From assembly GCA_963845755.1 (NCBI GenBank), contig CAWJTV010000028.1, positions 381,814 to 445,813 on the forward strand: DNA of 64,000 nt, read 5' to 3'. Under the pieces are notes generated by a model. That model saw only the letters and a list, made by a program, of their open reading frames with translations, ran no database searches and was not told the origin of the DNA. Made by a program: the position numbers and the translations under genes. The stretch is from an uncultured Planctomycetota bacterium. Its GTDB lineage: Bacteria; Planctomycetota; Planctomycetia; Isosphaerales; Isosphaeraceae. Below are positions 1 through 64,000 of the stretch, piece by piece. Within the stretch, counting starts at the first letter, position 1, and every line of letters begins with the position of its first letter.

Positions 1-1
1 C

Positions 2-331
2 CCCAAGAAGTCTCTGGCTCAAGAGCAACTCGGGCTGGCTCGAGACGCCCTCAAAGTGCTTAACCAGATGTACAAGAACGGGCAAGTGTCGCTCGATGAT
101 CCCAGGATTGCTGTCTGGGAGCACCGCCAGGTCGAGGCCGTCCGCGACGCCGGAGCCGGCCGGGCCGAATTCATCGCCGCCCTCGAAGGCTACGTTACGC
201 ACAAGAGGGATTGGCAGCGGATCGCGGAGGAGCGTCATCGGGCGGCGCGAGTCGCCGAGGTGGACGTCCTTGACGCGAAATACCGCGTCCTAGATGCCGA
301 GATGTGGCTGAACCAAGAGAAGGCCCGCTGA
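2..331 (+). CDS. 5'-truncated hypothetical protein (helical C-terminus; possibly the tail of a planctomycete ECF sigma factor or secreted protein)
   Basis: Frame is open from the window edge (PKKSLAQEQLGLARDALKVLNQMYK...DAEMWLNQEKAR) to TGA at 329-331. Confidence 0.65.
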   Translation, partial: PKKSLAQEQLGLARDALKVLNQMYKNGQVSLDDPRIAVWEHRQVEAVRDAGAGRAEFIAALEGYVTHKRDWQRIAEERHRAARVAEVDVLDAKYRVLDAEMWLNQEKAR

Positions 332-464
332 GGGGCTGGCGAACTCCCGCGCGCAACGCCTCGACTCTGGTCGAGACGTGACACGCGGTCCTTGGCGCGG
401 CAGGAATGCGTAAAAGGTGATCCGGTATCGAGAGCTGACAGTCAAGCTCGCCGAGGGTCAGACC

Positions 465-1184
465 ATGCAAATGCACCGGCCTCGCTTCAGAATACGTTCT
501 CTGCTACTCATCACGGCCTTGATCGGGGGTGTACTGGCTATCTACATACATCGCGTCCAGCGCCAGCGACAGACCGTCTCCTGGGTCTCGGACCTGGGAG
601 GATCTGTCAAGTACGACTATCAGAAGGATTCGATTGACCACGCAAACGTTTTCAATCCCAGGGCGACTGAGCCAGGGCCGGGGTGGCTTCGGCAGGCGGT
701 CGGCAAAGAGTTCTTTCAGGACGTTGTGATGATCGACCTGGCCGGGAAGCCGGTCACCGACACGGACCTGGAGGAGTTGAAGAAACTGCCGAAGCTCGAG
801 AATCTGAATCTGAGCAACACGCGAGTTACCAGCGCCGGTCTGGTCCACCTCGCGGAGCTGAAGAACCTCAAGTGGTTATCCCTCTGGAACACGCAGGTGG
901 ATGACGACGGCCTACAGCATCTCGCGAGGTTGACCAAGCTCCAGTCGCTTCTTCTCGATGGGACCAAGGTGACCGATTCGGGCCTTAAGCATCTCGAAGG
1001 GTTGAAGGAACTTGATGAGTGGCTTGGACTTGTCGGCACCGGGGTGACCGATTGGGGTCTGGTGCACCTGAGGGGGTTGACCAAACTGCGACAAGTGAAC
1101 GTTCGTCAGACCAAGGTTACGGCTGCCGGAGCGAAGGATTTAAAAAAGTATCTTCCAGATGCAATGATATCTTATGGCGAATAA
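465..1184 (+). CDS. Leucine-rich repeat protein with N-terminal membrane anchor
   Basis: RFRIRSLLLITALIGGVLAIY anchor; 24-aa repeats LxxLxxLxLxxTxVTDxGLxHL. Confidence 0.9.
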   Translation: MQMHRPRFRIRSLLLITALIGGVLAIYIHRVQRQRQTVSWVSDLGGSVKYDYQKDSIDHANVFNPRATEPGPGWLRQAVGKEFFQDVVMIDLAGKPVTDTDLEELKKLPKLENLNLSNTRVTSAGLVHLAELKNLKWLSLWNTQVDDDGLQHLARLTKLQSLLLDGTKVTDSGLKHLEGLKELDEWLGLVGTGVTDWGLVHLRGLTKLRQVNVRQTKVTAAGAKDLKKYLPDAMISYGE

Positions 1185-1355
1185 GCGAGCCGTCACAGCA
1201 AGCATTTGATGAACACGTCGATCACACCGACGCGCGTAACACGTAACCATTCCGATCCGCCTTGAACCTACCAATCGTTCATACCCGTCCTGAACGATTG
1301 GGCGCCCTATCTTGATGCCTCCGTCCCAGAGAGCTTAGCCATTTCAGGATTGATG

Positions 1356-1391
1356 CCACGAGATTTCGTGTGCGTCCATGAAATCTCGTTG
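1356..1391 (+). promoter_or_regulatory. Tandem imperfect palindromes: putative sigma54 activator binding sites (UAS)
   Basis: CCACGAGATTTCGTGT (1356) and CCATGAAATCTCGTTG (1376), 20 bp apart; matches the pair at 4217/4237. Confidence 0.7.
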
Positions 1392-1501
1392 GCGCGGATC
1401 TAAAGGTGATTCATGACAGTCCTGGGACTGACACCAGAGACATGCTCCAAAATACGTTGAAGTGAGACGTTGCGGCCGCGCACCGGAAACGACGCGAGGA
1501 A

Positions 1502-1517
1502 CGGCATGGCCTTCGCT
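1502..1517 (+). promoter_or_regulatory. sigma54 -24/-12 promoter upstream of the STAS gene
   Basis: cGGCATGGCCTTCGCt = GG-N10-GC, about 40 bp upstream of the ATG at 1557. Confidence 0.7.
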
Positions 1518-1556
1518 TGTACCTTTGCAGTCAAGAACCAATGAACTGGGTTACCG

Positions 1557-1829
1557 ATGCTGAGAATTTCGGTTTCCGAACAGGCCCCGTCGTGCCGCAT
1601 CATCAAACTCGAAGGCAAGCTGCTCCAAGCGTGGATTGATGAGGTGCGCCGCCTTTGCGTCGAGACCGAGGAAGGTTCATTTCCCAGCCTTGATTTGTCA
1701 AGTCTTAGTTTTGTAGACCGTGCCGGCGCCGAAATGTTGCAGCAGCTTCTGCGGCAAGGTGTTCGGATTCACTCCTGGTCTCCGTTCGTGGCGGAGTTGC
1801 TGCATTTGGACCGCGAAGCAAATCCCTAA
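1557..1829 (+). CDS. Small STAS-domain (anti-sigma antagonist-like) protein
   Basis: IIKLEGKL...SLDLSSLSFVDRAGAEMLQQL matches the STAS pattern DLSxLxFVDxxG. Confidence 0.85.
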   Translation: MLRISVSEQAPSCRIIKLEGKLLQAWIDEVRRLCVETEEGSFPSLDLSSLSFVDRAGAEMLQQLLRQGVRIHSWSPFVAELLHLDREANP

Positions 1830-1990
1830 CGCGACCTTCGGCCGCAACCCCATCGGGATTCCCGATTCGCGATTCCGGATTCCCGAAGGGGAATGATCCG
1901 GGAATCGGGAATCTCGAATCCGGAATTCGGAATTCCCAGATGCGCGCACGCCGCAGGGAGCCTTCGGTGGAAGACTCTAAACTCATGATC
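1828..1990 (+). repeat. ~160 bp dispersed structured repeat, copy 1
   Basis: AACGCGACCTTCGGCCGCAACCC head; inverted heptamer arrays (nnGATTC)n/(GAATCnn)n; tail CAGATGCGCG...ACTCT...TGATC; homologous to the reverse complement of 39799-39955. Confidence 0.8.
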
Positions 1991-2004
1991 GAATGACCTC
2001 CCGG

Positions 2005-4025
2005 TTAGCCTTCATAGGGCGCTCGGGCGATGCCGAGCTTTTTCATTCGGCTGCGGAGCGTGTTGGGATGGAGGGCGAGGATCTTCGCCGCGCCGTGGGG
2101 GCCGTCAATGATCCAACTCGACTGCTCAAGGGCAGCCAGAATGTGGTTTCGTGTGTTGGCTTCCAGGCTTTCGAGCGGCGTAGTCTGTCGCACGCCAGGT
2201 ACAGCCAGACCCTCGTTTTCTGAACCTGGCGGCCTTGGCGGATTAGCGCTCAGAGGGCGATCTGCCGGTGCTGAGGCGAACACTTCTGGATCGATCTCGA
2301 GCGTCGGGCCGTTCGACAGAATGACCGCCCGTTCCAGAACGTTCTCCAGTTCGCGAATGTTTCCCGGCCAGGAATAGCGGCTTAGTCGCTCCAGGGTCGC
2401 CTTTCCGACCGACTCGATCCGCACGCCGACGCGGGCCGCGAACCGGGTCACCAGGAAATGCACCAACAGCCGCACGTCCCCCTCCCGGTCGCGCAGCGAA
2501 GGAAGCGCGATCGGAAAGACGTTCAGGCGGTAAAACAAGTCCTCGCGGAACTTCCCCTCGCGGATTAACTTCACGAGGTCCCGGTTTGTTGCCGCAATGA
2601 CGCGGACATCGACCTTGATCGGCTCGGCTCCTCCAACACGCTCGAACTCTCGTTCCTGAAGCACGCGGAGAAGTTTGACCTGAACCTCGATCGGAACTTC
2701 GCCGATCTCATCCAGGAAAATCGTCCCCCCGTGGGCCAATTCGAAAGCGCCCCACGCGGCGGCTGATCGCTCCCGAAAACGCACCTTTTTCGTGGCCGAA
2801 CAATTCGGACTCGACCAAGCCGCTGGGCAGAGCCGCACAGTTCAGCTTGATGAGCGGTTTATCGTGCCTGCGACTGGCGGAGTGGATGGCGCGGGCGATC
2901 AGTTCCTTGCCGGTTCCCGTCTCCCCGGTGATGAGAACAGACGCGTCGGTTTTGGCGACACGATTGACCTTGTCGAGCGCCTCCAGCAGGGCCGGGCTTT
3001 GGCCGACGATCTCGTCGAAGTTGTGAACGGATTTGATTTCTTCCTGAAGGTAGACGTTTTCGGCAGCGAGGCGGGCCTTTTCCTGTTCCATCAAGACAAG
3101 GTCGGTGATGTCCACGAACATCGAGCGTGTGTATTTGCCGCCGGGTTCCGGCTTCGACCACCACTGCACCCAGACGGGTTTGCCGTTGTCTTTGCGGCGA
3201 TACTCCAACACGGCGCCACGAGTGTCCGTGCCGCGGCCGACCGACGCGAACGCCTCTTGGACGCGGCGCTGGGCGTCGGGCGTGTCAGAGACGAGCGATA
3301 TCCCCACCAGGCCGGGCACCTCTTCCGGCTTGATCCCCAGAATGCGCTGTGCGGCACGGTTGGCGCTGATAAACCGCGATTGGAGGTCTTCTTTGACGTA
3401 AGCGATCGGGGCTTCTTCATACAAGTCCCGCAGACGCTCCTCGCTGGCGCGAAGCTCCCACTCCAGGTGAAGGCGTGCCAGCTCCGCAGCCGCGCCGCCG
3501 CGAAGATGCGAAAAATGAGCAGCTTGCGCGGCTCCTCCGGCATCGAACGGTCGTCGAAGACGGCGAGATGGCCGAGAACCTTGCCTTCCGGATCGCACAG
3601 CGGCACTCCCAGGTAACTTTCGATTCCCCACTCGACCAGGAGTCTGTCTTCTGGAAAATTTTGCCGTACCCCCGAGGGATGGTGGCACAGTTTGCCGTGG
3701 ACCACGTCTTCACAGGGCGTGCCCGCGAGCGTCCACTCGATATTCTCAGCAATACCGTCTCTGGACCAAAAGGCGATGGTGCGGGCCCGGGTACGGGTTT
3801 CGGGCGAGGTGAACTCGGCGACGAAGGCGTAGTGCGCACCGACTGCCTGTGCCAGGTGACGGACGAGGGTTTGAAGAAACTCCCGCCGGTGCAATGAGCG
3901 GTCCCCTCGACGATCACACGGAGTGCGGCGAGTTCTTCAACGACCCCGCGGAGCAAGTCGTCGGAGTCGTTAGGGGTAGTTCGCTTCTCTGCCGCTTTTG
4001 TCGAAGTTGTGCGCGTCTCGGCCAT
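2005..4025 (-). CDS. sigma54-dependent enhancer-binding protein, FhlA-like (GAF-PAS-AAA+-Fis HTH); 3 apparent frameshifts
   Basis: Joined ORFs 3417-4031, 3091-3894, 2708-3688 and 2005-2838: GAF (TPCEDVV...ESYLGVPL), [56 protein letters not shown]. Confidence 0.92.
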
Positions 4026-4216
4026 AGACACCTGCCTGACGACGAAGGCCCCAGTCAGTCATCCCCCCGAATGATCGAATCGGCGCACGGTTTCGCGGGA
4101 CGGTCGGCTGGTCATCATTTTACCTATTGTCAGCAAGAAACCGTAGCCGTCGCGCGCGACATTCCCGCCCTTTGTTCGCTGACAAGGTTACCGGTCGCCG
4201 AACGCGCGTGTTGATC

Positions 4217-4252
4217 CCACGAAATGCCGTACGCTTCCACGAAATATCGCGA
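4217..4252 (+). promoter_or_regulatory. Tandem putative activator binding sites (UAS), second pair
   Basis: CCACGAAATGCCGTAC (4217) and CCACGAAATATCGCGA (4237), 20 bp apart. Confidence 0.7.
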
Positions 4253-4362
4253 CGGTGGAGGTCCGGGTAGTACAGGACCAGCTCATACTTTCCGCCGTGG
4301 ATCTGACCAAAACTTGCTGTACGCAACAAGTTACGACCGCGCTCGGGTAACGCTCCAGGAGA

Positions 4363-4378
4363 TGGCATAGCGTTCGCG
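4363..4378 (+). promoter_or_regulatory. sigma54 -24/-12 promoter divergent from the activator gene
   Basis: TGGCATAGCGTTCGCG = GG-N10-GC; 127 bp from the second UAS, the same spacing as at 1376/1503. Confidence 0.7.
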
Positions 4379-4421
4379 TTGTACGCGTTCACACCTCGGT
4401 CAACAATTGTCCGAGATTATC

Positions 4422-4725
4422 ACTCGTTCCCACGCTCGGCGTGGGAATGCCGTCTGCGACGCTCCGCGTCGTCTTCGTCTTGGATTTCCAGCGACCCGTC
4501 GGTTGTCACCGAAACCCAGGACTCCGTCTCGGCAGGGTTGCGGGCGTCGGAGGATCTCCCAGGCGTCGGATCGAAGGGGAGCCCCGCTCCACCGGCTTCT
4601 CGGAGATGTCGCTCAACTTCTGGCTCATCATCGCGTCGGTCCCAAGGATTCTCGGAGGCCTGACTTCGAAGAGGACGACGCCGAGCGTCGCAGACGGCAT
4701 TCCCACGCCGAGCGTGGGAACGAGT
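4422..4725. repeat. REP/MITE-like element with ~52 bp inverted arms
   Basis: ACTCGTTCCCACGCTCGGCGTGGGAATGCCGTCTGCGACGCTCCGCGTCGTC at 4422 and its reverse complement (1 mismatch) ending at 4725; each arm is itself palindromic. Confidence 0.9.
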
Positions 4726-4816
4726 CATCGCGTTCCGACGGGGTAATCGGCGGTTTCGATGCCGAATGTCACATAGGTTGGCATTGATATTTCCTGATGC
4801 CTGAGAACCAGGCATC

Positions 4817-5149
4817 TTACAACTGTCGATCAGGGTGTGAACGGGTACGAAAATTTTGGTGTGCGATCAACTTGATGGCTGACCGATCGGCCCGAGTCGT
4901 CTCGATCAAAGCTGCCGATGTGCTGGGCGTCAACTCCTGGCTCCCGCGATAGACAGCCTGGATTGCATTGCGCCCGATCGGCAGTCTCTCAGTGATGAAC
5001 TCGGCCTTCCCTCGGCGAAGGGGCACGATTCCCAGAATGGTCGCGCCCTCCTCGAATGTGACAGATCCCGTGGGAGTCCCCCGGACAGCGCGATAATCGC
5101 GGTCGAACACCATGGATTGATGGAAGCATGATGGGCCGAGACTCCACAA
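4817..5149 (-). pseudogene. Isolated bacterial Ig-like (Big_3-type) domain fragment
   Basis: TPTGSVTFEEGATILGIVPL...LPIGRNAIQAVYRG...PSTS matches the Ig-like group 3 repeat; no credible N-terminus. Confidence 0.6.
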
Positions 5150-5399
5150 CGAGAATTCCGAGTTTGCATGATCGGAGCCGGCATTGGCTGGAACTTGCCG
5201 ATCTGTGCATAATCTGGATCTAGAGTCTATGCCCTTCGTCTCTCCTCATCATGGGTGCATCCTAAAATTCCTCGATCCAAGCTTCAAGTTGCCCTGTCAC
5301 GATGATTCCGGAGTTCGAAATCTTGAAGCCCGAATCTCGAATCCCAGCGTAATTACGTCGAAGCTGTCCCATTGAAGGGTTTTGCAGCGAGCTTCGCCG

Positions 5400-6638
5400 T
5401 CAATTCCGGGACGGCGATCCGAACCCACGCGCCGGCGTGCGTTTCGATTCCGCCGGTTCGGGTACCCAATCGCTCTCCAGCCGGTCGGATCGACGCAGGG
5501 CGATGCGATAGCCCCCACCGACCACGAGCGCGGCGCCGAGAAGCGTCGGGAGGGCGGAATCGCGATCGTCTGAAGGTCTGTGGAGCTGCGAGGAATCGAG
5601 GTCATCGAGCGCCACATCGATCAACTCCATGTCGGCAGCGATGGGGAGCGGACCGAGTTCCGGCGCGGAAGGAGTCCGGAAGACACCCGGGCCGCTCGTG
5701 GACCCACCCGAGGAGTCAGTCGGTTTCCGACTGCCCGGCGAGGATGCCGGGCCTTGCCCTTGCTGCGAGGATGCGGGATTCTGAGGCGAGGATTGCCCAT
5801 AGGGCTTCTGTCCGGCCGCCCCACCGATCGACTGTCCGGCCGCCCCGCCGATCTCTTGAGCGGTCGGACCATTCGGCTGCTGTCCGGCTGCGCCAGCCGG
5901 CGGAGTCTGAGCGCCGGACTGGGTCTGCGCCGGCTGTCCGGTCGGCGGCTGTTCGGTTGCAGGCGGTTGAGTCGGCTCGACCTGATCGATGGTTTTCGGA
6001 GGCTCAGGACCAACCGGGCTGACGGGCTGGTCAAGCGAACTGGGACTCGGATTGGCACTGCCTTGCCCAAATTGGTTCACCACCAACGGCACTTCCTGGA
6101 AGGTTGGGACCTGGACCATGCTATTCGAGACCGGGGGCGCGATCATCGTGGACAGTTGAAAGTGGTTCGTTGTCAGCGGAGGAGGCGTGATCCAAACCGT
6201 TCCGGTGAGCAACGTCCCGTTGTTCAGAGGCGTCTCGGTTGCGGAAAGCAAGGGCGGGATTAACGGCGTGATCGGCAAGGACAACAGGCCCGATGATACC
6301 GTCAACGGGCCCGCCGAGGTGACCACGTTGGCGGAACCGATGCTCAGGTTGTCAAGCAGACCGGTGACCGGAAGTGCGGATTGAAGGAACTGGACCCCGC
6401 CTGTACCGGTCGTTTGAACGCTCACACCCGAGCCCAAACTTTCGAACATCCCCGCCGCATTCCCGGGTTGCCTACTCGCGCCAATGGCGACCGGCTCCGA
6501 GGCCGGTTCGGGGACGATGGGCGGCCCGGCCGACAAAAGGTGGTGCGCCTCCAGCTCCTCATGGATCAAGGGAAAACGGCTGGAACGCCGTGATTCCATG
6601 CGCTCGCTCGCCGGACGAATCAAGTCCAAGCTCCTCAT
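5400..6638 (-). CDS. Planctomycete extracellular protein with low-complexity P/Q/G linker and C-terminal membrane anchor
   Basis: EELEAHHLLS (LExRxLL-like motif), QSIGGAAG repeats, LPTLLGAALVVGGGYRIALRR C-terminal TM. Confidence 0.75.
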   Translation of the reverse strand: MRSLDLIRPASERMESRRSSRFPLIHEELEAHHLLSAGPPIVPEPASEPVAIGASRQPGNAAGMFESLGSGVSVQTTGTGGVQFLQSALPVTGLLDNLSIGSANVVTSAGPLTVSSGLLSLPITPLIPPLLSATETPLNNGTLLTGTVWITPPPLTTNHFQLSTMIAPPVSNSMVQVPTFQEVPLVVNQFGQGSANPSPSSLDQPVSPVGPEPPKTIDQVEPTQPPATEQPPTGQPAQTQSGAQTPPAGAAGQQPNGPTAQEIGGAAGQSIGGAAGQKPYGQSSPQNPASSQQGQGPASSPGSRKPTDSSGGSTSGPGVFRTPSAPELGPLPIAADMELIDVALDDLDSSQLHRPSDDRDSALPTLLGAALVVGGGYRIALRRSDRLESDWVPEPAESKRTPARGFGSPSRN

Positions 6639-7339
6639 GACTCACCTCATTGATGTTGCGCATGCCATGGGTCAAGTGATCGCACGACCGGCCGAGGTCC
6701 GGTCGCGTTTCGATCGCGGGATTGCCGTCCCACCTATCGGCGGGATCGGCCGGCCGAACCCGCGACTCCGACCATTCACCCTCGGTCCCAGTCGAACCTG
6801 ACATGACGACTATTTTACATCCTTGAACATGATAATCTGGCTCGAACGAGAATCGGACTGGCGGCCAGTCATCAAATCAAAGGGACCTCTTGGGGGTACT
6901 CCTCACCAAGCTTCAGCGGGCACCCAGGCGGGTGGAGACCGTGGATGATCCCACCATTCGCACTGCTGGTAATCTTGCGTCCGTGAGTCCATTATTCGAT
7001 CGATCCATCAGCAAGTCTACGTAACTTTACGAGCATTCCTCATGCCAGAACCAACCAGACGTCCGTGAGGTTGGTTATGGCGGAGAGTCCGCGTCGGCGG
7101 GAATCCGGTTCGCGTCCGGATCGATCCTCTCGAAGCGGGAGCCGAACACTCGATCAACGACTGGGTTATGGAGCTTTTTTCATCCCGGCGATCAGAATGG
7201 TTGGGCAGGAAATCGGCAATTCCCAAGAGGCTCCGTGGTGACTCCGGCATTTTTCGGGAACGCCGCGGGATTGGTCCGGGCTTCTGGCTGCATTTTACTG
7301 TAAGACGTCTGGCACGTGCTGGAGTGAGAGGACAACCGG

Positions 7340-8710
7340 ATGAGGGGGCTGAAACGAGTTCAGGGCACGCCAAATCTCGAGCTTCTCCTTCGAGATGGCG
7401 TGGCGACCGGCCTGACCGACCAGGAGTTGCTGGAGCGGTTCGCGGAAAACCGCGACTCGTCCGGGGAACTTGCCTTCACAACCCTGGTCGCGCGGCACGG
7501 ACCCATGGTCCTGAGCGTTTGCCGGCGGATCCTTCCGAATCCGGCTGACGTTGACGACGCCTTCCAGGCCACGTTCCTGGTTCTCGTCCGCCGCGCCGGT
7601 TCGGTTCGCTTCAGAACCTCTTTAGGACCATGGCTTTACGGCGTGAGCATTCGCGTGGCGCGGCGGATCCGGGACGTGGGACTGCGACGATCTGGTGCCG
7701 GAACGGATGGCGAGACCCTGGAAGCGATTCCCGATCCCAGGGCCGGCATTCTTTCGAACGTTGACCTACGACTTGCCATCGACGAGGGACTGGACCATCT
7801 CCCGGATGGATATCGATCGGCGGTCGTGCTGTGCCATCTCGAGGGGTTGACCCACGAGGAGGCCGCGGACCGGCTCGAGTGTCCCGTGGGCACGGTCCGT
7901 AGCCGGTTGGCCCGGGGCCGAGCCTTGCTCCGAGGCCACCTCGAGCGGCTGGGACTCGGTCCTCCCACCGGAATCTCCAAACCCGTCCCGCGAGCCAATC
8001 GCGATGGCGCGCTGCCCATCGTCGCGGCTCACTTGATCGAGACCACGGCCCAGGCCGCGGCGCGACTCGCGGCGGGCCAGCCGCTGGCCGAGACGCTCTC
8101 GACCCGGCTCGCTGGGATAGTCGCAGGAGTTACCCGATCCATGATGATTTCCAAGATCACGCTTAGCCTATCGTTGTTCGCCGTGACGATCCTGGCCGCC
8201 TGGGGCGTCTCCGTCGGGCTGGCCGCCCCTCAAACGCCCGCACCGGGAACATTCGTCGAACCCGCCCCATCGACAGGGTCGCTCTTGCTCGCCGCGGCAC
8301 AGGACCCATCCGACCGGGCCAAGAAAGCAAGCCGTCCGGCTCCAGAGGACAAGGCCAAGGTCGATCCGGCGTGACTCGCCGAGATCCCCGCCGTCGTCGT
8401 TCGCGTCGAACCGCCACTCGGCGCCACCGGCGTCGATCCGGAACTCCGCGAGATCCGCGTCACGTTCAGCAAACGGATGAAAGACGGGAACTGGTCCTGG
8501 GTCACTTACGATCCGGACAGGTTCCCCAAGGTCGAAGGTAAGATTCATTACGATAAAGATCGTCTCACCTGCGTTTTGCCGGTGAAACTCGAGCCTGGCA
8601 AGACCTATTTGATCGGAATCAATGCGGAGCGGTTCCGCAATTTCAAAGACCTGAACGGCCAACCGGCACTGCCGTACATCGTAGCCTTTCGCACTCGCGC
8701 AGCCCGTTGA
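7340..8710 (+). CDS. ECF sigma factor with TM and C-terminal Ig-like (Big_5-type) extension; frameshift near 8370
   Basis: AFTTLVARHGPMVLSVCRR, DAFQATFLVL, GTVRSRLARGR, a TM segment, then in the shifted frame VVRVEPPLGATGVDP...VTFSKRM...VKLEPGKTY. Confidence 0.88.
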
Positions 8711-9144
8711 GTTGATCGACCACTTCAATCGCCATATCATGCGTGGGGCTCGGTGGCGAACCGTTCACGCAGTCGCTTGGAGCACCCACCTGGCCAGGGA
8801 GGGCCGTCCGCTGCGTGATTCTCCACTCTGGTCCAAGACTCCACATTCCTGTCGGGCATTCGCGTCCGGAATCAAATCGTTTCGACAGGTCACGCGATTT
8901 GATCGCGTCGTCCTCTACTCCGACGGCTCTCGGCTCCGGCATCCTACAGTTTTCGACGAACGCGAGTGACATCGGAATCCTGATCACCCGCGTCCGCCTC
9001 CTTCCCGTCCCTCGCCAGGCCGACGGCCCCGCGCAATCCACAGCCCTATTTTTCTTGAAAAAAATTTTATCTCCAACTCCTGTTGAGGGTTCGGGAACGA
9101 AAAATCGTAATTATGGGCATAGGTGCATTAACGGTTTTCTAAAG

Positions 9145-9175
9145 TTGCGGCATCCTCTATAGTAGAGGGCCGCAA
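9145..9175. other. Strong hairpin in an AT-rich intergenic patch between convergent genes
   Basis: TTGCGGC-at-CCTCTA-tag-TAGAGG-GCCGCAA. Confidence 0.45.
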
Positions 9176-9428
9176 AATCACTTCCCCGCAGCCTCCGAGC
9201 CACCATCAAGCGATGTCAGAGGATACCGGAACCCGTCACCGTGGGCCGATGGCTGGCCGCACGTCACGTGCGTACCGACTTGGCAGGCGGTCGTCCCGAA
9301 CTCGCTTCCGGCCAACGAGATCGGGGATGGGGACCTTCCCCATTTGTTACTTAGTGGGCCACTTTGTGCCACGATTCGCGCCGCAGGCCGGCAGTCCCAC
9401 CACCCGGACGTCGTGGGGATCGCCGATC

Positions 9429-12400
9429 TCAACGTGCCGCGCTGTTGGCCCCGCCGCTCAGCCGCGCTCCGTTGATCCAGTCAAGCAGCGTCTGATACTC
9501 GCGAGAATTCGGCTCGAAACGAACGCCGCCGGCATGGGCTTTCTTGGTGGGGTCATTCTGGGCCTCGGCCTCTTCGGCGGCTTCCCAGGTTGGCTTGCCG
9601 AGGATGAGGCTGTCCGACGGTCGTGCGAGGTTCACAACATGCAGGGCCGCCCGATAATTGGCCCGGACGGCTTCCGGCGCCCGAGCGCCGTCCTTGCTCG
9701 GCTGGACCATCTTCAAGATGGTGTGCGAGCGATGGCAGCCCATGCAGTTCTGGCCGTCCTCGCCCATCCGGTTGAAGATCGGCAGGACCTTGGCCTGGAA
9801 GAAGGCGAGGTCCAGTCGGTCCGCGGTGCCGTCGCCCGCACTGGAACGACCACGAGAGGTGAGCAACGCCCGAGCGATCTCCCGATGCCGCTGACCGGCG
9901 GTCTCGGCGCGAGCCAGCTCGCGCAGCGTATTCTCGATCGCCGCGTTCGCCAGCAACGCCGGGTTCTTCTGGATGAGCTGGAGTGCTTTCTCCCGGACTC
10001 CGCCGTGCTCGGCCACCAGGGCATCGCTCACGACGCCGAGCAACCGCAAGTCGCCGCGGAGTTTGGCCTCGGTTCCGATCCGATCCAGGAGGGCGATGCG
10101 CGCCGGCGGTTCGTTGTCGTCGAGGGCCCGGCGCAACGCGGATTCGGCGACTTTCGACCTCGGCTCCAGTGCCAGTCGGATCGAAGCGACCCGGACCTGG
10201 GCATCCCTGTCGCGCAGGCCGCGCTCGATCGACTCGCGGACCGGTCGTTCAGTCCAGAGGACCGGGAACGCCCGCAGTGCGGTCAGGGCTGCGGCGCGGA
10301 CGGTCGCCGCCTCGCTCCCGAGATGAGAACGAACTTTCGTCGCGGGGTCGGTCTCAGAGGCAACCTCGGCGACCGGTCCGATCTGGCCGAGGATACCCAG
10401 GGCCGCAGCTCGCGGGTCGGCACCCGGTTGCGCCAGCAAGTCGTTGACCAGGGTGAGCGTCGCGGTATCGAGCTCGCCCGCGGCGACTTTCAGAGGAAAC
10501 TCTCGGCTCATGGTCGTTCCCCAGGCGCGGACCTCGGCGTCCGTATCGCCCAGACGACGCAGGATCGAACGGGCCAGGTTAGCCGAGCGGTCGCCTCGAA
10601 TCGTCACCAGGGACTGAATGCCAGACGCCGGATCGTCGGGTCGGGATCGGACATCGCGGCGGTCAAAGATTCTTCGATCGCGGTAAGCGTGTCGCCGTGG
10701 AAGACCATCGGCTCGAGGTCGTTGCCAATCCGCCCTCCCAGCACCGGCCGTTCGAAGAATTCCGACATCGCGCGAAGCACGCCCTCGCGCTGGAGCCGGT
10801 TGCCATGCTCGAGTACTCTCACGTACTTGGATCCCAATCGATTGACCGTCGCGTGCTGGGACTCGGTCGCTCGGCGCCGATCTTCCTGGCGGGAAAGCGA
10901 CGGGATCCAGTTGTTGTCGAGGTAGCGGATGTTCTCGTCACCGATGATATAGAGGGCCTCGATCAGGTTGCGCCGGACCCACGGATGGCGTGGTTCGGTC
11001 AGAGCGTCGATGAGGCGGTCCTCGATCCGGTTCCGCAGGCTGAGATCGCCCCTCCAGTACCAATACCGCCACAACCCCTTGATGGCCTGCATGGCGACAA
11101 CCGAATCGGAGTCGTCCAGTCGTCCGAGCAAGGCTTCGGCCAGGTCCGGCTCCTGCGAGAGGTCGCGGAAATGGGCGGCGAACACCCGCGTCGCGCCGCG
11201 ACGAGTCCGGTCGTCCGACGAGCCCAGCGCCGCGCGGACCGATTCGACCAGGAGCCGCTGAGCCTCGGTCTGGCCCGGCCGGACGGAGGCGTTCACCCGG
11301 TTTCCGATCATCCGCACGGCCTCGGCGGCGGCCCTGCGCACCACCTTGCTCTCGTCGCCAAGGCATTTCGTCAATCCGTTCATCGCCGACTCATCTCCGA
11401 TCCGGCCCAGGGTGCGGCAGGCGGCGTAGCGTACGATCGGCGCCTCATGCGCAAGTTGGGTGACAATTTCCTGTCGGAGGGGAGCGCTGGGGACGTCCCA
11501 GATACGCTCCAGGTCGCGGATCAACGTGGCCGGCGAGCCCACGCGGAGCGTTCCAGGCTGAGGGCCGAGGGGACCATTCCAACCGTTCGGACGAGCTTGG
11601 GGACTGGGGAAAAGCGCCGACAAAGCCATCAGAGCCCACTGGGTCTCCCGGAACGGCGTGCGGAACTGCTCATACGGGTTGATGTCGAACCAGCCGCCGA
11701 AAGCCTGCTGGCGGGTCAGCAGGGCCACGATCCCCCGCCGCATGGCGGGATCATCCGGCTTTCGGCCGGCGAGAACCAGGGCATAGAGGCTCTCGCCGGT
11801 CTGCATCTCGGTCAATGGGTAATTGAGGTCAAATCTGACCGACCAGTGACCGTTGGGTGCGCTGGAGCGAAAGCAGCCATCCGACGTTCGATGCGATCGG
11901 CCCGGCGAGTTTCTCCTGTCTCGCGTCAAGCTGGCAGAGGCCGATCGTCTGCGCCGCCAGATCGCGGGTATTTGCCGGCTTTCCCGTGGGGAGAAGCCTC
12001 GCGACAAGATCGCGAGTCGCAGCAAATCGGGGGTCGCTCGTTCGGTGCGCGATCTCGTCGAGCTGTCGCCAGCTATCCGCGGCAACCTTATACCGGCTCA
12101 CCGGGTTGTTGCCATTGGTCTCGTCGGGCGGCAGGGCGGTCCGACCATCATAGTAGAGCTTGAGGAACTCGGCGACGCCGCGATGAAGGTTGTCGTGGTG
12201 GTCGCCGGCGATCCGATCTTCGTAATCCATGACCATGGTCGAGAGCCGGCCCAGGACGTTCGCCGGCGCCGGAATCATCCGCGCCCAGAGGGCTTCTTCG
12301 TGGCCATGGAAGGGAACGGGGTTGTTCGCCAACCGCTCGGTAAGGAACCGGAGCGCAAAGGGCTGCTCGACATCATACCCCGACTTGACGGCGGCCAGGA

Positions 12401-13556
12401 CCGACTGCGTGGTAAAGTGGGTCGCGTGGCAGGCGATGCAAGTGGAGGTCTCGTGGTGGAAGTTGGCCACGCGATCGAGGGGATTTCCCTTGCGTGGCGT
12501 GTTGGCATGCCAGCTATCGCCGGCCAGGAGTTGGAAGTCCATTGCGGTGCGGATCGCCTTCCGCGCAGCCGCCGCAATTGTCTCGGGCGAGGCCTTAGCG
12601 ACCTCCTTGGACTCGAGATACGGCGGCAGATCGAACACCTTAGTGCGAAGTTGATACTCCGGTTGGCAGGCATCGACCCGTACGAAATAGGTCCCCCGAG
12701 CGATCACGCGGGTGGTGAACTTGTTGGCGCCGAGGCGCGGCGGCCGCTCGCGCTGGAGGCTCTGAGGGTCGATCCCCTGGGTGAATTCAACCAGACGGCC
12801 ATCCTGCTTCTGGTAGATTCGCACGTCGGGCGGAACATCCCGGTTGACGAAGTCGAGAGCGAAGAAGACGAGTTGCGGATGATCCGAATCGTGGGTGAAC
12901 CTGAACCAGTTGACCCCCGGACCGGCTTCCGGGTCGGCCGGCTGGTCCCCGGTCGGGAGATAAGGCCGGTCATCGGCCAGACCGTAGACCGTTCGTCCCA
13001 GCGTTAGGGGATTGGCCGACTCGGGCGTGTCGTTCGGTTCGGTTTCGAAAGCGACGCTGTCGTCGTTGACACGCTCTGCTTTGCGGACCGTGGACGTTTC
13101 CGGCGAAGTACCCAGATCCGCGACCCTTACGGCCACATTCAACGTCGAACCGGCGGTCCTCGATCTCGCAACGGGCGGACTGGTAACCGTAACCCGAACG
13201 GCTTCGCCTTTCGCCTGCTGGACGATCCAGTCCACGTCCGGATCACCAAGATGTAGGGGCTTCGTCAGGGTCGAGGCGGCATTCCCTCTCGTGTTCGTCG
13301 GCTCGAGGTGCGCGGTGATCGTCAAGCCTGGCTCGATTCGGCCTGGAGCTTGAAATGAGACCAGTACCGATCGCAGTCGGGCTTCGGCCGGGGCCGGCAC
13401 TTCCAGGATCAGCGATGCGCCCGGGACCAACGGGCTGACGACACTGGGAAGCTCGGAGACCGGCTCAGCTCCCCGGAGAGTGCACGCGACCGGAATCCCG
13501 GATCCGAAAACCGTGGCCAGGATGGCCGTAAGGTGCGTGGTCCGCCCCAGGCTCAT
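9429..13556 (-). CDS. Large (~1370 aa) secreted protein: PPC-like domain, prenyltransferase/squalene-cyclase-like repeats, HEAT repeats, two CxxCH motifs; 2 frameshifts (~11850, ~10615)
   Basis: Signal peptide; ETEPNDTPESAN; TCIACH; LLSLQR..GHW and LLTRQQAFGGW repeats; HEAT repeats; C-terminal FFQAKVLPIF...NCMGCH...HAGG...LLDWING. Confidence 0.82.
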
Positions 13557-13685
13557 TGCTCGTCCCTCCGCCACTCCCATTGGGATTTCCATCGCAAACG
13601 CCCGCGCTATGTTAACACATAGTCGGAGAGTCGTTGTAGCAGGTGCTCTCCACCCAGGCTGACATCGCCCGAAACCTGAAGATCG

Positions 13686-13726
13686 CCATTCCTGACCTGA
13701 GACGAGGCATCAGGAAATTCCCTATG
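13686..13726. promoter_or_regulatory. Putative NarL/LuxR-type operator upstream of the sigma70 gene
   Basis: CATCAGGAAATTCCCTAT; 15/18 match to the reverse complement of 19316-19333; related to 4783-4816. Confidence 0.45.
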
Positions 13727-14040
13727 TCTTAATAAGGATATTCGGGGTTTGAAAACGCCAATCTATTCGTGGTAGCATAGGCAGCGCGAGAGAGGCAAAG
13801 AGGCGTAATGAGACGCTGGACGTCTGGTTAGGCGATTCGCCAAGTAAGAGCGACGTTGAACGCCGAGTTGGCCTCCGCACCATCGCGAAGACAGCGGCAC
13901 CAATGAGGGATCAGTACTCGGAGCGATGGGCCGAGGGCACCCGGGAGCCCTGTCGCGATCCGGTGGCGCTCTTGTGATCCCGTTAGTCGTGGTCGGCAAG
14001 GCAGCCGGACGGAATGCAATCGGACGGTAGCTAACATCCC

Positions 14041-15090
14041 ATGGGAGCTGACTCCATGATTCCTGCCATGCATCCCTCTCCATTCACATCACCGCCCACA
14101 TCCGAATGCCTTGAAGAAGGGAAGCGATATCGAGGCCTTCCACGCGACGAGGTGGAACGGTTGGCCGCCCGGATCGCCGATGGTGATCGCGAGGCTCGAA
14201 ACCTCTTGGTCAAAGCGAATCTTGGTTTGGTGAGGCAGGTCGCACGCCGATATGTCGGCCGGGGCCTGGCGATCGATGATCTGGTGGGTGAAGGGAACCT
14301 CGGACTGATCCGTGCGGCCGAGGAGTTTGATCCGGGGGTTGGGGCGTCGTTCAGTACTTATGCCACCTACTGGATCAAGCAATCAATCCTTTCGGCCGTG
14401 ATGAATACGGCCGATACCATCCGTGTCCCAGCGCATGTCTTCCGCCTCCTGACGCGATGGAGGCGGACGGAGCAATCGCTGGGTCTCGCGAACGGCCGGC
14501 CGCCGAGCTACGAGGAGGTCGCATCCGAAATGGGATTGAACGACCATCAGAAGCTCCTCGTGATCAAGGCCCTCCACGCCAGGGATTTGCGATCGGAGAG
14601 CGTCCTGCCGGGCAACTCACGTCCCTGGTCGGCCGGGATGACGAGAGAGGGCCATGAGGGACCAGAAGACCTGCTCGAGGCCGATGAAGAACGGAATGGT
14701 CTGCACCAGCGGCTGCGCCGGCTCGACAGCCACGAACGCGCCGTGTTGATCCTGCGCTACGGCCTGGGCGACGATCGGCCGATGAAGCTCCACGAGGTCG
14801 GCCTTCGACTGGGACTGTCGAGGGAGTGGACGCGCAAGGTTGCCGACCAGGCACTCCGTAAGCTTATCGACAGCTTTGCCGCGAATCACAACGGGATCGT
14901 CGGGGACGCGCAGAAACCCACCCGACGGCGGGGATCGAAAACCCTCAAGCGTCTGAAGGCCGCTCCCCGATCGGTGGCCGGCCACGAGACCACGGTCGAA
15001 CCGACTTCTTCTGAAGGCAACCTGGGTCGCCTTTGTCCCGAGGCCCCTCCTACGGTCCAGGACAGCGCCGGCCTGGGACTCTGCGGCTGA
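14041..15090 (+). CDS. RpoD/RpoS-type sigma70 family factor lacking region 1.1
   Basis: ANLGLVRQVARRY, DLVGEGNLGLIRAAEEFDP, FSTYATYWIKQSI, region 4 ERAVLILRYGL...LGLSRE. Confidence 0.92.
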   Translation: MGADSMIPAMHPSPFTSPPTSECLEEGKRYRGLPRDEVERLAARIADGDREARNLLVKANLGLVRQVARRYVGRGLAIDDLVGEGNLGLIRAAEEFDPGVGASFSTYATYWIKQSILSAVMNTADTIRVPAHVFRLLTRWRRTEQSLGLANGRPPSYEEVASEMGLNDHQKLLVIKALHARDLRSESVLPGNSRPWSAGMTREGHEGPEDLLEADEERNGLHQRLRRLDSHERAVLILRYGLGDDRPMKLHEVGLRLGLSREWTRKVADQALRKLIDSFAANHNGIVGDAQKPTRRRGSKTLKRLKAAPRSVAGHETTVEPTSSEGNLGRLCPEAPPTVQDSAGLGLCG

Positions 15091-16435
15091 TCGCCGCTTC
15101 CCGCTGTCATCGCCCGTGAGAACAGCGCACGCCCTCTCGATGACACGACGGGGACCCGCGTCCGAATTCCATCCCTACGACTCGCAAAAACGTGATTAGC
15201 CTACCGAGGCCCTGAGTCATCTTGTTCCTCCATCACTGCCGATCGATCCTCCTTCCCCATAGCTCGATCTCGGCGACAAACCTACCTACCGTCTTCCGTG
15301 GTCTCCGGGACATCCGGAAGTTGCTTGAACCTCCATCCTGGAGGCTCGAGCGGTTTTCGGAGCAGTTTCTGAATTTCTCGGCTCATGAGCCAAATTGAGT
15401 AACGACACGCGCCCGCAGATCCGTACAGTGGGTAAAAATCACGAGCCGGTCTGCGTTTATGGTGGGTTGAGCCCGGCTAGGACCAGATGGTCATGCCTAA
15501 TTTTGGACCATGAGCCAAACCTTGCCGTCGAGCCCAAGCGTCATATATTCTTTGGGTCAATGTTGAAGTCGGGCATGAATTAGGATTCGAGCCTCGATCA
15601 CGGGCACGACTTGCGAAACCCGGAATAGTGGCTCTTTTCAACGAGCAGCGGTCCTCTCTGATCTTGCTATTGATTGCCGATTGGTTTAGCCTTTGTTTGA
15701 ACACAAGCTGGATTGACTTTTTTCACTTACGAATCATTGCAATGGAGAGTGCAAGCACACTAGTAAACTCGAATGCAATCGACGCGATTGGGGTGGATTC
15801 GTGTAGGTCCAAGTCCATCTGGAGAGCGTCCCCTTGTTTGGTGTTCGCGGTGTACGGCCTGTCCTGGAAGGAGGTTCTGAACCAACACCACGATGTGGAG
15901 CGGTCTTTTGAACCCCCGAACGGGAGCCCACGTCGTGATCTTCCCAGTGAACCCGTGAAATCGTTTGTGTGCCGCTTCGCCTGCATGTAATCGCCTCCCT
16001 GTCATTCTGACAGTATGGATCGAAGCAGGGCGGGAAACAACATACCGCTATATATAGCAAGATATAGTTAACATTCGGACAGCTCGGCCCATTCTGTGTC
16101 GAGACTGGAAACAGATCCTCCCCGGACAGCAATCATCCTTCGTATTCAACTCGTGAAACGAGGCCGTTGTGACCGTCACGCGCAGTGAATGGGGAGGCGT
16201 CCCGTCGCGGAGTTCAAACGGTGCGACCAAGGGCTCGGAGGCACTTACCAGGGATGACAATACGGCAGTGACCGAGTCCACGTGAGCTATCGATTGGGAG
16301 GTTCAAGCGTGCCTGTAGTCAAGAGTTTCGGAAACGATACGAGTGGAGGCATGGATTCCATCAGTCATTCTTCCAAATCCCAGAATAAAATAAGTGACAT
16401 CAAGACCTGCTTGGGAGAGCGAGGTCGAAATCATC

Positions 16436-18648
16436 ATGGCGACGATTCTGGTTGTTGACGACCGGCCGGAGAATCGCGAATTACTCGTCGAGATCCTTGG
16501 CTTGTCGGGTTACGAGTTGCGCGAGGCGGCCGACTGCGCCGAGGCCCTGATGATCACGCGGCGCGACCGCCCCGACCTGGTGATCGCAGATATCCTCACA
16601 CCGAGGATGGACGGCTACGATTTCGTGCGCGAGGTGAGAGCCGACCGCACGGTTGCCTCTACCCCTGTGATCTTCTACACGGCCATCTATCGCCAAAGCG
16701 AGGCACGACTCTTGTGCAGAAATGCGGAGTGACCCACTTGCTGGCGAAGCCGGTGGTTCTGGAGGAGGTCCTGCGGACGGTAGCCGAGGTTCTGGGCACG
16801 ACCCGAAATGAGGAGACAGCCCCGACCGCCGGTGAGATCGAACGCGATCATGTGCGACTGCTCAACAACGCAATGTTGGAGAAGGTCCGTGAATTGGAGA
16901 TGGCCAACCATCGCCTGACACGGCTCATCGATCTCGGGAGATCACTGGCCCTGGAGGGTGATCTTTGTCGGCTGCTGGACCGATATTGTCGGTCCGGGTG
17001 CGACATGATCGGAGCGCGCTATGCCGTTCTGGGTGTGCTGGAGGAAAATGGGGAGGGGTTTGACGACCTCATGACCCACGGATTCGACTCCGAGTCGGCC
17101 ATCCGGCTGGACGGCCCATCGCCCGGCGAAGGTCTGCTGCGCCGCGTCGTGGTCGGAGGAGTGCCCTTGCGTGCCGGCGTCGGTGTCCAGGACCGTGTGC
17201 CGTACTTCTTCCCGGGTCATCCCCTGGCCGGAGCCTTCCTCGGAGTGCCCGTGGCCACGCCAGGGCATCGATACGGGGTGCTCGCATTCATCGATAAACT
17301 GGGCAACGACGAATTCGACGCCGACGATGAAGCGTTGGCCGTAAGTCTGGCGGCGCAGCTTGCCGTCGCGTACGAAGGCACGCGCCGTCAGACCGAACTC
17401 GCGCGGGGTGCCGCCCGCCTCGAACGTTATGAAGAACAGTTGGCCATCCTGCGACGGATCGATCAGGCGATCCTTTCGGCAAATCAGCCCCGAGAGCTCG
17501 CTTCCGCCGTGGTGCGCAATCTCCGCCAGCTCCTCGGCTGCTGGTCTGTCGGAGTCTGGGTCTTCGACTGGGAGACCCGGACGGCCGAGCGCCTGGCCTC
17601 GGAGGGTGCGACCGAGCTATTGCTGCCCCCGGGTACGAAGGTGCCCCTGGACGCACTCGATGTCCGAGACCTCGAGGCCCTCAGCGCGGGACAGGACCGG
17701 ATTATCGAGGACGTCTCGCTCTTGCCCGAACCGGCTCAGACGATTCGGATGCTCCAGACGGCTGGGCTCCGGTCGTACACCCGGATTCCGCTAGCCCTCG
17801 AGAGCCAGGTGATCGGCACGCTCGTGCTGAGCTCGGACCAACCCGGTTCCCTCGATGCGGAACAGCTCGGGATCGCCCACCAGGTTGCCGATCACCTGGC
17901 GATCGCCATGCGCCACGCGCTGCTATTTCACCAGGTGCGTACGGGAGGCGAGCGGCTGCGCACCCTCTCGCACCAGTTGCTCAAGGCCCAGGAGGAGGAG
18001 CGCCGCCGCATCGCCCGCGAGTTGCACGACGAGATTGGACAGTCACTGACGGCCGTGAAGATCAACCTGCAAGGGGCGACGGGCGGCAAATCGGCAAGGT
18101 CATCCTCGAGCTATCTCCGCGAGAGTGTTGGGCTGATCGACGTGGTCCTGCGGCAGGTGCGCAACCTCTCGCTCGACCTGCGGCCTTCGGTGCTGGACGA
18201 TCTGGGGTTGGCGGCCTCGGTGCGATCGCACCTGGACCGTACCTCGAGGCGCGCGGGATTCGTCGGGTCATTCGCGGCCGACCCTCCGGAGATCCGCCTG
18301 TTGCCCGAGATCGAGACCGAGTGCTTCCGCGTCGTCCAGGAAGCCCTGACGAACGTGGTGCGTCATGCCGGGGCACGACGGGTGGAAGTCACCTTGTTCC
18401 GGCGCGGCGACCTCCTGGAGCTGGTCGTCCAGGACGACGGGGCGGGATTCGACGTCGCCGCGGCACGGCGGCGCGCCGCCCGCGGCGGCAGCCTCGGGCT
18501 CCTCGGCATGCAGGAGCGGGCCGCCCTGCTCGGCGGCGCGATCACCATCGAAGCCGTCCCCGGCCGCGGCACCAAGGTCCACCTGCGCATCCCCCTGGCC
18601 GACCCGGGATCGTCGAGAGGCCCTGAAGGCGAAGAGGAACCCCGATGA
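16436..18648 (+). CDS. Hybrid sensor histidine kinase REC-GAF-GAF-HisKA_3-HATPase; frameshift near 16715
   Basis: ILVVDD...PDLVIAD...MDGY; two GAF domains; ERRRIARELHDEIGQSLT; QEALTNVVRH; DDGAGF; GLLGMQER. Confidence 0.92.
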
Positions 18649-19298
18649 CCGCCATTCGCATCCTAATCGCCGACGACCATACGCTTCTCCGCGCCGGCCT
18701 TCGAGCCCTGCTCGAAAACATGCCCGGCGTCGAGGTCGTCGCGGAAGCCGGGAACGGCCGGGAAGCTCTGGCTGCGGTCGAGGCCCATCGGCCAAGCGTC
18801 GTGCTGACCGACATCGCGATGGCCGAGATCAACGGCCTGGAGCTGGCCGAGCGGCTGGGCCGCGACTTCCCCGAGATCAAGACGATCATCCTTTCCATGC
18901 ACAACCAAGAGGAGTATGTCTGCCGCGCCATCCAGGCCGGCGCGGTCGGATACCTCGTGAAAGACTCCGGCACGGTCGAGTTGGGCCTGGCGATCCAGGC
19001 GGTCGCCCGCGGCGAATCCTATCTGAGCCCGTCGGTCTCCAAACACGTCATCGCCGACTACCTCCGCCGCACCGGCAGCGACCCGCACGGCCATGGCCTC
19101 CTGACACCCCGCCAACGCGAGATCCTCCGGTTCATCGCCCTCGGTCAGAGCACCAAGGCCATCGCCCGAACCCTGGGCATCAGTGTCAAAACTGTCGAAA
19201 CCCATCGCGCGCAGATCATGGATCGCCTCGACATCTACGACATCCCCGGGCTGGTCCGGTACGCCATCCGCAACGGCATGGCCGACCTCAACGCTTAG
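18645..19298 (+). CDS. NarL/LuxR family response regulator
   Basis: ILIADDHTLLRAGL; LTPRQREIL...TKAIARTLGISVKTVETHR; ATGA overlap with the kinase stop. Confidence 0.95.
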   Translation: MTAIRILIADDHTLLRAGLRALLENMPGVEVVAEAGNGREALAAVEAHRPSVVLTDIAMAEINGLELAERLGRDFPEIKTIILSMHNQEEYVCRAIQAGAVGYLVKDSGTVELGLAIQAVARGESYLSPSVSKHVIADYLRRTGSDPHGHGLLTPRQREILRFIALGQSTKAIARTLGISVKTVETHRAQIMDRLDIYDIPGLVRYAIRNGMADLNA

Positions 19299-19517
19299 AG
19301 GAAAGCCGGCTCGAGATCGGGGATTTTCTGATGCGTCCCTCAGAAAGCTCCCGAAGGACAGTCGCTGTTCAATTGGCGACAATCCTTCGTGGGCAAGAGC
19401 GACGAATCGACCGAATCATGCAGCGACTCGACCAGGGGCACCCGATGCTCGCCCGCGTGCCCTCACTCGGTCAAGATGAGCGGAAGACTTCCCTCGGCGA
19501 CGGAGTCGAAGGCATCG

Positions 19518-19898
19518 ATGAAGAAATCCAACTCGCAACGCATGCGTACTGGCGGGAGCCCGTCTTCCCGTCGATGGTCTGAGTCGGCTGGCCGCGGGTT
19601 CTCGCGACCCGCGCCCTCCGGAAAGACGTCCGCCTGGCCCGGGCGCGGCACTAGAGGAGGGCTCGAACCGTTTGAAGACGAACCGGACTGGATTCGCCGA
19701 GAGCTCCGTGCCCTGACTCTTGACTGCGATCGGGCAAGTTCCTATCTCGCGAAGCCCGGCTGCAACGTCGTGTTGGGGATGGCTCAGTTGGCGCGGACCA
19801 TGTTCAAGCGCTCCTGGATTCTCCGTTTCCTCCGAGATGACCGATCTCCCTGCGATGGTCGTGCCAACCTGTCCGCCGAACTCCGCCGGCCGATCTGA
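19518..19898 (+). CDS. Hypothetical protein
   Basis: ATG after GGAG; helical core RASSYLAKPGCNVVLGMAQL; lies within a + strand cluster. Confidence 0.45.
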   Translation: MKKSNSQRMRTGGSPSSRRWSESAGRGFSRPAPSGKTSAWPGRGTRGGLEPFEDEPDWIRRELRALTLDCDRASSYLAKPGCNVVLGMAQLARTMFKRSWILRFLRDDRSPCDGRANLSAELRRPI

Positions 19899-20029
19899 TC
19901 GTAAGGGAGGAAGCCGTGATCGCCCGAACCGAACCCCGGGCAACGACCAGCGAGGGTCCGCCCCTCGCCGCCGACAAGGACGTCGCATGTCCCCATGGGT
20001 CATCGGCGACCTTCCCCCGAGGAGGGCTC

Positions 20030-20401
20030 ATGCGACCTTGTCGAATTCTCCTGGTCGATGAGCATCACTTACTCCTGGAAGTCCTCAACCGGTTCCTCGC
20101 GGAGGTTCCCGGAATCGAGGTCGTCGCGTGCGCCAGCGACGGCCTCGAGGCGATGTCGTTAGCGGTCGCGCACCAGCCCGACCTCGTTGTCACCAACCTG
20201 GCCCTTCCCGGTCTCGGCGGCCTGGAGTTGACCCGCTCCCTGGCCGCGGGGCCACGTGCACCTCGCATCGTCCTGATGTCGTTCCACGACGAGTCCGAAT
20301 ACCGCCTCGCGGCCGACGCAGCAGGTGCCGACGGATTCATCCTCAAGCAGGAACTGGGCACGAAGCTCGTACCGATGATCCAGTCATTCATGGAAGAATG
20401 A
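20030..20401 (+). CDS. Single-domain response regulator receiver (degenerate)
   Basis: ILLVDEHHLL...QPDLVVTNLALPGLGGLE...GADGFILK; N occupies the usual phospho-acceptor D position. Confidence 0.85.
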   Translation: MRPCRILLVDEHHLLLEVLNRFLAEVPGIEVVACASDGLEAMSLAVAHQPDLVVTNLALPGLGGLELTRSLAAGPRAPRIVLMSFHDESEYRLAADAAGADGFILKQELGTKLVPMIQSFMEE

Positions 20402-20554
20402 AACGACTTGCAAGACCCAACGAATTCGCCATCCACGCCGGCGCGGGATGCGGGCTGCATGGCGAGCAATCGGCGGCGATCCCTCCTCCTGGGGTCGGCT
20501 CGGCCACTCTGGGAGTCCAACCCCTGCGGTCCACAGACCCGAGAGGAGGTGACG

Positions 20555-20983
20555 ATGTTAAGAAGCCAACGGAAGGAACAGCTCGGGATCACGCCAACTC
20601 CTCCGATCACCGCCGAGGACGACAGTCCCGACCGTCGAACTCTGCTCTACCTGCTGAGTTTCGTGCTGGCGGGCGTCGAGGGGATCCGTTCGACGCAAAT
20701 GACTCCCACGCCGACGCCGACTGAATGGCTCGAGCGCTGGGACGATGACGAATACACCTATCTTGAGGCGCGGATCCCCGGCGACGATTCGGAACTGGAA
20801 CTCGACCTGAACGTCGATAACGGAGTCATCTTCGCCCGAATTCGCCGTTCGACGCGCGGACTCGGTTGTCGAGGCCGGCCCAATCCACCCCGAGCGCCCG
20901 GGGCGGGCGGGCGAGGTGCGTGCGTGACTTGGAGACTGGGGCCCGGAGCCGGGAGGCTGGCCGATTGCGTCGGCAGGGCATGA
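20555..20983 (+). CDS. Hypothetical protein, possibly a truncated Hsp20-like beta domain
   Basis: Strong RBS GAGGAGGT; WDDDEYTYLEARIPG...LDLNVDNGVIFARI. Confidence 0.55.
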   Translation: MLRSQRKEQLGITPTPPITAEDDSPDRRTLLYLLSFVLAGVEGIRSTQMTPTPTPTEWLERWDDDEYTYLEARIPGDDSELELDLNVDNGVIFARIRRSTRGLGCRGRPNPPRAPGAGGRGACVTWRLGPGAGRLADCVGRA

Positions 20984-21034
20984 GCTTGGCCGCGGGGGCA
21001 AGGAAGCTCCCAGGCCGCCTCATCGCCCCCGGGC

Positions 21035-21563
21035 CTATTTCGCTGCAGTTACCCCGCCGGGCGCGCCCACCGAATCGTCCATCGGGTGTTCCCAGCGACA
21101 GATCATGTCGTAGTCTTCCAGGCGGAAGAACCAGACCGGGTTGCGGCCGAGAAGCGTGTAGCGGACCAGCGCGGGCGACTCCGCAGGCTCAAGATGCAAG
21201 CGAACTGTGAACTGGCGCGTGTTTTCGACATCCGACTGACCGAGAATCGCGAACGAGTTGAGCCGCTGATCGGGCCGCCGCTGTTTGTCCAGGAACTTCA
21301 CCGAGCTTGAATCGAAGGAAGCCGGCAACGGCGACGGGGCGTCGCGCCGTGCTCGGGGCCGATTCCAACGCCTGACGCGCCTCGGTCCAACCTGGCAGGT
21401 ATCCCGGCGGAGCCGGAGGTTTGTTCCACGCGTTGCAAGCGGACGTGCTGATGGCCCCCATCGCATAGAACGCCGGGTTGCCAAGCCCGCGAATCGGCAT
21501 GAGGAACATCGAGGATTCGACGTCGGCGTCGTGAGGTTCTTCATGGCGAGGAGATCCGGTCAT
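21035..21563 (-). CDS. Putative lipoprotein, paralog 1 of 3; frameshift near 21345
   Basis: STSAC...YLPGWTEARQALESA / FLDKQRRPDQRLNSFAILG...RQFTVRLHL...YTLLGRNPVWFFRLEDYDMIC; start uncertain. Confidence 0.75.
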
Positions 21564-21743
21564 GCGTTGCCGAGATCGGGTCTCGGAGATTTTCCGCAAG
21601 GCTCCTTGCGATTCTGACCGAACTGGGCTAGATTTGGAAGATTGAGTGCTCCAAGTGGTTCCCAATCCAAGTCTGTATCGACTCCCTTTTCGCCGGTTGG
21701 ATCCGGGACTCCACGTCCCGGATCGTTGGGACGATCCATCGCA

Positions 21744-22185
21744 ATGTTGCGCTTTCACGCTCGTCGATGGTCAGGCACCGCCGCCGCGGCATGTTTGATG
21801 CTCGCGACCCTGGCCGCGCTGTTACCAGCGGAAGCGCGCGGGCTGCGATCATCCATGGGTTAAGCGTACGGTCCTATCCGATACACTGAATGACCTGAGC
21901 GTCCTCGCGCCGGTCCGTCAAGGGTCAAGTTCCGATTCCGGTTTCCCCGACGAGCCCCGGCGCCGATCTCCATGCGCGGGGGGAATGTGTTCCCGATCGC
22001 CGGACATGCCGATGACCTCCCCGGACTCCACTCCGGACCGTGTCGAGCTATGGGGCAACCTGCCTGACAGTTTCCAGCCGAAGGCCCCTGCATTGACTGC
22101 GGCATGCCCCTTTCTGGATCGCCCGCGTCCGGCTAGGACGCTTCGACCTATCGAACGTCCTCCGCGCATGATCCCCCCCTTTTGA
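21744..22185 (+). CDS. Secreted Cys-containing leader protein ending in ERPPR (DUF2946/CruR-like); frameshift near 21840
   Basis: Signal MLRFHARR...LAALLPAEAR; shifted frame GCDHPWV...SPCAGGMCSR...LRPIERPPRMIPPF. Confidence 0.7.
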
Positions 22186-22521
22186 TTCCTCTCATCTCGT
22201 GGACTCAGCTGGTCGGATGACCAAGGGTCGGATTCTTGACTCGCGAGGAATGACACCCTCGACGAGTCGAAAGGCCCGGCGTGTCCATGTCGCAACATTC
22301 CTGACGTCTTTATTCGACCGAATTCTCGGGGCGTGATGCGTCCACGGATCGACGATCGGTCGGTCCCCGACCGTGCCGACGCGCACGGATCCCGCCCTTG
22401 TACCCCGGACTGGTGAGTACGTTTCGTTTGTGATTCATCTCGTATCCCTGCGAGCTGGGGGATGAGCCCGGTCTGGTCATCATCGTTTTTTTCGATTCTT
22501 CGTGCTTGAAGAGGTGCATAA

Positions 22522-23557
22522 ATGAAAAAGTTTCGAAGCGGTTTCACGTTGATCGAACTACTCGTGGTCATCGCCATCATCGCCGTCCTGATCGCCCTCT
22601 TGTTGCCCGCGGTCCAGGCGGCTCGCGAGGCCGCGCGCGGGCGCAATGCAACAACAACCTCAAGCAGATCGGGCTGGCCTGCCACAACTACTTGAGCTCT
22701 TTCCAGTGCCTGCCCTTCGGCAAGGGTGCGAGCTACACCAATGGGGCGCAATACTACGCTCGCTGGTCCACCCACAGTCAGCTCTTGATGTACATCGAGC
22801 AAGGGACTCTCTTCAACAGCATCAACTTCAGCCTTGCGCCATCAACGCCGGGCATGGCCGGTGATGTCGCGTTCATGCCCCCGTACACGCAGCCGGAGAA
22901 CCTGACCAGTTCATTGACCCAGGTGTCCGCGTTCCTCTGCCCGACGGACGCGACCGCGCCGACTCCCGGCTGGCCGGGCTGCAATAACTACCTCGGCAAC
23001 ATGCAGACCTGGGCCTGCGATCTGGGAGATAATAACCCCTCTCAGGTTTCCCCGGGCGATGCGCCCATGGGATCTTCTACTTCTGGAGCTCGGTGGGTCT
23101 CGCCAAGATCACGGATGGCACGAGCAACACGGCCTTCTTCAGCGAAAAACTGCGAGGCAACGGGACGCGAGACGGCGACGCCCGCTCCGACTCGCTGATC
23201 ACGGCGGCGCCGACTAGCCTGAATGCTACCTTCCAGACGTGCACGAGCACGCCGCTGACCGCCTTGCGGCTCACTCACGCCCAGGGCGCAAGTTGGGTCA
23301 TGGGCGAAATGTGCTGCACCCAGTATAACCACGTTTCCACTCCGAACACCAAGACCTGCGCCGGGCTGGGTTTTCTCAACAGCAACATGGCCAACATGCC
23401 GATGCAGGTTCCCCCTTCGAGCAACCATCCGGGAGGCGTGAACGTCCTCTTTGGCGACGGAGGCGCACGCTTCGTCAAGACCAGCGTTTCGCTCGTGACC
23501 TGGCGCGCCTTGGGCACGCGGGACGGGAACGAGACCATTTCCTCAGATTCGTATTGA
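22522..23557 (+). CDS. DUF1559 prepilin-type N-terminal cleavage protein with H-X9-DG C-terminus; 2 frameshifts (~22640, ~23070)
   Basis: [81 protein letters not shown]. Confidence 0.95.
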
Positions 23558-23568
23558 CGGGGGCTACC

Positions 23569-24033
23569 ATGCGAATTCTCTGGAACGAGCCTCGGCCGGC
23601 GATTCTTGCGGCTCTGTCACTGCTCCTCCTCCTGGGAACGGGGGGATGCGGGACCGGCAAGAGCGAGGGTTTACCCTCGGACGATGTAGGACGCCGGGCG
23701 CTCGAGGCGGCGCTAAACGTCTGGCGCGAGGGCGGAAAGACCGGGCCCGTGGCGGGCATGGAGCCTCCAGTCGAGGTCCACGACACGCCCTGGAGCCTGG
23801 GCGACCGCCTGTCCTCGTACGAGATCGTTGGCGAGACTAAGAGCGCCGCGGAGATGAGGTTCACCGTCCGGCTCTCGCTCGCCAAACCGGAGCGGGTGCA
23901 GGAGGTGCAGTATTACGTACTCGGCCGCGATCCGGTGATGGTCTTTCGCGATGAAGACTACCAGCGGAATATCAACATGGTAAACGGGCCGTCGGTCACC
24001 AAACCCGCGAAGTCGGGGAAGAGACGACGATAG
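23569..24033 (+). CDS. Putative lipoprotein, paralog 2 of 3
   Basis: Lipobox-like LLLLGTGGC; GRRALEAALNVWR; MRFTVRLSL; YYVLGRDPVMVFRDEDY. Confidence 0.85.
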   Translation: MRILWNEPRPAILAALSLLLLLGTGGCGTGKSEGLPSDDVGRRALEAALNVWREGGKTGPVAGMEPPVEVHDTPWSLGDRLSSYEIVGETKSAAEMRFTVRLSLAKPERVQEVQYYVLGRDPVMVFRDEDYQRNINMVNGPSVTKPAKSGKRRR

Positions 24034-24209
24034 CGCCCCCAGAGGGATCCGCACTCCTGGCACAGCCAGGGTCTTGTCCGCGTGGGGTGCGAAACCGCCG
24101 GACTAGCCACAGGCCGGGACAACTCTGTCACGCGCGATGCGATCGACCGGCGTGACACCACCGCTCGGCGCATCCGGAATGGCGACCCGGTTATCGAAGG
24201 GGACAACCC

Positions 24210-24738
24210 GTGAGACGGCATCCACCGACACCGCCAAGCACGAGCCTGATCATCGCAGCATTCGCGGCGATGATATGTCCGTCATGCGGCACGGTGGCTG
24301 CGCGAGAAGCCGCCGAGTTTGCTGCCCGACCCGCGGGTGGCCCGGCAAGCGGTCGAGAACGCCCTGGAGGAGTGGCGGGCCTCTCCCGATGTCGATACCA
24401 CGGCCGCCGACCGATCCCTGATCTTCGTGGATCGTCAACGACGACCGGGTCAACGCTTACGGGAATTCGCAGTCCTGGGGGACTCGGTGGTCGACAACCT
24501 CCGGCGTTTCGTAGTGAGGCTGTCCCTCGCGGAACCTGAGGAATCGACGCTCGCCGCTTACTACGTTTTCGGCCGTGTGGGCAACGACCCGATCTGGGTG
24601 TATCGTGCCGAGGAATTCGATATGATGATGAATATGGACATGGCGCCCGATGATCCGGCCCCGCCCGCGAACCCATCCAGGCCCCAGGGGTCGTCGAAAC
24701 CCGAGGCGGGGCGCCACCATGAGAAGAAGGCATACTGA
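24210..24738 (+). CDS. Putative lipoprotein, paralog 3 of 3, with Met-rich tail; frameshift near 24290
   Basis: LIIAAFAAMICPSC signal; LPDPRVARQAVENALEEWR; FVDRQRRPGQRL; RFVVRLSL; DPIWVYRAEEFDMMMNMDM. Confidence 0.8.
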
Positions 24739-26331
24739 CCGTGACGCGACGGGCGGTGGTCACCTTTCCGCACTTGCAACACGCCTGGGAAGGGGAATGG
24801 TGAGGATAAGGTCGATGGCGGGCGGCTCCGTCGGACACTGGATCTGGTCGGCCTTGCGATTAGCCGAGGTCCGACTGCGCGTTCCGATCGTGCTGGTCGT
24901 GGCCGCGGTGGTGATCGGCCGATGGGAGGTTATCCGCAACTACTGGGACCGTTTCACGCGATCCTCGACGGCCCAGAACACCTTCAAGCTCCCGATCTCG
25001 AGCGACACGGAATACTTCTGCCCGATGGATCCCGGGGTCGTGTCGCACGGTCCCGCGCGTTGCGGCGTTTGCAACATGGCGTTGGTCCGCCGCAAGCGCG
25101 GTGATGCGGTAATGCTGCCCGATGGGGTCGTCGCCCGGATGCAGCTATCGCCGTACCGGATCCAGCTCGCCGGCATCCAGACTGCTCCGTTGGGCTATCT
25201 CCCCCTGAACCGGGAGTGGTCCGCCGCGGGGTTGGTCACCCGCGAGGCCGATGACTCGGTAACCATCACGATGGATGTGCCCGGTCGTCAGGCGCCTTGG
25301 GTCGAGGAAGGTCAACGGGTCGACATCGCGTGTGCCGACCTCCCCGGCCAATGGCCGCTCACGGGCAGGATCCGATCGCTGCCGCGCCGCGTGGTTCAAG
25401 GGCGGGAATTTGCTCGTGTGACCGTCGCGATCGAGAAACCGCCGCAAACGCTCCGGGGCGGCATGATCGCGGTCGTGACATTCCGGATCGCCATGGCCGC
25501 GCTGGATCCGTTCCGCACGATGCCGAGCGGCCCGCCCGCCCGGAAGCGCGGGGAGCCGGGCGCATCTACCTCTGTCACGATCACCCGGAGACGATCGCCC
25601 TCGAGGCGGGACGCTGCCCGATCGACGGCAAGAACCGCATGCCGCAGACGTTGGGTGAACTGGAGCGGGTGCAATGGTGGTGTCCGATGCATCCGGAGGT
25701 CACCGCCGAGAATGCAGGCGCCGTTTGCGAACCATGCGGCGGGATGGTCTTGAAACCCAAGGTGGTCTTCTTCGCACCCAAGGGCCAGGTGCTGGCCCTG
25801 CAACAGTCGGCGGTAGTCGACACCGGCGTGCGGAAAGTGGTCTTCGTCGAGACGATGCCCGGTATGTTTGACGCAGTGGAGGTGGTCCTAGGACCGCGTT
25901 GCGGCGACTTCTACCCGGTCGTGCGTGGCATCGAGCCGGGCCAAGAGGTCGCGGTCGCCGGCGCCTTCCTGCTCGACGCCGAGACCCGGCTGAATCCTAG
26001 CTTGGCCGCCGGCTACTTCGGTGCAGGCCGTGGCGATCGTGCGGCCCACGGGGCGGCACCGGCGACCACTACGAGGCGATCTTCCCCCGCTGACGGCCCA
26101 TCCAACGCATCCGGCGATCCCTTCTGGGGACTGGATCCTGCGGATCGTACCCTGGCCCAAGGTCAGTCAAACTGCCCCGTCACGGGTCGGCCGCTGGGCT
26201 CGATGGGCACTCCCAAACGTTACGTCGTTTCCGGCCGGGTGGTATTCCTTTGCTGTGCGGGGTGCGAATCCCGGCTCCTTCGGGAGCCGGCGAAATACCT
26301 GGCAAAGCTGCCCGCCCCGGGTCGCCCATGA
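24719..26331 (+). CDS. CusB-like RND periplasmic adaptor with several heavy-metal-binding/YHS-like domains; frameshift near 25560
   Basis: YFCPMDP..CGVCNM; LSPYRIQLAGIQT; LRGGMIAVV; CPIDG; WCPMHP..CEPCGGM; SAVVDTG..GAFLLDAETRL; CPVTG...LCCAGC. Confidence 0.85.
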
Positions 26332-29300
26332 TTGACGCGGTCATCACGTTCTCGATCCGGCATCGGGCGGCTGTCATCGCAGCCAGCCTGCTCCTGGCCG
26401 CGCTGGGCGGCTGGGCCGTGTGGGATACTCCGGTGGACGCGATCCCGGATCTCTCGGAGAACCAGGTGATCGTCTTCACGGAGTGGAACGGGCATGGTCC
26501 GCGCGAGATCGAGGACCAGGTGACGTATCCGCTGACTCTCGGCCTGCGCGGGATCCGGGGCGTCCGGGTCGTCCGGTCGTCGAGCGACGTCGGCTTCTCG
26601 ACGATCAGCGTCATCTTCGAAGACGCGATCCCGGTCGCCGAGGCGCGACGGCGGGTAACCGAGCGATTGGCACAGGTCCAGGGGAAGTTGCCGGCCGGGA
26701 TTCTATCCGAGATCGCACCGGACTCTCCTGCAACCGGCCAGATCTTCTGGTACACGGTGGAGGGGGGCAAGCTCGACCTGGGCCGGCTTCGCGCGATCCA
26801 GGATTGGTATGTCCGCCCGCAGCTCGGCTCCGTGCCCGGCGTGGCGGACGTATCCAGCGTGGGTGGTTTCCCGATCGAGTATGAAGTGGCGCCGGACCCC
26901 GACCGGCTCCGGCTCTTCGGCGTGACGCTCCAGGAAGTCCTCGACGCCGTGTCCTCGTCGAACGCCGCGACGGGCGGCCAGGTGGTCAACAAGGGGAATG
27001 CGGAGTACGTGGTGCGCGGTGTCGGCTGGCTGGGGGCCTCTCCCAATCCCGGCGACGATTCGTTCGACCCTCGGCGGCGCGATCCGCGACCTGGAAAACG
27101 TCGTCCTCCGCGCACCGGGCGGAGGAACGATCCGGCTGGCGGACGTCGCGACGGTGGCGATCGTCCCCGGCTTCCGTCGCGGTGCCCTGGAGAAAGACGG
27201 CAGCGAGGCCGTCGGCGGCGTGATCCTGATGGCGCACGGCGAGAACCCGCTCGAGGTCACGCGCCGGATCAAGACGAAGATCCGCGAGCTCCAGATCGGC
27301 CTGCCGCGCGATGTCCGGATCGTGCCCTTCTACGACCGCACCCCGCTGATCGAAGGGGCCATCAGCACCGTCAGCGGCACCGTGCTGGAAGCAATGGTCT
27401 CGGCCTCGTTGTGCGTCCTGGTGATCTTGCTCCATGTGCGCACCTCGCTCGTCATCGTCGGCACGCTGCCACTGGCCGCGCTGTCGTCGTTCCTGATCAT
27501 GGGCGTCTTGCGACGGTCGGGCGTCGTGGACATCGCGGCCAACGCCATGTCGCTGGCGGGGATCGCGATCTCGATCGGCGTGCTGGTCGACTCGTCGGTC
27601 GTGATGGCCGAGAACGTCATGCACCGGCTCAAGGAGCGCTTCGGCCCGGAACCGGTGCGCGGCGACGTTCGCGAAGTGGTCTTGCCGGCCTGCCTGGCCG
27701 TCGGTCAACCCATCGTCTTCTCGGTGGCGATCATGGTGCTGTCGTTCCTCCCCGTCTTCGCACTGGGAGGTATTGAAGGCAAGATGTTCCATCCCCTGGC
27801 CTATACCAAGACATTCGCGCTGGCATCGGTCGCGGTGCTCGCGGTGACCCTGGTCCCGGCTCTGTGTACGCTCTTCATCCGAGGCCGACTGCGGTCGGAG
27901 CGGGAGAATCCGCTGGTCCGCGGCGTGATCGAGGTCTATCGCCCGGTCCTCTCTTTCTTGATGGATCGCCCGGCGGTGCTGGCCGGGATTCTGGGGATAA
28001 CCTTCCTCCTGGGATTCGCCCCATTGGGCAGCCGAACGATCTTCCTCGGTACGCTCGTCGTGGCGATGGTGGCGATGGCGGTCTGCGCGTCGAGCCGTTG
28101 GGGTGCGGTCCTGGGTCCCGCGTTTCTGGTACTGGTCGCACTGCTGATCGAACCAAGGATCACGCCTCTGATACGCGAATTCATGACGCCGCTCGACGAG
28201 GGAATGGTGATGGACATGCCCATCACGGTCCCGCGGGCCTCGGTATCGGAGTCGGTCGACGACCTGAAGGCGCGCGACATGGTCTTGTGCCGGTTCCCGG
28301 AGGTGGACATGGTCGTGGGCAAGGCGGGGCGGGCCGAGACGCCGACCGACCCCGCGCCGATGGACATGATCGAGACCATGGTGAATCTCCGGCCGCGCGA
28401 GTTCTGGCCGCGCCGTAAGCTCCGCGCATCCGATGCCTCCGCCCATTGCCTTGCGGTGCTCGATGCCTTGATCGCACGCCAGGTCGTCGCGCCGCCGGTT
28501 GACGCGCAGGCGCGCCGATCCCTCATCGAAGAGGCCGTCGCGCCGGCCTTGACGCAGTTCGACGCGATGTGCCGGGAGTATGCCTATCACCGCAATCAGG
28601 AATTGGTGCGCGAGTCGAGCGGCCTCTCTCCGACCTCGACGCACCCCTCGGATCCCGCCGAGCAGCGGCTGGTCGATCCCTGGCGCCGGCATGTGGAGAA
28701 ACTCGATGACGAACTGCTAATGCGCGCCGCCCCGCTCTTCACGCGGCTGGTGATGGACCAACTCCTGGAGCGTGCGACGATCATCGACCCGGCCGTGGCG
28801 GCGCATCACGCAAACGCGGTCCGCCTCCGTGCGGCGTCGGTCGAGGCCGCCATCTCGGCCATGACGAGGCGTCCATCCGCCATCGCTGGGCACCACCACC
28901 ATTCCGGCGGATATGCCTCGATCCCCCTGCTGGAGCCGCAGCCACAACTCGACGTCGTCCAGGAGGAGCTCTCCCGCCAGTTCAGCCGATGGTTGCTCTT
29001 GTGGCAGGTGGATCGGGACGAGTTGACGCGGTTCGGCGGCGAGCTGGACAATGCCGTCCCGATGCCGGGCTGGACGAACGTCTGGACGATGCCGATCCAG
29101 AACCGAGTCAACATGCTGACAACCGGCGTGAATTCGCCGATTGGCATCCGGGTCCTCGGACGCAACCTCGAAGACGTCGTCCGCGGCTCGGAGGAGGTTG
29201 CGCGGGTCGTGAAGGGCATTCCTGGGGCCGTTGACGTCGTGGCCGACCCGATCCGCGGCAAGCCTTACATCGAAATCCGGCTCGACCGCGAGCGGGCCGC

Positions 29301-30333
29301 CCGAGTCGGCGTTCGAGCCGGAGAGGTCAACGCGCTGATCGAGATCGCCCTGGCCGGCAAGGTCGTGGCGACGACCGTCGAAGGACGCGAACGACACTCG
29401 GTCGTCGTCCGCTATCCCCGTGCTCGTCGCGAAGACGAGGACTCGGTGCGGAACCTGCTCGTGACCGCCTACGGTGTTTCCCGCGGGCCAGCCTCGGGTT
29501 CGACCTCGACGCCTCCCGATCCGCCTTCGAGCCAGATCCCTCTCTCGGAAGTGGCCGAGATCCGCGTGGTCGAGGGGCCAGCAACAATCAAGGGTGAAAA
29601 TGGGCTGTTGCGCAATTATGTGAGGCTCAGTGCCCGCGGCCGAGATTTCGCCGACCTCGTCGAGGAGGCGCGCGCCGCCGTGGCTCGCGAGGCCCGTCTG
29701 CCCGACGGAGTTTATCTCGAGTGGACCGGACGGTTCGAGCACGAGCTCCGTGCCCGAAGGCGGCTAACCCTGGTCGTGCCCGTCGTGGTCGTCCTGATCT
29801 TCCTGATCCTCTACTGGACCTATCACGACGCGGCCGACGCCATGCTGATGATGCTGGCGGTGCCCGGCGCGATCGCAGGGGGGCTCCTCTTCCAATGGTT
29901 CCTGGGCTTGAAGCTCTCGGTGACGGTCTGGGTCGGCTACATCGCCTGCTTCGGCATGGCCACGTCGACCGGAATCATCATGCTCGTCTATCTGCGCGAG
30001 GCCGTCGAGCGCGCCGGCGGCCTGGAGCGGATCAGCCTGCAAGGGCTGCGCCAGGCGGTCCTGGATGGTGCCGTCCATCGGCTCCGGCCCAAGCTGTTGA
30101 CCGAAGGCACGGTCGTCATCGGCCTGGCCCCGATGCTCTGGTCCAGCGGAGTGGCGTCCGAGATCATCCGGCCCATGGCCGCCCCCGTCCTCGGTGGCAT
30201 CCTGGTCGCCGATGAAGTCATCGACCTGTTCTTGCCTATCTTGTTCTACTGGGTGCGCCGACGGCGGTGGTTGAGGCTGCATGCTCACAGCCGGATGGTT
30301 GAACCCGACGCTCAACCCATTCCTGAGTCCTGA
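26328..30333 (+). CDS. cusA: CusA/SilA-type heavy-metal RND permease (Cu+/Ag+); frameshift near 27075
   Basis: PVDAIPDLSENQVIV; EDQVTYPL; NAMSLAGIAISIGVLVD; EGKMFHPLAYTKT; Met-triad equivalents DMPIT, PMDMIET, NRVNMLTTG; RLRPKLLT. Confidence 0.93.
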
Positions 30334-30512
30334 GTTACGCACAGATACTGCACCCTTGCCCCGCGGGGGACCGGATCGGATCCGCCTCCTCAACCGCAAT
30401 TGGCCTGAAGATTGCAGTGATATGTGATTGTTGGCTCGGCCGATTTCGGTTGTCTCGGCCGTGACAATCTCCGTTGCACAACGACACCGATCTTCATGAG
30501 GGTTGAGATCCG

Positions 30513-30881
30513 ATGAGACGGTTTCTCCGCGTACTCCTCGTCGCCGGCCTGCTGGTCGGCGGCCTGATGTTCGGGACGAGCCCCGCCCAAGGCGGTCCCT
30601 TTCGCCGCGGCTGGGGCCCCTTTGGCGGGTTCGGGCGTTATCGCGTCTATCGACCGGCCTGGGGTTATGGGTATGGTGGCTATCGTCCCTACGGCTATCG
30701 TTACGGCTGGGGAGGATACGGGCTAGGGTATCCGGCCTATAGCTACGGTTATGGCTATCCCGGTTACTACAATCCCTACTTCGGCGGGATGGGAATGGGA
30801 TATCCGGGCTACTACGGTACCTCGGTATCGATCGGCGGTCCCTATGGTGGCGGGCTGTATGTCGGCTCCTACCCGTACTGA
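30513..30881 (+). CDS. Small secreted Gly/Tyr-rich protein
   Basis: Signal peptide ending PAQG; GYG/YPG low-complexity repeats. Confidence 0.8.
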   Translation: MRRFLRVLLVAGLLVGGLMFGTSPAQGGPFRRGWGPFGGFGRYRVYRPAWGYGYGGYRPYGYRYGWGGYGLGYPAYSYGYGYPGYYNPYFGGMGMGYPGYYGTSVSIGGPYGGGLYVGSYPY

Positions 30882-30983
30882 GTTCAACCCAAGGTCGGCC
30901 TGTACTCGCGTTATTTTCAAGAGGGCCAGGGTCGTCGGGTCAGCTCAGCCCGGACCTTGGCCCGCAAACGTCGAGTTGGAGGC

Positions 30984-33900
30984 TCACGGCTCGTTGAGAG
31001 CCTTGGCAACCACCGTCGCGATCGTGTTGGCGTGGACATACACCGCTTCCAGCTTGCCAGCCGGACCGATCAGGAAGACCGAAGGGATCACTTGAACGTG
31101 ATAAGCATCCTGAGCGCCTCCCTCAGGCCAGTCACCCAGGAAACCTTGTGTCCATCGGAGTCCTTGCTCAGCGGCGACGTTGCGTGATGCCTCCTTGTCG
31201 CCGTCGAGACTCAGGCTCACCATCGCGAATCGTTCGTCCGCGCCGAAGCGGTCATGAACGGCCTTGAGCTCGGGCAACTCAGCGATGCACGGCGCACACC
31301 AGCTCGCCCAGAAGATGAGCAACACGTGCTTGCCCCGATAATCCTGGAGCTTGATCCGACGACCATCGAGCGACGCGGCCTTAAACGGTGGTGCCAGCTC
31401 TCCGATCTTGAGCATCCGCCTCGGCCTGGGCCGCAGTATGCCGAGATCGAATGGCTGGCCACTCGCTGCGCCGGGGACCTCGGGAATGCGGAACTGGCGG
31501 AACGCGTGGGCGGTTCGTTCGGGAGACCGGACGCGCATAGAGATCGGGTCAGTCGTGTAGGTCAGTGTCAATTGGTAGTCTCCGGGTGGAAGGTCCTCAA
31601 CCCGAACGGTTCCGTCCGATTGGAGCGGAGCCCACTGAAGCTGGAACCAATCCCGGCGATATGCCCGTCCCTCGGGGGAGGCCCGCCATTTTCTGGCCCA
31701 CTCGATCATCGACCCATCGCGGCGGGCGAGGAGCTCTTGGGGATAGGGGATCATTGGTCGATCGCTCCCGATATTGAACGCGGAAAACGACGTATAGTCG
31801 GCATTCGGATCGAAGCCGAGAGGCGGCGCGATCCTGGCCACCAAGGCGCGACCTGATCCACCCATCTTGACCTGGGCCACTTCTCCGGACTTGACCTCGA
31901 CGAGCGTTCCGTTCGTTGATGCCTGAAGGCCTGACGCCCGCCTCTCGTATTGAAACGCAACCCGCACGTCTCCCGGGATGACGCGATCGAAGATGAAGCG
32001 GCCTCGTGCATCGGCTTTCGTCCTGCCTGAAGCCAAGACATAGGGTATGTCGCGATTGGCGATGCGATCGGAACCATAGCGGATCTCGGCACCCGATGCC
32101 GGCTTGGCCCCCGTGCGGGCGAACCCTTCGAGACGACCCCACGGACCGGCGGTGATCGTAGAATTCTTCTCGAGGGCCGCTCGATCGACCTCGGCATAGA
32201 ACTCGGGATGGACGACGATCACGGCCCACGCTTTCCCGGCGGGGCCGGGCTCGCGGAGGCTCCGGAAGCGTCCCTGAGCATCGGTCTTCACAATGGCCTG
32301 GTCCTCCACGGGTCGAATCTGACCATCCTCGATATGAACCCTGGGCAGGGGGGATGGACCCGCAATCATCGGATAGGTCACGACGACTTCCGCCCCTTCC
32401 AGGGGCGTGGCGTCGGGTCGGTGCACGATGCCCGTGACCAAGACGCCTTGCGGCTTCTCGGCCTTCGTCAGCTTGACGTCATATTCCACCTGCCCCTCAT
32501 CGCTCTGGAAGACGCGCGACTCGAACGGTTCGTACCCCTTCGCCTTGATCCGGAGCCGGAACTGGTTCGCCTTCTCGGTGTCGAGCGAGGCTTGCAGGTA
32601 TCCCTGGTCCACAAAGCTGCGCGAATTAGCATTCCACGACACTTTGCCGGTATCGCCTTTCACGATGCCAACCTCGAGCTCAGCCTTATCGATGGGATTG
32701 TCGGTAACGGCGTCGCGGACATGACCGCTGATCGACAGCTCGCGCCTGAGCGTCAGCACGATCTCACCGGAATCGGGCGTGGCCCTCTGCTGGAAGACAT
32801 CCGAATAACCGGTGCGACTGGCATCGACGAGAACGGGATCCGCCGGAGCATCCTCCCACCGAAACCGGCCGTCGGACCTGGACTTGAGGAACACCCTCGG
32901 AAATCGGCGGCCGCGCCAGGTGTCGATGTGGACGAAAGCGTCGGGGATCGGTCGATTCTGCGTATCCACCACCCGGCCCGCGAGGACATGCGGAGGTCCC
33001 AGTGTCACGACGACCGGCTCGACCCGGTCCGTGGCTGCAACCGGCTTCATCTCCGGCGCGTGGCCCCGGGCCTTGACTCGAAGCATCATCCGTTTCGGAC
33101 GAACGTGCGGAAATCGGAACTGCCCCTGAGCATCGGTGATCGACAAGGGCGCATCGTCGTAGGGGCCCGGGTCGCTCGCTTCAAAGCAGATGACCTCGGC
33201 GCCCGCGATCGGCTTGCCCGCCTGGTCCGAGACTGTACCGGCGATCGCGACCCCCCGGATCATGACCTGGCGATCCGTGAAATCGCGCAACGCCTGCATC
33301 GGCTGTTCGTCCGGCTTGGGTGGATTCGATGGCCTCGGCTGGCCGTGCTTCCGCGGATAGGAGTCCCCATCCGCGACATAATCCGGGTGCGAGAGGAAGA
33401 GGTAGGCGAACGTCATGTTGCGGAAGGAGCGGCCACGCCACCGGCCTTGCTGGTCGGTCTGAGCGTCCACCATCCAGGCCAGCTCATGTTTCTCCTTCTT
33501 CTCGCCGAGGTAGCCCGAGATCCGAACCTTCACTCCCGCCATCGGATGTCCCTGTTCATCAACGACCGTGCCACCCAGTGTTTGCTCGCTGGGCAATAAC
33601 TCGACCGTGAACTCCCCGGGGATCTTCGCAAATCGCGGATTGTTCTGGGCAAATGAGTGGCGCTGCTGGACGTAGCCCTCGGCCCAGACGTCGAGATTCA
33701 GCGTGTCCTGAAACGAGTCGTGGGACAGATTGATGCGGATCCGGCCGTCGCGGTCCGTTTTCCACTCCGGATGCACGAGATCCCGCGTGGAACGGACCGT
33801 CGCCGAGGCCAGCGGCTTGCCAGTGTCCTTGCCAACGACGATGACCTCGATCGCCCCTTGGGGTGCGTTGACCACGGTCTTCGCCTTCTCATCCGGCGTG

Positions 33901-35108
33901 GCCTGAGTTGTCTCCGGCGGCACAATGGCCTTCGTCGCCGCGCGGGCCAGCTCGATCGAGCCGAGCAACCCGGTGATGGCCAGGAGAACCGCGGCGACCG
34001 CCAGTCTCTCCGGCCACGGCAGCAGGCATCGCGACGATCCCCGGCTCTCCTCGATCCACGCCAGCCGCCGGCCGAGCTTCGTGATGTGCGCCATTGCCAG
34101 TCCAAGACCCGGTTCGGGTCGCCGGACCAATCCCGAGGCGACCGCGATCAATGACGCTCGGTACGCAGAAGCCCCTCCCATTGCAAAGATACACACGTCA
34201 TCGCACGCTTGTTCGCGCACCTCGCGGAGAATCCGGCCCAACGGCCAGATCAGCGGATGCGGCCAGTAAAAGATATGCACGAGCCTGCGCAACAGATTCC
34301 AGCCGTAATCCCCGCGACGGACGTGGCTCAGCTCGTGCAAGATCACCGCGTCAATGAGTCCGGCGCCCGGCGTCTCGGCCAGCGATCGGGGCAGGATGAC
34401 TGCCGGCTGAAGCCATCCGGCAGCGATCGGGATCGAGATCCGATCCGTGCTCATTAACGCGACACGTCGGGAGATCCCCATCCAGCTCCGCCAACGTTCC
34501 AGGGCCGCCAACCACCCCGAATTCTCGATCGACTCGCTCTCGCACCTCAGCCGGCCGATGGCCAGCAGCGAGACGGCCAGCCTCAGCAGGAGCAGGGCAA
34601 CGACTGAAAGATAGACTCCCACGAGCACCTCGAAAACTCCGGGTCTGCGGGTCGGATTCGATTCCTCGGCACTCGGCGGAGTGAGCATTTGCGGCTGCGC
34701 AATCCGCACCGGCGCGGGATCGATCGATGTCGCACTCCCGATTGCGGAGGCTTCAATCGGGCGAACTGCCCTCCGCGGCAACGATCGCCCAGGCAACCTG
34801 TGCGTTTCGGTCGTCGCCCGATCGTCGAGAAGTGGGATGCTCCGGACAAAATCGGCCGTCTCGTCCGAGGCGATCGCTCGGGGCGGGAGGACCGTCAGTC
34901 GCAACCGGGGCGATGCCCAACTCGTCAGGGGCAATACCACCAGTCCCGCCAGGCAGGCATTCCAGAGCGCCGAGCGGACCAGAACACGGCGACGCCCCAG
35001 CACGAGATGGGCCGCGAGGGCCAACGTGAGGAGCACCGTGGACTTGATCGCGACGTCGGTCGCAACGCCAATCGCCTCTGGAAAAGCCAACCTCAGGAAA
35101 TCGACCAT
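30984..35108 (-). CDS. BlaR1/peptidase M56 family protein with carboxypeptidase-regulatory-like repeats and C-terminal TlpA thioredoxin
   Basis: N-terminal TMs; ILHELSHVRRGD; WPHPLIW; REQACDD; repeated GxVxDxxGxPIxGA...TDxxGRF; FWASWCAPC. Confidence 0.92.
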   Translation of the reverse strand: MVDFLRLAFPEAIGVATDVAIKSTVLLTLALAAHLVLGRRRVLVRSALWNACLAGLVVLPLTSWASPRLRLTVLPPRAIASDETADFVRSIPLLDDRATTETHRLPGRSLPRRAVRPIEASAIGSATSIDPAPVRIAQPQMLTPPSAEESNPTRRPGVFEVLVGVYLSVVALLLLRLAVSLLAIGRLRCESESIENSGWLAALERWRSWMGISRRVALMSTDRISIPIAAGWLQPAVILPRSLAETPGAGLIDAVILHELSHVRRGDYGWNLLRRLVHIFYWPHPLIWPLGRILREVREQACDDVCIFAMGGASAYRASLIAVASGLVRRPEPGLGLAMAHITKLGRRLAWIEESRGSSRCLLPWPERLAVAAVLLAITGLLGSIELARAATKAIVPPETTQATPDEKAKTVVNAPQGAIEVIVVGKDTGKPLASATVRSTRDLVHPEWKTDRDGRIRINLSHDSFQDTLNLDVWAEGYVQQRHSFAQNNPRFAKIPGEFTVELLPSEQTLGGTVVDEQGHPMAGVKVRISGYLGEKKEKHELAWMVDAQTDQQGRWRGRSFRNMTFAYLFLSHPDYVADGDSYPRKHGQPRPSNPPKPDEQPMQALRDFTDRQVMIRGVAIAGTVSDQAGKPIAGAEVICFEASDPGPYDDAPLSITDAQGQFRFPHVRPKRMMLRVKARGHAPEMKPVAATDRVEPVVVTLGPPHVLAGRVVDTQNRPIPDAFVHIDTWRGRRFPRVFLKSRSDGRFRWEDAPADPVLVDASRTGYSDVFQQRATPDSGEIVLTLRRELSISGHVRDAVTDNPIDKAELEVGIVKGDTGKVSWNANSRSFVDQGYLQASLDTEKANQFRLRIKAKGYEPFESRVFQSDEGQVEYDVKLTKAEKPQGVLVTGIVHRPDATPLEGAEVVVTYPMIAGPSPLPRVHIEDGQIRPVEDQAIVKTDAQGRFRSLREPGPAGKAWAVIVVHPEFYAEVDRAALEKNSTITAGPWGRLEGFARTGAKPASGAEIRYGSDRIANRDIPYVLASGRTKADARGRFIFDRVIPGDVRVAFQYERRASGLQASTNGTLVEVKSGEVAQVKMGGSGRALVARIAPPLGFDPNADYTSFSAFNIGSDRPMIPYPQELLARRDGSMIEWARKWRASPEGRAYRRDWFQLQWAPLQSDGTVRVEDLPPGDYQLTLTYTTDPISMRVRSPERTAHAFRQFRIPEVPGAASGQPFDLGILRPRPRRMLKIGELAPPFKAASLDGRRIKLQDYRGKHVLLIFWASWCAPCIAELPELKAVHDRFGADERFAMVSLSLDGDKEASRNVAAEQGLRWTQGFLGDWPEGGAQDAYHVQVIPSVFLIGPAGKLEAVYVHANTIATVVAKALNEP

Positions 35109-35109
35109 C

Positions 35110-35536
35110 TCATGCTCCCGGGCGTTTGCCCTTCCGCTCCTGACCGCGCCGGCCCCCCTCTCGCTTCGGGGCCTCGGGTGCCGCTCGTCGCAACTCATCA
35201 AGTTGTTCCGGCGTGATCGTCTCATCCTCGATCAGGCGGAGGACCAGGTCTTCGGCCGACCCGCCGAAGAACCGGCCGAGCAGGTCGCGCAGCGCGTGAC
35301 CCTGCGCCTTCCGCCTACCGATCACCGCGCGGTAGACATACGACTTGCCTCGAACTTCATGGCGAAGGTAGCCCTTCGATTCCAGGACGCGCAAGAATCG
35401 TCCGTACGGTCGAATCGTGCAGCGACTCGGCCAACGCCCCGCGGACCTGCTCCGCGGTCGCATCACCGAGCTGCCATAGCGCCTCCATCACCTGCGATTC
35501 GCGGCCGGTCAGAGTCTCTGACGCTGGACGGGCCAT
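35110..35536 (-). CDS. BlaI/MecI/CopY family repressor; frameshift near 35400
   Basis: MARPASETLTGRESQVMEALW...STVRT / LRVLESKGYL...YVYRA...FFGGS. Confidence 0.9.
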
Positions 35537-35560
35537 GCTCCGGTTCCTCCCGTTAATGAA

Positions 35561-35574
35561 CTAACAGTTGTCGG
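35561..35574. promoter_or_regulatory. Putative BlaI-type operator
   Basis: CTAACA-GT-TGTCGG resembles TACA-NN-TGTA, 25 bp upstream of the repressor start. Confidence 0.5.
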
Positions 35575-35770
35575 CAGCATATCGTCCAACGAGCCGGTCG
35601 GCAAGGCCGTTCCGTTAAAAAACTAACAGGAGAGTCGCCGGATCGGGCTCCACGATGATCCGGATCGTCGAATCGCGGCTGGTCGCGGAACGATGTGACG
35701 GGCTACGATGTCCAATAATCAAATGAACGGAAACGAGACATCCGGCAATCGGGCCGGCAGGGAGACGACG

Positions 35771-36496
35771 ATGGCGACCTTCTTTTGCAGCGATCCGCAC
35801 GCGTTCCACGGCAACATCATGAAATACTGCCGCCGGCTGGCGTTCATGACGCCGGCGGATCGCGAGACGTTCCTGGCCTTGGAGGCCGCCAGCGGCGACC
35901 TCCGGTCCTTCCGATTGACCGACGAGTCGGTGGATGCCATGAATCGCGGCCTGGCCGCGAACATCAATGCCCGAGTCGGTCCCGATGACATCCTCTGGTG
36001 CCTCGGCGACTGGGTCTTCGGAAGTGGTAAGGATTACTACCCGAGGGCCCGATGGTTCCGGGATCAGATCCAGTGCCGTACGATCTTCTTCGTCTGGGGC
36101 AACCACGACGACCGCAAGATCCGCGACCTCTTCAACGCGACGTACGATCAGGCGGAGATCCGGCTCGACGGCGTGAAGATCACACTGAACCATTACCCGA
36201 TGCTGACATGGAACGGCCAGCACCACGGCTCGGCCGAGTCGCCCAACATTCATCTCTATGGACATGTCCACGCTCTCTATCAACGCGAACCTTCGGCTTG
36301 CCCCATCCGCGACGCCGAGGCCTGGGCGGCGCTCGATGTCGGCTTCGACGGCCACGATTATCAGGTCTGGTCCCTGGAAGAGATCCTCGATCGCATGCGG
36401 CCTCGACTGGCCGCACTCGAAGCGCTGAAACGCGAGCGACAGCAATCGGACCCCTTCCGGGGACGGGGACAACGCGTCGGCATGGACGCATTCTGA
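35771..36496 (+). CDS. Calcineurin-like metallophosphoesterase (phage-associated type)
   Basis: SDPHAFH, CLGDW, WGNHD, NHYP, LYGHVH, DVGFDG motifs. Confidence 0.9.
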   Translation: MATFFCSDPHAFHGNIMKYCRRLAFMTPADRETFLALEAASGDLRSFRLTDESVDAMNRGLAANINARVGPDDILWCLGDWVFGSGKDYYPRARWFRDQIQCRTIFFVWGNHDDRKIRDLFNATYDQAEIRLDGVKITLNHYPMLTWNGQHHGSAESPNIHLYGHVHALYQREPSACPIRDAEAWAALDVGFDGHDYQVWSLEEILDRMRPRLAALEALKRERQQSDPFRGRGQRVGMDAF

Positions 36497-36583
36497 ACGG
36501 ACGTCAGGAATCTCCGCCGATCGGCGAACCTCGGCCTGTCTCGACGTGTCGATCCTGGTATCACGACACCTGGAGGCATACCC

Positions 36584-37405
36584 ATGTTCCCGGACATTCT
36601 GGAGCGGAAGTTCCATCGCATCGGGGCGCGGATCAAGCGTCTCGATCGGTCGAGGCGGCTGGCACGTTTCGATTCTCGCCTGCCCGGCGGAAGTCTGAGG
36701 CTTGACGTTCAAACCGACCGCGAGGGGGAATTCTTTGCCATCATCGGCAATGCGAACGCCGGGGCGAAGGTGGAAGTCCTCGACGTCGAGCCCGAAGATC
36801 GCCACCTCTTACTGATGGTGCGACAGGACGGTGCAAAGAACAAGTTCCTCTGCGGTCACGACGAGCGCCACTGGTTCGTGGCCGCGATCCGCGAATCGGC
36901 GCCAGTGGGTACGGTGCGTGCCGCCAAGGAGGCTCTGAAGCCGCCCGAGATCCAGTCGATCCAGGCTCGTCTGGGTCTGCGCTGGGCGGAGCGAAACCGG
37001 CGCAAGAACGCTGCCTACCAGCGTCAAGGAGAATGGTTCTTCGTCCCGGCTCCCGGTCTCAAGGCCGACGAAACGCTCATCCTGCGGGACGAGCCCATCA
37101 CGCGTGGCAACGGCAGCAAGCCGCACACGGCAGAGTTCTGCATCCGAACCGGAGGTGAGACGGTCTACGTCAATCGTCTCTATCCGAACGGCCTCGCAGA
37201 ACTCAACTATCGCCGCCTGATCGAGGAACGACCGGAGGCCAAGAATTGGTCCTGGCGCCTCATGCAGCGAGATTCCCTCGTCTATGTACGGGGCCGCATC
37301 CGCCACGCCGACCACAAGACCATCACACTCAAGGGCTGGCATCGCGTCCTGATGAACACCGAGAATCAGGCCCAGGCCATGCGGCATGTCGCATTCTTGG
37401 ATTAG
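36584..37405 (+). CDS. Uncharacterised protein with RQGEWFF and His-rich motifs
   Basis: RBS GGAGG; CGHDERHWF; RQGEWFFVP; GSKPH; RHADHKTITLKGWHRV. Confidence 0.85.
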   Translation: MFPDILERKFHRIGARIKRLDRSRRLARFDSRLPGGSLRLDVQTDREGEFFAIIGNANAGAKVEVLDVEPEDRHLLLMVRQDGAKNKFLCGHDERHWFVAAIRESAPVGTVRAAKEALKPPEIQSIQARLGLRWAERNRRKNAAYQRQGEWFFVPAPGLKADETLILRDEPITRGNGSKPHTAEFCIRTGGETVYVNRLYPNGLAELNYRRLIEERPEAKNWSWRLMQRDSLVYVRGRIRHADHKTITLKGWHRVLMNTENQAQAMRHVAFLD

Positions 37406-37426
37406 TAACCGCGGCAGCCGCTCCCC

Positions 37427-37452
37427 GGGAGTGGGAATGCGTCTCCACTCCC
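37427..37452. terminator. Hairpin between convergent genes
   Basis: GGGAGTGG-N10-CCACTCCC. Confidence 0.5.
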
Positions 37453-37453
37453 T

Positions 37454-37802
37454 TCAGATCTCGCCCAGGTCCTCTTCCAGTTTCCGGACCAACTCTTCAA
37501 ACTCATGGTCGGCGAGCCGGAGCGTCTGAAGCGGCTCCAGTTCTCCGTCGGAGAGCGCGATCAGATCGGCAGCGCTCGATGAGAGGTTGAGTGCCTTCGC
37601 CCGTCGCTCGATGGCCTTGATCACGATCTGATCGAGCGGGAATGTCGTCGAAATTCGTGTCAGGCGCCTGGCAATCTCGCCCAGGTCTGCCGCGTCGAGG
37701 ATTTCCATGACCATCGAGTCGATGGGCCTCACTGATCAGGTAGAGCGCCTCGGCGAGCCGCTCGAGGGCTTGCTGCTGGCGTCGCGTGGGCTTGGTCGAC
37801 AT
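37454..37802 (-). CDS. Hypothetical helical protein; frameshift near 37705
   Basis: MSTKPTRRQQQALERLAEALYLISEA joined to ILDAADLGEIARRL...LEEDLGEI. Confidence 0.7.
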
Positions 37803-37857
37803 GAGGGTTCGTGCCGTCTCGGATGGTAGCAGAACTTCGGTCTGAGCAGCGCGCCTT

Positions 37858-38049
37858 CTACGATCGTGCTGGCGATGGCGCGTCCGGGGAGCTTTCGGCC
37901 TCGGGGGGAGCTATCCGGCTTGCGGGGCGAGTCGAAGAGGTGAACGCCATTCCGGCCAGGATCGCCACCCAGGACAGGTACACAAACAGGGCCGCCAGGA
38001 AACGCCGGCGCGGGGAGAAGTTCACGGCATCTTCCTCCTTCGTATCCAT
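37858..38049 (-). CDS. Small membrane protein
   Basis: RRRFLAALFVYLSWVAILAGMAF TM; in operon with the upstream genes. Confidence 0.65.
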   Translation of the reverse strand: MDTKEEDAVNFSPRRRFLAALFVYLSWVAILAGMAFTSSTRPASRIAPPEAESSPDAPSPARS

Positions 38050-38086
38050 CAGGGCCGGAGCCGGGGATTCGTAGTCCCCGGTACTC

Positions 38087-38551
38087 CTACGTCAGATCAT
38101 CCTTCGCCAGGACCAGCTTCGGCCTCAGTGCCTTCTCGAACTCGAAGAGGTTGTCGAAATCGGAGCGGGAATCGTTGGGAGTCTTCTCCAGGTCACCGGT
38201 CGCGATCATGTTATAGACGATGTCCCCGACGTCGGATGTGGAACGGATTCCCCAGTGGGCCAGGACCGTCACGGCCAGGAGACCGTAGTGTCGCAAGGCC
38301 AACTTCCGGACGGATTCGCAGAGTTCTCGACCGGTCACATGGCCGGATTGCGCGGGCCGTTGAGACCGGGATCGCTTGGTCCGGGCTTCGCGGGCCGGCT
38401 TCGTGGTCGCCGCCTTGTCGCGATCGCGATCGAGTACCTTCAATTTGTGATGACGCGCGTGATGCAGCGCCTCGAGCACGAAGGCATATCCCTCGATAGT
38501 AAAACGGGGATCGCTCGCGATGATCCGGGGGAACTGATCGCGGAGACTCAT
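38087..38551 (-). CDS. Minf_1886 family (PVC-conserved) protein
   Basis: DPRF..EGYAFVLEAL; HVTGREL; WGIRSTSDVGDIVYNMI; DSRSDF. Confidence 0.88.
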   Translation of the reverse strand: MSLRDQFPRIIASDPRFTIEGYAFVLEALHHARHHKLKVLDRDRDKAATTKPAREARTKRSRSQRPAQSGHVTGRELCESVRKLALRHYGLLAVTVLAHWGIRSTSDVGDIVYNMIATGDLEKTPNDSRSDFDNLFEFEKALRPKLVLAKDDLT

Positions 38552-38676
38552 GGGACAGGTCATCCTGTAAAAGGCCGGGCCGGCTCGGCTCCGGGATGGA
38601 CGATCGCGAATCGGGAATCGGTCATGGAGAACTCGCCGGTTGGGCGCAAGTCGGGGAGATCTAACGCGGGCAGGAA

Positions 38677-39618
38677 TCAAGGCACAAACTCGGTCCAGGG
38701 TTCATCATCAGTCGGCTCTTCATCGTCGTCGTCGAGGTGACTCGGCCGTGGTCCCGACATGGGGCCGCGGGCGTCGTTCCGAGCGGGATGGGGACCGTTC
38801 TGGCCCTTGGCCGGCTCGACGTCGAGGACATCGCCGAGGCCGACGATGACTCGCCCCCGCTCCTCGAGATCCACGACCAGCTTCTGGGCCAGAATCTCCT
38901 GGGCGACCACACGGCCTCGGCCGCCGGCGGTCGTCACGATCGACCCGACCGCGGGGAGGCTGTGCTCCAGCTCGCGATAGGTCTCGTATTCGTAGCGGAG
39001 GCAACATTTGAGCCGCCCGCAACGGCCGGAGATCTTGGCCGGGTCAAGCGTTGTCTTCTGGATCTTCGCCATCTTCATCGAGACGGGCGGCATTCGCGTC
39101 AGGTGCGTGTTGCAACAGACCGGCTTGCCGCAGTCTCCGTAGTCGGCCAGCAGCTTGGCCTCGTCCCGGACCCCGATCTGCCGCATCTCGATCCGGGTCC
39201 GCAGCGAGCGCGCCAGATCCTTGACCAGCTCGCGGAAATCAACGCGCTTCTCGGCCAGATAATAGAAGACCACGCGTTCGCGCCCGTGGATGATCTCGAT
39301 ATCCACGAGGTTCATCTGGAGCCGCCGCTTGGCGACCAGCTCCTGACACGTGTTGAAGTACGACTCTTGATCCCGGTCGAGTCGTGCTTCCTGATCCTTG
39401 TCCTCAACCGTGGCGAGGCGGAGGATCTCCCCGTGGGCCGGGTTCGCCAGGAATCGGGTCGTGCGATCCGATGCCTGGCAGAGGACGTCCCCCACCTCGG
39501 TACCGCGATCACTCCGAACGACGACCTTCTGGCCGCGCGGGTGGTCCTGTCCCGTCAGTCCGGCGAATTCGCCGAGGAACCGCATCCGACCGTACCGAAC
39601 GACGTAAGTCTGATCCAT
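38677..39618 (-). CDS. PSP1-domain protein (RicT/YaaT family)
   Basis: RVDFRELVKDLA; RIEMRQIGVRDEA; CGKPVCC; KISGRCGRLKCCLRYE. Confidence 0.93.
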   Translation of the reverse strand: MDQTYVVRYGRMRFLGEFAGLTGQDHPRGQKVVVRSDRGTEVGDVLCQASDRTTRFLANPAHGEILRLATVEDKDQEARLDRDQESYFNTCQELVAKRRLQMNLVDIEIIHGRERVVFYYLAEKRVDFRELVKDLARSLRTRIEMRQIGVRDEAKLLADYGDCGKPVCCNTHLTRMPPVSMKMAKIQKTTLDPAKISGRCGRLKCCLRYEYETYRELEHSLPAVGSIVTTAGGRGRVVAQEILAQKLVVDLEERGRVIVGLGDVLDVEPAKGQNGPHPARNDARGPMSGPRPSHLDDDDEEPTDDEPWTEFVP

Positions 39619-39798
39619 CCTGGTCCATCCACCAGGTTCGAGGCGTGCACCCAGATCGATGGGTGCAATCAATGCGGAGAGGGAAGCCATCAACCGAATC
39701 TCATCACTCATTATTCCGGAAATCGGAGAATCGCGAAAGAGCGCCTCTCGCGAAATCAGGTGCGTGCCAGGTGAAGAGGAATTCGAGCGGCCCTCCGA

Positions 39799-39955
39799 GA
39801 TCAATTGCCAGAGTTCGACCTCCGTAGGATTCCCGCGCCTCCGCGCATCTGGGTGATCCTTGATTCCGAATTCCCGATTCCCGATTCCTTCTTCATCCGG
39901 AATCCGGAATTGGGAATCATGAATCCTTGACTGGGTTGCGGCCGAAGGCCGCGTT
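39799..39955 (-). repeat. ~160 bp dispersed structured repeat, copy 2
   Basis: Reverse complement begins AACGCGGCCTTCGGCCGCAACCC, then heptamer arrays, CAGATGCGCG...ACTCT...TGATC; homolog of 1828-1990. Confidence 0.8.
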
Positions 39956-39987
39956 GGGTCAGGTTCTTTGGCCTGGCGAGGAAGGGA

Positions 39988-41256
39988 CTACCGGCGGGCG
40001 GGCTGGATCACGAAATGGAACGGCCGGGGTTCGAGGAGCGTCCGTTGGAGTTGCTCGATCCGCTCGTTGATGGTCTTCGCCTGGGAGTGCAATTCGATTC
40101 GCTCCGGGTGCTTCGGCAAAACATGGTCGAGGAAGACCTCGGCCTGCGCGATCTTGTCGCGGGCGTCGGTGAGGTGGATCAAGATGCCCGCCTCGGCATC
40201 CCAGGGACCGCCGGGCTGCCAGCCGTCGGCGGTCGACGACGCGACGTTCAGACCCGTCGCGAGTTGCTTGTCGGTGAAGGTGCCGAGCGCGCGGTCGTCG
40301 GCGGTGATCGCATATCGCCCGGCCGGCAGGTTCGCCACCGACAGCATGTAGCGGTTCAACTCGTCGGGGATCGGTAGATAACGGAACTGCAAGGCACCGA
40401 AGATGCCAAAGTTGATGGGCAGCCCGTCGTCGTGGCGATCGAATTCGAGCCGGCCGCTCGCCGCATCGCGGGAAACGTTCGTCACCCGGCAACCTTCAGC
40501 GGAAAGGAGCTTCGGACCACCGGCATCGATCGACACGGCCGAAACTTCCGCCGGTGCATCCAGGCCCTTGAGGATCGCGAACGCCATCGCCAGTTGGCCC
40601 AGATCGCTCAGGTGGATGCCGTCGGCGGCATGAAGCGTTGCCCGATCCTTAGGCGGTGTCGAGGCATTGGCCGCCAGGACGTTGCGCTGTATTCTCCGCA
40701 TCGTGCGCTGGATGTCGATGGAATGCTCGCCCAGCGAACGGGCCAGCGCCATCCCCTCGTCGCACATGGATTGGAGGAAGCCGTGCTCGGCATTGTCGGG
40801 GTCCTCGGCGGTGATCGCCGCCGAGCCGATGTAGACGCGCACCTTCCGGGCCTTGCATCGTTCGACGATGCCGCGGATCGCGTCCAGGTAGATTCGTTGA
40901 TGCTCGGCGTCGGCCTTGAGGCCCCAGCCGATATCGTTGACCCCGTAGGCGACGATCAACACGGTGGCCCCGCGTTCGAAGACGTCGCGATCGATTCGCG
41001 CGAGTCCGCCGGCTGCCGTGTCGCCGCCCCAGCCGGCGTTGATGAAGCGGACCTTCCGGCCGGGGAACCGCAGTCGCGTGTAGTTCTCGACAATCCTGCC
41101 ATACGTCCGCGCCGCCGTGATGCTGTCGCCCAGGAACACGACCGTGTCGCCGTCGTGTATCCCGAAATCACCACGGGCGCGGCCGGTCCCGACCAGGCTC
41201 AGTCCGCAGAACGCCACGGCCAACAACCCACGCCACTTTGCACGATTCGTCGCCAT
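39988..41256 (-). CDS. Secreted SGNH/GDSL hydrolase
   Basis: Signal peptide; FLGDSIT; NAGWGG; YGVND; DGIH. Confidence 0.92.
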   Translation of the reverse strand: MATNRAKWRGLLAVAFCGLSLVGTGRARGDFGIHDGDTVVFLGDSITAARTYGRIVENYTRLRFPGRKVRFINAGWGGDTAAGGLARIDRDVFERGATVLIVAYGVNDIGWGLKADAEHQRIYLDAIRGIVERCKARKVRVYIGSAAITAEDPDNAEHGFLQSMCDEGMALARSLGEHSIDIQRTMRRIQRNVLAANASTPPKDRATLHAADGIHLSDLGQLAMAFAILKGLDAPAEVSAVSIDAGGPKLLSAEGCRVTNVSRDAASGRLEFDRHDDGLPINFGIFGALQFRYLPIPDELNRYMLSVANLPAGRYAITADDRALGTFTDKQLATGLNVASSTADGWQPGGPWDAEAGILIHLTDARDKIAQAEVFLDHVLPKHPERIELHSQAKTINERIEQLQRTLLEPRPFHFVIQPARR

Positions 41257-41414
41257 GATGATCCTCCTCCCCGATTCGATCGTGTGGGAATCTGACTTCC
41301 CAATCGACGGGAACTCATCGTATCCTGAGAATGCCAGGTTTTCTGGTCCCTCGCCAGTTGCGCCCCGAAGAGACGCCCACCGGAACTCCTCACAACACCA
41401 GACCGGATGATTTT

Positions 41415-44400
41415 ATGAGAACTCATAGCTCGATGAAAGCCCCGGGTTGGCATTGGGCCGTTGCGATCGTCGCGGCCGTTGCCGCATCGACCCGCGCCGA
41501 TGATCCCAGGGGCGGGAATCCCTCCGGCACGCCTTCCCGGACGTATGCTCCGAGGATCGCCCCGGCTTCCGATGAGGCGAAGCGAGCGATCCGGTCGTTC
41601 CGGGTTCCGAAGGGACTGGAGGTCGAGCTATTCGCGGCCGAGCCGCTGCTGGCCAACCCGGTGGCATTCTGCATCGACGAGAAGGGCGTGTTCTATGTCG
41701 CCGAGACGTTCCGCCTCGGCGCGGGGGTGACCGACACCCGTGGGCACATGAACTGGCTCGACGACGACCTGGCCTGCCGGACGGTCGCCGACCGCGTGGC
41801 CATGTACAAGAAGTTCCTGGGTAACGAATTCGCCCGGTACGAAGTCGAGCATGAGCGCATACGTCGCGTCGTGGACCGCGACGGCGATGGTCGGGCCGAT
41901 GCGTCCACAGTGTTCGCCGACGGGTACAACGATCCGGCCGCCGGGATCGGCGCCGGGATCCTGGCGCGGAAGGACGAGGTCTGGTACGCGTGCATCCCCT
42001 GGCTCTGGAAGCTCCGCGACACTAAAGGCGATGGCCGGGCCGATCAACGCACTTTGCTTCACCAGGGGTATGGCGTCCACGTCGGCTTCCTGGGCCACGA
42101 CCTGCATGGTCTGCGGTTCGGACCGGATGGGCGGCTGTATTTCAGCATCGGCGATCGAGGGTTCAACGTGACGACGCTCGACGGCCACAAGCTGACCGCC
42201 CTCGACAGTGGCTCAGTCCTCCGTTGCAACCCGGATGGCACCGAGCTGGAGGTCTTCGCCACGGGGCTGCGCAACCCCCAGGAGCTGGCGTTCGACGAGT
42301 TCGGCAACCTCTTCACCGGCGATAATAACTCGGATAGCGGCGACCGGGCGCGCTGGGTGTATGTGGTCGAGGGGGGAGACAGCGGCTGGCGGATCGGCTA
42401 CCAGTTCATGGCGGGGTCGTACAGCCGCGGCCCGTGGAACGAGGAGAAGCTCTGGTATCCGGCGTTCGACGGCCAGGCAGCATACATCGTCCCGCCGATC
42501 GCCAACCTCGGCGACGGTCCGTCGGGCCTGGCCTACCATCCGGGCGTCAGCCTGCTCCCCGAGTCGTACCGGAACCACTTCTTCCTGGTGGACTTCCGCG
42601 GCTCCAGCGGCCAGAGCGGGATCCGGAGCTTCGCGCTGCGGCCCCGGGGGGCATCATTCGAGGTGGTGGATTCTCAAAGATTCGTCTGGTCGGCACTGGC
42701 GACCGACGTCAACTTCGGGCCTGACGGTGCACTGACTTTCTGCGACTGGGTCGAGGGCTGGGACAAGCCGAACAAGGGGCGGCTCTACCGCGTGATCGAT
42801 CCGTCGCGTCGCGTCGACACCACGGTCCGCGAGGTCAAGGCGATGCTGGCCCAGGGGATGGAGCATCGCTCGAACGACGAGCTGGCCCGACTGCTCGCCC
42901 ACCCGGACATGAGGATCCGCCAGGAGGCTCAGTTCACGCTTGCCGCGCGGGGTGACCTGGGTCTGCCGACGCTGGCTCGAGTCGCCGGATCGAAGGAGAA
43001 CCTCCTGGCGCGGATTCACGCGATCTGGGGACTGGGCCAGATTGTTCGGATGAAGGGCGCCGGGCGATCGCTCAGCCTGTGGGGCATCGTCGGTCCCCTG
43101 ATCGACGATCCCGAGGCCGAGATCCGCGCAGGCGATCAAGGCGATGGGCGAGCAGCGCGAGGCGAAGGCGTTCGAGAAGCTGATCGGCCGACTCCGCGAC
43201 GACAGCCCGCGAGTCCGCTTCTTCGCCGCGATGGCGCTTGGGAAGCTCGTCCGATCCGAGGCGGTCGGGCCGCTGCTGGGGCTGCTCCGGGACAACGCGG
43301 ACAAGGACCCTTATCTGCGGCACGCCGCCGTGATGGGCCTGGTCGGGTCGGGTGATGTGCCTGCGCTCGAGCGGGCGGCGGCCGACGAATCACCGGCGGC
43401 GCGGATGGGGGCGTTGCTGGCGTTACGGCGGCTTGGTCATCCCGAGGTCGCCCGGTTCTTGAAGGACCGTGATCCCCGACTGGTCCTCGAGGCGGCTCGG
43501 GCGATCAACGACGTGCCGATCGCAGGCGCGATGACGCCGCTCGCCGCCGTGCCGATGACGGCGGGAATGCCCATGCCGCTCTTGCGCCGGGTGCTCAATG
43601 CCAACCTTCACCTGGGCGGATCCGCGCACGCTACGCTGGTAGCGGAGGCCGCCGGACGATCCGATCTGCCTTCGGGGGTGCGCGTCCAGGCCCTGGAGAT
43701 GCTGGGCGGCTGGGCCAGGCCGTCGGGCCGGGACGCGGTGATGGGGCTCTGGCGGCCGATCGCGCCCCGAGCCGCCGATCCGGCACTCGCTGCGCTGCGG
43801 CCGAAGCTTGCGGCGATCCTCTCCGGCTCGCCGGACGCGGTCCGGCTTGCCGCGACGATGGCCGCCGCGGCGCTGGGCATCAAGGAGGCCGGCGATCCAC
43901 TCGTGGCGCTGGCGACCGACCGCGACCAGAGCGACCGCACCCGCTCCGCGGCCCTCAAAGCCCTTGACCAGCTGGGCGATCCCCGCCGCGTCGATACGGC
44001 CCGGCGGGCCGGATCCATGAGCGGGAGCCGGACCCGGACCGAGGCCCTCCGGATCCTGGCTGCGGCCGATCCCGACGCCGCGATCCCGATGGTGCAGGAC
44101 CGCATCGACCGCGGCCCGATCGCCGAACGCCAGGGCGCGATCGCGACGCTGGCCTCGATGCGGGGCGACGCGGCTCGGCAGGTGCTGCTGGCTCGCCTGG
44201 ATCAGCTCATCGCCGGCAAGGTCTCGGCCGAGGTCCAGCTCGACCTGATCGAGGCCGCCGCCACACGCCCCGAACCCGAGATCCGCAAGAAACTCCAGCA
44301 GTACGAGCGCGGCAAGCCCAAGGGCGACTCGATGGCCCAGTACCGCGAGGCCCTCTCCGGCGGCAACGCCCAGCGCGGCCGTACCGTCTTCACCGACAAG

Positions 44401-44808
44401 GCCGCAACCGAATGCCTCCGCTGCCACAAGGCCCGGACCTGGAATGACGAGATTCCCGGCGGCGAGGTCGGGCCGGAGCTCTCCGGCATCGGCGCCCGCC
44501 AGAACCGTACTTATCTACTCGAATCGATCGTCGACCCCAACAAACAGATCGCCCAGGGGTTCGAATCGATCGTGCTGGCCACCGGCGACGGCAAGGTGAT
44601 CACCGGCGTCCTCCGCGGCGAGGACGACAAGGAAGTCCGGCTGATCACCGCGGAAGGCCAGTTGGTCACCGTCGCAAAGGACTCGATTGACGAGCGCAAC
44701 CGCGGTCCTTCCGCCATGCCCGCCGACCTCGTGCAGAAGCTCTCCCGGACCGAGCTCCGCGACCTGATCGAGTTCCTCTCCACTTTGAGGACGCCGCCGA
44801 AGAAGTAA
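41415..44808 (+). CDS. PVC-type membrane-bound dehydrogenase-like protein: beta-propeller, HEAT repeats, cytochrome c; frameshift near 43130
   Basis: LFAAEPLLANPVA; DRDGDGRAD; GLRNPQELAFDEFG; HEAT repeats; ECLRCH; GPELSGIG; SAMP. Confidence 0.92.
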
Positions 44809-44823
44809 CAACCGATATCCAAA

Positions 44824-44866
44824 ACGGGAACTGGTGCCGAGTCTTCGAGATGCCAGTCCCCGCGTT
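44824..44866. terminator. REP-like hairpin between convergent genes
   Basis: CGGGAACTGG...CCAGTCCCCG inverted pair. Confidence 0.45.
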
Positions 44867-44937
44867 GAAAACAGCTTTCAAGCATCAGAATCGCACTCCA
44901 CAGAATCGCCTGGAGGCGATCCGGGAGGCGGTTATTC

Positions 44938-45906
44938 CTACGGCGGCTCGCGCCCACCGCGGAGCACCATCAGGTCAGTCTGGGAGTTGGGGTGATGGAC
45001 CGGGTGCGCGGCGAGCAGGTCCGCTGGCTCGACCAGCGGCAGCCTTTTCGTGTCCTTCCGCAGGAACTCATAGAACTGGTAATGGTAAGACTGGAGCGAC
45101 TTCAGAAGGGCGCCGGCGTCGGTCCCCATCCCCTCGAGTCCGTGCGGCCAGAACTCCATGAAGATCGTCGGGCCGTCGGTCCGGCCCTCCAGCAGCCCCG
45201 TCATCCCTTCCAGGATCAGGCCCTCGGCCCCCTGGGTGTCCATCTTGATGAGGTCGATCCCCCGCTCATGGTCGTGGAAGTACTCGTCCAGGCGGACCGC
45301 CTCGACCTCCACCGAAGTGCGGGACTCACCTTCCGGCTGGTAGATTCGATGGTCGCCCTTGTTCAGGGGGGCGATAAACAGTTTCACGATCCCCTTGCGG
45401 TTCGAGAGGGCTTTCTGCTCCAGTACCACGTTGGTGAGTCCGTTAAGCCGGACATTCTTCTGGAGCAGCGCGAAGCTCGCGGGCTCCGGTTCGAAGGCGT
45501 ACACCTTCCCCGTGTCCCCGACCAGCCGGGAGCCGATGATGGTGTAGTAGCCCAGGTTCGCCCCGGCGTCGACGATGATGTCTCCGGGCTTGACGACCCG
45601 GAGGAACCAGGCGGTCTCGATCGCCTCCCAGCTCCCGAACCCAAAGATGGCCGGAGTGATGATCAGGTCTTTCGGGTCCAGGTACATCCTGATCCCGGGC
45701 ATCCCCTCGACCTTCAGCTCAAAAGGATCCGTGCCGTCGTAGGGCGGGACGTTGCTCCGCCGGGGTCGCGGCGGGGAGAACAGCCGGGAGGCGAGGTCGG
45801 CGGCGGATGGCACATACGGCCAGGTCAAGGCGAAATACGCCACCAGACCGACGACGATGAGGAACACAGGCGTCAGAGCCAGGACCAGCACTCTGCGCGG
45901 AGACAT
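44938..45906 (-). CDS. FkbM family methyltransferase with N-terminal TM
   Basis: VDAGANLGYY; VYAFEPEP; LIKMDTQGAE. Confidence 0.92.
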   Translation of the reverse strand: MSPRRVLVLALTPVFLIVVGLVAYFALTWPYVPSAADLASRLFSPPRPRRSNVPPYDGTDPFELKVEGMPGIRMYLDPKDLIITPAIFGFGSWEAIETAWFLRVVKPGDIIVDAGANLGYYTIIGSRLVGDTGKVYAFEPEPASFALLQKNVRLNGLTNVVLEQKALSNRKGIVKLFIAPLNKGDHRIYQPEGESRTSVEVEAVRLDEYFHDHERGIDLIKMDTQGAEGLILEGMTGLLEGRTDGPTIFMEFWPHGLEGMGTDAGALLKSLQSYHYQFYEFLRKDTKRLPLVEPADLLAAHPVHHPNSQTDLMVLRGGREPP

Positions 45907-45930
45907 GCGATAGCTCCTTCCGTGACCGGC

Positions 45931-47161
45931 GGTGGTGTCCTATGGAATTTGAACGCAGTAAGTTCTTCGTGTATCATGGGTTCCTCGACATGACCCCATT
46001 TGCTCTGGTCCCAGGATCATGGAGGCACTGCCATGGAGGATCTTTCCGGCTTCTGCTGCCAGCGTGCGGATTGCCCCGATTACGGCCTGCGTGGGCTCGG
46101 CAACCTGTCGGTCTGCGGCACCTACGGCCAGGGCCAGCCCATCCGCCAGCTCTACTGTCGCACTTGCAAGGCCCGTTTCTCCGAGCGCAAGGGTACGCCG
46201 CTGTACCGCTCCAGCTTGCCCCGGGAGACGACCATCTCGCTGATCGAACATCTCGCCGATCGCACCGGGGTGCGGGCCACCGCTCGACTCCTCGGTGTGC
46301 ACCGCGACACGGTGGTACGTTACCGCCGAGTCCTGGGCGAGCACGCCCGGCAACTCCACGACGAGCTCGTGGCTTTTTCCCCCTCGGACGGAAGAGGTCC
46401 AGTTCGACGAGAAGTGGTCGTTCGTGTTCAAGAAGCAGGAGCACTGCGACCCGGGCAATCCGGCTGATGACCAGCATGGGGATTGGTGGGACCACACCGC
46501 CTACGATCCCGAGCACAAGCTGGTCCTTTGCGTCGTCCCCGGGGCGCGTGGGGCCGAGGAGGTCGAGGCCGTGGTCGCCGCGGCCAAGCAGCGGACAGGA
46601 GACCACCCCGTGAGGCTGATGACCAGCGACGACTACCCGGCGTACAAGGAGGCGATCCTGCGCATCTACGGGAGCGAGGTCACCGCGACGCCGACGGGCC
46701 GCGACAGCAAGCGGATGGTGCCTGAGAAGGTACCGCCGCCGGAGCTGACCTACGCCACGGTCGAGAAGCGGCGGCGGCGGGGTCGGGTGGTGGAGATCCT
46801 GGTCCATCTGATCTTCGGCACGCTGGCGGCGCTGGCCAAGGCGTTGCGGCTCTCGAAGGTGAGCCGACAGGTCAACGTCTCGTTCCTGGAGCGGTACAAC
46901 GCGACCGACCGGCACAAGAACGCCCGGAAGGTGCGGAAGACGTACACGTTCTCGAAGGATTGGCGGGTGCACGAGTCGATGACCTATTTTACGATGTACA
47001 GCGATAACTTCTGCTGGCCTGTGAGGACGTTGGAATATCGGGACGACGATGGCCGGGTGCGAAAGAGGTCACCGGCGATGGCTGCCGGCCTGGCCGACCA
47101 CGTCTGGACGATGCGTGAGTGGATCACAATGCCATCTGTTCAAATTGCGTAGGACACCACC
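45931..47161 (+). mobile_element. IS1-family insertion sequence (1231 bp)
   Basis: TIRs GGTGGTGTCCTAtGgAATTTGAAC / GTTCAAATTgCgTAGGACACCACC; 8 bp target duplication TGACCGGC (45923-45930, 47162-47169). Confidence 0.93.
46033..47152 (+). CDS. IS1-family transposase in two frames (Zn-finger/HTH plus DDE), joined near TTTTTCCCCC
   Basis: CCQRADC...CRTC; GVRATARLLGVHRDTV; VQFDEKW; MTSDDY; FLERYN; SPAMAAGL. Confidence 0.88.
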
Positions 47162-47200
47162 TGACCGGCTCCATCAGACGTTTCATCGATGACCGTCCGA

Positions 47201-49219
47201 TCACCTCGGGAGATCGCTCACCGGCGAGAGGCGGATCAGGATACCGCCAGCCGGCGCCAGGGGGACTCGGAGAACATTCACGGCTGCGACACTCTCCGTG
47301 CGCCGGTCGAGGCGGGTGACCGTATTCAGGTCGTCGCGATAGATCTCCGCCCGGAATCGACCAGGCCCGAGGAAGCTCAGCGGGATCTCAACCTCGCCGG
47401 GCTTTCGGTCACCCATCGCACCGACCCACCACTCGGGCCCGTGCCGCCGGGCGATGACGATGAGCTCTCCAACCTTGCCGGTCAGGCAGCGGGTGTCGTC
47501 CCAGGTCGTTGGGACCGCAGCCAGGACCGGAAGCGCCGGGTGGCCTCGATACGCGGAGGGGTAATCCGCCACCATCGGTAGGTGATTCTGCAAGACAACG
47601 TAGGAGGCGAGCATCCGGCAGGGTGTCCCCATGACCAGCGGTGCCGCGTTGCGCGGCCGGAATTCCTCCGGAGGCACGCCACGGAGCGAACCTTGGTGGA
47701 AGTCGAGCGGACCGGCCAGCATCCGCGTGAAAGGGACGGTCAGCTCGTGCTCGGGCGTGACACCCTGCTTGTCCCACTTGTCATATTCCAGGTTCAACAC
47801 CCCCTCGTTCGTCAATAAGTTGGGATACGTCCGTTCCAGACCGGTTCGCGCGGAGACCCCGTGAAGCGTGACGGTCAATCGGTTCGCGGCGGCCGTCTCC
47901 AGCGCCCGGCGGAGGAAGTTGATCATCACCTGGTCGTCGCGGTCCATGAAGTCGAGCATCACCCCCTCGACGCCCCACTCGCGGTAGAGCGGGAAGGCCC
48001 GGTCCATGTGGGCCTCGGCTGCCCGCCAGTTCATCCAGAGGCGGATCCTGACGCCCTTCGTCGCGGCGTAGCGGAGCACCTCTCGGAGGTCGAGTCCCTC
48101 GACGCCCCGAGTGATGTCGGCCCCCTCGTACGGCACGATCGGGCCGCCGTACCAGGCCGTATTCTCCTTGCCGTCGAGCGAGTGGTAGGGGATCCCGGCC
48201 TCGGCGCAGAAGTCGATGTAATACTTCGCCGTCTCCGTGTTCAGCCCCATAGGGAAGGAGACATGATCCTCGTGGAAGCCGTTCCACCAGGGGAACGTCG
48301 TCTTGCCGGGCCGGATCCAGGAGGTATCAGCCAGGGCGCAGGGTGCGTTGAGGTTGAGCACCAGGTCCGACTCGACCAGCCGCTCCACATTGTCCGCGAT
48401 CATGAGGACCCGCCAGGGCGACTCGTGCGGAAGGCCGGCCCGGACTGCGACTCCTGGCTCGCCCGGCCTTGGCGATAGCCGGCAACCCAGGACGGCCCCT
48501 CCTTCGGCATCGCGCGCCAGATACATCCCCGCATAATCGGTCAAGTTGGCCTCCATCACCGAGAGCCAGCCTATCGCCGGAAGCTCGGCAAGTAACGGCA
48601 GCCCAACGAGCCACTCCGCGGGAATCTCGCCCACGGCCCGCTTCTGGTAGTGGGCCTCGTGGGAGGTGGTATAGCCGTCCAGCGGTAGGACATAAGCCAG
48701 TGCGTCGCCGGGCAGGTGGAACCGGGTCCGTTCACCGGCGATCGCGAAGCGATCCCAGCCCTGCTGAGCGGCAAGACGATACTTGAAGGCGACCCCGTCG
48801 TCGTAGGCTCGAATGACGACCTCCCAGAGCCTTGCCGGCGCCGCGCGCTCGCGAAGTGAGACGACCACCTCTTCGCAATGGTTGACGACCCGGCTACGCT
48901 TTCCCGGGTGTTGTTGATAGGTCTCGTTGATGGCCCTTGTCCGGACCCCCTCAATCACCGAGTCGTGACCGAGGCTCGGCCCATCGACCAGGTTGACACC
49001 CAGCCTCGACGGCAGGATGACCGACTTGCCTCGAAAGGAGATGGAATAGACGGGGGAAGCCCGACCCTCACCGTGTTCGGCGAGTGAGATCTCCACGCGA
49101 ATCCGCCCGCCAGGCGATGTCGCCGCGGCACGTGACGGGGAGTCCCGATCGGCGCACGATGCCGAGGCGGTGATCACAAGCCAGACCCCGCATGCCAACG
49201 GCGATAGGTGGCGTCGCAT
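47201..49219 (-). CDS. Glycoside hydrolase family 97
   Basis: RAYDDGVAFKY; SPWRVLMI; SWIRPGK; YYIDFCA; MLDFMDRDDQ; GLERTYPN; PFTRMLAGPLD; PTTWDDT. Confidence 0.93.
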   Translation of the reverse strand: MRRHLSPLACGVWLVITASASCADRDSPSRAAATSPGGRIRVEISLAEHGEGRASPVYSISFRGKSVILPSRLGVNLVDGPSLGHDSVIEGVRTRAINETYQQHPGKRSRVVNHCEEVVVSLRERAAPARLWEVVIRAYDDGVAFKYRLAAQQGWDRFAIAGERTRFHLPGDALAYVLPLDGYTTSHEAHYQKRAVGEIPAEWLVGLPLLAELPAIGWLSVMEANLTDYAGMYLARDAEGGAVLGCRLSPRPGEPGVAVRAGLPHESPWRVLMIADNVERLVESDLVLNLNAPCALADTSWIRPGKTTFPWWNGFHEDHVSFPMGLNTETAKYYIDFCAEAGIPYHSLDGKENTAWYGGPIVPYEGADITRGVEGLDLREVLRYAATKGVRIRLWMNWRAAEAHMDRAFPLYREWGVEGVMLDFMDRDDQVMINFLRRALETAAANRLTVTLHGVSARTGLERTYPNLLTNEGVLNLEYDKWDKQGVTPEHELTVPFTRMLAGPLDFHQGSLRGVPPEEFRPRNAAPLVMGTPCRMLASYVVLQNHLPMVADYPSAYRGHPALPVLAAVPTTWDDTRCLTGKVGELIVIARRHGPEWWVGAMGDRKPGEVEIPLSFLGPGRFRAEIYRDDLNTVTRLDRRTESVAAVNVLRVPLAPAGGILIRLSPVSDLPR

Positions 49220-49342
49220 TCTCGGTCTCCTCGTCGCGAGGCTGCCAGGTCGCCGGGCCCCGGGGTCGACGCCGGTGAGGACCCAGTCCGGGGTCCGCAA
49301 CCTCAGTCCTCGGCTTCCCATGATATCGCGTCGGTCCGCTAG

Positions 49343-51470
49343 CCTGGATTCCCATGGAGGGGAAACCGGCTAACAAATTGGCTTGCAACTGATCCGGTTT
49401 ATCCCTAAAATCCGGTTGTCTCTGGCACCGTCTCGTTATCGACGCCCAAGAACTATAGATACCCCAGCCACAGGGTCAACCCAAACATCCAACCGATGCA
49501 GATTCGATGTTGGGTCGCCATTTCGGCCTGAAATCCCAGGATTTCCCGCATTCTATCAACACATCAACGAGCGACTCCGAATCAGGATGGCACCGTGGCA
49601 TCATGGACGATAATTCCAGAGAGCGCCTAACACTGGCCCGCCGCTTCTTGGAGCCTTCCAACTCCACCCATCGACAATACGAGGCCCTCCGAGCGTTCTT
49701 CGTTGAACCGACTACCATCGGCCGAGGCGGCCGCTCGCTTCGGCTACTCACCGGGGAGCTTCCGCGTCCTCGTCCACCAGTTCCGCAGCCAGCCCGACCG
49801 CGATTTCTTCGCCCCCGCCCCACGCCAGGGCCGGCCTCCCGCCAAACGGAAACGGCTGCGGCAACAGGTCGTCGCCCTGCGCAAGCAGAACCTCTCCGTC
49901 CACGACATCAGCCGCGCCTTGGCCCGCGACGGCGAGGCCCTCAGCCCGGCGGCGGTCGCCGCCATCCTCAAGGAAGAGGGCTTCGCCAAGCTGCCGCGAC
50001 GAGTTGACGACGAGCGACCCGAACAGCCGCGCCCCGTCGTCGCCGAGATCGCCGATGTTCGCCGTCTCGACCTGACACAACGCCACCTGCGTACCCAGTT
50101 CGGCGGCCTGTTCCTGTTCTTCCCCTGGCTGATCGCCGCCGACTTGGACATGCTCCTGGGGCGGTGCGGCTTCCCCGGCTCCGAGATGATTCCCGCCGCC
50201 TGCGCCGTTCGGTCGCTCCTGGCTCTGAAACTCTTCGGCGATGCGCGCCATTCCCACGTCATGAGCGCGGTACTCGACGACGGGCTGGCTCTCTTCGCTG
50301 GCTTGAATGTGATCCCCAAGCGATCGTTCCTGACCGAATACAGTTGCCGGATCCCGCCGACGTGCTATCCCACCTTGATGCGCGACTGGTTCGACACGGT
50401 CAGTCGTCTGGGCTTGCGATGGGGGACCTCGTTCGACCTGGACTTCCACACCATCCCCTTCCACGGCGAGGATGCCCTGGTCGAGAAGCACTACATCTCC
50501 AAGCGGAGCCGGAGTCAGAAGGGGATCCTGGCCTTCCTGGCCCAGGACGCCGAGACCCGCGTCTTCTGCTACGCCAATGCCGAGTTGCGCAAGGATCAGC
50601 GGGATGACGAGGTCCTTCGCTTCGTCGAATTCTGGAAGCGACGGACCGGACGGTTGCCCGCGGAGCTGATCTTCGACTGCACGTTGACGACGTACGCCAA
50701 GCTCAACGAGCTGAACCGGATGAAGATCGACTTCATCACGTTGCGGCGACGGACCCCCAAGCACCTGGCGGAGATCGCGCGGGTCCCGCTCTCGGCCTGG
50801 CGGCGGGTCGAGCTGGAGAATGTCGCCCGCGCCTACAAGACACCGCGGGTGCTGGACCGCCAGGTCGCGCTGACGGACTACGATGGCCCGATCCGCCAGT
50901 TGACCGTGGCCGATTTGGGTCACGAGGAGCCGACGTTGCTCTTGACCAACCAGTTGAGCCGGTCGGCGTCGCACCTGATCGGCCGCTACGCCCGGCGGAT
51001 GATCATCGAGAACACCATCGCCGACGGGATCGACTTCTTCCACATGGACGCGCTGAGCTCGGCGGTGGCGATGAAGGTCAACTGCGACCTGCAACTGACC
51101 TTGATGGCCAGCAGCCTGTACCGGCTGCTGGCAGCCCGAGTCGGCCAGGGTTACGAGGTCGCCGAGTCGCGCCACCTGTTCCGAGACTTGGTGGATGCCA
51201 CGGCGGGAATCACGATCGGAGAGAGCGAGTTGGTGGTCCGGTATCAGAGGCGGGCACACAATCCGCTGCTGATCGCCGCCGGGTTTGATCAGACCGACGT
51301 GGCCGTCCCCTGGCTGGGGGGCAAGCGACTGCGGCTGGTCTTCGGATGAGGTCATGCTGGCCCCCGGGCCGACCGTGGTGTAAAGTCCAGAACTAACGTC
51401 GCAACGCATTGCCACATCTTCATGCAGCTTGCCGATTTGTTAGCGAGTTTCCCCTCCATGGGAATCCAGG
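49343..51470 (+). mobile_element. IS element, probably IS1380-like (2128 bp)
   Basis: ~39 bp TIRs CCTGGATTCCCATGGAGGGGAAAC..GCTAACAAAT.GGC; flanked by CTAG on both sides (49339-49342, 51471-51474). Confidence 0.9.
49603..51349 (+). CDS. DDE transposase with N-terminal HTH; frameshift near 49707
   Basis: HRQYEALRAFFV / LPSAEAAARFGYS; DLDFHTIPFHG; LIFDC; YARRMIIENTI. Confidence 0.88.
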
Positions 51471-51609
51471 CTAGTGAAAGTCTCCTGGCTCCTGACCGTT
51501 TGTCAGCTCACAGGCAACTTCGAGGGGCCCGTGGCCCGTGAGGACATCCTTGGTTATTGACGCAGTCCAGCCACGCTAGCGGATCCAACGTCCCGTGGTC
51601 ATCGCGTCA

Positions 51610-54600
51610 TCATTCCCGTGCGTCCAGGATCCGCCGCAGCAGCATCCCGAATTTCTTGTGGCTTACTTCTTGGCCGGGGACGTCCGTGTTCACACGATGG
51701 ACGACCACTAACTTGAGGGCGGGCACAACGACTACGTAATGCCCGCGAGTTCCCCAGGCCCAGAATGTCCCTTCCGGCAAGAAAACCTCCGGCAAGCTCT
51801 TACCGTTCGCTGCCACCCACCACATGTAGCCGTAGCCGCACATACCGGTGTCCGAGTAGGACCGAGTGCTTTCTTCGACCCATTCCTCCGGCACGAGCTG
51901 CCGATCCCGCCAGACTCCCTTTCGGAGGTAGAGCAGCCCGAACCGGGCCAGGTCGCGCGTGAACATCCGCAACGGGTAGCCCGGGTGCCGTGACTCGGGG
52001 CCGCGCTGATAATCCCCGTCCTCGACACGGAAGTCTTCCATCTCCAGCGGATTGGCGATCCGCGCCTCGAACGCCTCGAAGATCTTGGTCCCGGTCCTCT
52101 GCTCGAAAATGGTGCCCAGAGCATTGAAGTCCCAGTTGTTGTAGTACCATTGGCTGCCGGGCGGCTGGCTGCCACGGGGTGGCCGGGTCAATGCCATGTC
52201 CGGGGTTTCGAGTGCCGCCCGGTGGTACACTCCCGAGCGCGACTGGAGCAGGTCCCGAATGGTCGCTCGCTTCTCAGCCGACGTCAGCGCGGGGGGGATG
52301 TCGTCGATGCCAAGATCGGCCAGGGTCTTGTCCAGCCGGATCCGACCCTCCTTGATGGAGATGCCGTACAAAGCGCCCAGAAGGCTCTTCCGCATCGAGT
52401 GCACCATGAACTTGGCCGACACGTCGCCCCAACTGCACAGGACGCGGCTGTCCACGATGACCATCACGGCCGCCGTGTCGATCAAGCCGGCGTACGCCTT
52501 GGCTCGCTCCAGCTTGCGAGATGACCACCCGACCGCCTCGGGCCGGTCCATCACCCCCCAGGATTTGCCGGGGTATGGGTGACGATCAACGGAAGACTTG
52601 TTCACACGACGGTAGTGCCGATTGGCGTAGTCAATCGTACCCTCGGCGAACTGCACCGAGTCACCATCGGCCGTGAAGAACAGGCCGGGCCGGTATTCGA
52701 TCAGCTTCAGCCTGTCGTTCCAGTAGAGATGGCCGTTCTTCAAAGCGAGCCGAACCTCGTCATCCTGACCGTACGCCCGGGCGTGGTAGACACCGAGGAA
52801 GCGCGCCCATTCCGGCTTGTCCGGCCCGGCCGGGTCGCGCGGGGAGTCGTTGGGCAGGAGGAAGCTCACGCCGTTGTCTCCGGGATTCTGGACCTCCCGG
52901 ACTCGGCCTCGGTCGTCGAACAGGAACTCGTAGAGATTGGGGCCGCGGCTGAACCGCGTCGGAGAGTGTGCATCCAGGGGTTCGGTGCGCTTTCCTCGGA
53001 CGACGTGGAGTCGGTCGCCTTCCAGCCGGAAAACGGTCAACTGAGCCCCGACCAAGTAGCTTCCCTCCAACCACCGCAGTTCTTCGGGCTTGGACGTGAT
53101 GATCGGCTCCCGCGTCCAGGGGAGTGGTTCATCCGGAGGTAAGGTCCCCCGCTTGGCGCGGATCATGCCCTCGAGAGCTTGGTCGGCTAGGTCGGCCACA
53201 AAGTTGTCCCCGCCGTCGCCGTTACTCAGAGTGACAACGCCGACTTTGTATTCCTGTACCCAGCGCTGGTCGGTTGAGTAGCCGTAACCGCCACCGCCAT
53301 GGAAGAGGAGCGTGGCACCGTGATACGGTCGGCTGTTGACGCCAAGGCCATACCCCGCTTTTTGTCCGGGTCGAGGAAACTGCGGCGTATACATGGACCT
53401 CAGGGCATCAGCGCTGATTAGGCGTCGGCCTTGGGCGGTCCCGCTCGCCAGGTGGAACGAGATGAACTTCGCCATGTCGAGCGCGGTCGAATACATTCCC
53501 CCCGCGGCGAGCATGGGCACCTCCAGCGGGGGCACCTCCTGCCCCTGGACGTGGCCCCGGGCACGGTGAGCGTATCCGAGCCCTTCGACCTGATCAAATG
53601 TGCTAACCGTCATCCCCAAAGGCTCGAACAACTCCTCGCGCATCAGCCGTGGGAATGGCTTCCCTGCGCGGAGTTGGAGGGCATAGCCGACCAGGTCAAA
53701 TCCTAGCCTGGATTCCCATGGAGGCAGATTGGGCTAACATTTGTTGCCGCATGATTGGAAAAAAGCCCGCGATACTCAGCTTTTCGCCTCGGAACTGGTT
53801 ATGCTCCTCCAAGAGTTAAAGGTGGGTCTCCCACTAAGTTAACTTGATCACCATGGATGATATGTTCGTCGATCGAATCTCACTTCCTCCTGGAAAACAA
53901 GGGGTTCTTGCGACAAATCTATCGAATTCACCACAGTGGATGCATTGAGTTGACACCGTGGATGCTCTTTTTTCAGTTTACGGATCACCTAACATCGAGA
54001 GAGGCGTTTCGATGAGCCGTTTCAAGCCAGAACCACTTGAAATCCAGGGGAAAACCCACTTCGACGAATTTTGCTTCGTTTATGGATTGCGTCGTAGCCT
54101 ACCCCGTTTTTGCCTCCATGGGAATCCAGGCTAGGTTGGAATAACGAAAACGCTCCCCCACTCGGCACTTCAGCCAGGTGTCGAAGATACTCCGGACGTG
54201 CTCGTCGAACGTACAGTGCCAGTCGCCGTAGTTGTTGCCGACCGGCGCCTCGTGACAAAGGCCCGCCCAGTGGCTGAGCAGGTGACGGAACGTGATCCGG
54301 TCCACCTCCGTTTCACCCCAGCGGGAGTGGAAGCCGAACCCGGGCATCGCCTTCTTCAACGGCTCGTCTAGCGTGAATCGTCCCTGATCCATGGCCCTCA
54401 AGAACGCCGTGGCGGTGTAGGTCTTGGAGACCGACTGGAGGCTGAAGGGCGTGTCCGCCGTGATCCGTCTCTTTCCGGATCGGTCCGTGAAACCGAATCC
54501 TCCGGCCCAGATCACGGTCTGGTCATCGACGAGCGCCACCGAAGCGCCCGGGACTTGGTTCTCGGCCATGAGTTTCGGCAGATCGCGCTGCAACCTCTCG

Positions 54601-54752
54601 ATCACTGGGGTGTAATCCGGCTGACCGGGATGCGTGACCGTCGTCGGACCTGGACCGTTCGCCGTGCTCGTACCGTTGCTGAAGGTTGGAGGCAGGCTTG
54701 TCTGACCAAGGCTCAAGATGCAGAACAGGACCGTCGGCACGAGTGGGACCAT
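51610..54752 (-). pseudogene. Two-domain serine hydrolase (beta-lactamase/class C-like), interrupted by a MITE
   Basis: Domain 1: SVSK, YSN, HGG. Domain 2: SMRK, YNN, WG. Removing 53707-54130 plus one CTAG restores an open ~904 aa frame (FRYSNL-GFDLVGYALQ). Confidence 0.92.
53707..54130. mobile_element. Non-autonomous 424 bp MITE sharing ends with the IS1380-like element
   Basis: Both ends read CCTGGATTCCCATGGAGG; CTAG duplicated (53703-53706, 54131-54134); lower-GC interior with no transposase ORF. Confidence 0.93.
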
Positions 54753-54861
54753 GGGATGGGCTCCTGGGGGACTGGCGATGAACTCCCGGCGGAGGCCAGT
54801 ATAGGTCCCGTCGGGCTGCCACGTCTTGCACAGAGCCGAGTCGTTTATCCAGGATTAAGCC

Positions 54862-56350
54862 CAATACCGTTGAAATAGGCGCAAGCCACAGCCTCCTGTT
54901 ACTTTGGGTTTACTCACGACCCAAGCAACACGGAGGCCATGACTCGCATGCCGCACGGACATTGCACGCTGCCGCCCGATGCGTCGGGCCGGATCTTGGA
55001 TCGCTTGGCGGGACTGGAACAGATTATCTCGCCCGAGGCCGTTCGCCAAGTCCTCGCGGCCACCGGTAAAACCAATCAACGACGTTGCACACTGACCCAC
55101 GAGATTGTTTGCTGGGTGGTCCTGGCCATGGGGCTGTTGACCGACTTGCCGATCCGCCAAGTCTTCAAGCATGCACGCCGGCTCCGAGTCGGCGAGGAGA
55201 GTCCCCATCGATCCAGCCTGTGTGTGGCCCGGCAACGCCTGGGCATCGCGCCGGTCCGCCACCTGTTCGAGCACGTCGTTCATCCTCTGGCCCGGCCCGA
55301 TACGCCCGGAGCCTTCTACCGCGGGTTCCGCCTGGTCGGCATCGATGGGACCGTCTACGATGTCCCCGACTCGGAGGCCAACGCCGCGGCCTTCGCGCGC
55401 CCTCGGCCGGGCCGCGCGGCGACGGCGCGTTCCCCCAAGTCCGCAAGCTGAGCCTGGTCGAATTGGGGACCCACATCGAACTGGCCTTCGTGGTCCGGTC
55501 GATCGCCCACGGCGAACCGTCGATGGTCGGCGGCTTGCTCCGCCATCTGACTCCGGAGATGCTCCTGTTGGAGGATCGCGGGTTTTTCAGCTATGACCAC
55601 TGGAAAACGGCGATGTTGCGGGGCGTCCAGCTGTTGGCACGCGTGAAAAGCGGCTTGATCCTCAAGTCGATCCAAAACCTGGCGGATGGCTCGTACCTGG
55701 CCAAGATTTATCGGGGTTGCTACGACCGTCAGATCGATCGGGATGGGATCGTCGTCCGGGTGATCCGCTATACACTGGACGACCCGCAACGAGTCGGACA
55801 CGGTGAAACTCATGTGCTGATCACGAATCTCCTTGACGCGGAGCTTTATCCTGCTGAAGAATTGATTATTCTTTATCACGAGAGATGGGAACAGGAGTTG
55901 GTCTATGATGAGCAAAAGACCCATCATGATCCGCGGCGGGCGACCAAGCCGGCACAGATGCGAAGCGAGACCCCGGCGGGGGTGATCCAGGAGATCTATG
56001 CGCTGTCGCTGGGTCATTTCGTGATCCGAGCCTTGATGGTTGCGGCCGCCGGGACCGTGGGGCTGGACCCGGATCGGCTGTCGTTTCTGGGGTGCTTCCA
56101 GATCCTCAAGTGCCGGTTGCCAGAATGCAACAGCTCGACCCCCGAGGCGTTCGAGGAGTGGTACCAGGGATTGTTGTGGGAGATGCAGGGGGAGCGCACC
56201 GATGACGAAATGCGGAGGAACCGGATCAATCCGCGAGTGATCAAGCGTAAAATGTCCAAGTGGAAAAAGAAACGATCCAAACATCGACACATTCCGCCCT
56301 TGAAGAAAACCTTTGCAGAGACAGTGGTTATGCTTCCTTAAACGGTATTG
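54862..56350 (+). mobile_element. IS4-family insertion sequence (1489 bp)
   Basis: TIRs CAATACCGTT / AACGGTATTG; 10 bp target duplication GGATTAAGCC (54852-54861, 56351-56360). Confidence 0.93.
54939..56341 (+). CDS. IS4-family transposase; frameshift near 55400
   Basis: ARQRLG; LVGIDGT; FPQVR; LLEDRGF; LYHERWEQELVYDEQK (YREK-like); RINPRVIKR. Confidence 0.92.
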
Positions 56351-56353
56351 GGA

Positions 56354-57176
56354 TTAAGCCTCGGGCGTGAACGATTGGCGGTAGGCGGTGGGCGTCAGCC
56401 CGGTGACGGCCTTGAAAACCCGGCAGAAATGGCTCTGATGAGCGAAGCCGGCGTCCAAGGCAATCTCGGCGAGCGGTGTCCCCGTGACAAGTCGGCGGCA
56501 CGCGAACTCGACGCGGAGCCGGCGGACGTACTCGCCTGGTGTAAAGCCTCGGTGTCGGCGGAATGCAGTCGCCAGATGCACGGAGTGGACGCCGACGATG
56601 CGGGCCAACTCCGCGAGTGCCGGAGGGTTCTGGAACCGCGATCGCAGGAGTTCCTCCGCCCGCCGCAACCAGAGCGGAGGCGGACTGATTCCTTTGCCGA
56701 CCGCTTCCCGCGCGGCGTGGGCAACCAACTCGAGCGCCAGGCCGTCGATGACCAGGGGCGAGACGCTGTCCGGCGCCCGAAGTTCCTTGTAGAGCCGGGC
56801 GGCGAGCCAGACCGGCGATCCGCCACAGAAGTCAGCCGGTTGGTCCAGAACCGGCGAGTGTTCGCGAACATGCTGCAGCCAGCACTGCGCCGAATTCGAT
56901 GTGGAGACAGCGTCCGCCGGCACCGGCCCATTGGTCCGAATGGGCCTCCCCCGCCGGGTGCAGCACCAGGTGTGAGGGGAGACGGACTCGGGTCTGGGCG
57001 GCGCAGGTTTCGGTGCATGAGCCCGCAAGCACCAGATAACAGAAGGCACGGTCGTGCGTGTGCGTGGGGATCTTGCACCCCGGCTGATAGGTTGACTCGA
57101 CGAGGAGGATCTCGCCGGTGCGGTAAGACCTGAGCGTCTCACCGTAGAATGAGCCAGGAGAAAGTCGCGGCCACAT
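56354..57176 (-). CDS. AraC family transcriptional regulator (cupin plus HTH); frameshift near 56885
   Basis: THTHDRAF...HPAGEAHSD; LAELARIVGVHSVHL; IALDAGFAHQSHFCRVFK. Confidence 0.92.
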
Positions 57177-57398
57177 GTGTTGTCAGGGTCCTCTTAGGCA
57201 AGGCGACCGGGGCGATAGGGATACGCTCGGTTTGATGAACCATCTCGATCCAAACCCAACGTTCGTGTCAACGAGAGCAAACTAACCCATCACAACCTGA
57301 GGGTCTAGCCTGCTCGCGTTCCTTGCGGGCGCAGGCCTACTGAGCATCCTCCTCTATGTTCGGCGGCCTTCACGATCCACTTGCGGACCTGGCTCGTT

Positions 57399-58426
57399 CC
57401 ACAACGGCGGCCATCTCGCCTTCGGCTCCGACCGGTTCCTCTACATCGGCATGGGCGACACCGGCCCACAGAACGACCCGCGCGGGCACGGCCTGGACCT
57501 CTCTACCGTGCTCGGCAAGATCAGCCGCATCGATGTGGACCGCGCTGAGAAAGGCCGATCGTACGCGATCCCGTCAAACAATCCCTTCCGCAAGAGTCCC
57601 AACGCCCGCCCCGAGGTCTGGGCGCTGGGGTTGCGCGAGCCTTGGTGGTTGAGGATCGATGCGCCGACCGGCGACCTCTGGGTCGGCGACGTCGGCCAGG
57701 GGCTCTACGAGGAGGTGACGATCGCCAGGCAGGGCGAGAACCACGGCTGGAACGGATTCGAGGGGTTCCGATCCTTTACCGACCGCTACGCCAAGGAAGG
57801 CGCCCGCTACGTCCCGCCCGTCTTCGCCTATCACCATCGGGTCGGCTTCTCGGTGACGGGCGGATTCGTCTATCGCGGCAAGAATCCACGTCGTTGGCTT
57901 CGACCGGGGTCTCATCCACCGCATCGACGCGACGGACGCCGACCTGGCCGCTGCGGAACCGGCCCGCGAAGTCGTGCCGACGGCCCGGAGAGAAGCCGCC
58001 TCATGGAGACGGACTGAGGCGCGACCGGCGGCCGAATGGACCTTTGAGGATTTCGACGACGGGGGCTGGGCCGAGGCACCCGGCGGATTCGGGACGCGGG
58101 GAACGCCGGGCGCGACCGTCCGCACCGAATGGCGCTCGTGCGACATCTGGCTCCGACGGAGCGTCGTGCTGCCGGAGGGGGGACGCAAAGGCCCTGGCGC
58201 TATCGGTCCATCACGACGAAGATGCCGAGATCTATCTCAACGGGGTGCTTGCGGCCCGGCTCAGGGGTTCGTGTCCGACTACGAGGATTCCCCGATCTCA
58301 GAGGTGGCCCGCGCTGCGCTGCGGCCCGGGAAGAACGTCCTGGCCATCCATTGCCACCAGACCGGCGGCGGCCAGTACATCGATGTCGGGATCGCCCAGC
58401 AACCGAGGCCGCGGCCAGTTCTGTGA
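57399..58426 (+). pseudogene. Remnant of a PQQ-dependent sugar dehydrogenase-like protein with C-terminal galactose-binding-like domain
   Basis: HNGGHLAFG..LYIGMGD; WALGLREPW; GDVGQ; SVTGGFVYRG. No N-terminus; internal gap with a frame change at ~57888; C-terminal FDDGGW...GGFGTRGTPG...HDEDAEIYLNG. Confidence 0.75.
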
Positions 58427-58564
58427 TGTTCCGGTTCGTAAGACGATCCGTGGGGATAGAGGGCGGCGCGTATGGGGTCAGCCTTACCTGGCAGTAGACC
58501 CAAGCCAGTTCGTGCCGGACCGATGCCCTGTTTCACGGTGCGTCGCAATCTCCGAGGGGTCCGA

Positions 58565-58594
58565 CCTGGATCGAGCCTTCCTGGATCGAGCCTT
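58565..58594. repeat. 15 bp perfect tandem duplication
   Basis: CCTGGATCGAGCCTT x2. Confidence 0.7.
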
Positions 58595-58757
58595 TTCCGT
58601 CAAAAGGAATGATTCCATCTATGGATTCACAAAGAACGGTGTTGGTCGCTTGCCCATCGACAACCTTCCCCAAATAATCATCGCTCAGGTCCTGGTACGC
58701 GATTCAGCGTTCGGGTATCGTGTCCGAATGAGCCGTGACTCATTTTCGCGCGACTTT

Positions 58758-60284
58758 ATGCGCACTTTTGATGTGGTCATCGTTGGCGCAGGGGCGACCG
58801 GTGCGCTGGTGGCGCTGCGGATGGCGGAAAGCGGGTTGACCGTTTCTGTTCTGGAAGCCGGGCCGCGGTTCAGCGGGTATACCGCTTTGCAGAACGCAGA
58901 GGCGAACGCGGGCAAAATCATGTGGTCCGAGCCTCGCAACTTCGTCGGCTCGGACTTCGTGATTCCGAAGGCGGGAACGGGCGTGGGCGGCGGCACGTTG
59001 CCCTGGCTGGGCGTGGCGCCCCGATTCCATCGCGAGGATTTCCGCACGCTCTCCACTGAAGGCGTGGGCGCGGATTGGCCAATCGGTTACGACGATCTGC
59101 GGCCGCACTATGAGAAGGTCGAACGGGAGTTCGGCGTGGCGGGCGAGTGCGGGCCGTTCGCGGCGGAACCCTACGCGCTGCCCATGCCGCCGCACCGCAT
59201 GAACTGGCATGCCCAGGTGCTGGCGCGTGGAGCGCGGAAGCTCGGTGCGCATCCATTCGCGCCGCCCATCGCCATCAACTCGGTGGAGCGGGACGGCCGC
59301 CCGGCGTGCATCTCCTGTGGCTGGTGCGGGTCGGGTTGCCCTACCGAAGCGAAGGCGACCGCCGCCAACACGTATCTGGCGAAAGCCGAGCGGCTTGGTG
59401 CGCGCGTCATCAGCGAGGCGTTCGTCCATCGCGTGAACTACGATAGCGCGAAGAACCGCGTCACGGGCGTGGAGTATCTCGACGCGCAACGCCGCGAGCA
59501 TCGCCTCGAGGCAAAAGTGGTGGTACTCGCGGCCCATGCCATCGAGACGCCGCGGCTCCTGCTGCTGTCCGCGCAAGGCGCGTTCCCCGACGGCCTCGCC
59601 AACTCCAGCGGGCAGGTCGGGAAGAATTTCATGAGCCACCCCACTTGGCAAGTCTTCGGTACTTTCGACGAGCCTGTGAATGCGTTCAAGGGAATGCAGA
59701 TGGGCCATGTTATGGTACAAGACTACTACCGCCCGAATTCGCGAAATGGCTATGCTCGCGGCTTCGTCCTACTCAGCTACATGATGACGCCCATCACGTT
59801 CGGCAATCTGAGCGGCTTGATGTTTGGTCTGGAATTGAAGGATTTCTTGCACGAATACACGCACACGGCCGCGTGGTGGGCGCACGCGGAGGGGTTGCCC
59901 GACGAACGCAACAGGATCACGCTCGATCCGGAACTACGCGACGCGCGCGGCCTGCCTGCCGCGCGCATCGATTACCGATGGGGCGACAACGATGTGAGGC
60001 TCGCCGCCGCCGCCCGCGACAAAGCCGCGGAAATGATGGCGGCATCCGGTGCGCGAAGAGTTCACATCGGCCTGAACTACGGGGCACATGCGATGGGTTC
60101 GTGCCGCATGGGGTGCGACCCAAAGACATCCGTGGTGAACGAGTTTTGCCAGACGCACGACGTGCCCAATCTTTACATCTGCGACACCAGCGTGTTCGTG
60201 ACAAGCGCGGGCGTTAATCCCACGCTCACGGCGATGGCCATCGCCGATCGCGCGGCGGGGCACATGCTCGCCGCCGGGCGGTGA
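58758..60284 (+). CDS. GMC family FAD oxidoreductase with Fe-S cysteine motif
   Basis: DVVIVGAGATG; GVGGGT; CISCGWCGSGC; ETPRLLL; HAMGSCRMG; NPTLT. Confidence 0.95.
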   Translation: MRTFDVVIVGAGATGALVALRMAESGLTVSVLEAGPRFSGYTALQNAEANAGKIMWSEPRNFVGSDFVIPKAGTGVGGGTLPWLGVAPRFHREDFRTLSTEGVGADWPIGYDDLRPHYEKVEREFGVAGECGPFAAEPYALPMPPHRMNWHAQVLARGARKLGAHPFAPPIAINSVERDGRPACISCGWCGSGCPTEAKATAANTYLAKAERLGARVISEAFVHRVNYDSAKNRVTGVEYLDAQRREHRLEAKVVVLAAHAIETPRLLLLSAQGAFPDGLANSSGQVGKNFMSHPTWQVFGTFDEPVNAFKGMQMGHVMVQDYYRPNSRNGYARGFVLLSYMMTPITFGNLSGLMFGLELKDFLHEYTHTAAWWAHAEGLPDERNRITLDPELRDARGLPAARIDYRWGDNDVRLAAAARDKAAEMMAASGARRVHIGLNYGAHAMGSCRMGCDPKTSVVNEFCQTHDVPNLYICDTSVFVTSAGVNPTLTAMAIADRAAGHMLAAGR

Positions 60285-60301
60285 GGCGACCTGGAAGCGA
60301 C

Positions 60302-60712
60302 ATGAACGAACCCTCGATCACACTCGGCGATATCGGCGTGCTCGCGGCCCTGGCGGACGGGATCATTCCGGCCGATGAGCGCAACGCCGGCGCGGGCCTG
60401 GTCCATGCGGGGCCGAGCATTGCCGAGCGCATGCGGCGAAGTCCGTCAGCCTCCGTATACGTCGAGGGCCTGCGGGCGGCGCGCGTCTTCGCGAGTGAGC
60501 GTTTCGGCCACGACGTGCGCGAACTGAACGCCGGTCAGATGCGCGAACTGCTCTCCGCGCTCCGCGATCAGTCGCCCGCGTTCTTCCGCCAATTGCGTGC
60601 GGATGTGTGCGCGCTTTATCTCAGCGACGCGGGCGTGTGGCAACGCATCGGCTTTCCCGGGCCTTCGTCTCAAAGCGGCGGCTACCCGGACTTCGATCAA
60701 CCCCAAGGCTGA
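60302..60712 (+). CDS. Gluconate 2-dehydrogenase subunit 3-like small protein
   Basis: LAALADGIIPAD..GA; FFRQLR; YLSD..WQRIGFPG; adjacent to the GMC gene. Confidence 0.8.
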   Translation: MNEPSITLGDIGVLAALADGIIPADERNAGAGLVHAGPSIAERMRRSPSASVYVEGLRAARVFASERFGHDVRELNAGQMRELLSALRDQSPAFFRQLRADVCALYLSDAGVWQRIGFPGPSSQSGGYPDFDQPQG

Positions 60713-60719
60713 TAGCACG

Positions 60720-62207
60720 ATGAAAACGCTTTCCGGATTACTTCCCACCGCGCGGGCGTTTCTCGCCAAGCCCGCAAAGATGCTCATCGGCGGCCAGTGG
60801 CGCGAGGCGGCCAGCGGCGAGGTCTTGGCCTCCCCCGACCCCGCGACGGGTGAAACGCTCGCGATGTTTCCGGCCGGTGGCCAGGCGGATGCCGACGAAG
60901 CCGTGGGGGCCGCGCGCCGCGCGTTTCCCGCGTGGAAGAAGGTCACGCCTTACGATCGCGGCAGGCTCCTGCAAAAAGCCGCTTCACTCATGGAAAAACA
61001 TGGCGAGGAATTGGCGCAGCTCATCACGATCGAAAACGGTAAGCCGATCGCGGAGGCGAAGCGTGAAGTCAGCACGGCCGTGAGCTGGACGGAGTATTAC
61101 GCGGGCTGGACCACCAAGCTGCTCGGCGACACGATCCCGCTCTCGCTGCCGGGACAGTTCCTGAATTACACCACGCGTGAACCGCTCGGCGTCGTCGCGG
61201 GCATCACGCCGCCGAACTATCCCCTCACCATGCCGCTCTACAAAGCCGTGCCCGCGCTCGCAACCGGGAACACCATCATCATCAAGCCCTCGGAAGATAC
61301 CTCGCTCGTCGCGCTGCGGTTGGGCGAACTTTTCTGCGACGCCGGCCTGCCCGATGGGGTGCTCAACATCGTCACCGGCCTCGGCGAGACCGCGGGGGCA
61401 ACGCTCGCGCACCACGACGACGTGGACAAGATCACGTTCACCGGCAGCACCGAAGTGGGCCGCCTGCTCGTCCGCGCCTCGGCGGGCAACTTGAAAAAGG
61501 TCTCGCTCGAACTCGGCGGCAAATCGCCGAACATCGTCTTTGCCGATGCCGACGTCGAAGCCGCGCTCAAGGGCGTGTTCATGGGCATCTTTTTTTGCCA
61601 GGGCGAAATCTGCTCCGCCGGTTCCCGTCTCTTCGTCGAACGCGGCATCTACGAGGAATTCGTCGAACGCCTTGCGGACATGGCTCGCTCCGTCAAGCTC
61701 GGTCACGGGCTCGACGCAACGACGAAGATGGGGCCACTCGTCTCGAAGGACCAGCAGCGGCGCGTGCTCGACTACGTGCGAATCGGCCGCGAAGAAAAAG
61801 CAACCGTTGTGGCCGGTGGCAACGCCCCGCTCGGCGAACTGCAGACGGGATTCTTCGTGGAGCCGACGGTCTTTGCCGGTGTGGATAACCGAATGCGCAT
61901 CGCCCGGGAGGAAATCTTCGGCCCGGTCGTTTGCGCGATTCCGTTCGACGACCTACCGGACGCCATCGCGAAAGGGAACGACTCGCCGTTCGGCTTGGCG
62001 GCCGGCGTGTGGACACGGGACATCCGAAAAGCCCACCAGGCCGCCGCCGCGCTCGACGCCGGCACGGTGTGGGTGAACTGTTACAATGCGTTCGACAACG
62101 CCTCACCGTGGGGCGGCTTTAAACAAAGCGGTTGGGGTCGCGAAAAGGGACCGTATGGCCTCGACCTCTTCACGCAGATCAAGTCTGTCATCATTAATTT
62201 TACGTAA
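60720..62207 (+). CDS. Aldehyde dehydrogenase
   Basis: IKPSE; FTGSTEVG; LELGGKSP; QGEICSAG; EEIFGPV; WGGFKQSG. Confidence 0.96.
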   Translation: MKTLSGLLPTARAFLAKPAKMLIGGQWREAASGEVLASPDPATGETLAMFPAGGQADADEAVGAARRAFPAWKKVTPYDRGRLLQKAASLMEKHGEELAQLITIENGKPIAEAKREVSTAVSWTEYYAGWTTKLLGDTIPLSLPGQFLNYTTREPLGVVAGITPPNYPLTMPLYKAVPALATGNTIIIKPSEDTSLVALRLGELFCDAGLPDGVLNIVTGLGETAGATLAHHDDVDKITFTGSTEVGRLLVRASAGNLKKVSLELGGKSPNIVFADADVEAALKGVFMGIFFCQGEICSAGSRLFVERGIYEEFVERLADMARSVKLGHGLDATTKMGPLVSKDQQRRVLDYVRIGREEKATVVAGGNAPLGELQTGFFVEPTVFAGVDNRMRIAREEIFGPVVCAIPFDDLPDAIAKGNDSPFGLAAGVWTRDIRKAHQAAAALDAGTVWVNCYNAFDNASPWGGFKQSGWGREKGPYGLDLFTQIKSVIINFT

Positions 62208-62304
62208 CATATTGTGACCGACCGATCGGACGCCTGCAATGGATTGCATGGTGATCAGCGGAACGCTCGGTTGGTACCTGCGCTCGAATGGAAGAGAGGC
62301 GATC

Positions 62305-63283
62305 ATGAGCCGGCGATTCGATGCGACGTCCACGACTGATGAGGTCCTTGAAGGCACGGATCTGCGCAGGATGCGCGTGCTGGTGACCGGAGTGTCGGCC
62401 GGGTTAGGGGTCGAGACGGCCCGGGCTCTCGCCAGGCGCGGCGCCCAGGTCGTGGGCGCGGCCCGCGACCTCGTGAAGGCGGAACGTGCCACGGCCCAGG
62501 TCCTGCGCCGATGCCGAGGTCGGAGGCGGGTCGCTCGAGCTTGTCGAACTCGACCTCGGCTCGCTCGCCAGTATCCGTACCTGTGCCGACGCGTGAAGGG
62601 CGTGCAACGAGCCGTTCGACCTCGTTGTCGCCAATGCGGGCGTGATGGCGACCCCATTCGGTCACACGGCCGACGGCTTCGAGACCCAATTCGGCACCAA
62701 CCATCTCGGCCACTTCTTGCTCGTCAACCGCATCGCACCGCTGATGAGGACGGGCGCGCGGTTAGTCAGCTTGTCGTCGTCGGGCCACCGCTTCGCCGAC
62801 GTCGATCTCGACGATCCGAACTTCGAGCAAACGCCGTACGAACCATTCGTCGGCTACGGCCGCTCCAAGACGGCGAACATCCTGTTCGCAGTCGAGTTCG
62901 ACCGCCGACATCGGTCGCGTGGCGTACGCGCGACGGCCGTCCACCCGGGCGGTATCCAAACCGAACTCGGTCGCCACCTCGATCAAAACTTTTTCCAGGT
63001 GATGATCGATCAGATGAACCGGGACCTCGCGGCCGAGGACAAGCCGCCTTTCCAGTTCAAAACGATTCCGCAGGGAGCGGCGACCTCGGTATGGGCGGGC
63101 GTGGTCGCCGCGGCCGACGAGGTGGGAGGGCGCTATTGCGAGAACTGTCACGTCGGCATGATCGTGCCCGAAGGCAGCAAGATCAGCGCCATCAGCGAGG
63201 GAGTGCGTGGTTACGCGCTCGATATCGAGCGTGCCAAAGCGCTCTGGACGAAGAGCGAAGAAATGGTGGGCGAGCGCTTCTGA
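62305..63283 (+). CDS. SDR oxidoreductase (retinol-dehydrogenase-like); frameshift near 62503 and in-frame TGA near 62594
   Basis: TGVSAGLG; ELDLGSLASIR; NAGVM; QFGTNHLGHF; YGRSK; HPGGI. Confidence 0.88.
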
Positions 63284-63915
63284 TCGCCACTCGCACACGT
63301 CCCGGACCGCTTCAGGGTTGGCGGCGCGCTTCGACGAGCCGCACCCTTCCCGCGAGCGAGAAAGTACCGGTCGTCGATCGCATCCCCGGCCGCCCGTCGG
63401 CCGCCGAGCCCGGCCCTGACCTGCGCCGGCCGTGTCGCCCACAACGAATCAGGCCGAGCCGGCCGGATTCCCCACTGACTTCGCGAAGCCGAGTGGATGG
63501 AGTTTTTCGCTGGTTTCGACGGGTACACCGCGCCTCGATCGGGTTGCACCCGGGCCCTTTTCACTCGTTCAAGGCCCGGAGCACCGCGAAGATATCTATG
63601 CGGTTCGCCTGGTGCCGGAACCCCCAGCAGGCGGCAATCTCGCCAGCGGCTGGGGTTTCGGCCGCGCCGGAGGGAAGTGAACGGCGTTGATGCTCGCGCA
63701 TGCATCGTGGACCCTTAACCGGCCATATCTTCCGTCACGGGCGTTGCCGGTCTCGAAAAAGCGGTATTCGGGTTGCGCACTTCAGTGTGATCGACGAATG
63801 GGTGCGCCGCGGCTAAGGTTTGTCTGGTCTTGTCGGGAGTGCCCCGACCCCGCTGGAAGAAGGCGGGTCAAACGTTCCGCTGACCTTCAACCGAAAGGAT
63901 CGAGGGGACAACAGC

Positions 63916-64000
63916 ATGCGGAAGAAGCGACGTGAGGCCCAGCGTCAAAGGGCCGAGAGACGTTCGCAAGTTAGGCCACGCATGGGTAAGGCTGGATTGC
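63916..64000 (+). CDS. Start of a 3'-truncated ORF
   Basis: GAGGGG RBS, then ATG MRKKRREAQRQ..., open to the window end. Confidence 0.4.
   Translation, partial: MRKKRREAQRQRAERRSQVRPRMGKAGL

Follow-up and report, generated by a model that had tools for sequence, protein, structure and literature searches.

The soil planctomycete G000 carries a gene cluster that couples a CusA-like pump with lipoproteins and a DUF1559 pilin-like gene. We read this cluster, with a probability of about 0.5, as an intact and conserved Isosphaeraceae envelope system for copper, probably Cu(I)/Ag(I), that consists of two co-inherited units and whose frame breaks are assembly errors. Excerpts of the literature that mention the large DUF1559 family assign it no function, and the cluster supplies this family with a testable link to copper handling.

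Gene content, conservation and frame breaks

The cluster lies in a window of 64,000 nucleotides, the whole stretch of DNA that was analysed, and has the following features.

21035-21544, - strand: lipoprotein 1, a type-B paralog with the tail ...CRWEHPMDD, divergent from the + strand run
about 21744-22185, + strand: small exported leader with a signal peptide, a Cys directly after it, PCx4CS, and (E/D)RPPR near the stop
22522-23557, + strand: DUF1559 pilin-like protein, read in three frames, that combines a prepilin N-methylation motif with the DUF1559 domain and H-X9-DG
23569-24033, + strand: lipoprotein 2, type A, with the lipobox GGC, a modelled NTF2-like fold and the tail NINMVNGP...KRRR; an intact ORF
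24210-24738, + strand: lipoprotein 3, type B, with the tail FDMMMNMDM and then a His-containing end
about 24797-26331, + strand: CusB-like, membrane-anchored periplasmic adaptor with an HMBD (PF19335)
26328-30333, + strand: CusA-like HME-RND permease, by similarity to CusA

ORFs and Pfam/NCBIfam matches place every gene where a sequence-only reading of this DNA had put it, and in the same order. The three lipoproteins are paralogs as that reading had claimed (36-47% identity by tblastn; 45-47% between lipoproteins 1 and 3), and the Met motifs it had named are found in lipoprotein 3 (FDMMMNMDM) and the DUF1559 protein (NMANMPM). Its claim of overlapping gene junctions holds for the adaptor and permease, which share an ATGA overlap. 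At the lipoprotein 3/adaptor junction the claim hinges on the start codon: the ATG at 24650 gives an overlap of 89 nt and the ATG at 24797 leaves a 58-nt gap.

The sequence-only reading had named a lack of co-conservation elsewhere as grounds for its refutation, and here the outcome favors it: the DUF1559 gene, lipoprotein(s), adaptor and RND permease occur together in 15 of 20 related loci. Paludisphaera borealis is a cultured carrier. The adaptor has an ortholog in 45 of 81 Isosphaeraceae genomes. A DUF1559 ortholog (≥61% identity) was detected in 39 of the 81, all of them adaptor-positive, and in 0 of the 36 genomes without the adaptor; the two genes are ≤6 kb apart in 32 of the 39. G000 and G029 also carry the DUF1559 ortholog, which the ortholog searches missed because it is split by frame breaks. 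It was not found in four of the 45 adaptor-positive genomes (G012, G066, G094 and G095), each of which is incomplete (54-78% complete) or fragmented.

The assembly of G000 has at least seven frame changes across the cluster genes. They are located in the leader (about 21840), the DUF1559 gene (22637 and 23066), lipoprotein 3 (about 24300, where the frame switches between signal peptide and mature part), the adaptor (about 25557), the RND permease (about 27070) and lipoprotein 1 (one or more). The breaks are read as assembly errors because a short-read contig repairs one of them, because dN/dS stays at 0.10-0.32, and because genes outside the cluster are also split. The gaps at 22637, 23066 and about 25557 are single bases within G runs, and both 1-nt gaps in the DUF1559 gene are seen against G001 as well as G032. 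An independent short-read contig that aligns over 266 nt with 0 mismatches has one more G behind 25557, which restores the adaptor frame; this repair comes from one contig at a depth of 2.7 and covers one of the at least seven breaks. The genes are under purifying selection, with dN/dS values measured on both sides of the breaks of 0.10-0.19 in eight pieces and 0.32 in lipoprotein 3, and no in-frame stops occur within the gene pieces. Frame breaks likewise affect unrelated window genes and three of the five other HME-RND paralogs of this genome, which is 87.9% complete on only 49 contigs. The breaks of G001 are located elsewhere than those of G000, and in G001 the leader (a 147-aa ORF, L039:7310-7750) and the lipoprotein 3 ortholog (L039:9803-10342) are intact. 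Intact orthologs of lipoprotein 1 are present in G015, G027, G029 and G009.

This evidence makes it highly improbable that the cluster in G000 is a decaying set of pseudogenes, a reading favored by the density of breaks, which is higher in these 9.3 kb than in the remaining window, and by two individual genes. The RND break near 27070 is common to G000, G001 and G032, and random error does not explain its sharing by three genomes. Lipoprotein 1 may be a decaying copy, since its N-terminal third, which runs on in other frames to about 21600, requires several frame changes and the search of G001, a genome of the same genus, turned up no counterpart.

Properties and proposed roles of the cluster proteins

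The best solved relative of the RND permease is E. coli CusA (E 3.4e-151). An intact ortholog scores 685 bits against CusA (E 2e-204) and 436 bits against the zinc pump ZneA. Alignments place Met at CusA positions 573, 623 and 672, which we take to be the Met triad. Compared with E. coli CusA, the permease has about 190-240 extra residues inserted after the position of CusA residue 644, and paralogs lack this insertion. Besides the HMBD, the adaptor contains two more Cys/His modules and, at its C-terminus, a Cys-rich module; all 39 sequences compared keep its invariant Cys/His positions. Source annotations call its homologs Cu(I)/Ag(I) efflux fusion proteins, apart from two that are called YHS proteins. 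The best Foldseek match of the adaptor is CusB (3ne5_C, E 9.5e-9). The AF2 model of an intact adaptor ortholog lacks an α-hairpin, and none of its helices between residues 100 and 385 exceeds 7 residues. BesA is among the ten best adaptor fold matches and, of the adaptor matches listed, reaches the top target-normalised TM-score (0.37-0.39), at 6% sequence identity. The CusBA pair had been described as atypical in the sequence-only reading, and the hairpin-less adaptor model, the conserved Cys-motif leader before the DUF1559 gene and the orthogroup-specific Met/Cys motifs of the DUF1559 protein bear this out.

The lipoproteins are predicted to adopt an NTF2-like fold. The AF2 model of lipoprotein 2 has a mean pLDDT of 85.7 and matches NTF2-like chains with a VIA-align Z of about 6 and Foldseek E > 0.001; because these matches are middling, the predicted fold is uninformative on function. 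Lipoprotein 2 has 106 homologs, one of which is fused to PF07596, and no other Pfam family occurs among them. The lipoproteins show no similarity to CusF: they have no Pfam match and model as NTF2-like rather than as an OB fold. The type-B tail motif in an alignment of 18 sequences has His at position 1 (14/18), Trp at position 2 (13/18) and Met at position 6 (13/18), and more His runs lie downstream of it. A Met-rich replacement, (M)MNMDM or QMDTM, is found in the type-B tails of G000 lipoprotein 3, G001 and G032.

The DUF1559 protein matches N_methyl (PF07963, E 3.3e-9), PF07596 (E 1.4e-20 and 6.8e-13) and the H-X9-DG model TIGR04294 (E 9e-8). Its orthologs are intact and share 63-85% identity across genera compared to 38-47% for ordinary paralogs. 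The orthogroup has specific motifs, GEMCC (GENCC in L050) and MxNMxM, and the CC motif is present in 17 of 17 orthologs versus 0 of 7 paralogs.

An alignment of 11 sequences shows C35, C78, C83 and the P-R of RPPR to be invariant in the leader. Its (E/D)RPPR motif ends 3-6 residues ahead of the stop and thus lies within the final 15 residues. The Pfam search with the leader returned no match at E≤10, and DUF2946 matched it neither as a protein nor when genomes were searched. The spacing from leader to DUF1559 start is 81-468 nt, and among 68 regex matches in the G000 genome the leader is the only one with a pilin-type start within 700 nt behind it, where 0.17 is expected by chance. CruR of Bordetella pertussis is a DUF2946 copper-sensing upstream ORF. 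CutF of the Rhodobacter capsulatus cutFOG genes is another in the excerpted text of bioRxiv 2022.11.11.516240, and the leader counts as a CutF-like protein by the operational criteria given there.

Copper is the most likely metal handled by the cluster. In the following mechanism we infer the metal, what the lipoproteins, the leader and the DUF1559 protein do, and any contacts among the proteins. One unit would consist of the type-B lipoprotein, the adaptor and the CusA-like RND pump. Most likely, the type-B lipoprotein, predicted to be NTF2-like with a flexible His/Trp/Met tail, would fill the part of E. coli CusF and catch periplasmic metal for delivery to the adaptor and pump. The adaptor would be anchored in the inner membrane and contribute its own metal-binding modules, and the pump would most likely expel Cu(I)/Ag(I) through the CusA methionine relay. 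The exported Cys-motif leader, the dedicated DUF1559 pilin-like protein and the type-A lipoprotein would form the other unit. The leader would most likely sense periplasmic copper while it is itself being translated and exported, in a CutF/CruR-like manner, and gate the pair of genes that follow. Together with its lipoprotein partner, the DUF1559 protein would most likely assist the pump by binding or relaying copper, either in the periplasm or at the outer membrane.

Outer-membrane route and alternative readings

The cluster does not encode an outer-membrane route. The region within 30 kb of the cluster contains an OEP gene in 0 of 11 genomes, the 446-kb contig as a whole lacks any OEP (PF02321) match, and the sole CusF domain of the genome is on another contig. 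This agrees with the earlier statement that neither TolC/CusC nor CusF is encoded nearby, and the outcome in these 11 genomes again favors the sequence-only reading, which an OMF in the orthologous clusters would have refuted. OEP domain matches occur elsewhere in every genome (16-46 per genome). OMF linkage is common in G000: of the five other HME-RND paralogs, three lie within about 5 kb of an OEP gene and two have no linked OMF. An orphan OMF is located 1-3 kb from the only CusF-domain gene, which encodes a CusF-SCO1 fusion, in 5 of 5 genomes checked, and no adaptor or RND gene adjoins this locus in the three annotated cases. The CusF-domain gene is present in 75 of 81 genomes with or without the cluster and has no phyletic tie to it. 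An unlinked OMF is somewhat more likely than no OMF.

The same observations bear on two other ways to connect the pump and the DUF1559 protein. Along the lines of the hand-off suggested in the sequence-only reading, the pump and its hairpin-less adaptor might remain undocked from a TolC-type channel and pass copper to the lipoproteins and a DUF1559 pseudopilus-like structure, which would store the metal or carry it to or through the outer membrane in place of CusC. The missing OEP neighbor, set beside the linked OEP genes of the other HME-RND paralogs, favors this arrangement, as do the helix-poor adaptor model and the strict co-inheritance of the DUF1559 ortholog with the adaptor, whereas the CusF-domain gene occurs regardless. 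Against it, two further HME-RND paralogs also lack a linked OMF, OEP proteins are plentiful in every genome, and domain searches found no pilus-assembly genes in the cluster. Hairpin-less adaptors are able to work with a TolC-type channel, for example BesA of Borrelia, which is among the fold matches listed. We regard an OMF-free hand-off as quite unlikely. It is also unlikely, if a little less so, that the cluster holds two separate copper modules: an ordinary tripartite, CusCBA-like pump using an OMF encoded elsewhere, and a leader-gated DUF1559/lipoprotein module for acquisition or surface capture that is copper-repressed like CruR-controlled uptake genes, the two being kept adjacent only for homeostatic co-regulation. 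The units are divergently transcribed in 9 of 15 complete loci and unlinked in G035, G090 and G088, and DUF1559-lipoprotein pairs occur without a pump at L057, L058, L031, L033-L035 and L037. The orphan OMF beside the CusF-SCO1 gene also fits this reading, and CutF-like leaders are reported ahead of both efflux and uptake genes in the excerpted text of bioRxiv 2022.11.11.516240. However, no adaptor-less genome has the DUF1559 ortholog, the DUF1559 unit is co-directional and immediately upstream of the pump unit in 6 of the 15 loci, lipoprotein A directly precedes the adaptor in L050, L053 and L055, and the CusF/OMF locus does not follow the cluster phyletically.

A substrate other than copper, for example Zn, Co, Ni or Cd, or a non-metal, with the Met/His/Cys motifs incidental, is very unlikely. 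NCBIfam assigns the pump only to the broad CusA/CzcA family, the best NCBIfam match of the adaptor is CzcB/NccB at 48.6 bits, far below the cut-off of 319, and His-rich tails bind Ni and Zn as well. The lead of CusA over ZneA by about 250 bits, the Met residues at the presumed triad positions and the Met-rich motifs in three more cluster proteins argue for copper instead.

Comparison with known systems

The cluster resembles E. coli CusCFBA (CusA structures 3k07 and 3ne5) in the closest solved relative of its permease and the Met at the presumed triad positions, in the closest fold of its adaptor (CusB), in the translational coupling of the adaptor and permease genes through the ATGA overlap, and in the gene for a small periplasmic metal-motif protein immediately upstream of the adaptor. 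It differs from CusCFBA by the absence of CusC and CusF from the cluster in 11 of 11 genomes, by an adaptor that is membrane-anchored and hairpin-less and bears, besides its HMBD, two Cys/His modules plus a Cys-rich one at the C-terminus, and by the permease insertion of about 190-240 aa. The small protein is a lipoprotein predicted to be NTF2-like rather than an OB-fold CusF, and the pump is inherited together with genes for a leader, a DUF1559 pilin-like protein and another lipoprotein. BesA is a multidrug-pump adaptor that is not known to carry metal-binding modules and has a linked TolC homolog. The adaptor here is like BesA (Borrelia BesABC pump, 4kkt) in having no α-hairpin.

Like CutF and CruR, the leader is small and exported, has a Cys motif, and carries among its last 15 residues a motif that is Pro-rich and positively charged. 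It also shares with them a same-strand position <1000 nt ahead of an envelope gene, in metal-efflux surroundings. It is unlike them in the lack of a DUF2946 match, in a Cys motif that is Cx4C and not CxxxC, in a C-terminal motif that is RPPR and not RAPP, and in the DUF1559 pilin-like gene that follows. The spacer to the next gene is longer than that of CutF. The DUF1559 protein has the same domains as other Planctomycetota DUF1559/SBP_bac_10 (PF07596) H-X9-DG prepilin-type proteins and, like them, a small lipoprotein gene directly after it; the ordinary proteins of this type are paired with lipoproteins of ~145 aa. The cluster orthogroup is distinguished from these ordinary paralogs by its higher conservation, its own CC and MxNMxM motifs and its tie to one pump.

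Gene run and reading frames

Genes between 21035 and 30333 were called by six-frame translation and family scans in a window that is the terminal 64 kb of a 446-kb contig; the source assembly comprises 14.3 Mb in 49 contigs and is 87.9% complete. The sequence-only reading had described one lipoprotein gene on the minus strand followed by a plus-strand run of leader, DUF1559, two further lipoproteins, adaptor and RND permease, and all of these genes were found. The Met-rich strings that it quoted from lip3 and the DUF1559 protein are also present in the sequence. An Rfam scan of 19500-31000 at E ≤ 1 returned 0 matches.

Genes of the cluster, in window coordinates
21035..21544, minus strand: lip1, lipoprotein
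about 21744-22185, plus strand: leader, small exported protein
22522-23557, plus strand: DUF1559, protein with a prepilin N-methylation motif and an H-X9-DG end
23569-24033, plus strand: lip2, lipoprotein
24210-24738, plus strand: lip3, lipoprotein
about 24797-26331, plus strand: adaptor, membrane-anchored, with a heavy-metal-binding domain
26328-30333, plus strand: RND permease, best solved relative E. coli CusA (E 3.4e-151)

Nearly every cluster gene runs through more than one frame, a feature that the sequence-only reading did not notice. The breaks lie at ~21840 in the leader, 22637 and 23066 in DUF1559, ~24300 in lip3, 25557 in the adaptor and ~27070 in the RND permease, and lip1 is broken in at least one place. 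Alignment to the two closest genomes places single-base gaps in G runs at 22637, 23066 and 25558. A soil-metagenome short-read contig equals 25394-25659 with 0 mismatches, and an additional G that it has after 25557 puts the adaptor back in frame; read support for this repair is thin because it consists of one contig at a depth of 2.7. Near-identical pieces came from read run X1 only (8 of the 26 placed pieces were at least 99% alike, depth 2-4.5), and what runs X2 and X3 yielded was mostly sequence of other organisms, 90-95% alike. Near-identical read cover in runs X1-X3 is lacking for the breaks at 21840, 22637, 23066, ~24300 and ~27070. Measured against related genomes G001 or G032, dN/dS is 0.10-0.19 in eight gene pieces and 0.32 in lip3, on both sides of the breaks. 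The breaks extend beyond the cluster, since a sigma-54 activator (GAF-PAS-AAA; 2005-4031, minus strand) is spread over three or more frames, and a DUF7133/HEAT/cytochrome c gene (41331-44808, plus strand) over two. Three of the five other HME-RND paralogs in the source genome are likewise split, and G001, G029 and G032 have frame breaks of their own at other places. Several of these results say that the cluster frame breaks are not real lesions.

The two unexplained items are an RND break common to three genomes and the frame changes at the N terminus of lip1. The RND break is identical in the source genome (27060-27080), G001 (locus L039, about 12735-12750) and G032 (locus L042, about 9810-9825), where 10 nt separate the codons for ..FD(P/Q) and IRDLE.., compared with 9 or 12 nt in intact orthologs. 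It sits in a GC-repeat beside GATC, and both halves of the gene are under purifying selection; genuine recoding or a long-read error of a systematic kind could account for it. In lip1, several changes of frame are required to read the N-terminal third, and the gene is missing in G001, so lip1 may be a decaying copy. Three of the six breaks that could be located (21840, 23066 and 27076) have a GATC no more than about 8 nt away, which would fit methylation-linked basecalling errors.

Conservation and co-inheritance

The intact lip2 was searched in 61 related genomes and had homologs in 34; up to 19.9 kb was fetched round the best match in each of 20 genomes, and the window proteins were mapped onto these loci. 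Co-conservation, on which the sequence-only reading hinged, was borne out: 15 of the 20 loci hold DUF1559, one or two lipoproteins, the adaptor and the RND permease. The other five consist of one locus with an adaptor and no RND match (G015), two with DUF1559 and two lipoproteins only (G035 and G033), and two with distant DUF1559-lipoprotein pairs only. The lipoprotein-adaptor-RND genes diverge from the DUF1559-lipoprotein genes in nine of the complete loci, and all run in one direction, as in the window, in the other six.

The phyletic pattern was determined in 81 Isosphaeraceae genomes; sampling as a whole also took in 24 others of the class. An adaptor ortholog is present in 45 of the 81, and a DUF1559 ortholog (at least 61% identity) is present in 39, all within the adaptor's 45, and in 0 of the 36 genomes without an adaptor, counts drawn from related genomes that are not independent. 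The two genes are no more than 6 kb apart on one contig in 32 of the 39 genomes, on different short contigs in 4 and unlinked in 3 (G035, G090 and G088). The DUF1559 orthologs of the source genome and G029 were missed by this search because frame breaks split them. Even so, the pattern is uneven among genera, 30 of 53 of which have the adaptor, and this implies that the genes were gained or lost together more than once. By source name, adaptor homologs occur in Paludisphaera, Singulisphaera, Tundrisphaera and Aquisphaera, and lipoprotein homologs in Paludisphaera and Tautonia, names that put the source genome in the Isosphaeraceae. One genome, G097, has two copies of the DUF1559-adaptor linkage (C1:1262079-1265623 and C5:280524-283659). 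At locus L024, from another family of the class (G057), an RND gene 66% identical to the cluster pump has a member of the same lipoprotein family immediately behind it, so the linkage extends past the Isosphaeraceae in a different gene order.

Cluster flanks vary among relatives and include ribosomal protein S2 with EF-Ts, a glycosyltransferase, an ECF sigma factor and a protein kinase; the 35 flanking ORFs scanned contain no outer-membrane factor (OMF), P-type ATPase or multicopper oxidase. The two-component genes upstream in the window (kinase 16714-18648; regulators 18645-19298 and 20027-20401) were rejected as the regulator of the cluster because they adjoin it in only 2 of the 20 loci (G001 and G015) and Pfam finds no periplasmic sensor domain in the kinase. 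Directly 3′ of the RND gene, 30513-30881 (plus strand) encodes a small secreted protein of nearly all Gly/Tyr/Pro repeats with no family match. A gene at 30984-35225 (minus strand) encodes an intact 1413-aa protein with a BlaR1-type M56 peptidase, CarboxypepD_reg repeats and a C-terminal thioredoxin/AhpC-TSA domain; it also adjoins the cluster in G001 and has weaker relatives near the G035 and G033 modules. Farther along, two DDE transposase genes lie either side of a truncated gene of the beta-lactamase family, whose match covers just positions 3-149 of the 329 in the profile (49703-51349, 54099-54752 and 55085-56341).

Leader, pilin-like protein and lipoproteins

A conserved small leader gene fills the 600-1000-bp gap ahead of DUF1559, with a spacer of 81-468 nt between the two. 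Its product has a signal peptide, a Cys just behind it, a PCx4CS motif, about 57 residues, and (E/D)RPPR near the stop; an alignment of 11 sequences displays the RPPR and has C35, C78 and C83 invariant. Nine leader orthologs matched no Pfam family at E ≤ 10, one chance MASE1 row aside, and the DUF2946 model (PF11162) gave no match at the leader locus of five genomes at E ≤ 1. The leader is the sole ORF of its pattern in the source genome with a pilin-type start no more than 700 nt behind it.

The DUF1559 protein matches PF07963 (E 3.3e-9), TIGR04294 (E 9.1e-8) and, in two pieces, PF07596 (E 1.4e-20 and 6.8e-13, profile positions 9-105 and 157-265). The N-methylation motif, the DUF1559 domain and the H-X9-DG end together class it as an H-X9-DG prepilin-type protein. 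Two candidate ligand motifs separate the orthogroup from its paralogs. The CC pair in GEMCC is found in 17 of 17 orthologs versus 0 of 7 paralogs, and MxNMxM directly before the His of H-X9-DG is found in 17 of 17 orthologs, weaker in the two closest paralogs and in none of five distant ones. Complex prediction for the G030 ortholog (residues 30-350) with a type-A lipoprotein (25-142) gave 0.46, 0.00 and 0.00 in separate runs, with alignments of 23 rows for DUF1559 and 26 for the lipoprotein. The source genome also carries a paralogous module (C41:614190-619674), in which a DUF1559 protein 57% identical to the orthogroup has two lipoprotein-family matches alongside, and this DUF1559 paralog group (53-59%) was found again in many genomes of the family. 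DUF1559 is the largest paralogous family of planctomycete genomes; the reported gene counts are 74 for Rhodopirellula baltica and 68 for Planctopirus limnophila, including two essential genes. The papers found to mention DUF1559 assign the family no function.

The cluster lipoproteins have no Pfam or NCBIfam match and fall into two types. Type A (lip2) is placed after DUF1559 and has the C-terminus NMDNNP...KRR. Type B (lip3, with lip1 as a paralog) is placed before the adaptor, and its tail is a His/Trp/Met motif (consensus HWEHKMD) that His runs often follow. In the source genome, G001 and G032, a Met-rich string replaces this motif in the copy before the adaptor, and it is the string that the sequence-only reading saw. 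An AF2 model of the lipoprotein has a pLDDT of 95-98 over residues 41-130. Fold comparison returned 40 chains with Z of at least 5, nearly all NTF2-like (best Z 6.1, rmsd 3.5 over 89 residues), and Foldseek returned none at E ≤ 0.001; these middling scores may reflect merely a common arrangement. Judged from the model, the lipoprotein is not a CusF-like OB fold. The idea that the lipoproteins are cut-down adaptors was met by no adaptor chain among the 50 matches listed in either fold search. In the ESM Atlas, lip2 falls with unnamed Planctomycetota clusters, and the nearest named cluster is DUF3828 (0.81), as a lead only.

The pump, the lack of a linked channel and a proposed two-unit reading

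Against TIGR00914, the two pieces of the window RND permease score 228.5 and 633.6 bits, each below the 701-bit cut-off and above it in sum. An intact ortholog at locus L054 matches CusA with 685 bits (E 2e-204). Full-length similarity to the family model and to solved CusA places the permease among CusA-type HME-RND pumps. The Cu(I)/Ag(I) site of CusA consists of the three methionines M573, M623 and M672. These were counted as chain positions 580, 630 and 679, allowing for a tag of 7 residues, and Met is aligned at all three in both the window permease and the L054 ortholog. About 190-240 extra residues are inserted after the position of CusA residue 644 (window about 28410-29040); the insertion carries an HHHH run in the window copy, and the source genome's other HME-RND paralogs lack it. 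When the inserted stretch from the G002 ortholog was compared with PDB sequences, chance-level rows were the only yield (E 0.5 and above).

HMM matches of the adaptor are weak and below cut-offs (HlyD_D23, 21.6 bits; TIGR00999, 48.6 bits). The AF2 model of the intact L054 adaptor (mean pLDDT 81.4) consists of a long N-terminal membrane helix, the heavy-metal-binding domain, all-beta domains and a C-terminal Cys-rich module. In Foldseek it comes closest to 3ne5_C (CusB, E 9.5e-9), with ZneB and SilB next and hairpin-less BesA among the top ten. In its beta-barrel and lipoyl domains the modelled protein resembles a CusB-type adaptor. The alpha-hairpin is absent from the model, where DSSP assigns only two short helices to residues 100-385 (117-123 and 160-163).

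The sequence-only reading had stressed that the window encodes neither an OMF nor CusF, and both absences hold over a wider range. No OEP domain (PF02321) occurs on the 446-kb contig, and in none of 11 genomes does one match closer to the cluster than 30 kb; the shortest distance is 34 kb, in G032. The sole CusF domain (PF11604) of the source genome is on contig C33, fused to SCO1/SenC. OEP domains are plentiful genome-wide, with 16-46 matches in each of the 11 genomes, and an OEP gene lies within about 5 kb of three of the five other HME-RND paralogs of the source genome and not of the other two. In five of five genomes the sole CusF domain lies 1-3 kb from an OEP gene. Three annotated loci have the CusF-SCO1/SenC fusion lipoprotein convergent to an orphan OMF gene, with no adaptor or RND alongside, so an unlinked exit duct is available. 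These loci (C33:341200-344890 in the source genome, L059; L060 in G002; L061 in G034) are flanked by DUF1501, WD40, creatininase and glutamate dehydrogenase genes. A CusF-domain gene is present in 75 of the 81 family genomes, with or without the cluster.

The best-supported reading of the cluster, in which we infer the metal, the roles and the contacts, is a system for Cu(I)/Ag(I) made up of two units that are inherited together. One unit would be a CusBA-type pump fed by a lipid-anchored lipoprotein with a His/Trp/Met tail, and the other a leader-gated DUF1559/lipoprotein pair that would bind or relay copper further out. The exit route divides the alternatives. Efflux through an unlinked OMF could use the orphan duct, and the predicted hairpin-less adaptor weighs against it. 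The stronger claim of the sequence-only reading, in which the pilin-like protein and the lipoproteins stand in for the channel, is consistent with that adaptor and with the lack of a linked OMF, and is nevertheless improbable. A fuller version is about as doubtful, perhaps marginally more so: a hairpin-less CusBA-type pump would have given up its TolC-type channel, and a dedicated, copper-gated DUF1559 protein with NTF2-fold lipoproteins would receive Cu(I) from the pump and move it through a wide periplasm or beyond the cell. If the channel-free reading were true, the RND pump would have a distal leg built on a pilin, and DUF1559 would gain its first function. The cluster also provides a natural setting in which to ask how an RND metal pump operates when its adaptor is predicted to lack a hairpin and no channel gene is linked. 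Joint phyletic occurrence and tight linkage tie one DUF1559 orthogroup to a pump with a guessable substrate; that orthogroup bears candidate metal-ligand motifs and has a candidate copper-sensing leader upstream, so several points are directly testable in cultured carriers.

No account of the linked triad (leader, DUF1559, NTF2-like lipoprotein) came up in the literature searched, and the neighbour lists of the CutF survey may contain such pairs. The pump and the adaptor are themselves variations on known types. Unlike CusCFBA, the cluster encodes neither an OMF nor CusF with its pump, and unlike a CusB-type adaptor, its adaptor is predicted to lack the alpha-helical hairpin that reaches the OMF. 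The leader differs from CutF/CruR in having no match to the DUF2946 model. [quoted passage not shown] By that operational definition (bioRxiv 2022.11.11.516240), the cluster leader is a CutF-like sensor candidate.

Follow-up and report, generated by a model that had tools for sequence, protein, structure and literature searches.

The findings of the present analysis suggest that planctomycetes possess a conserved module in which a CusA transporter and a truncated adaptor, operating without TolC, hand Cu(I) over between a pilin-like DUF1559 protein and CusA, most likely importing the metal when copper is scarce, and we put the probability of this reading as a whole at about 0.38. Its core, a copper hand-over that does without TolC, seems rather probable; within that core the inward direction is only slightly favoured, direction being the least certain part of the proposal. 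Heavy-metal RND pumps are understood as three-part exporters spanning the cell envelope, and the hairpin arm of a CusB-type adaptor normally docks the outer-membrane exit channel. The module was recognized in a stretch of 64,000 nucleotides from an uncultured Planctomycetota bacterium, referred to here as the window, and consists of the following features, with positions counted from the first letter of the window.

21035..21563, minus strand: second copy of lipoprotein A, ending in the tail CRWEHPM and oriented divergently to the leader; it is frameshifted and its start is approximate.
21744..22185, plus strand: leader ORF with a signal-like N-terminus, CxxxxC, 55 aa and RPP; frameshift near 21838.
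22522..23557, plus strand: prepilin-type DUF1559 (SBP_bac_10) protein from a subfamily rich in Met and Cys (GEMCC, MANMxMQ), with frameshifts near 22635 and 23070.
23554..24033, plus strand: lipoprotein B, with a lipobox-like GC and the tail NINMVN (NMDN in the family); it falls in no family of Pfam or NCBIfam.
24210..24738, plus strand: lipoprotein A, with the tail MMMNMDM (family tail HW(E/D)HxM); frameshift near 24290.
24797..26331, plus strand: CusB-type adaptor lacking the hairpin and lipoyl domains; one-base frameshift at 25557.
25019..25078, plus strand: Cys module 1 of the adaptor, Pfam HMBD (CPMDP...CxxC-M), found in 119 of 120 homologues.
25244..25255, plus strand: junction without lipoyl and alpha-hairpin domains, a short turn joining two barrel strands.
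25573..25746, plus strand: Cys modules 2 (CHDH/CPID, 25573-25626) and 3 (CPMHP/CxxC, Pfam HMBD, 25681-25746).
26143..26328, plus strand: C-terminal Cys module (CPVTG...CCxxC, motifs at 26173-26265) on a low-confidence linker, perhaps YHS-like, with no Pfam match.
26328..30333, plus strand: CusA-type HME-RND transporter in which the equivalents of M573/M623/E625/M672, D405 and K984 are kept; frameshift near 26975.
29965..29967, plus strand: Ser codon at the position of the proton-relay Glu939 of E. coli CusA.

The adaptor starts near 24797, and not at 24719 as the initial annotation had it, and is composed, in this order, of an N-terminal hydrophobic anchor, an HMBD, a beta-barrel, two Cys modules, a membrane-proximal domain and the C-terminal Cys module. 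Its frame runs through the junction as GIQTAPLGYLPLNREWSAAGLVTREADDSVTITMDV...WVEEGQRV, just as was originally described. When a profile of 24 homologues was aligned with E. coli CusB (3ne5_B), profile positions 83-161, 162-240 and 341-411 corresponded to CusB 45-118, 242-319 and 324-394, respectively, the first two stretches being individually weak (2.2 and 1.7 bits) within a whole-chain match of E 4.6e-5, and CusB 119-241, the ~123 residues of the lipoyl and hairpin domains, found no counterpart. In the alignment with a full-length paralogue from the same genome (L001, 537 aa), residues ~150 and 154 of the window adaptor match residues 156 and 301, which places the junction at about 25244-25255 and leaves ~145 residues of the paralogue between two neighbouring strands of the window adaptor. 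Pfam HlyD_D23 covers only model positions 143-214 of 214 on the window adaptor, below cut-off, versus 2-214 on the paralogue. An AF2 model of a 77%-identical homologue (P0001; mean pLDDT 66 and pTM 0.39, with block means of 79-91 over residues 151-240) passes from a strand at 149-160 to a strand at 166-173 through a short turn without any helix, and its best Foldseek matches were ZneB, CusB, MexA and MacA, with low TM-scores. The absence of both domains, which had been proposed from the frame itself, thus held in the alignment to CusB, in the Pfam comparison and in the predicted structure.

This absence is a property of a family. The closest relatives are, by their titles, Isosphaeraceae and other Planctomycetota. 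A search among longer proteins yielded 508 relatives among 2741 candidates, and the best 120 are 48-77% identical to the window adaptor and 454-534 aa long, except for one 916-aa fusion. An HMM of the lipoyl/hairpin region built from 47 planctomycete seeds matched none of these 120 at E<=1, so the homologues share the deletion and it is not strain-specific. The dN/dS values of 0.10-0.28 in all five close pairs indicate purifying selection on the adaptor. Two hairpin-less homologues score 52.4 and 37.2 bits against TIGR01730/CusB, below the curated cut-off of 94.9, versus 112.2 bits for the full-length paralogue, and measured as periplasmic adaptors (MFP) the members of the family lack a lipoyl domain as well as an alpha-helical hairpin; proteins of the family are nonetheless annotated as ordinary copper/silver efflux adaptors or as hypothetical proteins. 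At three loci (L071, L078 and L079) the barrel is gone too, and what is left is the HMBD, the membrane-proximal domain and the C-terminal Cys module.

The initial annotation also held that four Cys modules are present instead of the hairpin and that the protein may act as a tethered metallochaperone. All four modules are indeed present in the window adaptor, but they do not replace the hairpin, an idea ruled out by the presence of at least one CPM module in 37 of 40 full-length planctomycete adaptors. Many hairpin-less members have lost modules 2 and 3, and in many a single CPM module is left. A tethered metallochaperone is still a plausible role for the adaptor, for which the Cys modules argue weakly because they are common to full-length adaptors and the second and third have been lost from many hairpin-less ones.

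The gene neighbourhoods of the two adaptor forms differ sharply. The 119 loci compared comprise the paralogue locus L001, 78 distinct loci from the best 80 of 132 confirmed matches, and 40 chosen from the stronger matches when 300 genomes of the phylum were searched, which mostly gave full-length adaptors; they divide into 72 hairpin-less, 46 full-length and 1 truncated, with L076 and L114 sharing one contig. Where 2.5 kb or more of upstream sequence was available (62 hairpin-less and 42 full-length loci), a TolC-like gene, sought with an HMM that was made from 32 of the 39 OEP matches in the source genome, lies within 3 kb of none of the hairpin-less adaptors (one lies at 6.8 kb) versus 34 of the 42 full-length ones, and none of the 39 OEP matches of the source genome is on the window's contig. 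Together with the loss of both TolC-contacting domains, from which we infer that contact with TolC is missing, these counts give good support to the earlier claim that the adaptor cannot recruit TolC. The partners show the opposite distribution, since 59/62 hairpin-less loci have a DUF1559 gene nearby and 59/62 a member of the lipoprotein family within 3.5 kb, versus 0/42 full-length loci in both cases. For the three hairpin-less loci that have no lipoprotein gene next to them, the pair is encoded at another place in the genome, and in one near-complete genome the two halves of the module lie 2 Mb apart. Among 200 genomes drawn evenly from the class, 31 have the hairpin-less adaptor (30 with a single junction-spanning match and one of two unclear cases, the other being full-length) and every one of the 31 also possesses the lipoprotein family, seen in 32 of the 200 genomes altogether and only once without that adaptor. 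Within the window's own family, 27 of the 48 genomes sampled have the hairpin-less form. A full-length CusB homologue exists alongside it in 8 of the 10 hairpin-less genomes tested, the two without being draft assemblies, and in the source genome as well.

The transporter has remained a recognizable CusA. That of the Tundrisphaera lichenicola locus (L044) scores 856 bits against TIGR00914, whose cut-off is 701, and among 44 CusA proteins linked to hairpin-less adaptors, M573, M623 and E625 are each kept in 43, M672 in 42, D405 in 42 and K984 in 37 (with 6 gaps); M391 and M1009 are also kept. The conservation of D405 and K984 would suit continued proton coupling. The residue aligned through 3ne5_A with E939 is, by contrast, Ser in 25, Ala in 11 and Gly in 1 of these proteins and acidic in none of the 37 alignable (of the 44 rows, 5 end too early and another 2 are misaligned through frameshifts), versus Glu in 20, Asp in 10, Ser in 2, Ala in 1 and Gly in 1 of 39 CusA proteins linked to full-length adaptors, with 5 gaps (acidic in 30/34); three of the four full-length loci with a non-acidic residue have an adjacent TolC gene. 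Point mutants of E. coli CusA at D405, E939 or K984 showed no transport, according to the accessible text of the report (PMC8092243). Acidic residues in TM11 and TM12, kept in the clade and common to its nearest full-length relatives, could stand in for E939. The hairpin-less-linked proteins carry an extra hydrophobic insert of ~44 aa after TM7, for which the motif-distance test was unreliable in full-length loci and was left out.

In a FastTree analysis of 81 CusA sequences (midpoint root; L032, L034 and L114 omitted), all 43 from hairpin-less or truncated loci form one clade with a support of 1.0 and a stem of 0.27, nested among full-length planctomycete CusA. Because they form one clade, all the co-occurrences described above count as a single event: on the present data, the losses of the hairpin, of TolC and of E939 and the gain of the partners would constitute one historical event, and the correlations among them are not independent.

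How far the module has departed from known systems can be judged by comparison. With CusCBA/SilCBA it shares a CusA-family transporter above the TIGR00914 cut-off with the methionine triad, the gene order B then A, and an adaptor that retains the barrel, the membrane-proximal domain and an N-terminal metal module; it differs in having no lipoyl domain, hairpin or linked outer-membrane factor, in the change of E939 to Ser, Ala or Gly, in the hydrophobic insert of CusA, and in its linkage to a pilin-like protein, two lipoproteins and a leader. By the features compared, therefore, the module does not appear to be a member of the tripartite CusCBA class. Its closest relatives are the loci of full-length planctomycete CusB-like adaptors such as L001, which have the same N-terminal anchor, HMBD and Cys modules and a CusA with a similar large periplasmic insert, but which possess the lipoyl domain and the hairpin, mostly E939 and mostly an adjoining TolC gene, while the DUF1559 and lipoprotein partners and the leader occur in none of those examined.

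The DUF1559 protein of the module contains the prepilin motif N_methyl and SBP_bac_10 (PF07596), both above cut-off. Proteins with this architecture form a heavily expanded planctomycete family whose members are abundant and frequently encoded beside signal-peptide genes, as the accessible text of a published survey describes (PMC8567305). The module's member shares with them N_methyl and SBP_bac_10, the H-X9-DG C-terminal motif and lipoprotein gene neighbours, but belongs to a rare Met/Cys-rich subfamily tied to a metal transporter. The subfamily motifs G(E/D)xCC and NMx(M/V) are found in 55 and 59 of 61 copies, respectively, and on only 2 of the 103 DUF1559-type C-terminal motifs of the source genome; 6 Met, 7 Cys and 2 His are invariant in 38 linked sequences, and dN/dS is 0.04-0.12. 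The accompanying lipoproteins are of two types, A with an HW(E/D)HxM-like tail (by pattern, in 52 of 59 type A copies) and B with an NMDN-like or short tail, and the His/Trp/Met/Met of the type A tail presumably recalls the CusF site. No Pfam or NCBIfam family matched the lipoproteins, the 1490 relatives from a profile search are all without annotation, and only unnamed planctomycete clusters were found in the Atlas. When a 93-aa part was modelled from its single sequence (pLDDT 66), Foldseek found nothing at E<=0.001 and the best Z was 4.2, which is not proof of a new fold. Taken together with the ancestry of CusA, the Met/Cys/His motifs of the module point to Cu(I) or Ag(I) as the ligand.

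A small ORF upstream of the DUF1559 gene, whose family was found through neighbour clustering, is a candidate arrest peptide resembling DUF2946/CruR. Among loci with at least 4 kb upstream it occurs in 35/57 hairpin-less versus 0/40 full-length loci, the search covering fragments that end in an R..PP motif. In all 40 matches the spacing from CxxxxC to RPP is 54-57 aa and the next start is that of DUF1559, after a gap of 74-605 nt (median 287, and 336 in the window). According to the accessible text of the respective reports, CruR of Bordetella has CxxC, 45 aa and RAPP, lies 162 bp before the next gene and shuts off a copper import operon (PMC9426467), and CutF of Rhodobacter has CxxxC and PPP and switches on a copper oxidase for copper detoxification (bioRxiv 2025.02.05.636593). 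The window leader resembles these DUF2946 leaders in its signal-like N-terminus, its Cys pair at a fixed spacing from a C-terminal R..PP, its place as the first gene of a metal operon and the long gap to the next gene, but it has CxxxxC and not CxxC or CxxxC, 54-57 residues and not 45, and RPP and not RAPP. None of the copies scanned matched a Pfam (DUF2946 included) or NCBIfam family, and the nearest named Atlas clusters, DUF2946, CzcI and DUF6660 at 0.87-0.89, are a lead only. The likeness to CruR and CutF points to translational control of the operon by metal, of a sign that the leader itself does not indicate. A C-over-G bias 3' of the leader, considered as a sign of Rho control, does not tell the CruR mode from the CutF mode; the ratio lies above 1 in most of the 40 regions, yet also in 56 of 86 controls (mean 1.09).

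We propose that at low copper the ribosome would stall at the RPP of the leader and the operon would be expressed; the pilin-like DUF1559 protein, located at the surface or in the periplasm, would then capture Cu(I) on a putative Met/Cys cluster, the metal would be passed on by lipoprotein A and the adaptor's Cys modules to the methionine triad of CusA, and CusA with its altered proton relay might let it move inward. A predicted complex between the adaptor (residues 45-480) and the DUF1559 protein (30-345) reached a score of 0.49 (0.53, 0.49, 0.48), versus 0.00 for the best of three controls, with at least 62% contact agreement between runs and a partner pLDDT of at least 88. In a calibration whose counts are only roughly valid for the alignments used here, the mark was reached by 116/157 solved and 2/215 mismatched pairs, and at scores up to 0.60 by only 18/157 of the former and both mismatches, so that, taken without a prior, a score of 0.49 falls where predictions are more often wrong than right, and docking of the DUF1559 protein by the adaptor is only weakly suggested. 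We know of no solved complex of this kind, which makes memorization by the predictor an unlikely cause of the predicted contact. A more elaborate form of the proposal, in which the pump swapped TolC for a type IV pilin-like copper carrier, the DUF1559 protein is docked by the adaptor, pilus or T2SS machinery handles this carrier and copper thereby passes the outer membrane, and CusA, uncoupled by the loss of E939, imports it, is rather doubtful. What tips the balance slightly towards uptake is that most of the genomes tested retain a full-length CusB as well, that E939 has disappeared and that the gap behind the leader is CruR-like, none of these points being decisive. Two analogies speak against it, namely that CutF, of the same leader class, switches on copper detoxification and that the Atlas neighbours of the leader include CzcI. 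The abundance of DUF1559 genes in planctomycetes and their frequent proximity to signal-peptide genes also count against the proposal. To our knowledge, no importing HME-RND has been described.

The alternative that survives best, although we regard it as unlikely, employs the same parts in the outward direction: proton-driven CusA would load Cu(I) onto the pilin-like protein, and T2SS or type IV pilus machinery would carry it across the outer membrane, for detoxification or for the maturation of a surface copper protein. Known HME-RNDs export, CusA retains D405, K984, the Met triad, M391 and M1009, the prepilin motif of the DUF1559 protein is above cut-off, and leaders of the CutF type turn on detoxification; the weak adaptor-DUF1559 prediction (0.49 vs 0.00) is compatible with either direction. 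A second and costlier efflux route, however, seems less needed where full-length CusB is present, as in 8 of the 10 genomes, E939 is lost, and the long gap behind the leader appears ill-suited to the CutF mechanism of melting a nearby ribosome-binding-site hairpin.

Another possibility, a quite improbable one, is that a two-component CusBA moves Cu(I) from the cytoplasm or membrane to the periplasm, with the adaptor as a tethered chaperone, whereas the DUF1559 protein and the lipoproteins would serve as sponges under common regulation and have no contact with the pump. The strict co-retention of lipoproteins and adaptor in 31/31 genomes and the very low dN/dS of the DUF1559 protein would suggest a specific partner over a sponge, as would the weakly predicted contact, even though the partners are rich in Met, His and Cys and their genes sometimes lie far from those of the pump. 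Periplasmic release would also agree with the absence of a TolC gene near all 62 hairpin-less loci and with the three adaptors cut down to the HMBD, the membrane-proximal domain and the C-terminal Cys module.

The module might also be a tripartite pump whose TolC is borrowed from another locus and reached via the docking domain of CusA, as could be imagined from BesA of the Borrelia BesABC drug pump, another adaptor without an alpha-hairpin beside an RND transporter. BesABC functions without the hairpin, and only the hairpin is missing from BesA, which keeps the lipoyl domain, its proposed remaining contact with TolC, and is co-transcribed with besC for its TolC, as far as the accessible text states (PMC3807786). 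Here, by contrast, the lipoyl domain is gone as well, the barrel in three members too, and TolC is within 3 kb of 0/62 loci. The source genome does offer 39 OEP matches, 8 of the 42 full-length loci likewise have no TolC gene within 3 kb, and the docking regions of CusA are apparently retained, with a clade-specific insert of ~12 aa; nevertheless, we consider a borrowed TolC very unlikely. Transport of another soft metal, or a dead pump turned into a sensor or scaffold that transports nothing, would accord with the loss of E939 and with a His cluster (29/44 vs 0/39) and a Cys (43/44 vs 0/39) specific to CusA of the clade, but the full Cu(I)/Ag(I) methionine site is conserved along with D405 and K984, and neighbour clustering revealed no recurrent signalling gene beyond ubiquitous kinases and sigma factors, which leaves little room for this explanation.

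The source assembly (14.3 Mb, 49 contigs, 88% complete, ~64% GC) has ~7 frameshifts across the 9 kb module, which could be taken for decay, but only 55 of its 80 DUF1559 genes are intact, so breaks are common throughout it. The frameshift that splits the adaptor gene at 25557, ahead of its end at 26331, is probably an assembly error, because a contig of the short-read run X1 (a single contig of depth 2.7) reads one more G behind 25557 and shows no other difference. Inspection at ~25250, as the initial annotation had advised, showed that a 302-base X1 contig spanning 25101-25402 crosses the junction with 2 substitutions and 0 gaps; the run may be related to the source sample and thus serves as an assembly check, not as independent biology. 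With the junction bridged in this manner, the same junction present in 120/120 of the best homologues and the loci intact in cultured Tundrisphaera lichenicola (L044) and Paludisphaera soli (L065), an assembly collapse or a decaying pseudogene can be dismissed for the family, and only the source strain's own copy could be broken.

In the accessible text of three reviews of adaptors, BesA and EmrA are named as reduced forms and no passage treats an adaptor without a lipoyl domain (PMC4446572, PMC13328181, PMC8277102), and no description of the module, or of DUF1559 together with CusA, was found in the literature searched, which mostly excluded subscription papers. The clade goes a step beyond BesA, keeping the metal site while dropping every adaptor domain that reaches TolC and sometimes the barrel, and thereby maps what a minimal adaptor may be; so reduced an adaptor suggests a different job for CusA. 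Because proteins of this family are currently annotated as efflux adaptors, counts of metal resistance in soil planctomycetes may be misread. DUF1559 proteins occur in dozens of copies per planctomycete genome, and for one member there is now a concrete ligand hypothesis; the tie of its subfamily to a metal transporter and a candidate metal-sensing leader makes the function testable in Tundrisphaera lichenicola P12 and Paludisphaera soli JC670. Should the more elaborate, pilin-coupled form of the proposal prove true, metal would travel across the envelope by a novel route, and one protein from the DUF1559 expansion of planctomycetes would receive its first assigned ligand and membrane partner.

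The hairpin-less adaptor carries a clade-typical cysteine in a GxRC motif (window 25894-25905; present in 30 of 38), and a cysteine in a CxFPE motif of CusA (window near 28270-28290) was found in 43 of the 44 CusA proteins from hairpin-less loci but in none of the 39 from full-length loci. These two residues might form an inter-subunit disulfide or an additional metal site. CusA also contains a His-rich cluster at window 28891, which is shared by 29 of 44 hairpin-less loci, as opposed to 0 of 39 full-length loci, and lies within a periplasmic insert of ~200 aa that is per se common to many full-length planctomycete CusA proteins. A hydrophobic insert of ~44 aa after TM7 (window 27934-28180) possibly adds two membrane helices.

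In three other loci the adaptor is reduced beyond the loss of the hairpin, leaving HMBD, the membrane-proximal domain, and the C-terminal Cys module.

Adaptors reduced further
L071, 8010-8888
L078, 8016-8927
L079, 1712-2640

These adaptors lack the β-barrel too, and the CusA, DUF1559, and lipoprotein genes still adjoin them.

Among the neighbors of the module, a CMD/AhpD-like gene with CxxC occurs in five loci (L035, L039, L057, L059, and L077). Downstream of CusA, a large protein, which we take to be of the BlaR1/M56 type with a C-terminal thioredoxin-like CxxC domain, is encoded, as is a regulator that is presumably of the BlaI/CopY type. Because neighbor clustering found this pair in just 3 loci, it is placed outside the module.

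Neighboring genes and other loci of the same genome
Window 30984-35466, minus strand: putative BlaR1/M56-type protein and regulator
L110 (contig C41), 8191-9258: second Met-rich DUF1559 gene (GDMSC, MMMGSMANM)
L110, 15079-16545: CMD/AhpD-like gene with CxxC
L001 (contig C43), 4087-12815: full-length CusB/CusA pair and a TolC-like gene, the latter transcribed divergently

The second Met-rich DUF1559 gene belongs to a cluster that comprises further genes of the DUF1559 type together with genes for a distant lipoprotein, a CMD-family protein, and an EF-hand/AhpC-like protein. The 20 kb examined around it contain no CusA gene. A Cys-rich ORF (5824-6321) precedes the full-length adaptor of L001, as Cys-rich ORFs do in the full-length loci L113 and L117, and these ORFs do not match the leader family of the hairpin-less module. 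The assembly is frameshift-rich, and since only 55 of its 80 DUF1559 genes are intact, lone gene breaks are treated as probable errors.

Alignment of the locus-linked CusA proteins revealed a separate clade (L122, L124, L127, L130, L137, L138, L140, L146, L147, and L149) in which the position of K984 (E. coli CusA numbering) is occupied by Cys (IRPC) and TM10 bears one to three Asp residues. This would be another altered proton relay.
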